From NCBI RefSeq assembly GCF_016592615.1, contig NZ_AP013043.1:540001-572000 (forward strand): a stretch of DNA of 32,000 nucleotides. Direction: 5' to 3'. Under the pieces are notes generated by a model. That model did no database searches. It was not told the origin of the DNA and worked only from the letters and a program-made list of their open reading frames with translations. The translations under genes and the position numbers were made by a program. This DNA is from Isorropodon fossajaponicum endosymbiont JTNG4. GTDB taxonomy: Bacteria; Pseudomonadota; Gammaproteobacteria; PS1; Pseudothioglobaceae. Of this stretch, positions 1-32,000 are shown one piece after another; within the stretch, counting starts at the first letter, position 1, and each line of letters starts with the position of its first letter.

Positions 1-605
1 AGCCTGTAACAGGGTCTTCATTAATGCCATATTTTGGCGCAAAACATCGGATAACAAAGTCAAAATCACATCCTTTTGCTGTGATAATAACCCCTCTTAA
101 ATCCAATTGACTTAATAAGGACATATCAGGTTTTGCATTTAGTATGCTTTGTTCATTATTCAAAAATAACAATATAGTCTTTAGATTTAAGACATGCAAT
201 AGGTGCTGTTGAAAATGTCTTTAGAATTTGTTTAGGTGTTGGAAATTGGGCTGGAAAATCCATTTCTAGCCATTCTTTATTTTTGACTACAGTTAGAAGT
301 GCCACTTTTTGATGAAAATTGTATTTTATGTGGTTTATATTCAAGAATATTAAACAACACAAATGCAGCAGCAAGTGTGGCATGACCACATAAATCAACT
401 TCACAAGTTGGGGTGAACCATCTAATTTTATAAGTTGATTCGCTTGGTACAAAAAACGCTGTTTCAGAGAGGTTGTTTTCACTTGCTATTGATTGCATGA
501 TATCATCAGGTAGCCATTTTTCAAGCGGGCAGACTGCCGCCCCAACAGGATTCCCTCAAATAGTTTGTTTGTAAAGGCATCAATTTGATAGATGGTTAAT
601 GCCAT
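1..605 (-). pseudogene. PhzF-family (YddE-like) isomerase, disrupted by about 3 frameshifts (or homopolymer sequencing errors); 3' end runs off the window
   Basis: Consecutive PhzF-like segments lie in different minus-strand frames: MALTIYQIDAFTNKLFEG (ATG at 605), then NPVGAAVCPLEKWLPDDIMQSIASENNLSETAFF..RWFTPTCEVDLCGHATLAAA (ORF 277..498), then LLTVVKNKEWLEMDFPAQFP (ORF 156..482), then RGVIITAKGCDFDFVIRCFAPKYGINEDPVTG (1..~160). Frame changes coincide with short homopolymers near 553-555, 306-310 and 162-166. Confidence 0.7.
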
Positions 606-621
606 ATTTTATGTTGATGAA

Positions 622-1917
622 TTAGTGATTTATTCGATATTTAGCTGATTGAGCATGCGCCTGCAATCCCTCACCATCCGCCAAGATGGCAGCCACTTCG
701 CCCAGTGTATTTGCACCTTGGTGTGATACCATAATCAAACTTGATTTTTTTTGAAAATCATACACACCCAAAGGGGACGAAAAACGTGCTGTACCTGATG
801 TGGGTAGTACGTGATTTGGCCCTGCACAATAATCCCCTAATGATTCACAAGTGTAACGACCCATAAAAATTGCGCCTGCGTGTTTAATGCCATCTAACAT
901 GGCTTGTGGATCTTCAACAGACAACTCTAAATGTTCAGGTGCAATTTGGTTAGATAAAGCAATGGCTTCATTCATATCTTTGGTGTGAATGAGTGCACCA
1001 CGGTCTTTAAGTGCGGTTTTAATGATGGCTTTTCTATCCATAGCAGGCAATAGCTTTTTAATGCTTGCTTCAACCTGGTTAATAAAGCCAGTGTCTGGGC
1101 ATAGCAAGATTGATTGTGCGTCTTCATCGTGTTCTGCTTGAGAAAATAAATCCATGGCAATCCAGTCAGGATTGGTTTTTCCATCACAAATAATTAAAAT
1201 CTCACTAGGACCAGCAATCATATCAATACCAACTTGGCCAAATACTGCACGCTTGGCTGTTGCCACATAAATATTACCAGGACCTACAATTTTATCTACT
1301 TTTAGTATGGTTTGTGTGCCATAGGCAAGGGCTGCTATTGCTTGTGCGCCACCCACTGTAAATACTTGAGTGATGCCTGCAATGTATGCAGCCGCTAATA
1401 CCAATGGATTGCTGATGCCATTGGGCGTTGGTACAACCATAATCAAAGACTCTACACCAGCAACTTTAGCTGGAATAGCATTCATTAAAACAGAGGAAGG
1501 ATAAGCTGCCTTGCCACCAGGAACATACAAACCGACGCGATCAAGTGGTGTGATTTTTTGTCCTAACATCGTGCCATCATCTTCTGTATAGGTCCAAGTG
1601 CTTTGCTTTTGCTTTTCGTGGTAAAGGCGTACGCGGTCTGCTGCTATGGTTAGTGCGGATTTTTGCTTTTCATTAAGAGTGTCAAATGCTTGTTTAAGCG
1701 CAGGCAGTTTAATGGTTAAATCTTTCATGCTAGAGACATTGACACCATCAAATTTATTTGTGTAATCAATTAAAGCGCGATCGCCACTATTACGAACATT
1801 AGTAATAATATCATCAACCGTTTGGGCAACCTCTTTGTTAGAAACCTTATCCCATGCAAGCAATGAAGCAAGTTTTTCTTGAAAATCAGATTGTGTAGAG
1901 GTTAATTTAGTAATCAC
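622..1917 (-). CDS. hisD: histidinol dehydrogenase
   Basis: 431 aa ORF with HisD hallmarks ([40 protein letters not shown]). GTGA start/stop overlap with upstream hisG. Confidence 0.95.
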
Positions 1918-2531
1918 AAGTTGTGCCTAATATTTTCAATCCAAGACTTAATTTGTGTATTTTTGGTTTTAAATGAGGCGGTATTTACTATCAAGCGCGA
2001 GCTAATTTCTTCAATGTGCTCAAGCGGAATAAGGCCATTGGCTTTTAAGGTATTGCCAGTATCGACCAAGTCAACAATACAGTGCGCTAAGCCAACCTTA
2101 GGTGCTAATTCCATTGCACCATAAAGTTTGATTATTTCACAAGACTGACCTTTGTTTTTAAAATAACGTTTGGCTGAATTGACATATTTAGTGGCTATTT
2201 TAAGTGTGTTCTGCTTAAGTTTATCTTTTGACTCGGCAGCCACCATCAATTTGCATTTAGCAATGCCTAAATCCAGTACTTCGAATAAATTATTAGCGCC
2301 ATGCTCAAGTAAGACGTCTTTACCAGCAATACCCATATCGGCAGCACCGTGTTGTACAAATACAGGCACGTCAGTTGCGCGAATGATAATAACCTGAACG
2401 TCAGCAAGATTGGTATCAAGAATTAATTTACGTGAATTTAGTTCTTTTTTAGCAATAGTTAAGCCTGATTTTTCAAGTAAAGGCAGTGTTTGTTCTAAAA
2501 TTCTACCTTTGGATAATGCAATCGTTAGCAT
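1914..2531 (-). CDS. hisG: ATP phosphoribosyltransferase, short form (HisG-S)
   Basis: 205 aa ORF ([38 protein letters not shown]). The length fits the short form that works with HisZ. Operonic with hisD. Confidence 0.93.
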
Positions 2532-2537
2532 AAGTTT

Positions 2538-3797
2538 TTAATCCTGTACGCGTTCAATTTGAGCGCCTAATAGTTTTAATTTTTCCTCAATGGTTTCATA
2601 GCCGCGATCTAGGTGATAAACACGTTCAATCGTTGTGGTACCTGTTGCTGCTAGTCCTGCCAATACTAAGGATGCTGAAGCTCTCAAGTCAGTTGCCATT
2701 AAATGTGCACCCGTCAAAGATTTTACTCCTTTGCAAACAACGGTGTTGCCTTCTAAAGCGAGGCTTGCGCCCATGCGTGATAATTCAGGAACGTGCATAA
2801 ACCTATTTTCAAAAATGGTTTCAGTAATGGTGCTATGTCCATCAGAAATGGCGTTGAGCGCTGTAAATTGTGCTTGCATGTCTGTGGGGAAGTTTGGATA
2901 GGTGCTGGTTTTGATATTAACAGCTTTAGGTCGTTTTCCTTGCATATCAAGTGTGATTGAATTTTTTTCAGTTTTAATATCTGCACCGGTTTCAAGTAAT
3001 TTTGCAAGAATGGCGCGCATTGATTGATAACGCACATTTTTAATAGTAATTTTACCACCTGTGATGGCCGCAGCAACAAGATAAGTGCCTGCTTCAATCC
3101 GATCAGGACAAACTGCATAAGTCACGCCTGATAATTCATCAACCCCTTCAATGGTGATAATTGATGTGCCAGCACCAGAAATTTTAGCACCCATTTTAAT
3201 TAAGCAATTAACCAAATCTACAATTTCAGGCTCTTGTGCGGCATTATAAATGGTAGTTGTGCCTGTTGCCAAGGTTGCTGCCATGATGATGTTTTCAGTG
3301 GCAGTCACTGAAATTTGGTCAAAATGTATTTCAGTGCCAATGAGTTTTTTAGCTGTGGCGTAAATATAGCCGTTTTCAACCTTAATAAAAGCACCCAAAT
3401 CTTCTAATGCCTTTAAGTGTAAATTAACAGGGCGTGAGCCAATTGCACAGCCACCAGGTAGGGATATTTTTGCTTGACCATATTTAGCGAGCATTGGTCC
3501 GAGTGCTAAAATTGAGGCACGCATGGTTTTAACCAAATTATACTGAGCAACCAAGTTGGTTAACTTTGAGCTATCTACAAACAAAGAATTGTCTGATTCT
3601 AGTATAAATTCTGCACCCATGTCCATTAACAACCTAAGTGTGGTTGAAACATCGCTTAAATGTGGTGTATTGGTTAAAGTAATGGGGCCATTGGCCAATA
3701 TTGAGGCAAATAAAATGGGTAAAGATGAGTTTTTTGACCCTGCAGCTTTAACATGGCCGTTTAGAGCAATACCACCATTAATAATAAGCTTATACAT
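2538..3797 (-). CDS. murA: UDP-N-acetylglucosamine 1-carboxyvinyltransferase
   Basis: 419 aa ORF. Shows GSKNSSLPILFASIL, the active-site Cys context LPGGCAIGSRPVNLHL and C-terminal YHLDRGYE. Confidence 0.95.
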   Translation of the reverse strand: MYKLIINGGIALNGHVKAAGSKNSSLPILFASILANGPITLTNTPHLSDVSTTLRLLMDMGAEFILESDNSLFVDSSKLTNLVAQYNLVKTMRASILALGPMLAKYGQAKISLPGGCAIGSRPVNLHLKALEDLGAFIKVENGYIYATAKKLIGTEIHFDQISVTATENIIMAATLATGTTTIYNAAQEPEIVDLVNCLIKMGAKISGAGTSIITIEGVDELSGVTYAVCPDRIEAGTYLVAAAITGGKITIKNVRYQSMRAILAKLLETGADIKTEKNSITLDMQGKRPKAVNIKTSTYPNFPTDMQAQFTALNAISDGHSTITETIFENRFMHVPELSRMGASLALEGNTVVCKGVKSLTGAHLMATDLRASASLVLAGLAATGTTTIERVYHLDRGYETIEEKLKLLGAQIERVQD

Positions 3798-4447
3798 TAT
3801 TTAGACAATCTTTCAAGTTTCTTTTTTGACTTTAAAATCAAGCTATCAATGCCCTTACGTCTAATATATGAGTTAAATTGGGCGCGATAATTTTTAACAA
3901 TACTGACGCCAGAAAACACGATGTCGTATACATACCAAGTGTTAAGACGTATCATTTTTAGAGAAATAATACTGGGCTTTGGGTCATCGTTAATGCTAAT
4001 AACTAATCTTACAATAGCTTTATCACCTTTACGCTTAACGTCAGGATCTACTGAGATGTGAACGCTGTCAAGTTTGTCATAACTGGATAAAATCCCCACA
4101 TAATCTTGAATTAAAGATTCTGAAATATAGTATTGAAAGAACTGTTTTTGTTGGATGTTCAGGCCATCCCAATGCTTGCTTAATGCAATTTTAGTGGATA
4201 CGCCTATGGCGATATTAGGTAGAAGCTTTAGTCGAACCAAGGCTTCAATATTTTGCTTAGTGGCTTTTTTTTGTTTTTTTAATTCTTTTAAAGAGTTTAA
4301 GGCACTAACCATAATATTAAGTGCAGCTGAATTAGGCGGGTCAATAATATCCACAATCGCTTGATGAGTTGCATTTGGCATTTTGTCTATTGCTAAAGCA
4401 GAGTTTATAGGCAAAATAGATAATATAATGAGTAGTATTTTAATCAC
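3797..4447 (-). CDS. mlaC: MlaC/Ttg2D-family periplasmic phospholipid-binding protein
   Basis: 216 aa with a signal peptide (MIKILLIILSILPINSALA). Family-like core (ALSKHWDGLNIQQKQFFQYYISESLIQDYV .. WYVYDIVFSGVSIVKNYRAQFNSYI). Its stop overlaps the murA start (TAATG). Confidence 0.75.
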   Translation of the reverse strand: MIKILLIILSILPINSALAIDKMPNATHQAIVDIIDPPNSAALNIMVSALNSLKELKKQKKATKQNIEALVRLKLLPNIAIGVSTKIALSKHWDGLNIQQKQFFQYYISESLIQDYVGILSSYDKLDSVHISVDPDVKRKGDKAIVRLVISINDDPKPSIISLKMIRLNTWYVYDIVFSGVSIVKNYRAQFNSYIRRKGIDSLILKSKKKLERLSK

Positions 4448-4509
4448 AATTTTTAAAAAAAGAAATCAAATTAAATCAAATTTTACCTTTGTAAGTGTTT
4501 TTTGTATAG

Positions 4510-6294
4510 ATGCTAATTAAAGAAAAGCTAAAGAATTTAACCACCCATCCTGGCGTTTATCAAATGTTTGATAAACAAGACCGGGTGATTTATGTGGGCA
4601 AGGCTAAAAATCTAAAAAATAGAGTGTCAAGCTACTTTGTTAAAACACATGAGCAGAATAAGACCAGAGTTTTAGTTGCCAACATTAAAGATTTTAGAGT
4701 AATCGTTACTGCAACGGAAACTCAGGCTTTGTTATTAGAATCTGAACTGATTAAGCAACACATGCCAAGATATAACATCTTGTTAAAGGATTCAAAAAGT
4801 TATCCTTATATCTTTATTAGTCATGACAAGCATCCTAGAGTGGGTTTTTATCGAGGTAAAAAACATCAGAGTGCTCAATATTTCGGTCCCTATCCTTCGG
4901 CTCATGTGGTTAGGGATTCACTCAATTTACTTAAAAAAATCTTTAAAGTTAGGCAATGCAGTAATAGCACCTACCGATCACGCTCCAGACCTTGTTTAGA
5001 ATATCAAATAGGACTATGTAGTGCACCTTGCGTTAGCAAAATTAGCGATGAAAATTATCAATCAGACGTGTTGATGATGTCTTTGTTTTTATCTGGTAAA
5101 GGCAGAGAAGCCCTAGAGAGAGTGTCAAAGAAAATGCAACTTGCCTCTCAAAATTTAGAGTTTGAATTGGCAGCGCGTTTACGCGACCAGTTGATTGATT
5201 TACGCACCATCCAAGAGCAACACACCTCAAGTGCTAGTAATGACTTAGATGTGGTTAGTATCGCCCAGCAAGATGGGGTAAGTGGTATTGAGGTGTTATT
5301 CATACGTTCTGGCAAGCAAATTGGACAAGTATTTATTTTGCCTAAAAACGCCAATAACCAAGACATTAAACAAGTTTTATCTTCTTTTTTGCCTTTATAT
5401 TATTTGGGTAAAAACAACCCAAAACAAATATTAATTAGCCATAAGTTGAGCGATAAAAAAACAATTGCCTCAGCTTTAAATACGCACATTATTGATACAC
5501 CAAATAAAGACAAAAAGCATTATCTTAATATTGCTAATTTAACCGCCAAGGAAAATCTTAATCAAAATTTATTATCAAGATTTAGAAAAAAATCAACACT
5601 TGTGCATTTGCAAGTTATTTTGGGATTAGGTAAATTGCCTAATTATATTGAATGCTTTGATATTAGCCATATGATGGGTGAGGCAACTGTTGCCTCGTGC
5701 GTGGTGTTTGAAAAAGGTATACTCAAAGTGAGTCAATATCGCCAGTTTGACATTAAAAATATTACCTCTGGTGATGATTATGCTGCAATGAACCAAGTTG
5801 TGTATCGGCGTTATTCTAAACTATTAAAAGATAAAAAGCCTTTACCAGACATTATCTTTATTGATGGCGGACTGGGGCAGCTCAATCAGGCTATTATGGT
5901 AATGAATTCAATCGGCGTGGATGATGTGCAATTGGTAGGTATTGCCAAGGGAGAGAATCGAAAAGCAGGGCTTGAAACTTTAATTATGGTTAAAGACGAC
6001 AAGGTTAATAAAATCAGTCTACCACCTTACGACCCTGCGCTTATGCTGGTCAACCACATTCGAGACGAATCACACCGTTTTGCGATTAAAAATCATCGAA
6101 AAAAACGTGCTTCAAGACGTACAACTTCAATACTAGAATCCATTACAGGTGTAGGAAAATTACGCAGAATAGCGCTACTTAATTATTTTGGTGGTTTGCA
6201 AGAAGTTAAAAAAGCATCGATTCATGAAATTCGAAAAGTCAGTGGTATTAATTTAGTATTAGCGACTAAAATAGTTGAAAAACTAAAGGGTTAA
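4510..6294 (+). CDS. uvrC: excinuclease ABC subunit C
   Basis: 594 aa. GIY-YIG N-terminus (PGVYQMFDKQDRVIYVGKAKNLKNRVSSYF), a UVR-type motif (ELAARLRDQLIDL), an endonuclease domain and a C-terminal HhH region. Confidence 0.95.
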   Translation: MLIKEKLKNLTTHPGVYQMFDKQDRVIYVGKAKNLKNRVSSYFVKTHEQNKTRVLVANIKDFRVIVTATETQALLLESELIKQHMPRYNILLKDSKSYPYIFISHDKHPRVGFYRGKKHQSAQYFGPYPSAHVVRDSLNLLKKIFKVRQCSNSTYRSRSRPCLEYQIGLCSAPCVSKISDENYQSDVLMMSLFLSGKGREALERVSKKMQLASQNLEFELAARLRDQLIDLRTIQEQHTSSASNDLDVVSIAQQDGVSGIEVLFIRSGKQIGQVFILPKNANNQDIKQVLSSFLPLYYLGKNNPKQILISHKLSDKKTIASALNTHIIDTPNKDKKHYLNIANLTAKENLNQNLLSRFRKKSTLVHLQVILGLGKLPNYIECFDISHMMGEATVASCVVFEKGILKVSQYRQFDIKNITSGDDYAAMNQVVYRRYSKLLKDKKPLPDIIFIDGGLGQLNQAIMVMNSIGVDDVQLVGIAKGENRKAGLETLIMVKDDKVNKISLPPYDPALMLVNHIRDESHRFAIKNHRKKRASRRTTSILESITGVGKLRRIALLNYFGGLQEVKKASIHEIRKVSGINLVLATKIVEKLKG

Positions 6295-6295
6295 C

Positions 6296-6472
6296 ATGTT
6301 TATTAGAATACTAATTATTGCTTTTGTTATTGGCTATTTTGTGTGGTGGATTAACAATCGTGTTTTGGGCAAAAATTTAAAAATAGCCAGAGTGATTGCT
6401 GCTACACTTGTAGTTACAAGCGTTGTCTACTTGCTTTTAGGTAGTTTGTCATATTTAATTGAAGGGGTTTAA
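6296..6472 (+). CDS. small hydrophobic protein (58 aa, two predicted TM segments), unknown function
   Basis: ATG lies 1 nt after the uvrC stop. MFIRILIIAFVIGYFVWWINN...IAATLVVTSVVYLLLGSLSYLIEGV. It is below the ORF-track length cutoff, and no homology was recognised. Confidence 0.35.
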   Translation: MFIRILIIAFVIGYFVWWINNRVLGKNLKIARVIAATLVVTSVVYLLLGSLSYLIEGV

Positions 6473-6602
6473 AGATATAATAATTTGAATTTTTGTTATC
6501 TAAAAAAAGCAAATATTAAGTCGCTCAAATTGTTTTTTATTGGTAACATCCCAGCTTTTGGCATGACACTAAAAATAGTTATTCTTTAAAATGTTGCATT
6601 TT

Positions 6603-7223
6603 TTAATTTTTTTTTGATAAAACTAACGTATTAAGATGCCTAGTTTTATTAATCACTTTATTTGGCGCATTAACTAAAATTGACAAGTTGGATGCTTCCC
6701 AAACGGGTAAATCACGTAGATGGTCGCCCATGTAATCGAAACCCTTATCGCCAAAGCGTTCGATTAGTTTTTCTGCTTTATTATGTGAAGATAGATTAAA
6801 GTTTTTGTTGCTTGCCATAACATCATCAAATAAATCAATTTTTTTAACGGTTGTTTGTTGGCTATTGTGAGTAAAAAAATCAAAATCTTGCTGCTTATTT
6901 TTTGCCTGAGTTTTTTCTATTTTAAGATAGTTGCTAACGGCAAAAGCGTATAGCTTATGTGAAGCGGTAGCAAGGATGATTTTGTCACCTTGTTTTTTAC
7001 GTTTTTTGATATAGTCAATAACGTCTTGATTGTAAGGCAAGGTACTGACATCAATAGAAAATCGCTTGGTTAATTGTTCTTTTAAATAGCCTTTTCCACG
7101 TAAGAACCAAAAAGGATAAATAAAAATAAGCAGTGGATTTTTTTTTAATGCACCCGTTGAAGACTCATACAATAAATCTGTATTAATTAATGTATGGTCC
7201 AAGTCAACGATGAGTGGTGTCAT
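6603..7223 (-). CDS. HAD-superfamily hydrolase
   Basis: DxDxT motif at the N-terminus (MTPLIVDLDHTLINTD), a later LATAS motif and GDHLRDLP. I prefer ATG 7223 to the track start 7238, because GGAGG lies 8 nt upstream and it makes an ATGA overlap with the upstream ABC-F stop. Confidence 0.7.
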   Translation of the reverse strand: MTPLIVDLDHTLINTDLLYESSTGALKKNPLLIFIYPFWFLRGKGYLKEQLTKRFSIDVSTLPYNQDVIDYIKKRKKQGDKIILATASHKLYAFAVSNYLKIEKTQAKNKQQDFDFFTHNSQQTTVKKIDLFDDVMASNKNFNLSSHNKAEKLIERFGDKGFDYMGDHLRDLPVWEASNLSILVNAPNKVINKTRHLNTLVLSKKN

Positions 7224-9067
7224 TCTAAGGCCTCCCATTTTTCATAATATCTTTCAAGGTCAGCCTCTAATCCGGCAAGTATGATTAAGGCATCTTGAGA
7301 TTTTTCTTGTTGAAAAAACTCAGGGTCTGATAATTGTAATTGAATTTGGCTAATTTTTATTTCAATTTGCTCAATTTTTTTTGGCAAATCTTTAAGTATT
7401 TGCTGTTGTTTGTAACTTAATTTTTTAGTGTTTGCTGTTGGTTTTTTAGTTGTTTTAACTTTGGGCTTGTCTTCTTGCTGGTCTAATTTGTCTTGTTTTT
7501 GAATCAGATAATCATCATAACCACCAGCGTATTGATTGATAACGCCATCGCCATCCATAACGACTGTAGAACCAACAACATTATTTAAAAAAGTCCTATC
7601 ATGTGAGATTAAAATTAAAGTACCTCTATAATCTACTAACATTTCTTCTAACAATTCAAGCGTTTCAACATCAAGGTCATTAGTTGGCTCATCAAGCACC
7701 AATAAATTGGCAGGTTGGGATAAGATTTTAGCCAACATGAGACAATTTTTTTCACCACCAGAAAACATTCTAATCGGTGCTATAGCTTGCTTTCCAGTAA
7801 ATAAAAATTGACGCAGATAGCCAATAATGTGCCTACTCTTTCCACCAATATCAATACGCTCACGACCTCCAGAGACAAAATCCATGGCTTTCATGTTAGG
7901 GTCAAGATGCTCACGCATTTGATCAAAGTAGGCTAGTTGAATGGTTTTAGAGCGACGAATAGAGCCACTGTTGGGTTGTAACTCATCAAGTAAAAGCCTG
8001 ATGAAGGTTGATTTTCCAGTGCCATTGCCGCCAATAATACCAATTTTCTCACCTTTGAGTATCAGCATAGAAAAATCTTTAATCAGAGTTAGACCAGCAA
8101 TTTGGTAATTAATTTTTTTGACTTCAAATACCAGTTTGGAGGCGCGGTTTTCACCATCCAATGCGTGAATTTTAACTTGGCTTTTTTTTGCACGGCGATT
8201 TATGAACGATTCACGCATAGATTGCAAGGCGCGAACGCGCCCTTCGTTGCGAGTTCGTCTGGCTTTAATACCTTGCCTAATCCAAGTCTCTTCTTGTGCA
8301 AGTTTTTTATCAAATCGTGCGTTGGCAATTTCTTCGGCGTGCAGTTGTTCCCATTTGCGTTTGACATAATCAATATAACCACAATCAAATACTGATAAAT
8401 TGCCACGATCAAGATCAAACACACGGTTAACAATGTCTTTAACAAATGAGCGATCATGACTAATAAGCACCAAAGTGCCATGATAATCTTTTAGCATACG
8501 CTCAAGGTCAAGGATGGCAGTAATATCCATGTGGTTAGTTGGCTCATCAAGCAATAACACATTTGGCTCTTGGATTAATGCTTGAGCTAGCATAACACGC
8601 CTTCTCCAACCACCAGAGAGTGTGGATAAAATTGTATCAGCATTGAGTGTAAAACGATTGAGTATGGCTTGAATTTTATGTAAATATGGCCAGCCATTTA
8701 ATTGATCAATTTTCTCTTGTACCTCACTAGCCTGTTCTAGTTTTCCATCACTAATTAAATGCTGGTATTGTTTGAGAATAATGCCAATTTCCCCCAAACC
8801 TTCTGCCACAATGTCAAATAGATTTTTGTTATTATCTTGTGGTAGTGTTTGTTCTAAATAACTAATTTTGGTGCCTTTTTTAATTTTTAATTTGCCATCA
8901 TCTGGTTCAATTGTACCGGCAAGAATGCGCATAAAAGTAGATTTCCCTTCACCATTTCTACCAATGAGTGCGATTTTATCGCCTTTATGAATGGTCGAAC
9001 TTACCTTATTTAGGATGGGTTTGTCAGAAAAACTAAGAGAAATATTGTCAAGCGTAATCAATGGCAT
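7220..9067 (-). CDS. uup: ABC-F family ATPase (Uup-like), two ABC domains plus C-terminal coiled coil
   Basis: 615 aa. Walker A appears twice (GRNGEGKST, GGNGTGKST), the signature twice (LSGGWRRR, FSGGEKNC) and Walker B twice (LLLDEPTNHMD, LVLDEPTNDLD). There are no TM segments, and the tail is K/Q-rich and helical. Confidence 0.88.
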   Translation of the reverse strand: MPLITLDNISLSFSDKPILNKVSSTIHKGDKIALIGRNGEGKSTFMRILAGTIEPDDGKLKIKKGTKISYLEQTLPQDNNKNLFDIVAEGLGEIGIILKQYQHLISDGKLEQASEVQEKIDQLNGWPYLHKIQAILNRFTLNADTILSTLSGGWRRRVMLAQALIQEPNVLLLDEPTNHMDITAILDLERMLKDYHGTLVLISHDRSFVKDIVNRVFDLDRGNLSVFDCGYIDYVKRKWEQLHAEEIANARFDKKLAQEETWIRQGIKARRTRNEGRVRALQSMRESFINRRAKKSQVKIHALDGENRASKLVFEVKKINYQIAGLTLIKDFSMLILKGEKIGIIGGNGTGKSTFIRLLLDELQPNSGSIRRSKTIQLAYFDQMREHLDPNMKAMDFVSGGRERIDIGGKSRHIIGYLRQFLFTGKQAIAPIRMFSGGEKNCLMLAKILSQPANLLVLDEPTNDLDVETLELLEEMLVDYRGTLILISHDRTFLNNVVGSTVVMDGDGVINQYAGGYDDYLIQKQDKLDQQEDKPKVKTTKKPTANTKKLSYKQQQILKDLPKKIEQIEIKISQIQLQLSDPEFFQQEKSQDALIILAGLEADLERYYEKWEALE

Positions 9068-9102
9068 GGGTTAAAATTATTTTTTTTAAACAAAATTTTA
9101 TT

Positions 9103-9540
9103 GTGCGCTATTTTATTCAATTTTTGTTACTATTAGAACTTATTAATCCTGCCTATGCTGAGAGTATTGAAGCTAAAAGCTTTGTTAATAATCAGCAACA
9201 ACGTTATCAGACGTTAATTAACGAAATTCGCTGTCCAGTTTGTCAAGGTCAAAGCATTGGTGGCTCAAATGCAGGACTGGCTAAAGATTTACGTGAAAAA
9301 GTCAGAGAGTTAATATTAAATCAAAATACCGATGATGATATTCGTAAATTTATGACGGATCGATATGGTGATTTTATCGTGTTTAAACCGCCAGTTAACA
9401 AAAGCACTTATTTATTATGGTTTGCGCCTTTTGTATTTTTGGCTTTAGGCTTGTTCTTTTTAGTGCGCTCTTTGTCGGCTAAAAAGTCTAGTGTTAAAAG
9501 CACTGTGGACACAACCAAGGCTAAAGATTTATTAAAATGA
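9103..9540 (+). CDS. ccmH: cytochrome c-type biogenesis protein CcmH/NrfF family
   Basis: IRCPVCQGQSIGGSNAGLAKDLREKV...RYGDFIVFKPP followed by a TM segment. The track start 9061 would overlap the divergent uup start codon. GTG 9103 gives a normal signal peptide (VRYFIQFLLLLELINPAYA), but the start remains uncertain. Confidence 0.75.
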   Translation: MRYFIQFLLLLELINPAYAESIEAKSFVNNQQQRYQTLINEIRCPVCQGQSIGGSNAGLAKDLREKVRELILNQNTDDDIRKFMTDRYGDFIVFKPPVNKSTYLLWFAPFVFLALGLFFLVRSLSAKKSSVKSTVDTTKAKDLLK

Positions 9541-9950
9541 GTCAGCAGCAATTATTTATTAAAACCCACCAACGTGGCGCTGTTGAAATTACACAAAAAG
9601 TGAATGATATTATTGTTATACAAGGTCATTTAGTTGAGTTATGCCATGTGTTTGTTGCTCACAGTTCAGCATCACTCATGATTACTGGCAGTGGCAGTGA
9701 AGATTCAGATATATTGTTGGATGTTGAAGATTATTTGCAAAAAATAGTGTTGGATGCAAACCCTAAATATCGACATAACAACGAAGATGATTTTGACATG
9801 TCAGGGCATATTCGCACAATTTTGACTGGTGAAGCTAAAACCGTTCCTATTATTGATAATAAATTGGGTTTGGGGCAATTTCAAGGGTTGTTTTTATACG
9901 AACATCGAGCCGGTGAAAATACCAGAAAATTGATTATAACGCTATCGTGA
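9537..9950 (+). CDS. yjbQ: YjbQ/UPF0047 family protein (secondary thiamine-phosphate synthase-like)
   Basis: 137 aa. Family-like pattern AHSSASLMITGSGSEDSDILLDVEDYL...GHIRTILTGEAKTVPIIDNKLGLGQFQGLFLYEHR. ATGA overlap with ccmH. Confidence 0.75.
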   Translation: MSQQQLFIKTHQRGAVEITQKVNDIIVIQGHLVELCHVFVAHSSASLMITGSGSEDSDILLDVEDYLQKIVLDANPKYRHNNEDDFDMSGHIRTILTGEAKTVPIIDNKLGLGQFQGLFLYEHRAGENTRKLIITLS

Positions 9951-10609
9951 ATAGAAAAACTGAACTAAGTGATTTAATCATTAAAGCTTATGCACATCAA
10001 AAAAATGGTGAATCATCAAGGGCAATTACAGTTTGGAATAGTTTGCTCAATCATCAAGCTACTGATAAAGATTTAAAAGCCAATGCGCATTTAAACTTAG
10101 GTCATTTGCATCAATTAGAAGGTAGTGATGAGCTGGCGATTCAGAGCATGTCAAGTGCTATTAAAGCCAATCTAAATAGTTCAGAGGCGTATTATTGCTT
10201 GGCTTATATGGCACAAGAAAAGCAATCTTTTGAAAAGGCTGTTGAATATTTTGAAAAGGCTTTGACACTTAATAATACTGACAGTGGTGCTTATAATAAT
10301 TTAGGCAATTGTTATGACCAACTCAACCAAACAGTCAAGGCAATTAGTGCTTGTACACAAGCCATTGCCATTGACAATCAATACATTGCTGCCATTTATA
10401 ATCGTGGTAATATTTATATGAAAACCAATGAGCGTCAATTGGCTTTAAAAGATTTAACTTTGGTACTTGAATTAGATTCAAATTTTTATCAAACCTATTA
10501 TAATCGTGGCACTTTATTAGCCCAATTGGGGTGTTTGGAGCAATCCAAGCAAGATTTGACCAAAGCAAAGGCATTGGTACAAACAGAACTAGAACAAAAA
10601 ACACATTAA
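9947..10609 (+). CDS. tetratricopeptide (TPR) repeat protein
   Basis: 220 aa with repeated 34-aa TPR-type units ([74 protein letters not shown]...). Confidence 0.8.
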
Positions 10610-10617
10610 GGGGCCTG

Positions 10618-12111
10618 GTGAGCGATCAAGATAACAACAAATTAATTTTTGAAAGAAAATCAAAATTAGCTTTATTAAGAGAGGCAGGCAATCCATTTGT
10701 TAATAATTTTAAGCCTGAAAATTTAGCGCAAGACATTATTCAAAAATTTGATGGTCTTTCTAAAGAAGCGTTGGTGCAAAAAAACGTGCAAGTATCTGTA
10801 GCAGGGCGGATGATGCTCAAGCGTGTGATGGGCAAAGCCAGCTTTGCACATGTACAGGACTCCAGTGGACAAATTCAGCTTTTTATCACTCGCGATGAGT
10901 TGCCCGAAAGTTTTTATAATGAGCAGTTTAAAAAATGGGATATTGGTGATATTATTGGTGCTACGGGTGTTTTATTCAAAACCAATGTAGGTGAATTGTC
11001 CATTCGTATTAGTAATATTAAGTTACTGACTAAGTCATTACGTCCACTGCCTGAAAAATTTCATGGCTTGAGTGACCAAGAAACTCGTTATCGTCAGCGT
11101 TATGTTGATTTAATTATGAATGAAAATTCGCGCAACACGTTTAAGCGTCGCAGTCAAATTGTAGGCTATATTCGCAATTTTTTTAATAAAAATGATTTTA
11201 TTGAGGTAGAAACGCCTATGTTGCAAACCATTCCAGGCGGCGCAACAGCTAAACCATTTGAGACACATCATAATGCATTAGACATGCCCATGTATTTGCG
11301 TATTGCGCCTGAGCTTTATTTGAAGCGTTTGATTGTTGGCGGTATGGATAGGGTGTTTGAAATTAATCGTAATTTTAGAAACGAGGGGCTTTCCACGAGG
11401 CACAATCCTGAATTTACCATGATTGAGTTTTACCAAGCCTATGCCACGTATCATGATTTAATGGATTTAACAGAAAAATTATTCCGTGGTATTGCGCTTG
11501 ATGTCTGCGGTAGCGCCAATATTCATTACCAAGATAATGATTTTGATTTTTCAAAGCCATTTGAACGTGTTAGTGTGTTTGATTCAATTTTGCAATACAA
11601 CCCAAGCCTAACAGCAATCGATTTAAATCAGGACAACGCTAAAAAAACAGCAGAAAAATTAGGTATTCAAGTCAAAGAAAATTGGGGTTTGGGTAAAATT
11701 CAAATTGAAATTTTCGAAGTTACTGTTGAAGAAAAGCTCATTCAACCCGCTTTTATCACGCAGTATCCAACTGAAGTATCACCACTAGCACGGCGTAATG
11801 ACGACAACCCATTTATTACCGATCGGTTTGAATTATTTATTGGTGGTCGTGAAATTGCCAATGGCTTTTCTGAGTTGAATGATGCTGAGGATCAGGTTGA
11901 ACGTTTTAAAAAACAAGTTGAAGACAAAGACGCAGGTGATGATGAAGCCATGCACTATGATGCTGATTATATTCGCGCCCTAGAATATGGCATGCCACCC
12001 ACGGCGGGCGAGGGCATCGGCATTGATAGATTGGTGATGCTATTTACCAATTCATCATCAATTCGTGATGTGCTTTTATTTCCACATATGCGCCCTGAGG
12101 TTGGTAAATGA
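10618..12111 (+). CDS. lysS: lysine--tRNA ligase (class II)
   Basis: Class II motifs ([33 protein letters not shown]). I prefer GTG 10618 (AAGGGG SD 4 nt upstream, just after the TPR stop) to the track start 10531, which overlaps the TPR gene with a non-LysS-like extension. Confidence 0.93.
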
Positions 12112-12197
12112 AATGAGCCAATTGAAGAAGTGCTCTTGGAGTACGCCCCGAAGTAAAGTGAAAAATACCAATTATTTAGGTTTGTTGGCGTCAGTAA

Positions 12198-12452
12198 ATG
12201 AATCAAGATTCTTACCAGTCCATGTTGGCAATCGTACAATCATTTCATGATAAGCATGATTTTAAAAACCATGGTGGTGAGGATTTGGCAGAAGAATCAG
12301 CAGACTTATTGATTTTACTGATAGGTACGGCAATTAGTGCTAATTTTGACCTTAATCAGGCCTTTGGAAAAAATGGAAAAACTTGATAAGCGCCAGTCAA
12401 AAATGGTTAATGTGAAAATCAGGGCGTCTGAATTTCGAGGTGTGGATAAATG
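12198..12452 (+). pseudogene. possible short MazG-like NTP pyrophosphohydrolase remnant, frameshifted at an A6 run
   Basis: The 62-aa ORF contains AEESADLLILLIGTAISANFDLNQAF. After the A6 run (12368-12373) another frame continues EKMEKLDKRQSKMVNVKI... and ends in an ATGA overlap with cmk. The family assignment is weak. Confidence 0.3.
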
Positions 12453-13127
12453 AGTCAAAATATAATACCAGTTTTAACTATTGACGGCCTAAGTGGCGTA
12501 GGAAAAGGCACTGTGGCAAGAATTGTGGCACAAAAACAAAACTGGCATTTATTAGATTCTGGGGCAATTTATCGTGCTTTTGCTTTAGCGGTTGATGCCA
12601 GAGGGGTTGATATTACTAATGAAGAGGCTTTGGAGAAAGTTGCACAAACCCTTGGTTTAGAATTTAAAACCAAACCAGGTAATGAGCTTGTGAGTGTTTA
12701 TCTTGATGGCAAAGATGTTTCTAAAATTTTACGCACAGAGAAAACAGGTGAGATGGCTTCAAAAATTGCCTCTATTGGCGTGGTTCGTGCTGCGCTTTTT
12801 AAGCGCCAAAAAGACTTTGCCAAAGCGCCAGGGTTGGTGGCAGATGGTAGGGATATGGGTACAACTGTTTTTCCTAATGCGTCATTTAAAGTATATTTAA
12901 CTACAAGCGCTGACGAGCGAGCCAATAGGCGCTTAAAACAATTGCAAGCGCAAGGCAGTAAGGGTATAATTTCGCAAATCTTAGCAAAGGTGAAAGCAAG
13001 AGATGAGCGTGATAGTTCACGTAAACACTCTCCACTTAAACCTGCTAAAGATGCACTTATCATTGATACCACTGGGCTATCTATTGATGAGGTTATCACT
13101 CAGGTGGTAGCATTAATTGAGGCTTAA
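12450..13127 (+). CDS. cmk: cytidylate kinase
   Basis: 225 aa. P-loop IDGLSGVGKGTVARIVA, then LDSGAIYR and ADGRDMGTTVFP. Conserved cmk-rpsA-ihfB synteny. Confidence 0.95.
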   Translation: MSQNIIPVLTIDGLSGVGKGTVARIVAQKQNWHLLDSGAIYRAFALAVDARGVDITNEEALEKVAQTLGLEFKTKPGNELVSVYLDGKDVSKILRTEKTGEMASKIASIGVVRAALFKRQKDFAKAPGLVADGRDMGTTVFPNASFKVYLTTSADERANRRLKQLQAQGSKGIISQILAKVKARDERDSSRKHSPLKPAKDALIIDTTGLSIDEVITQVVALIEA

Positions 13128-13220
13128 GCGGTTAAACCTCTTAAATAAATTAACCCGATAATGTATTAAGCATATACCGCAAATAGCTTAAGAATTACCG
13201 GTCAATATCAAAATAATAAT

Positions 13221-14903
13221 ATGTCAGAATCATTTGCTGAGCTATTTGAAAATAGCGTAGAACAACAAAACGTAAAAGTTGGTGCTCTTTTAATGGGAAC
13301 CATTGTTAGTATTAATCGTGAAAAAGCGATTATTAATGTTGGACTTAAATCAGAGGGTTTTATCTCTCTAGACGAATTTAAAAATCCACAAGGAGAATTA
13401 GAGGTTGAAGAGGGCGACATTGTCGAAGTTGCACTTAAATCAATTGATGATGGCTTAGGCAATACCTTGTTGTCACATACAGATGCTAAGCGTATTAAGT
13501 TATGGCAGTCACTTGAATTGGCAATGAACTCTAAGGAGGTTGTAACTGGCGTTGTAACTGGCGCTGTTAAAGGTGGCTTGACGGTTGATATTGGTGTGGT
13601 TAAAGCATTCTTACCTGGTTCATTAGTTGATATACGCCCTATGAAAGATTTCTCATACCTAACAGGTCAAGAAATTGAAGCCATTGTTATTAAGATGGAC
13701 GAAGTTAGAAACAATATTGTCATTTCTAGAAAAGCCGTATTACAAGAAGCTAACTCTGCCGATAGAGAAGCACTACTTGAAGGTCTTGAAGAAGGTAAGG
13801 AAATTGAAGGTATTGTTAAAAATCTTGCAGATTATGGTGCATTTGTTGATCTTGGCGGTGTTGATGGTTTGTTGCACATTACAGATATTTCTTGGCAACG
13901 TGTTAACCACCCATCTGAAAAATTAACAATTGGCGATAAGATTACCGTTAAAGTGCTTAATTATGATAAAGAAAAAATGCGCGTATCATTAGGGCTTAAA
14001 CAGTTAACTGCTAGCCCTTGGGATAACATTTCAGACCGCTTGCCTATTGGCAAGAAAGTACCAGGTACGGTTTCTAACTTAACAGACTATGGTGCATTTG
14101 TGCGCATTAAAGAGGGTGTTGAGGGCTTGGTTCACGTGAGTGAGATGGATTGGACAAATGCCAATGCTCGTCCTTCTAAAATTGTTAAATTAGGTCAAGA
14201 GGTTGAAGTGGTTGTATTAGATGTTCAAGAGTCTAAGCACCGTATTTCATTATCTATGAAGCAAGCTCAAGAAAACCCTTGGGAATCGTTTGAGGCGACA
14301 CATAATAAGGGTGACAAAATCCTTGTTAGTGTTAAATCAATCACTGACTTTGGCTTGTTTGTCGGTCTTCCAGGTGGTATTGATGGTTTAATTCACTTAG
14401 CTGACATCTCATGGGGAAAACAATCCTCAGACCAGTTGGTATCTAGTTATTCTAAAGGACAAGAATTGGAAGTGGTTATTTTGAATATTGACGCTGAAAA
14501 AGAGCGTATTTCTTTAGGCATTAAGCAACTTTCAGAAGATGATTTCATGCAATATGCATCTGCCAATAGAAAAGGTTCAATTGTTAAGGGTGTGATTATG
14601 GAAGTTGATCCGCGTGGTGCAGTCATTAGTTTGGGTGAAGATATTACAGGCTATTTGAAAGCAGGAGAAATTTCAGAAAATCGCGTTGAAGATGCAACCT
14701 TGGTATTGAAAACTGGTGAAGAAGTGGAAGTTTCGATTGTGAATGTGGACAGAAGGACTCGCAATATTTCAGTCAGTATTAGAGCTAAAAACTCAGTGGA
14801 AGAAAAAGCAGCAATGGAAGATTACAACAAACAATCTTCTGATGCAGCAACTGGTTCTACATTGGGCGATTTGCTAAAAGAAGCAAAAGAAGACAATAAG
14901 TAA
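13221..14903 (+). CDS. rpsA: 30S ribosomal protein S1
   Basis: 560 aa with six S1 (OB-fold) repeats, each with motifs like [22 protein letters not shown]. There is no SD upstream, as is usual for rpsA. Confidence 0.97.
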   Translation: [560 protein letters not shown]

Positions 14904-14910
14904 CACTTAA

Positions 14911-14947
14911 AAACAATCACATAGTGATATGTGATTGTTTCTTTTTT
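14911..14947 (+). terminator. rho-independent terminator/attenuator after rpsA
   Basis: Perfect 12-bp stem AAACAATCACAT (14911-14922) / ATGTGATTGTTT (14929-14940) with a 6-nt loop, followed by CTTTTTT. Confidence 0.6.
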
Positions 14948-14954
14948 AGCTATT

Positions 14955-15233
14955 ATGAAAAAGACCGACCTTATTTTAAGCTTATCAGACAGTTCTAATT
15001 TATCTAAAATTGATGCCAGAATAGCAGTTGAAGTAATTTTGCAGGAATTAATGCAAGGCATTATTTCTGGTCAAGGTATTGAAATAAGAGGCTTCGGTGG
15101 TTTTTACAAGAAGCATCGTAAAGCTCGTCAAGGTATTAACCCTAAAACTAGTGAAAGGACACAAGTAGGTGAGAAGTTTGTGCCCTTTTTTAAGCCGGGT
15201 AAATTACTTAAAGAAATCGTTAATAAAGCCTAG
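14955..15233 (+). CDS. ihfB: integration host factor subunit beta
   Basis: 92 aa from ATG 14955 (MKKTDLILSL...). HU/IHF fold motifs GFGGFYKKHRKARQGINPKTSERTQVGEKFVPFFKPGK. Located after rpsA as in other gammaproteobacteria. The track start 14931 lies inside the terminator. Confidence 0.9.
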   Translation: MKKTDLILSLSDSSNLSKIDARIAVEVILQELMQGIISGQGIEIRGFGGFYKKHRKARQGINPKTSERTQVGEKFVPFFKPGKLLKEIVNKA

Positions 15234-15240
15234 TTTTTAA

Positions 15241-15270
15241 TTGATTTATAAAGTCTGATTAATGTATAAT
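15241..15270 (+). promoter_or_regulatory. candidate sigma70 promoter for tRNA-Lys
   Basis: TTGATT (15241-15246), an 18-nt spacer, then TATAAT (15265-15270) preceded by TG. It lies about 50 nt upstream of the tRNA 5' end. Confidence 0.4.
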
Positions 15271-15319
15271 TTCATTTTTTTACGCGAAGTGTCAACAACT
15301 TTAGAGCGTTAAATAAATA

Positions 15320-15395
15320 GGGGCGTTAGCTCAGTCGGTAGAGCATCGGACTTTTAATCCGCTGGTCGAGCGTTCAAATCGCTCACGCCCCACCA
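15320..15395 (+). tRNA. tRNA-Lys (anticodon UUU)
   Basis: 76-nt cloverleaf by hand folding. Acceptor GGGGCGT/ACGCCCC, D arm GCTC..GAGC, anticodon loop CTTTTAA, variable loop TGGTC, T arm GAGCG-TTCAAAT-CGCTC and an encoded CCA. One T-C mismatch at the base of the anticodon stem. Confidence 0.93.
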
Positions 15396-15406
15396 TATTA
15401 TTAAAG

Positions 15407-15435
15407 GCTTTCAAGCGATTGAGAGCTTTTTTTTT
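15407..15435 (+). terminator. rho-independent terminator after tRNA-Lys
   Basis: Stem GCTTTCAA (15407-15414) / TTGAGAGC (15419-15426) with one G-T pair and loop GCGA, followed by T9 (15427-15435). Confidence 0.7.
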
Positions 15436-15452
15436 CGTCTATCGGAAATATC

Positions 15453-15472
15453 TGGGCGACCATTGGGCGACC
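15453..15472 (+). repeat. two direct copies of TGGGCGACC spaced 11 bp apart
   Basis: TGGGCGACC at 15453-15461 and at 15464-15472. They are GC-rich in an AT-rich spacer, at the tRNA/island junction. Confidence 0.6.
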
Positions 15473-15605
15473 TAATATTAATTATTTGTGGTTATAGTCA
15501 GTGTATTAACTTATAGATATATTGAATTTTTCACCTTCTTTACTTGAGTATTTTTGCCAAAGGGTTTATATTGGTATTTCACTAAATACGCACTATTTTT
15601 ATACT

Positions 15606-15899
15606 ATGTTTAAATCTGGTCATTCCAAGGTAGGCGGTCGTAAGCGCGGTTCAAAGAATAAAAAAACCTTATTAGGTGCTGATGAGTTGTTGTTAAGGCT
15701 TGATATTAATCCTATTGAGAAGCTAATCAACATAGCTGAGTCTGATGAGGCATCTATAGAGCAGAAGATAAGGTGCTGGCAAGAGATATCTAAATATACA
15801 TATCCCAAACTTAAGTCACAAGAAATATTTATTGAACCAGAATCCGATATGCCAACCAGGATTGAGATTGTGGCTTATGGTGAAGACGCTCTTAATTAG
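15606..15899 (+). CDS. small basic phage-like protein (possibly terminase-small-subunit-like), function uncertain
   Basis: From ATG 15606: MFKSGHSKVGGRKRGSKNKKTLL...ISKYTYPKLKSQE. The GRKRGSKNK N-terminus and YxYPKLK motif recall small phage or satellite DNA-binding proteins, recognised from memory only. Confidence 0.45.
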   Translation: MFKSGHSKVGGRKRGSKNKKTLLGADELLLRLDINPIEKLINIAESDEASIEQKIRCWQEISKYTYPKLKSQEIFIEPESDMPTRIEIVAYGEDALN

Positions 15900-15943
15900 G
15901 TTAATATTTTAATTGATAAGGAAAAACCGCCATTATTACATCT

Positions 15944-17116
15944 CTATAAATTCTTAACTTTTCTAGCCTCAAGGTTTTCGATAATAGATAATATTGAAAG
16001 TGGTAAAAGTATATTTAAATCTCTCATTTTATAATACTCTTTCTTGATTTCAGATACAGGTAATGGCGAATCAACTCTAACCAGATTGTAAAAGTCATTC
16101 ATTTTCAACAAGATCTCATCATGCGTTTCATGCTTATCAATTAACTTATTAAGCTTCTTTCTTTTTTCCTTGTCTTGAATAGATACGATAATCATTAGCA
16201 CAAACCAAATTGTCATTATTACTAAAGAGTAGTTTAAGGTACTGTCCACTTCCATATTTTCAATATTAAAAATAGGTGTATATATTTTAACTATGTAAGG
16301 AAGTATGTAAACAAAGAGTGCAAATCCGGACCACTTAATAAAGCTTTTAAAATAAAATTTACCAGGTTTAAATACTGATTTTATAGCGGCTCTCTCCCGC
16401 TCTAATTTAGAAACGTAAAACTCAGACATCAACTCCAGCATCTCATTTTTATCTTTTTTTACACTTCCCTGTAATGCTGGATACGCTATGTCATTTATAT
16501 AATTCAATATTTCATAATCACTTAGAAGAACAATAAAGAACCTATCAATTTCTTTGTCATATATTTCAGAATCTAAATATAAATTTACGGCCTGATTAAT
16601 ACTTTCTAAATATGGAAGATGCTTAATTAAATCATTTTTAACTTTGAATTTAAAAAGAATATCATCAATTATTGGATAGTTAAAATTTGAATATATTTCG
16701 AAGCATCTCTTATACTCATCATCAGTAAATACGCTTAAATGTTCTTCGTCCTTAAACCTGATTTCACGAAATAAAATTTCAAGAAGTGTAGTTGTATTCT
16801 CAATAATTTCCAGCCCTGAATTGAAATCTTTGTAATCCAAGCTCAGGTCTTTTACTTTCTTAAAGGCAGCCCTATAAAAAGTTTCAAAAATCTTTACCCT
16901 TTGGGATTTAATTTGAAACGTATAAAATCTATCAATATCTTCATCGCCAAAGAAATCATCACTCTTTTTTAGTAGACTAGCCGGAGGCTCAATAAGAGCA
17001 GGCCAAAAGACATTCTGATATAGATATTCTTCATTCACACCCTCAAATTCGGCATATGTGCTTGCAATATTAGATATATATTCTTTTAGTCTTTCTTTAT
17101 GAGTTTTCATTATCAA
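15944..17116 (-). CDS. hypothetical membrane protein (soluble N-terminal ~260 aa, two TM helices, short C-terminal tail)
   Basis: 390 aa ORF (a more likely ATG is at 17110). TM segments WSGFALFVYILPYIVKIY and LNYSLVIMTIWFVLMIIVSI. No family recognised. It overlaps the end of the upstream gene. Confidence 0.6.
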   Translation of the reverse strand: MIMKTHKERLKEYISNIASTYAEFEGVNEEYLYQNVFWPALIEPPASLLKKSDDFFGDEDIDRFYTFQIKSQRVKIFETFYRAAFKKVKDLSLDYKDFNSGLEIIENTTTLLEILFREIRFKDEEHLSVFTDDEYKRCFEIYSNFNYPIIDDILFKFKVKNDLIKHLPYLESINQAVNLYLDSEIYDKEIDRFFIVLLSDYEILNYINDIAYPALQGSVKKDKNEMLELMSEFYVSKLERERAAIKSVFKPGKFYFKSFIKWSGFALFVYILPYIVKIYTPIFNIENMEVDSTLNYSLVIMTIWFVLMIIVSIQDKEKRKKLNKLIDKHETHDEILLKMNDFYNLVRVDSPLPVSEIKKEYYKMRDLNILLPLSILSIIENLEARKVKNL

Positions 17117-17642
17117 TTTTTGATTGGATTTTATAAATACTTTCTTTAGCCTCGCTATATATATCCTTCATGTCAATCTTGGGGATAAGCTCTAGAATTT
17201 CCTCGTAGATACTTTCATTATCTTTATTTTCATAAGACTTTTCCCAAAGCCCCAAGATGTAATCACTTTTTATCTTTGAAGATTCTGGCAATAGATACAT
17301 GCCTGTCCTCAGGATAGTTAGGCATGGAAATATTCCATTCTTATTTCGAATATTGCCTGCTGCATGGAGAATTAATGCTTCTTCACTATCGTATTTATAT
17401 CCTAGTTTTAATTTGTTTAGAATAAGCAACAAGTCACCTTCATTGTAACCAGATCCGACTTTCATGATACGAGGGGATAGACCGTAAAGTATTCCTTTGA
17501 GCAAGCACTCTTCAGTTAATTCAAATGAGATGTTGGCCTTGAAGTTTTCAAGATTATCACCCCAAATAAATCAAGGAAGGTGACCTTCAAATCCATCTGG
17601 CGTTAGATAATATTTATTCTTCTCTCCAAATGGAAGCCACAT
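17097..17642 (-). pseudogene. hypothetical protein interrupted by an in-frame TGA (or a 135-aa product starting at TTG 17504)
   Basis: ATG 17642 opens MWLPFGEKNKYYLTPDGFEGHLP, then TGA at 17571-17573. The same frame continues FIWGDNLENFKANISFELTEEC into the 135-aa track ORF (17097..17504). Confidence 0.45.
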
Positions 17643-17703
17643 CAAGGAAAAGGGTTGTAAATCATTTTTCATTCAGTAATTTATCCAAATTTAGTATATT
17701 AAT

Positions 17704-17726
17704 GAGCTACAATTATCTCTCTTATG
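17704..17726 (+). promoter_or_regulatory. conserved GAGCTACAATT (-10-like) element 10 nt upstream of ATG
   Basis: TGAGCTACAATT, then 9 pyrimidine-rich nt, then ATGAAG. There is no purine-rich SD. The same 12-mer occurs at 21327 and 27028. Confidence 0.4.
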
Positions 17727-18524
17727 AAGACACTTTTATCACTATTTATATACCTAATTATAACGCTACCTATTCAGGCGGAAGAATCGCTTACGTACAG
17801 CATAGAAAATAAATCAGAAGAGATTGTAAGAACCCTAAATGCAACCATTACAAATGTAGAGCTTTCGCCTGACTATTCATTAAGAGCAGTTTTGTATGAA
17901 TCTCAAAATGCTTTAGAGGAAGGTGCTTTGCCAGAACAAGTGTTGAAAATTGCATTGCCTGATGGGCACTTGTGGTTAAGACCTGGTGATTTGGTTAATT
18001 ATTCTAAGCTTAAGTTTTTGGATAACAGGAGTCTGACTTTAAGTCGTTGCACTTTGTTTGTGTGTGAGTCCATTATCGTTGATACGCTTGACAGAAAGGT
18101 TTTTTGGCTTGGAAAAGGTGAAGATGAAATCACTAAAAATAGCTTTATTAAGCTTACTAATGAAATGGAGCAAATCATTGAGTATAGCTCTAATAAAGAG
18201 CAATATCAATCTCCTGATAACAAGTCAAAAGTAATTTTATATCGTTCAAATAAAACACTTGAGGAAGGTGAAGTTGCAGATGCGATTCTCAACTTTACTA
18301 CTGACCATGACTCACTGTGGCTTTATGGTGGCTATGGACAGAGTTTCTATGACATTAGTTTTCTTGATAATGTTCATTTAATATTTCAGGAGTGTAATTT
18401 CTTTGTGTGTGGGTCGTTTATTTTCAACTTCCATAACAAGAAAATTACACTTCCGGGTGGCGGTAGTTTCGAGATTATCAATGATAAGCATATAAGATTA
18501 AACTATTCAAAGACTTATTCTTAG
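17724..18524 (+). CDS. secreted protein with an internal tandem domain duplication
   Basis: Signal peptide MKTLLSLFIYLIITLPIQA. Residues 48-136 and 163-251 align (SPD..LY.S...LEEG...LWL...FLDN..L...C.FFVC.S.I...EI). Confidence 0.7.
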   Translation: MKTLLSLFIYLIITLPIQAEESLTYSIENKSEEIVRTLNATITNVELSPDYSLRAVLYESQNALEEGALPEQVLKIALPDGHLWLRPGDLVNYSKLKFLDNRSLTLSRCTLFVCESIIVDTLDRKVFWLGKGEDEITKNSFIKLTNEMEQIIEYSSNKEQYQSPDNKSKVILYRSNKTLEEGEVADAILNFTTDHDSLWLYGGYGQSFYDISFLDNVHLIFQECNFFVCGSFIFNFHNKKITLPGGGSFEIINDKHIRLNYSKTYS

Positions 18525-18817
18525 ATTAAAAGATGAAGATTGGGATGGATTTGGCTGTGTAGATAACTTAAGCCCCATTCCTCTTAGCGAAATCAAACAA
18601 GAGTACGCAGATTGGTTAGGTGTCAGTCGCTACCCTGAGAGACGACCATACACACTTGATGAATTATTCCCTGCAGAAAGAGATGAGCGCTTGAAAAGAC
18701 GTGCTGAAAGATATGAAGCAAGATTAATCAGACAAATGGATGATGAAAGTGTTACATCGATAGGCAGTCGATAACCATGTCAGTATTAATAGATGGTATT
18801 CACGTCGCATCGGAGAG

Positions 18818-19183
18818 ATGTACGTAAATATGAATAACTATGATTTAATAGAAGAGTTTTTTACTAGCCAAGAACAAATTACCAAGTTCTTTGTGCGGCT
18901 AAGCACTCTTAAAATTGCCAATCCTAGCGCAACATGTATTGCATCTTTAGAAAAGAAAGGGGATTACTGGGTTTATCTACTTGAGCATTTTCCCAGTGGA
19001 AAGCATATAGGTGAAAATATTAAACCATTCAAGCCAAGCTTTGAAAATTACAATAAATTTAACAACGGATGCAAAGAATTAGCGAAAATGCTGGAGATGT
19101 ATATTGATGCCGACGATTTATCATTGATATCTATGGATTCAAAGCCATTTTCAGATTTAACCTTTGATACTAATAATGGTTAG
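18818..19183 (+). CDS. hypothetical protein
   Basis: 121 aa ORF (an alternative ATG is at 18830). No motifs recognised. Confidence 0.45.
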   Translation: MYVNMNNYDLIEEFFTSQEQITKFFVRLSTLKIANPSATCIASLEKKGDYWVYLLEHFPSGKHIGENIKPFKPSFENYNKFNNGCKELAKMLEMYIDADDLSLISMDSKPFSDLTFDTNNG

Positions 19184-20144
19184 TCAGGAAGTTTTTTAAT
19201 CTTTTACAAAAAGAATCGCTTTTCTTTGACAGTCCTATTCACGGCATTAAACACTGGCAAACTGTTGAACGTAACGCGCATCATCTTGCAAGCTTCAATA
19301 ATGCCGATACCGAGGTTTTGTCGTATTTTGCTTAAACTTCCCATGACTGTATGCGTGAAAACGAGCATAGGGATAAAGGACACGGCCCTAGAGCTGCATC
19401 ATTTGCCAAGAAACATAGGGAGTTAATACACCACTTGATGATATTCAGTTTAAGCAGTTAACTGATGCTTGTAAAGGTCATACATATGGGGAACGACCTG
19501 ACTGTATTACAATTAATACTTGTTGGGATGCAGATAGGTTAGATTTGCTACGTGTGAATATCGTGCCTGATGCTGATAGACTTCATAATGAAGAAGCCAA
19601 AAGGATTGCCAATGAAAGTGATTTCTTAGTGTTGGATGCACATAAGGCTTTAACTAAATATAAGAGAGTTGTATTTGACCTTGACCATACACTTATCGAT
19701 GAAAAAGGTGAAACAGTTAGGCCTGGTATTTATAAACTACTGACTTCACTTAAGAATAACGGCATACACTTAACCTTGTGGACTGCAAGTTTTAAAGAGC
19801 GCTCAGAGCCAATTTTAAGTAAATTAGGACTGAGTGTTTACTTTGATAAGTTCATCTACAGGAAAGACTATAACACCGACCCTAGGCGATGGATTGGTGC
19901 ACACAAAGATATTCGTAAAACAAATGGGGATTTGCTTGTAGACGATTCACGCAAGCAAGTAGATTATGTAAATTCAATAGGTCTTGCTGGTTACAAGATG
20001 ACACCCTATGCCTCGACTGAACCGTACAATAAACCTGACATGAACGAACTAGAAGAGTTACATAGAATGATACTGCCTGATGTAGAATTTACCTTGCAAA
20101 CTAATACAAGTTTGTTTAGCAAAATAACCTCGATATTCAGATGA
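19177..20144 (+). pseudogene. HD-like domain fused to an NIF/FCP1-like HAD phosphatase domain, disrupted (no start codon, in-frame TAA, frameshift)
   Basis: Phase-1 frame: SPIHGIKHWQTVERNAHHLASFNNADTEVLSYFA-TAA(19333-19335)-TSHDCMRENEHRDKGHGPRAASFAKKHRELI. Near 19430 it shifts into the frame of ORF 19545..20144: LDDIQFKQLTDACKGHTYG...TCWDADRLDLLRVNIVPDADRL, then the HAD motifs VVFDLDHTLID, LWTAS and LLVDDS. Confidence 0.6.
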
Positions 20145-20638
20145 AAAAACTACTCTTAACTTTGTTAATCTCTTTAATGTCCATGTTTTCGCATGCTGAA
20201 GATAATTGGACTATTGACGATAGTAACTGGATATATGCAAATGGCACTACGGTAAATGGCCATAAGTTTGGCTTTGCAAAGGACAAGGGTAGATGTGATG
20301 AAAACCTAATGTTTATAAGTTGGTCAACTTACTCCAATGGTCTTGAAGAATTTGAAGGGCAAGATGTGAAGGTCTATATGGATTTTGATGGCAAGGTGAC
20401 GCATGCAACACTTGATCTTATTTCTACTTATAAATTTGGAGAGATGACTTTGGCCATGTTTAGTAATGTTGTCATGCCTGAAGAGTTCTTAAACATAATA
20501 AGAAACAGTAAAAATCTTATAGTTGCTTTTTCGACCAAGAATGACTTAACTAAAGTCTTAGATATGCAAAATGATACTTTTAATATTGAAGGCTTTACTA
20601 AGGCCTTTGATAAGGCTCAAAATCAATGTATGGAATAA
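20141..20638 (+). CDS. secreted hypothetical protein
   Basis: 165 aa with signal peptide MKKLLLTLLISLMSMFSHA. ATGA overlap with the preceding reading frame. Confidence 0.65.
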   Translation: MKKLLLTLLISLMSMFSHAEDNWTIDDSNWIYANGTTVNGHKFGFAKDKGRCDENLMFISWSTYSNGLEEFEGQDVKVYMDFDGKVTHATLDLISTYKFGEMTLAMFSNVVMPEEFLNIIRNSKNLIVAFSTKNDLTKVLDMQNDTFNIEGFTKAFDKAQNQCME

Positions 20639-20700
20639 TATAAAGATAGGCTATACATCCTATGCAGATCGATTTAACACATAACTTGCATGGAGCTGTT

Positions 20701-21285
20701 CTACCACAAACATAAGAAACAACTACTTTTATCTTTTAGGGTTGTGGTCTTATCCTTATCCTTATCATTCCATTCAACATCGTCATCCCACTCATTATCA
20801 CCCCAGTTTAATCCTTTCACACCAACAGCACCTGTTTTAGTGTCAATTAGATATAAACTAAAACTACCGTTACCTGTAGCACCAGCTGTATCTCGAATGA
20901 TTCCAATAAGTTTATTTGGGTAGCCAGGTATTATAAATGTAGGAGTGTCTTTTGTATGTAGCGATACAACACCTGTACTTTCAATCCATCTGCCGTCGCC
21001 TCGAGCTGCATTTTCTTCAGACCACAACATGCCATCAAAGCCATCAATTTTAGGTGTGTGGTTTTTAGTTGAATAGAACTCACACATCATGGAGCAGCTT
21101 AATGATAATACTGATTTACCCCCGGGTTGTAAAAATACAGATACAAATTGATGTCCAGATTCTTGGTCAGCGTTGGTTATTATTGTCAGCCTATCAACTT
21201 CTTTTGTGATGAATTTACCATCAGGAGACCACGCTATTGTCGAAGTTGAAATTATTAGGCAGATTGTTAACAGTAATTTATTCAT
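20701..21285 (-). CDS. secreted hypothetical protein with an acidic W/D-rich C-terminus
   Basis: 194 aa with signal peptide MNKLLLTICLIISTSTIA. C-terminal GLNWGDNEWDDDVEWNDKDKDK. The plus-strand ORF 20690..20923 is its shadow. Confidence 0.65.
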   Translation of the reverse strand: MNKLLLTICLIISTSTIAWSPDGKFITKEVDRLTIITNADQESGHQFVSVFLQPGGKSVLSLSCSMMCEFYSTKNHTPKIDGFDGMLWSEENAARGDGRWIESTGVVSLHTKDTPTFIIPGYPNKLIGIIRDTAGATGNGSFSLYLIDTKTGAVGVKGLNWGDNEWDDDVEWNDKDKDKTTTLKDKSSCFLCLW

Positions 21286-21300
21286 AAGAAGAATTGTACC
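21283..21300 (-). promoter_or_regulatory. GGTACAATT (-10-like) element 7 nt upstream of the ATG of the minus-strand gene
   Basis: The minus strand reads GGTACAATTCTTCTTATGAAT. This is the mirror partner of the plus-strand element at 21328, and the two motifs start 36 bp apart. Confidence 0.4.
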
Positions 21301-21327
21301 AAATTGTTAGGATAAGAGATTAGATTT

Positions 21328-21347
21328 GAGCTACAATTTACCTCATG
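21328..21347 (+). promoter_or_regulatory. conserved GAGCTACAATT (-10-like) element 7 nt upstream of ATG
   Basis: TTTGAGCTACAATTTACCTCATGAAA. No SD. Confidence 0.4.
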
Positions 21348-22234
21348 AAAATAAAAATATTACTATTGTCTTTAATTCTCATTACGCAAGTTTTTGCATC
21401 TTATGCAATTGATATTAAAGATTTTAAAGTGGATTTTTCACCTTTTTATGATGGCACAAAGATTATTAAGTTAAGTACTGAAAGTGCTATTATTTATAAA
21501 GAAGAGCTATACAACATTGACATAGAGTGGACTCCTGATGATGGCCTCTCCCCAAGGCTTACAGGTGCTGCAAAAATTAACTTCCACCCAATCCAAGGCG
21601 ACTCTTTTTCAATCTTTTCAGAGGCATTTCATTTGCCAGATAGCATGCTTGATGATTTGGGAATTATAGGTAAAAATGCATGGAGTATTAATCGAGAAAT
21701 AGATTTAAAAAAACACACTCTTTCAATTACGAATCGTTAGTAAAAATATCATTAATAGATAACTCACACCAATCTTATAGTTATGCATATGACGTAACAC
21801 CGTTCTTTTTTGAAGATGTTAATTACGATGGCGAATATGAATTAGTTATTGTCAATACTAGCGCTGGACAAAGATGGGTAAACTCATATTCTATATATAA
21901 AAAAAATCAAAACAACGGGTTTATTTTGATTAATGAGGCCCCTTTTAACACCCTTGACCAACTTTCAACTTTTGACCATAAAAATAGAGCGGTGGATGTT
22001 TTTTCTTCAGGCGGGTCTTGCACTAATTCAAATAAACGATATAGGCTAATTGAAGGAAAATATATTCTTGTTGAGTTTATTGACTGGGATTATTACTCTA
22101 CTAATAATAGAATAATATGTGTCAAATCAAAATATAATGTTGTCAGCGGGGAGAGAATTCTTAAGTCTAAAGCTGAAAGTTATTGGAGTTCAGAAATACA
22201 TGATTATATTGAACTTGGGACTAAATTTTATTAA
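21345..22234 (+). pseudogene. secreted protein with an FG-GAP/VCBS-like Ca-binding-type motif, split by a frameshift at an A7 run (or sequencing error)
   Basis: ORF 21345..21740 has signal peptide MKIKILLLSLILITQVFA. A second frame is open from 21692 with no start codon until TTG 21926 (...YAYDVTPFFFEDVNYDGEYELVIVNTSAGQRW...). One extra A in A7 (21707-21713) would fuse them. Confidence 0.5.
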
Positions 22235-22300
22235 TAAAAACAAATAAAATGTAGCCACAATAACACTATAAATAATTAAAACAAAGTACTGGAAAATAAT

Positions 22301-23569
22301 ATGGAATTTGATTTAAATCTAATATATCCTACAAATTTATTAAATACGTCATTTCTAATAATCATTGCTATTATGGCGACGGCGGATTTATTTACTTATT
22401 ATTTACATAGTACACATAGGGATTTCAAATCAACAATCATATCTATAGGTGTATTAGGTACGTTTGTTGGTGTTTATATAGGATTGTCAAAATTTGATGT
22501 AAACGATATAACTGCAAGCGTGTCAATTTTATTAGAAGGCCTTAAGATAGCCTTCTACACATCAGTAGCAGGCATGTCTTTTGCCTTGTTTATTACCATC
22601 ATACAAAAGACTTTTCCTGGAAATGAAGAACTTGATGATAGTAGCATCTTACAAAGTATAAATAAAAAATTAGAAGCACTGGAAGAAATTCAAGTTAATA
22701 CCAAGCATCTTCAGACTCTACCTAATCAAATTACATCTGTTCTATTTGAAATTAGAGATTTGGTTGGAGTTAATAATGAAAAACTTTTGACAATGCTTAC
22801 AAAGGAGATGGAAGAAATAAGACTGTCTCTTGAAAAAGCCACTGAAAGCTTAGCAAAAGGCGCAACAGAAGAAATTATAAAAGCTCTGGAAGTGGTTATT
22901 TCAGATTTTAATAACAATTTAACCGAGCAGTTTGGGGATAACTTTAAACAGCTTAATGAGTCTGTTGTAAACATGATCCAGTGGCAAGAAAATTATAAAG
23001 AAACAATTGACGATTTAGAATCCAAACTAGATAAGGCAATGACAATTTTTGAAAATTCAATTGAAAAAGGTCATTTGGCGCTTAATGAAGTCTTCGAGCA
23101 GTTTAAATTAAATTCAGATACATTGATTGAGTCCAATAAAAATAGCCAGAAGCAACTTCAAAAAACTATACAAAACTCTTCAGAAGCCCTGGAAAATACT
23201 TCAGCAGTTATATCAGGACTGAAAGATGATTTTAGTTCAATATCTGATATGAGTATTAAGCTTGGTTCGATAATTGAGACTAATCAAAATCAAATCTCAA
23301 ATTTAGAGACGCATTTAGAATCTATGACGAAAGTTGGGGTAGATGCTAGAGAGATGACAAACTCTATTAAAGATTTCTCCTCTGAAGTGCAGGAATCTCT
23401 AACCTCTCAGTCAAAATCTCTATCAAAAATGACTCAAGAGTTAGATAAGCAATTGCCAGAATCTTTGGGGAAACTTAATAAATCCCTAACATCTTTAACA
23501 AATCAGTTTGCAAAAGATTATGAGAAGTTTTTAAAGCTAATGTCTAATCTTGTAAATAGCAAAGAATAA
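22301..23569 (+). CDS. MotA/ExbB/TolQ-family channel protein with a long C-terminal coiled coil (ZorA-like)
   Basis: 422 aa. Three TM helices lie within the first ~105 aa, with the family core IGVLGTFVGVYIGL...LKIAFYTSVAGMSFALFITII. Residues ~110-422 are uninterrupted heptad-like E/K/L/S/N/Q-rich helix. Confidence 0.75.
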   Translation: MEFDLNLIYPTNLLNTSFLIIIAIMATADLFTYYLHSTHRDFKSTIISIGVLGTFVGVYIGLSKFDVNDITASVSILLEGLKIAFYTSVAGMSFALFITIIQKTFPGNEELDDSSILQSINKKLEALEEIQVNTKHLQTLPNQITSVLFEIRDLVGVNNEKLLTMLTKEMEEIRLSLEKATESLAKGATEEIIKALEVVISDFNNNLTEQFGDNFKQLNESVVNMIQWQENYKETIDDLESKLDKAMTIFENSIEKGHLALNEVFEQFKLNSDTLIESNKNSQKQLQKTIQNSSEALENTSAVISGLKDDFSSISDMSIKLGSIIETNQNQISNLETHLESMTKVGVDAREMTNSIKDFSSEVQESLTSQSKSLSKMTQELDKQLPESLGKLNKSLTSLTNQFAKDYEKFLKLMSNLVNSKE

Positions 23570-23572
23570 TCT

Positions 23573-24370
23573 ATGAAAATCACCCAATTTGACGAATTAT
23601 GGACGGCAGTAAATCGGGTAAAAATCGACAAATATAGTACAACCGAAGTAAAGCAATTTTCAACAAAAGGAATAGAGAGTAATCTAGAAGATATTTTTGA
23701 CGCAAATGCAGGTGAACTGTTAACAGTCCTAAAAGATGGATCAATTAAAAAAGCCATTGTTCATGTGTCAGATATAACCAATTGGAGCTATTCAGGCTAC
23801 GCAAGAGAGCTTCCAAAATTCCATATATTTGAATGTAGTACACTTTCTCAAATGAGGAGTAATAATAGGGGTCATCGATATAAAAAAGCAGGAAGAAGTG
23901 ATGGAAAATTTTGGATAGTGCAGCTTAACGGTGGTAATTTTGAAAAATTAGATGTATGTAGAAACTGCTTAAGAACATACAATAAAAAATACAATGTATC
24001 TAAATACGGCCTAACCCCAGGAAACTTTGATTTACAAAAATATTTAAATCAAAAATTAAAACACTTACAGCCATCGATTGCCAAAGATGAGGATATGACG
24101 ACCGTTCCACAAGCTTATTCCAAGAACTGGTCAATTATCTCAAAAACTATTAAAACTAATTTTAATTACACTTGTCAAGAGTGTTACAAAGATTTAAGTC
24201 AGTATAAAAAATATTTGCACACCCATCATATAGATGCGAATAAATCTAATAACAATCATGGCAATTTAAAAGTTTTATGCATTGGCTGCCATGCAGAAGA
24301 GTTTAAGCATAGTCACATCAAATCTACTCCACAATATAAAGAGTACATACTTATGAGAGATAAAATATGA
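23573..24370 (+). CDS. HNH endonuclease with an N-terminal Cys-containing domain (ZorE-like effector candidate)
   Basis: 265 aa. HNH motif at nt 24173-24292: YTCQECYKDL...LHTHHIDANKSNNNHGNLKVLCIGCHAEE. The N-terminal domain has LPKFHIFECSTL...LDVCRNCL. It starts 3 nt after the previous stop and makes an ATGA overlap with the next gene. Confidence 0.8.
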   Translation: MKITQFDELWTAVNRVKIDKYSTTEVKQFSTKGIESNLEDIFDANAGELLTVLKDGSIKKAIVHVSDITNWSYSGYARELPKFHIFECSTLSQMRSNNRGHRYKKAGRSDGKFWIVQLNGGNFEKLDVCRNCLRTYNKKYNVSKYGLTPGNFDLQKYLNQKLKHLQPSIAKDEDMTTVPQAYSKNWSIISKTIKTNFNYTCQECYKDLSQYKKYLHTHHIDANKSNNNHGNLKVLCIGCHAEEFKHSHIKSTPQYKEYILMRDKI

Positions 24371-25236
24371 AAAACGATAGTGAATGGATGAGTATTTCTG
24401 ACATCATGTCCGGACTCATGATGGTTTTTTTGTTTATCACTGTAACCCTACTCGTTACAAAAAATGAAGAAATAAATCAAAAACAAGCTGAGATAGAAGA
24501 TCGACACCAGGATATTATTGCTCTAAAAAATGCTCAGAAATTATTGCTTGAAAGCAATGACTTGAAGATTGATATGGCAAGACTAGCCCTTGATTACTCA
24601 AGGTTAAAGCTAAAAGTAAAGAGTGACAAGAATATAGTAAATTCAATAAATGAAGAAAATCGACAATTAAAGAAAGACATTGACATCCTAAATGACAAGA
24701 TTCCCAGATTTGATAACACCCAACACAATAGAGTTTTAGAAAATATAAATAAAGCTCTACATAATGAATTTGACAATGATTTAATTAAATGGGGTGCAAC
24801 AATAAATAATGATAATTCGATTGTCTTTAACAATCCTAAAATTTATTTCGACTCAGCCTCTTCAGAAATAAAAAAAGAATTTAAAATCATATTAAATGAT
24901 TTTTTTCCACGATATATTGAGATATTCGCTAATAGTAGTTTTAGCTCTTATATAAAAAATATTAAAATAGAGGGGCATACTTCTTCAATTTGGAACTTTA
25001 ATAGAATGACTAATGGTAGACAAGAGTCGTATTTTAATCATATGGAATTGTCACAAGAGAGGGCAAATAACGTCTTGAAATTTTGCTATCTAGGTTCGTT
25101 AAAATACAGCTCTTTTCTTAAATCTAAATTAGAGAGTAGTGGGCTTTCATTTTCACAGGCTGTAATGAAAGAAGACAAGAAAGAGGATATTGATAAATCA
25201 CATAGAGTTACATTTAGATTAATATATGAGGACTGA
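24367..25236 (+). CDS. MotB-like protein: plug/TM with conserved Asp, coiled coil, OmpA-like peptidoglycan-binding C-terminus (ZorB-like)
   Basis: 289 aa. N-terminus WMSISDIMSGLMMVFLFITVTLLV (Asp12 before a single TM), a ~100 aa coiled coil, and C-terminal IVFNNPKIYFDSASSEI...IKIEGHTSS...LSQERANNVLKF...HRVTFRL. Confidence 0.75.
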   Translation: MKNDSEWMSISDIMSGLMMVFLFITVTLLVTKNEEINQKQAEIEDRHQDIIALKNAQKLLLESNDLKIDMARLALDYSRLKLKVKSDKNIVNSINEENRQLKKDIDILNDKIPRFDNTQHNRVLENINKALHNEFDNDLIKWGATINNDNSIVFNNPKIYFDSASSEIKKEFKIILNDFFPRYIEIFANSSFSSYIKNIKIEGHTSSIWNFNRMTNGRQESYFNHMELSQERANNVLKFCYLGSLKYSSFLKSKLESSGLSFSQAVMKEDKKEDIDKSHRVTFRLIYED

Positions 25237-25242
25237 TTCACA

Positions 25243-26875
25243 ATGATACAATTAAAAAATACTATTTTTATTATATGTATGGCTTATGCCGCCATATCAT
25301 CCGCCAATTTAATCAATCTTGAAATTCAAAATAATACGATTTCAATAAACTTAAAAAATAGTTATATTTCCAGTAGTCATAATGACTTGGTTGCTAATGT
25401 TAGCCCACTATTAGTAATCAAATTTAAAGATAAGCCAAGTCAATCACTTGCAATATTCTCAATAAAAAACTTATCTAATAAAAGCTTTAGCCCTTTAGAT
25501 TTAGACCAAACTATTCTTTCATTAAAAAATGGCAATTGCAGTAATAAAAATCTATGCACATCAAATAAAAATGGATCAAATATCAAGGTGTTAATACAGG
25601 GGGATGCTACATATGTGGGTAATGTTTTAGACTCTAGTAAGGCTTATAGTGGCATGAGTCAAGTGAACAATGGGGATAGGGTTAGTTTAGTTATATCAAC
25701 TCTAACAAGAGTTGGAAATATCCCGATATTAATACAATTATCAGGGAAGTATTCATCTTATAGTGATATAGAAAGTATTCAAAATACATCTAAAAATGTT
25801 ATTAATAAAATTCTTAATAGCAAGGTTCGAAAAATCTCAGGAAGTCTAAAAAAAGAAGCGAATGTTAAAAAAACAATACGCATACCAGAGGTCGCCTTTA
25901 ACAACAAAAAATCAATTGACACAATTCAACCAATTGATTTTCACAAACTCCATGCGTTATTAGGAAAGCACCAATCCTTAAACTATCTTATCAATTATTA
26001 TAAAGAGCATAATAACTATCTCAAGCTTATACCGTGGCTCGAAAAATCCTCGCAACTAGGTAACAATAAGTCTTCATGGGAGTTGTTCAAGTTGTTTAAT
26101 ACTGATGGGAATAATATCAATAAAGATATAGCCATAGCAAACCATTGGCTTAAAGTAGCATTTAAACAAGGAAACATTGAAGCGGTCCATGAGATCGGCC
26201 TTAATTTTATATACGGAATTGATGCCATCAAAGATGAAGAGTTAGGATTTAAGCTAGTGAAGCGTTCGGCTATTTCAGGGCATTATCCATCTCAATCTTA
26301 TTTAGGAATTCTTTTTCTCAAGGGGATTGGGACAGAGAAAAACAAAAAAAAAGGCGTGGGAATGGTTTGAAATTGCAGCTGAAAACAATTCAGCTTATGC
26401 CCATCAAATGTTAAAAATATCTGTAGCAAATAATGGAGGAATTCATCCTTATTACACAGAATATGCGGACTTCTGGACCTGGTATGAGAAAGGAGCTTTA
26501 GCAGGAGTTCCTATTGCACAATATGAATTTGGAGCGCGTGAAGAAGGCCGTGTTAATACAATCGTTAGAAGAACCTACGGCCCAGGATCTAAAGAATATT
26601 ACAAACAAATGTCCATAGCACTTGAATGGATTGAAAAAGCCGCCAAACAAGGAAATTCTAATGCCACAAACCATTTGAAAGATAAAATTTCTAATTTAGA
26701 AAAAAATTATGAATCTGGTAGGTATCCTAGAATTGCCGCTATGGAATTAGCCATAATGCATTTCAAAGGTTTGGGTGTTCAAAAAAATAGAGATAAGGCC
26801 GATATGTGGATTGAAAAATCTGGATATGCCAAACCCTTTTTTGGAAAATCTTTTTTAGATTCCTTTGAAGATTAA
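25243..26875 (+). pseudogene. secreted Sel1-repeat (SLR) protein split by a frameshift in an A9 tract (possible phase variation or sequencing error)
   Basis: Signal peptide MIQLKNTIFIICMAYAAISSA with Sel1 units in the C-terminal part. Frame 1 ends ...LKGIGTEKNKKKGVGMV-stop (26370). Frame 2 (26327..26875) reads ...KKKAWEWFEIAAENN, which completes the Sel1 consensus. Removing one A from A9 (26344-26352) fuses them into a protein of ~540 aa. Confidence 0.7.
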
Positions 26876-27028
26876 ATAACTTACGAGTCTTTTTCTTTTT
26901 TCATATTGGTTCGATATTTAGCTTTTAATCCAATCTAGAGTGGAAGCTAAAAAAGGGGTTTATGAATGAACAGCTTAAGCATATGCTGGACAAATTGTAC
27001 CTAACTAGCTAATCTTTCGGTTGCTTTT

Positions 27029-27049
27029 GAGCTACAATTATCACTTATG
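27029..27049 (+). promoter_or_regulatory. conserved GAGCTACAATT (-10-like) element 8 nt upstream of ATG
   Basis: TTTGAGCTACAATTATCACTTATGAAA. A mirror AATTGTACC lies 36 bp upstream (26993-27001), the same spacing as at 21292/21328. Confidence 0.4.
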
Positions 27050-27688
27050 AAACGCATACTTCCGCTACTCACTCTAATCCTTACTACTGCTCAAGCCAAT
27101 CTTGAAGCAACCTACCGAAACAACCTATTAATCAACCCAGATACTAACCAACCCTTCACAGGCAATCTAGACATCATTAACAACGACTGGGGCAAGGATG
27201 CTGTAGAGTTTAACAAAGACTATGTTGATGGCATTCTTCACGGCTATGAGAAGGTCTACTATCAATTAGGTGAGCTTAAGTCACTAGGACACTTTAATCA
27301 AGGTAAGGTTGATGGTATGGTTGAGTTGTATTATGAAGATGGCTCTATCCAGGCACAGGTTAACTTTGATAATGGTATTAGACAAGGTAGAGCTGTTAGC
27401 TACTATCCAGATGGTAGTAAGCAACTAGAACAAGTCTTTAATAATGACGTACTAGACGGTCTACATAGAACTTGGTATGAGAACGGCAAGGTAATGAAGT
27501 CAATCCCATATTCCAAAGGATTGGTTCACGGTATGGTTACTACCTATTACGAATCAGGAAGAGTGTTTGAAGAAGTAACATATGAATATGGAAAGCCTAA
27601 ATTGATGAAGGTGTATAACGAAGATGGGACGCTGGCTGATATAAAAGGGTTTTTGGATAAGAAGGTTATTGAGAGGTTTAAGCAATGA
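27047..27688 (+). CDS. secreted MORN-repeat-variant protein (YwqK-family-like)
   Basis: 213 aa with signal peptide MKRILPLLTLILTTAQA. Repeated units such as GILHGYEKVYYQLGELKS, GKVDGMVELYYEDGSIQA, GIRQGRAVSYYPDGSKQ, GLHRTWYENGKV and GLVHGMVTTYYESGRV. Confidence 0.8.
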   Translation: MKRILPLLTLILTTAQANLEATYRNNLLINPDTNQPFTGNLDIINNDWGKDAVEFNKDYVDGILHGYEKVYYQLGELKSLGHFNQGKVDGMVELYYEDGSIQAQVNFDNGIRQGRAVSYYPDGSKQLEQVFNNDVLDGLHRTWYENGKVMKSIPYSKGLVHGMVTTYYESGRVFEEVTYEYGKPKLMKVYNEDGTLADIKGFLDKKVIERFKQ

Positions 27689-28560
27689 ATAAGATACAAA
27701 CTTTATTAACAACGACAGTGTTGTTATTTGGGATAAGTGGCAGTGGTTTTGCTGGATATTCTGAAGCTAAAAAAGCATACAATATAGGAGACTTTTCAAC
27801 AGCTTTAAAAGAGTATAAGATTGGTGCGCAACAAGGTGATGTAAAGGCACAACACAATCTAGGCATTATGTATGGAAGTGGAAAAGCGGGCTCTGTAAAT
27901 AACAAAAAGGCATTCTATTGGTTCGAAAAGGCTGCTATAAATAATTTTGCGGAATCTCAAAGATCACTTGCTATCATGTATTTACAAGGAATGGGTGTTG
28001 AAGAAGACACTATTACAGGGATGTATTGGTTAAAGAAAGCTGCAAACAACAATCTTATGAATGCCCAGGCCTTATTAGGAAATATATATGCCACAAGCAA
28101 ATATGTCAAGCCAGACGCAATAAAATCAACGAGATGGCGTATTAAAGCTGCAAACCAAGGGGATCTAAAATCACAAAGAAGTGTTCATGGTGCATATAGA
28201 TTCGGATATGGCGTTACAGTGGATAAGGTAAGGTCAATAAAATTTCTAGAAGCTGCCGCTGCGCAAAATGATAAGCGCTCAATTCATGATTTAGCTATGA
28301 TTTATAAGTCCATAAACGCTGATCAATTTGGACTTATAACAGATTACAATAAAGCAAAATCTTTATTTGAAAAGGCTGCAGATCTTGGAAGTGAGGAGTC
28401 ATTAGGGGAGCTGGCAGGCATGTATATTTTTGGCATAGGTGTAGATAAAAACATGTTAAAAGCAAAAGAATTAATACAAAAAACATTACTTAGCAAGGAT
28501 GTAAAAATTCAGGAAAAGGCTCAGAAAAAGTGGGATGATTTTGAACTATGGAAATATTAA
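27685..28560 (+). CDS. secreted Sel1-repeat (SLR) protein
   Basis: 291 aa with a signal peptide. Multiple Sel1 units (AQHNLGIMYGSGKAGSVNNKKAFYWFEKAAINN, SQRSLAIMYLQGMGVEEDTITGMYWLKKAANNN ...). ATGA overlap with the MORN gene. Confidence 0.85.
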   Translation: MNKIQTLLTTTVLLFGISGSGFAGYSEAKKAYNIGDFSTALKEYKIGAQQGDVKAQHNLGIMYGSGKAGSVNNKKAFYWFEKAAINNFAESQRSLAIMYLQGMGVEEDTITGMYWLKKAANNNLMNAQALLGNIYATSKYVKPDAIKSTRWRIKAANQGDLKSQRSVHGAYRFGYGVTVDKVRSIKFLEAAAAQNDKRSIHDLAMIYKSINADQFGLITDYNKAKSLFEKAADLGSEESLGELAGMYIFGIGVDKNMLKAKELIQKTLLSKDVKIQEKAQKKWDDFELWKY

Positions 28561-28576
28561 CAAGAGAGGGGTATTC

Positions 28577-29005
28577 GTGAAAAAATTATTTTTTATTATA
28601 TTAATACTTAGTGTTGTGTCAGGATGCAAAACCACTGAAGGGTACAGACAAGTTATGGAAACTTGGATGGGACACACAGAAGTTGAACTTATAAGATCAA
28701 GAGGAGCTCCTAGTTCGACATATACTTCTGGCGGCATTAAGTTTCTTGAATACCTTAATTCATATACCACAAGCAAGAGCTACTATACTAGTTATAGTAG
28801 CTCTGGCAGCAGCAGTTATTCTTCTCCTATCGGCGGAAACACCTTTTCCTGTAAAACCACTTATGAAGTCAAAAACGGGATAATTGAAAATATAAAATGG
28901 ATTGGTAATAATTGTAAATCTAAAGAGACAGATGAGGGCAAAGATATTAAGCCAGTTAATACACAGAAAACAAACCTAAAATCATACGATGATTACACGT
29001 TCTAG
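28577..29005 (+). CDS. lipoprotein with a Ser/Tyr-rich low-complexity segment
   Basis: GTG 28577 is preceded by GAGGGG (5-nt spacer). Lipobox VKKLFFIILILSVVSGC. Low-complexity stretch SYTTSKSYYTSYSSSGSSSYSS. The track start 28535 overlaps the previous gene and lacks an SD. Confidence 0.7.
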   Translation: MKKLFFIILILSVVSGCKTTEGYRQVMETWMGHTEVELIRSRGAPSSTYTSGGIKFLEYLNSYTTSKSYYTSYSSSGSSSYSSPIGGNTFSCKTTYEVKNGIIENIKWIGNNCKSKETDEGKDIKPVNTQKTNLKSYDDYTF

Positions 29006-29053
29006 TCTCGGTAAATTTATCCATTGTCGGCTTGTGGCACAAGGTTATACGCC

Positions 29054-29477
29054 ATGAAAAATGCTTTATATCTAGTTTTTTTACTAACAACAAGCACTCA
29101 AGCAGTACCCCAATACGGCACAGTAACAGTATCAAAAGTAATTAGTGTCTATGATGGTGATACCTTCAGAGTCAACATAGACTCACTCCCTCCTATCGTG
29201 GGCAAGAACATACCTATTAGAGTGAGTGGAGTAAGACACACCAGAGATACGAGGAAAGTGTCAGTATGAGAAGGATTTGGCTCTTGAGGCTAGAGATTTT
29301 GTAAGAGGTAAGTTGTCTAATGCTAAAGAGATTAAGTTGACTAATCTGCAGAGAGGTAAGTACTTTAGAGTGGTTGCTAATGTAGTTGTTGATGGCGTGG
29401 GTTTGGAGCAGGAGCTACTTGATAATGAGTTGGCTTACGAGTACAGTGGTGGTAAGAAGTTAAGTTGGTGTAGATAA
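29054..29477 (+). pseudogene. thermonuclease (SNase-like) family protein with signal peptide, frameshifted by one extra A
   Basis: MKNALYLVFLLTTSTQA..VISVYDGDTFRVNI..IPIRVSGV, then GTA-A-GAC at 29231-29237. Dropping one A gives DTPEIRGKCQYEKDLALEARDFV...KYFRVVANVVVDGVGLEQELLDNELAYEYSGGKKLSWC, matching the SNase-type pattern. Confidence 0.75.
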
Positions 29478-29517
29478 GAAGCGAATTGTAGATTTATTTA
29501 AATTTAGTTTTCATGTT

Positions 29518-29543
29518 ATGCAAGCTATGCGCATAGCTTGCAT
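29518..29543. repeat. 26-bp perfect palindrome between convergent genes (bidirectional terminator or protein-binding/ori-like site)
   Basis: ATGCAAGCTATGC|GCATAGCTTGCAT. It overlaps a tandem GCATAGCTT GCATAGCTT at 29531-29548. Confidence 0.6.
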
Positions 29544-29552
29544 AGCTTATCT

Positions 29553-31124
29553 TTAAGAATTATATTCTTTTAGCCATTCGTCACTAATCCCCGATTGCTG
29601 GCAATATTCCTCATTCGTTTTGATTGTTATTAGAGTTCGATTAGTTCTGTCTTTGTATTTATCAATCTCTATTCCAAATACTTCTAAAGCATCTTGACAT
29701 CTTAAAACTTTATTAACCACTCCCTTTGCTGATAGCTCTATCTTAACTTGAGAGTTAAAATTTAGAGACATTAACAACTCTGCAGGTGTACCTTTAAAAT
29801 CTGGTTTTTTGTTAATCATATCAACGACTGCTGTCGCAAAATTTGATGAATTAATTGAATCGATATAGGATTGTGCAATGTTTCTTTTGTATTGATTTAT
29901 AAATATATCTTTTTCCCAGCTAAACGCCTTTCCTGCGGCAGTTGACCATCTGCAAAAATCCCCCATTCTTGTGATCTCTTTAATTCTTATCTTGTTATGA
30001 TTGGCCAATGCACAACTAGTGCCATCTAATAGTGCAGACAGTATGCTAGGAACATCTTTTATGAAATCAGCCCATACTTGTGATTCTGGCTTGAATAATT
30101 TGATTTTTTTAAGTTCGATTCGAATGCTTCTACTTAATAAATCGTTTCTGCTAGTAATTTCATCAATACCATTGAGTAGTATTGGTTTTTTAATTGATAT
30201 AGTGAATTCATCGTTTGTAGTATGAAGTCGTCTAATAGTCTGATTGTCACCTGTAGAAATTTTGCAAAGAGCATCGCTATAATTTGAATGAATTCCTGAT
30301 AAGTTATCAAAAGCTAAGACATGATTCCTAACGCCAATAACTCTCATATCTTCTGTTTTAGGCTTAGATAAGAGGTCGGCACTATTCGGGTCTATTATTT
30401 CTCTTAACATTTTAGATGCAGTAGTTTTGCCACAACCTGTAGGGCCTTGGAAGATTAATATTGGGAGGGCGCCACTTCCTGCTTGCATACCCATTAACAG
30501 CCACCCTACAACTAGTGGTAGATCATCCGTATTTATATTTAAGTGTTTTAATAAAAGATTAATGCCTCCATTTTTTATTTTAGGCGTGTGTAGCGGCTTC
30601 ATATTTTTTGATCTAGAAAAATTAATAGGTGGATTGTTAACAACCCTCCAGCCTTTTTTGTTAATCTCAATAACTTCCCAATTTTTATTGCATATATCAA
30701 TGTATATCATGTCATTAATTTGCGCAACTCTAAGATGAACCTCTTCTGTCTTGCCTTCAAAAATAGCCATACCTCTCAATGTTAGTAGCGCTGATTCATA
30801 GCTTGATTTTTTTACGCCTTGTCCGTTTTTAATCCAAAATTGATGCGCTAGCCAATCATTAAATTCAGGTGAGCTAATATTCCAAATTTCAATATGACTG
30901 CCTATTTTTACTTTTGCATATGCCTCCTTCTGATCATCATGAAAGAATGTGCATTTTTTCGATGCTAATTCAATAAGTAGTTCATCTTGCTTTGGTGGTT
31001 TATCATCAATATCTAGTTGATCTTTGGTATTATTACCATTAAGTTCTAATGTTGTATTGTCTGCGTTATTTCTTTGGCCAGTTTTACTCTGCACGGTATT
31101 ACTGGCTTTTTTATTATTTTCCAT
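29553..31124 (-). CDS. P-loop NTPase, island or satellite replication protein-like (primase/helicase-associated family)
   Basis: 523 aa. Walker A ILIFQGPTGCGKTTASKML and Walker B-like HVLAFDNLSG. The N-terminal pattern (AYAKVKIG..HIEIWNISSPEFNDWL..., MIYIDICNKNWEVIEINKKGWRVV) resembles the ATPase commonly found beside AlpA and integrase in genomic islands, recognised from memory only. Confidence 0.7.
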   Translation of the reverse strand: MENNKKASNTVQSKTGQRNNADNTTLELNGNNTKDQLDIDDKPPKQDELLIELASKKCTFFHDDQKEAYAKVKIGSHIEIWNISSPEFNDWLAHQFWIKNGQGVKKSSYESALLTLRGMAIFEGKTEEVHLRVAQINDMIYIDICNKNWEVIEINKKGWRVVNNPPINFSRSKNMKPLHTPKIKNGGINLLLKHLNINTDDLPLVVGWLLMGMQAGSGALPILIFQGPTGCGKTTASKMLREIIDPNSADLLSKPKTEDMRVIGVRNHVLAFDNLSGIHSNYSDALCKISTGDNQTIRRLHTTNDEFTISIKKPILLNGIDEITSRNDLLSRSIRIELKKIKLFKPESQVWADFIKDVPSILSALLDGTSCALANHNKIRIKEITRMGDFCRWSTAAGKAFSWEKDIFINQYKRNIAQSYIDSINSSNFATAVVDMINKKPDFKGTPAELLMSLNFNSQVKIELSAKGVVNKVLRCQDALEVFGIEIDKYKDRTNRTLITIKTNEEYCQQSGISDEWLKEYNS

Positions 31125-31226
31125 TTTATAAATCCTATTTTTTTGTTGAATGACTTATTGTTATTCCTTGCAACAGTGCTAATTTAATCCACTTATTGAG
31201 GCTTAGCTCTGATATTAATATCAAAC

Positions 31227-31442
31227 TCATAAGGTAGGTTTGCATTGCCCAGTGTGAACGTAAGTGTGTTTTTCTATGTATATCTCTACGTCAGACTTCT
31301 TGTAGAAAACCCGAGATCCTATTTTTGTGAAATTTATAACAACTCCAGTGCCAGTGCTACGTGCATTGTTAAGTGTTCGAGGTGAGATATTTAACTCTTT
31401 GGCTGTTTCTTTAGTTGTTAGCCATTGATCTGCTTTATCCAT
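31227..31442 (-). CDS. alpA: AlpA/excisionase-family helix-turn-helix DNA-binding protein
   Basis: 71 aa: WLTTKETAKELNISPRTLNNARSTG...RVFYKKSDVEIYIE. Typical MerR-type excisionase/AlpA HTH, located upstream of the replicase-like gene. Confidence 0.75.
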   Translation of the reverse strand: MDKADQWLTTKETAKELNISPRTLNNARSTGTGVVINFTKIGSRVFYKKSDVEIYIEKHTYVHTGQCKPTL

Positions 31443-31621
31443 TGTGGACTCCTATATTATTAAAAAAAACTTCAATGACTTTGCCAAAGAAGGTAAATGT
31501 AATGATATTCAGAGTGGTTGGATGTGGATAGGTAGGCACAGCGTAGTATTAAGGGGCTACGCTGCTTTGTGTAGTTATTGATTGATTTTGCTATTAATGA
31601 TTGTAGAAAAAAATTATAGTA

Positions 31622-31999
31622 CTACGGTATTAATTGAGCAATAATATTATCCATCGTTTTTGTATTGCTCGGGTCTTTAATGTTTTTAAGCGGTCTTTTT
31701 GCTTTACTAGGGTCTTGTATATAATATTTTATTTGCTGATGGCAGTTGTCATTAAATATTCGCACCTGTTTAAGCTGCTTAGCCAAATAAGATAATTGAT
31801 TTCTATCTTCTATCCACTGCCACAATTCATAAAATTCACCAGAAATAGAACCAGAATCTATCAATAGTTTGTGTAATTTTTTCATTATTACTTCACTATT
31901 GGTTCTTTTTTCTAAAAAGTCAATGTGTTCAGTGAAAAAGCTATTTTCATCCGCTAACTTTATAAGGTTTTTACTTGTTATTTTTTGATTATCTCCCAT
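31622..31999 (-). CDS. hypothetical protein (island regulatory region)
   Basis: 125 aa ORF whose ATG is at the window edge. No motifs recognised. Confidence 0.4.
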   Translation of the reverse strand: MGDNQKITSKNLIKLADENSFFTEHIDFLEKRTNSEVIMKKLHKLLIDSGSISGEFYELWQWIEDRNQLSYLAKQLKQVRIFNDNCHQQIKYYIQDPSKAKRPLKNIKDPSNTKTMDNIIAQLIP

Positions 32000-32000
32000 A

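What the first reader, a model, noticed from the sequence alone, without database searches (positions are those of the whole stretch)
22301..25236. Intact MotA-like / HNH nuclease / MotB-like three-gene module: a permuted, compact Zorya-type candidate defence system
Three plus-strand genes are tightly coupled, with a 3-nt gap at 23570-23572 and an ATGA overlap at 24367-24370. Gene 1 (422 aa) packs three TM helices with the MotA/ExbB/TolQ core (IGVLGTFVGVYIGL ... LKIAFYTSVAGMSFALFITII) into ~105 aa, with only an 8-residue TM1-TM2 loop, followed by ~310 aa of continuous coiled coil. Gene 3 (289 aa) has the MotB signature Asp before a single TM (SISDIMSGLMMVFLF), a ~100 aa coiled coil and an OmpA-like peptidoglycan-binding end. 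Gene 2 (265 aa), inserted between them, ends in a CxxC...HH...N...CxxCH HNH motif. A tailed MotA homologue plus a MotB homologue plus an HNH protein is the parts list of type II Zorya (zorA-zorB-zorE, Doron et al. 2018). Here the nuclease splits the stator pair and the channel subunit looks minimal. No flagellar, Ton or Tol genes are nearby, and the module sits in a tRNA-linked island. It is the only multi-gene unit in the island with no reading-frame lesion, which suggests it is under selection. I cannot tell from memory whether this order and size fall inside described Zorya diversity, so its novelty is unverified.
Basis: partly seen in the sequence, partly recalled or inferred. Interest (0 to 1): 0.85.

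Follow-up and report, generated by a model that had tools for sequence, protein, structure and literature searches.

The report
Type II Zorya defence, genes reordered
These three genes are an intact type II Zorya anti-phage system (membrane motor ZorA/ZorB plus the ZorE DNA-nicking enzyme) in a deep-sea clam symbiont, ordinary in its parts but from a lineage with the last two genes swapped and an unusually long spacer in ZorB.

Summary
Three tightly coupled plus-strand ORFs sit at 22301-23569, 23573-24370 and 24367-25236, with the stated 3-nt gap and ATGA overlap.

PADLOC profiles call them ZorA2 (1.9e-61), ZorE2 (6.7e-51) and ZorB2 (4.1e-63). ZorA and ZorB also match the solved type II ZorAB complex of Sulfuricurvum kujiense (PDB 8VVI). 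The window comes from the Isorropodon fossajaponicum endosymbiont JTNG4.

The "minimal" ZorA is normal for type II: about 100 residues of TM core, then a tail.

The zorA-zorE-zorB order is real and non-canonical, but not unique. All 16 closest species-level genomes share it. They form one clade in the ZorE and ZorA trees, while more distant relatives keep zorA-zorB-zorE. Published Zorya surveys filtered out non-canonical orders, so this clade is undescribed but easily detected.

One further peculiarity is a helical, coiled-coil-like ZorB linker about 75 residues longer than usual. A small sub-clade shares it.

No fourth gene is conserved. The downstream Sel1 gene is frameshifted.

Verdict: a new, divergent member of a known system with a lineage-specific gene order. 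Function is inferred by homology only. Interest is low to moderate.

The parts
22301..23569 (+). zorA (422 aa): type II ZorA, with a MotA/ExbB-like TM core and a long helical cytoplasmic tail
   Evidence: PADLOC ZorA2 PDLC00638 1.9e-61. PDLC00637 (a 420-position profile) matches end to end at 5.7e-52. PDB 8VVI ZorA 1.6e-25. NCBIfam ZorA2 1.7e-44, below the equivalog cut-off.
22337..22603 (+). ZorA TM core (aa ~13-101): three hydrophobic helices, including the conserved GxxGTFxG...AFxxSxxG channel motifs
   Evidence: Hydropathy peaks at aa 13-35, 44-64 and 82-101. G50, G53, T54, F55, G57, G61, A84, F85, S88 and G91 are conserved in at least 85% of 48 ZorA sequences. Pfam MotA_ExbB matches aa 47-105 at 20.5 bits, just under the 22.9 cut-off.
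22616..23566 (+). ZorA cytoplasmic tail (aa ~106-422), helical/coiled-coil-like
   Evidence: Aligns to the 8VVI ZorA tail through aa 236 and again at aa 275-413. Weak hits to helical-repeat families (Apolipoprotein etc.). The published type II tail starts at residue 100-106.
23573..24370 (+). zorE (265 aa): short-form ZorE = DUF8245 N-terminal domain + HNH nuclease, without the C-terminal extension
   Evidence: PADLOC ZorE2 PDLC00642 6.7e-51, end to end. All homologues carry PF26739/DUF8245. NCBIfam ZorE 1.7e-29 covers only aa 81-252 of a 358-position profile. The published architecture is DUF8245 + HNHc, with or without a C-terminal domain.
23822..23968 (+). ZorE N-terminal Zn-type site (H84, C88, C129, C132)
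   Evidence: Invariant in 19/19 aligned ZorE sequences. H84 corresponds by position to E. coli ZorE H90, which is essential for defence (the correspondence is inferred from a near-constant numbering offset).
24173..24310 (+). ZorE HNH catalytic core (C201/C204 ... H218-H219 ... N231 ... C236/C239-H240 ... H246)
   Evidence: These are invariant columns. The AF2 model (pLDDT 79.9) has a beta-beta-alpha region whose best, weak PDB matches are HNH proteins: Cap5, DotN and the Gme HNH nickase. They correspond at offset 7 to the E. coli ZorE residues H226, N238/L239, H247 and H253, which are essential for standalone Zorya defence.
24367..25236 (+). zorB (289 aa): type II ZorB, with an N-terminal TM helix carrying the ion-coupling Asp, an expanded helical linker and an OmpA-like peptidoglycan-binding domain
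   Evidence: PADLOC ZorB2 PDLC00641 4.1e-63 in two stretches. PDB 8VVI ZorB 1.3e-29, aligning aa 5-37 and 122-241 only. Pfam OmpA 26.6 bits against a 27.2 cut-off.
24394..24462 (+). ZorB TM helix (aa ~10-32) with Asp12 (codon 24400-24402)
   Evidence: Hydropathy peak at aa 10-32. D12 is invariant in 33/33. It is equivalent to D21 in S. kujiense ZorB; the infection assays used a ZorB D24N mutant.
24463..24714 (+). ZorB expanded periplasmic linker (aa ~33-116), predicted as two long helices
   Evidence: AF2 helices 10-62 and 65-111, with block pLDDT 68-93. The Asp-to-GHT distance is 190 against a family median of 116 (n=157). The heptad a/d hydrophobic fraction is 0.65 against a 0.375 background. 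Shared by L072 (281 aa), partly by L075 (253 aa) and by P0089-P0100.
24715..25233 (+). ZorB OmpA-like peptidoglycan-binding domain (aa ~117-289)
   Evidence: AF2 alpha/beta fold with pLDDT mostly 85-95. Aligns to the 8VVI ZorB periplasmic domain. G203, H204, T205, S229, Q230 and R232 are invariant.

Best explanation
This is an intact type II Zorya anti-phage system, arranged zorA-zorE-zorB and probably transcribed and translated as one coupled unit.

The mechanism below is taken from characterised type II systems. Nothing has been shown for this locus.
1. Five ZorA subunits (three TM helices each) surround the TM helices of two ZorB subunits. Together they form an ion-driven 5:2 rotary motor in the inner membrane.
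2. ZorB Asp12 is the ion-coupling residue, facing the conserved ZorA Thr54/Ser88 region.
3. The dimeric OmpA-like domain of ZorB anchors the complex to peptidoglycan.
4. The bundled ZorA C-terminal tails (about 315 residues each) project into the cytoplasm.
5. Phage-induced envelope perturbation activates the motor.
6. The tail recruits or activates ZorE, a Zn-stabilised HNH nickase. ZorE nicks DNA at the entry site, blocking phage replication and, if it also damages the chromosome, giving population-level protection.

Two features are specific to this lineage.
- An ancestral swap placed zorE between zorA and zorB. No change of parts accompanied it, and no functional consequence is evident.
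- A helical linker about 75 residues longer than usual separates the ZorB TM helix from its peptidoglycan-binding domain. I infer that it changes the reach or geometry of the wall anchor.
For: Family assignment: PADLOC gives ZorA2 1.9e-61, ZorE2 6.7e-51 and ZorB2 4.1e-63, with no hits for the neighbouring genes. NCBIfam's best hits are the type II ZorA2, ZorE and ZorB2 families. The solved type II ZorAB 8VVI matches ZorA at 1.6e-25 and ZorB at 1.3e-29.

Key residues: ZorB D12 and the GHT / SQxR motifs are invariant. The ZorA channel motifs are conserved. The ZorE HNH residues and two Cys/His clusters are invariant. They map onto residues shown by mutagenesis to be essential in E. coli ZorE.

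Operon structure: 3-nt gap and 4-nt overlap.

Selection: dN/dS is about 0.1 or less, with dS saturated, for all three genes against L072, L073 and L075.

Gene order: A-E-B in L001-L016 and in L073-L077. The clade is monophyletic in the ZorE and ZorA NJ trees, 15/15 tips each.

Module limits: the neighbourhoods vary and no fourth gene is conserved. An integrase fragment and a primase-like gene flank relatives, as expected for a mobile defence module.

Published mechanism: 5:2 motor, Asp, peptidoglycan binding, tail requirement and ZorE nickase.
Against: - There are no experimental data for this locus or for any member of the A-E-B clade.
- Scores are far below NCBIfam's equivalog cut-offs (152 against 700, 103 against 600, 124 against 400). 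Pfam MotA_ExbB, OmpA and HNH all fall under their gathering thresholds. The proteins are therefore divergent.
- The host is an intracellular, maternally transmitted clam symbiont undergoing genome reduction. Phage pressure there is uncertain, and saturated dS means recent relaxation of selection cannot be excluded.
- The long-linker sub-clade lacks the C-terminal helix found in other ZorB2 proteins. It also has His or Gln in place of the Asn of the N-x-x-L-S-x-x-R peptidoglycan-binding motif, so wall binding may be altered.
- Stoichiometry and complex formation could not be modelled.
Confidence: 0.85

Rival explanations
1. A decaying relic. The three ORFs are still open, but the system no longer works, or is no longer needed, in this genome-reducing intracellular symbiont and is on its way to becoming a pseudogene like its neighbours.
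For: The host lineage is undergoing reductive genome evolution. The adjacent Sel1 gene is frameshifted. Decayed Zorya copies exist in related loci: split zorA in L004, split zorE in L005, the deletion-fused zorE/zorB P0060 in L077 and remnants in L064. ZorB has an atypical peptidoglycan-motif residue and no C-terminal helix.
Against: All 976 codons are open in a region of about 30% GC, where chance stop codons are frequent. Every invariant catalytic and channel residue is retained. The atypical ZorB features are shared with L072 and L075, so they are sub-clade traits and not lesions. dN/dS is about 0.1 or less.
Confidence: 0.1
2. A four-component variant in which the downstream secreted Sel1-repeat protein (25243-26875) is a functional partner of the ZorAEB module.
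For: In the nearest relative, L072, an intact 545-aa Sel1 protein starts 3 nt after zorB. In the window the homologous gene starts 6 nt after zorB.
Against: The window copy is frameshifted (frames +1 and +2) and only 39-44% identical, against about 70% for the Zor proteins. Its dN/dS is 0.35. L075 has a different downstream gene. No downstream gene is conserved in 16 A-E-B loci. There is no PADLOC hit.
Confidence: 0.03
3. A MotAB/ExbBD-type stator working in motility, transport or envelope maintenance, with an unrelated HNH gene inserted between its subunits.
For: Weak Pfam MotA_ExbB and OmpA similarity. ZorAB proteins are homologues of these stators.
Against: Zorya-specific profiles beat the generic ones by more than 40 orders of magnitude. 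The long ZorA tail is Zorya-specific. The HNH protein is a bona fide ZorE (DUF8245 + HNH) and co-evolves with ZorA and ZorB, giving congruent clades. No flagellar, Ton or Tol genes are in the window.
Confidence: 0.02

Closest known systems
Type II Zorya (ZorA-ZorB-ZorE; Doron et al. 2018; structure and mechanism in Mariano et al. 2025, PMC11890865; S. kujiense ZorAB PDB 8VVI; E. coli ATCC 8739 system)
   Same: It has the same three protein families and domain architectures:
- ZorA with a TM core of about 100 residues plus a long tail.
- ZorB with an Asp-bearing TM helix plus an OmpA-like domain.
- ZorE with DUF8245 plus HNH.
All three genes lie on one strand and are translationally coupled. 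The residues shown to be essential are conserved.
   Different: - The gene order is zorA-zorE-zorB instead of zorA-zorB-zorE.
- The ZorB linker is about 75 residues longer than the family median.
- ZorB lacks the C-terminal helix and has His in place of the motif Asn.
- ZorE is the short form, without the C-terminal nuclease-like extension found in E. coli-type ZorE.
- Sequences are divergent: below NCBIfam equivalog cut-offs and about 150-170 bits on PADLOC ZorE2 models, against 300-450 bits for canonical proteobacterial ZorE.
Canonical-order compact type II Zorya of Campylobacterota (loci L018, L019, L023; sister group in the trees)
   Same: The proteins are of similar size (ZorA about 414-417 aa, ZorE about 275-285 aa, ZorB about 227-230 aa) and this is the nearest sequence neighbour outside the A-E-B clade.
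   Different: They keep the A-B-E order and a short ZorB linker.
Type I Zorya (ZorABCD; Hu et al. 2024, PMC11946911)
   Same: A homologous ZorAB 5:2 motor with a tail and a peptidoglycan-binding ZorB. The signalling concept is the same.
   Different: ZorA is much larger (an extra N-terminal and periplasmic region; the window's residue 44 aligns to about residue 113-140 of type I profiles). The effectors are ZorC and ZorD, not ZorE. No ZorC or ZorD is present here.
Flagellar stator MotAB and ExbBD/TolQR
   Same: A distant common ancestry: an ion-driven 5:2 architecture, a conserved Asp in the B-subunit TM helix, and an OmpA-like anchor in MotB.
   Different: Those systems have no long cytoplasmic tail and no associated nuclease. 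No flagellar, Ton or Tol partner genes are present here. Generic Pfam models score below threshold.

Membership tests
Type II Zorya | ZorA: MotA/ExbB-like TM core followed by a long C-terminal helical tail | tested here: met
   PADLOC ZorA2 1.9e-61, and an end-to-end match to the 420-position model PDLC00637. 8VVI ZorA 1.6e-25. Three hydrophobic helices within aa 13-101, then about 315 aa of tail.
Type II Zorya | ZorB: single N-terminal TM helix with a conserved Asp, and a C-terminal OmpA-like peptidoglycan-binding domain | tested here: met
   PADLOC ZorB2 4.1e-63. 8VVI ZorB 1.3e-29. D12 invariant in 33/33. The AF2 model shows the OmpA-like fold at pLDDT 85-95. Caveat: the Asn of the peptidoglycan motif is His225 here.
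Type II Zorya | ZorE: DUF8245 N-terminal domain plus an HNH nuclease domain | tested here: met
   PADLOC ZorE2 6.7e-51, end to end. PF26739/DUF8245 is precomputed on the identical protein P0001. HNH and Zn-site residues are invariant. The architecture is as published.
Type II Zorya | All three genes adjacent on one strand, without ZorC/D or ZorF/G | tested here: met
   Contiguous over 22301-25236 with a 3-nt gap and a 4-nt overlap. The neighbours give no PADLOC hits.
Type II Zorya | Canonical gene order zorA-zorB-zorE (typical of the type and used as a filter in published surveys; to my knowledge not required by PADLOC or DefenseFinder rules) | tested here: not met
   The order here is A-E-B, as in L001-L016. 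Hu et al. kept only zorABE and excluded non-canonical arrangements.
Type II Zorya | NCBIfam equivalog-level similarity to the E. coli-type ZorA2, ZorB2 and ZorE | tested here: not met
   152 bits against a 700 cut-off, 124 against 400 and 103 against 600. These are divergent homologues, not equivalogs by NCBI's thresholds.
Type II Zorya | ZorA5:ZorB2 complex formation | not testable with these tools
   No multimer prediction was available. It is inferred from homology to 8VVI.
Type II Zorya | Anti-phage activity that depends on the ZorB Asp, peptidoglycan binding, the ZorA tail and ZorE nickase activity | not testable with these tools
   This needs experiments. It has been shown only for the E. 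coli ATCC 8739 system.
Flagellar MotAB / ExbBD / TolQR stators | Pfam MotA_ExbB above threshold, and genomic association with flagellar, TonB or Tol-Pal genes | tested here: not met
   MotA_ExbB scores 20.5 bits against a 22.9 cut-off. No such genes are found among the window ORFs scanned.
Type I / type III Zorya | Presence of ZorC+ZorD (type I) or ZorF+ZorG (type III) | tested here: not met
   The flanking ORFs have no PADLOC hits. ZorA1 and ZorA3 models score far below ZorA2.

The most novel reading that the evidence does not exclude
The zorA-zorE-zorB clade, and especially its long-linker sub-clade (window, L072, P0089-P0095), could be a mechanistically distinct Zorya II subtype. In this reading:
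- A periplasmic ZorB coiled coil of about 80 residues holds the peptidoglycan-binding dimer several nanometres away from the ZorA collar.
- The peptidoglycan-contact motif is altered (Asn to His/Gln) and the C-terminal helix is lost.
- Together these change how the motor is plugged and how envelope perturbation is sensed.

Keeping the system intact in a maternally transmitted intracellular clam symbiont would then imply real phage pressure inside bacteriocytes, or a co-opted non-defence role.
Probability: 0.1. Interest if true: 0.5.

Novelty: new member of a known kind. Interest (0 to 1): 0.25.

Why it matters
- **Annotation.** Proteins filed publicly as "conserved hypothetical" or "HNH endonuclease" get a confident annotation as type II Zorya.
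- **Gene order.** The swapped order is not an assembly quirk. It marks a coherent lineage found in at least 16 species-level genomes: SUP05 and mussel symbionts, sponge symbionts, Sulfurospirillum, Beggiatoa-like bacteria and many 'Bdellovibrionales' MAGs. Published surveys would have discarded this lineage because they filtered for canonical order.
- **Test material for Zorya biologists.** The clade is a natural test of whether gene order matters. It also supplies a graded natural series of ZorB linker lengths (Asp-to-GHT distance from about 110 to 200 residues). That series could test how the distance between the motor and the wall anchor affects activation.
- **Symbiosis biology.** An intact, selectively constrained defence system in a genome-reducing intracellular symbiont is a small hint of ongoing exposure to phages or mobile elements.

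None of this overturns current understanding.

Tried and rejected
- **Exact-sequence look-up of ZorE.** It found no contig. The identical protein does exist in the clustered database, which is how the host was identified.
- **Genome scan with single-protein ZorA patterns.** It found nothing. The scan with the ZorE alignment succeeded.
- **P0060 as a natural ZorE-ZorB fusion (414 aa, DUF8245+OmpA), which would have implied physical coupling.** Rejected. Its sequence breaks off inside the HNH 'HTH' motif and resumes after the ZorB TM helix, so it is a deletion remnant.
- **A conserved fourth gene (Sel1 or other).** Rejected.
- **Carriage on phages.** No relatives were found in the viral contig collection.
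- **Island boundary.** There is no repeat of the tRNA-Lys 3' end and no integrase domain, so the island limits remain undefined.
- **Fold search of the ZorE model against the PDB.** It gave only weak HNH-type matches (best E = 0.04), and no solved ZorE structure exists.
- **Promoter and terminator scan.** It found fewer promoter-like sites than the shuffled sequences and nothing informative.
- **dN/dS.** It could only be bounded, because dS is saturated.


Full report
**1. Observation**

I read the junctions directly:
- ZorA's TAA ends at 23569 and is followed by 'tct' and then ATG at 23573.
- ATGA at 24367-24370 holds the start of gene 3 and the stop of gene 2.
- Gene 3 ends with TGA at 25236, and the next ATG is at 25243.

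Hydropathy gives three hydrophobic helices in gene 1 (about aa 13-35, 44-64 and 82-101), one in gene 3 (about aa 10-32) and none in gene 2. The quoted motifs are present.

**2. What the proteins are**

- PADLOC-DB profiles give ZorA2 (PDLC00638, 1.9e-61; the 420-position model PDLC00637 aligns end to end at 5.7e-52), ZorE2 (PDLC00642, 6.7e-51, end to end) and ZorB2 (PDLC00641, 4.1e-63). The flanking ORFs give no hits.
- NCBIfam's best hits are likewise the type II ZorA2, ZorE and ZorB2 families. They fall far below the equivalog cut-offs: 152 against 700, 103 against 600 and 124 against 400 bits.
- Generic Pfam models (MotA_ExbB, OmpA, HNH_3) all fall just under their gathering thresholds. This is why the public records call these proteins 'conserved hypothetical' or 'HNH endonuclease'.
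- Against solved structures, gene 1 matches the ZorA chain (1.6e-25) and gene 3 the ZorB chain (1.3e-29) of PDB 8VVI. 8VVI is the type II ZorAB complex of Sulfuricurvum kujiense.
- No ZorE structure has been solved. An AlphaFold2 model of gene 2 (mean pLDDT 79.9) finds only weak HNH-type structural neighbours: Cap5, DotN and the Gme HNH nickase.

**3. Key residues**

- ZorB Asp12 is invariant in 33 of 33 homologues, as are G203-H204-T205 and S229-Q230-x-R232 of the OmpA-like domain.
- The ZorA channel motifs (G50, G53, T54, F55, G57 ... A84, F85, S88, G91) are conserved in at least 85% of 48 ZorA sequences.
- In ZorE, C201, C204, H218, H219, N231, C236, C239, H240 and H246 are invariant in 19 of 19 sequences. 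So is a second Cys/His cluster, H84/C88/C129/C132.
- A 2026 preprint describes ZorE as DUF8245 + HNHc, with or without a C-terminal nuclease-like domain. It shows that H90, Y189, H226, K231, N238/L239 and H247/H253 of E. coli ZorE are needed for standalone Zorya defence. At a constant offset of 7 (6 for H90), these correspond to H84, Y182, H219, K224, N231/L232 and H240/H246 here. The correspondence is inferred from numbering and from the invariant columns, not from a direct alignment to the E. coli protein.
- This ZorE is the short form and lacks the C-terminal extension.

**4. The 'compact, minimal' ZorA is ordinary**

Mariano et al. report that the type II complex is substantially smaller than type I. 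Its ZorA tail begins at residue 100 (S. kujiense, 378 aa) or 106 (E. coli, 550 aa). A TM core of about 105 residues with a tail of about 315 residues is therefore squarely type II. Relatives with the canonical order also have ZorA proteins of 414-422 aa (L019, L020, L023, L024).

**5. Source and relatives**

ZorE and ZorB are 100% identical to proteins of 'Isorropodon fossajaponicum endosymbiont JTNG4', on a contig of 1,447,997 bp. The intact 594-aa uvrC in the window matches the length published for clade II vesicomyid symbionts. The left half of the window is housekeeping: hisD, an EPSP-synthase-family gene, uvrC, an ABC-F gene, lysS, cmk and rpsA. tRNA-Lys follows at 15320-15395, and after it comes a stretch of lower GC made up of ORFans and Sel1/MORN repeat genes.

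**6. Gene order**

A scan of one genome per species with a ZorE alignment returned 71 loci. I called ORFs in them and searched these with the three window proteins.
- All 16 closest loci have zorA-zorE-zorB. These are L001-L016, with ZorE 36-51% identical. They come from Bathymodiolus/SUP05 symbionts, sponge-associated Poriferihabitaceae and Porisulfidus, Sulfurospirillum, Albibeggiatoa, Campylobacterales and eight 'Bdellovibrionales' MAGs.
- Among loci with one complete copy of each gene, 31 have A-B-E and 14 have A-E-B. Two Thiovulum-type loci have zorB divergently upstream of adjacent zorA-zorE.
- In midpoint-rooted neighbour-joining trees, the A-E-B tips plus the window form an exclusive clade for ZorE (15/15) and for ZorA (15/15). 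For ZorB, the same clade additionally includes two A-B-E Campylobacterota sequences. These are simple distance trees without support values.
- The metagenomic contigs of the closest relatives (L073, L074, L075, L077) also show A-E-B. L072 shows E-B after what is probably the 3' end of zorA.

The permutation is therefore best explained by one ancestral rearrangement inherited by a clade.

It is not described in the papers I could search. Hu et al. state that they excluded 'non-canonical gene arrangements' and kept only zorABE. PADLOC's ZorE2 models score this clade and its Campylobacterota sister at about 150-170 bits, against 300-450 bits for canonical proteobacterial ZorE. This suggests the clade was not among the seed sequences, yet it is detected without difficulty.

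**7. The ZorB linker**

- The 8VVI alignment covers window residues 5-37 and 122-241 and skips the residues in between.
- Across 157 ZorB sequences, the distance from the TM Asp to the GHT motif has a median of 116 residues. Here it is 190. About ten 90%-identity clusters fall at 183-200, and a few intermediates at 144-162.
- The long form is shared by L072 (281 aa). A shorter version occurs in L075 (253 aa).
- AlphaFold2 (mean pLDDT 84.3) predicts that the TM helix continues to residue 62. A second helix follows at 65-111, a third at 117-142, and then the OmpA-like fold.
- Hydrophobic residues occupy 65% of the a/d heptad positions, against a background of 37.5%.
- I could not determine whether the two helices form a hairpin or an extended rod.
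- The same sub-clade lacks the short C-terminal helix of other ZorB2 proteins. It also carries His (window, L072) or Gln (L075) where other ZorB proteins, including 8VVI, have the Asn of the N-x-x-L-S-x-x-R motif. That position corresponds to N152 of the E. coli ZorB peptidoglycan-binding quadruple mutant.

These are shared traits of the sub-clade and not lesions of this particular copy.

**8. Integrity, selection and neighbours**

- dN/dS against L072, L073 and L075 is about 0.1 or less for all three genes, with dS saturated. This shows long-term purifying selection but says nothing about recent history in the symbiont.
- The downstream Sel1 gene (25243-26370 plus 26327-26875) is a frameshifted copy of an intact 545-aa protein that starts 3 nt after zorB in L072. 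It is only 39-44% identical, with dN/dS 0.35.
- L075 has a different downstream gene, and no flanking gene is conserved in 16 A-E-B loci. The module is therefore a self-contained three-gene unit.
- Relatives sit next to an integrase C-terminus (L073) and a Toprim/primase-like gene (L072), which fits mobility.
- In the window itself I found no integrase domain and no repeat of the tRNA end. No relatives occur in the viral contig collection.
- Decayed copies elsewhere show that the system is often lost: L004, L005, L064 and the deletion-fused P0060.

**9. Mechanism (inferred by homology; nothing is shown for this locus)**

- ZorA5:ZorB2 forms an ion-driven rotary motor.
- ZorB Asp12 packs against the ZorA Ser/Thr ring.
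- ZorB is anchored to peptidoglycan.
- The bundled ZorA tails carry the activation signal into the cytoplasm and recruit ZorE.
- ZorE nicks DNA and gives population-level immunity.

The expanded linker probably changes the reach or geometry of the wall anchor. This is my inference and has no test behind it.

**10. Verdict**

This is a real, intact and divergent type II Zorya system. The 'compact' aspect is standard for type II. The permuted order is a genuine lineage trait that has been overlooked but is mechanistically unremarkable. The long ZorB linker is the most distinctive structural feature.

I rate it a new member of a known kind, with interest 0.25. The main residual uncertainty is whether the system is still used in an intracellular symbiont.

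Noticed in passing
window 25243-26875: A secreted Sel1-repeat gene starts 6 nt after zorB and is split by a frameshift near 26327-26370 (frames +1 and +2). Its intact 545-aa homologue follows zorB by 3 nt in the nearest relative, L072. It is only 39-44% identical, with dN/dS 0.35.
   Followed up: yes
window 24367-25236 (ZorB aa 224-232 and the C-terminus); L072, L075: The long-linker ZorB sub-clade has His or Gln in place of the conserved Asn of the N-x-x-L-S-x-x-R peptidoglycan-binding motif. It also ends right after the last beta-strand, without the C-terminal helix of other ZorB2 proteins.
   Followed up: partly
L038 2066-6891, L043 203-4522, L042 1209-6726: Thiovulum/Campylobacterota loci show a third arrangement. 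In L038 and L043, zorB lies on the opposite strand upstream of adjacent zorA-zorE. In L042, zorB lies on the opposite strand about 3.9 kb upstream of zorE and no zorA was detected. ZorE is longer in L038 and L043 (381-391 aa).
   Followed up: no
L077 1756-3000 (P0060); L004 2476-3941; L005 6001-6792; L064 5657-6838: Decayed copies of A-E-B Zorya. They include a deletion fusing truncated zorE (cut inside the HNH motif) to zorB lacking its TM helix, a split zorA, a split zorE, and remnants. This indicates frequent loss of the system.
   Followed up: partly
L016 6908-8281: A 'Bdellovibrionales' MAG has a 457-aa ZorB with an extra C-terminal region of about 200 residues after the OmpA-like domain. 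Its function is unknown.
   Followed up: no
L073 2-253; L072 3981-4787: The C-terminus of a tyrosine-recombinase-like protein (HDLRH...LGH...RY) lies directly upstream of zorA in L073. A Toprim_3/DUF6291 primase-like gene lies downstream in L072. The nearest relatives therefore appear to ride on integrative mobile elements.
   Followed up: partly
window 15320-29000: The region downstream of tRNA-Lys(UUU) has lower GC (about 0.29-0.36, against 0.36-0.40 upstream). It is filled with ORFans, a NIF/HAD phosphatase-like gene (19545-20144), a MORN-repeat gene (27047-27688) and Sel1-repeat genes (27685-28560). No integrase domain and no att-like repeat of the tRNA 3' end are present in the window.
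   Followed up: partly
window 4510-6294: uvrC is intact at 594 aa. This is the length reported for clade II vesicomyid clam symbionts, in which nucleotide excision repair is retained, and it agrees with the host assignment.
   Followed up: yes
window 23573-24370: The exact-sequence contig look-up reported this ZorE as 'not on record'. The clustered protein database nevertheless holds an identical sequence from NCBI. This is a database-coverage quirk and not biology.
   Followed up: yes
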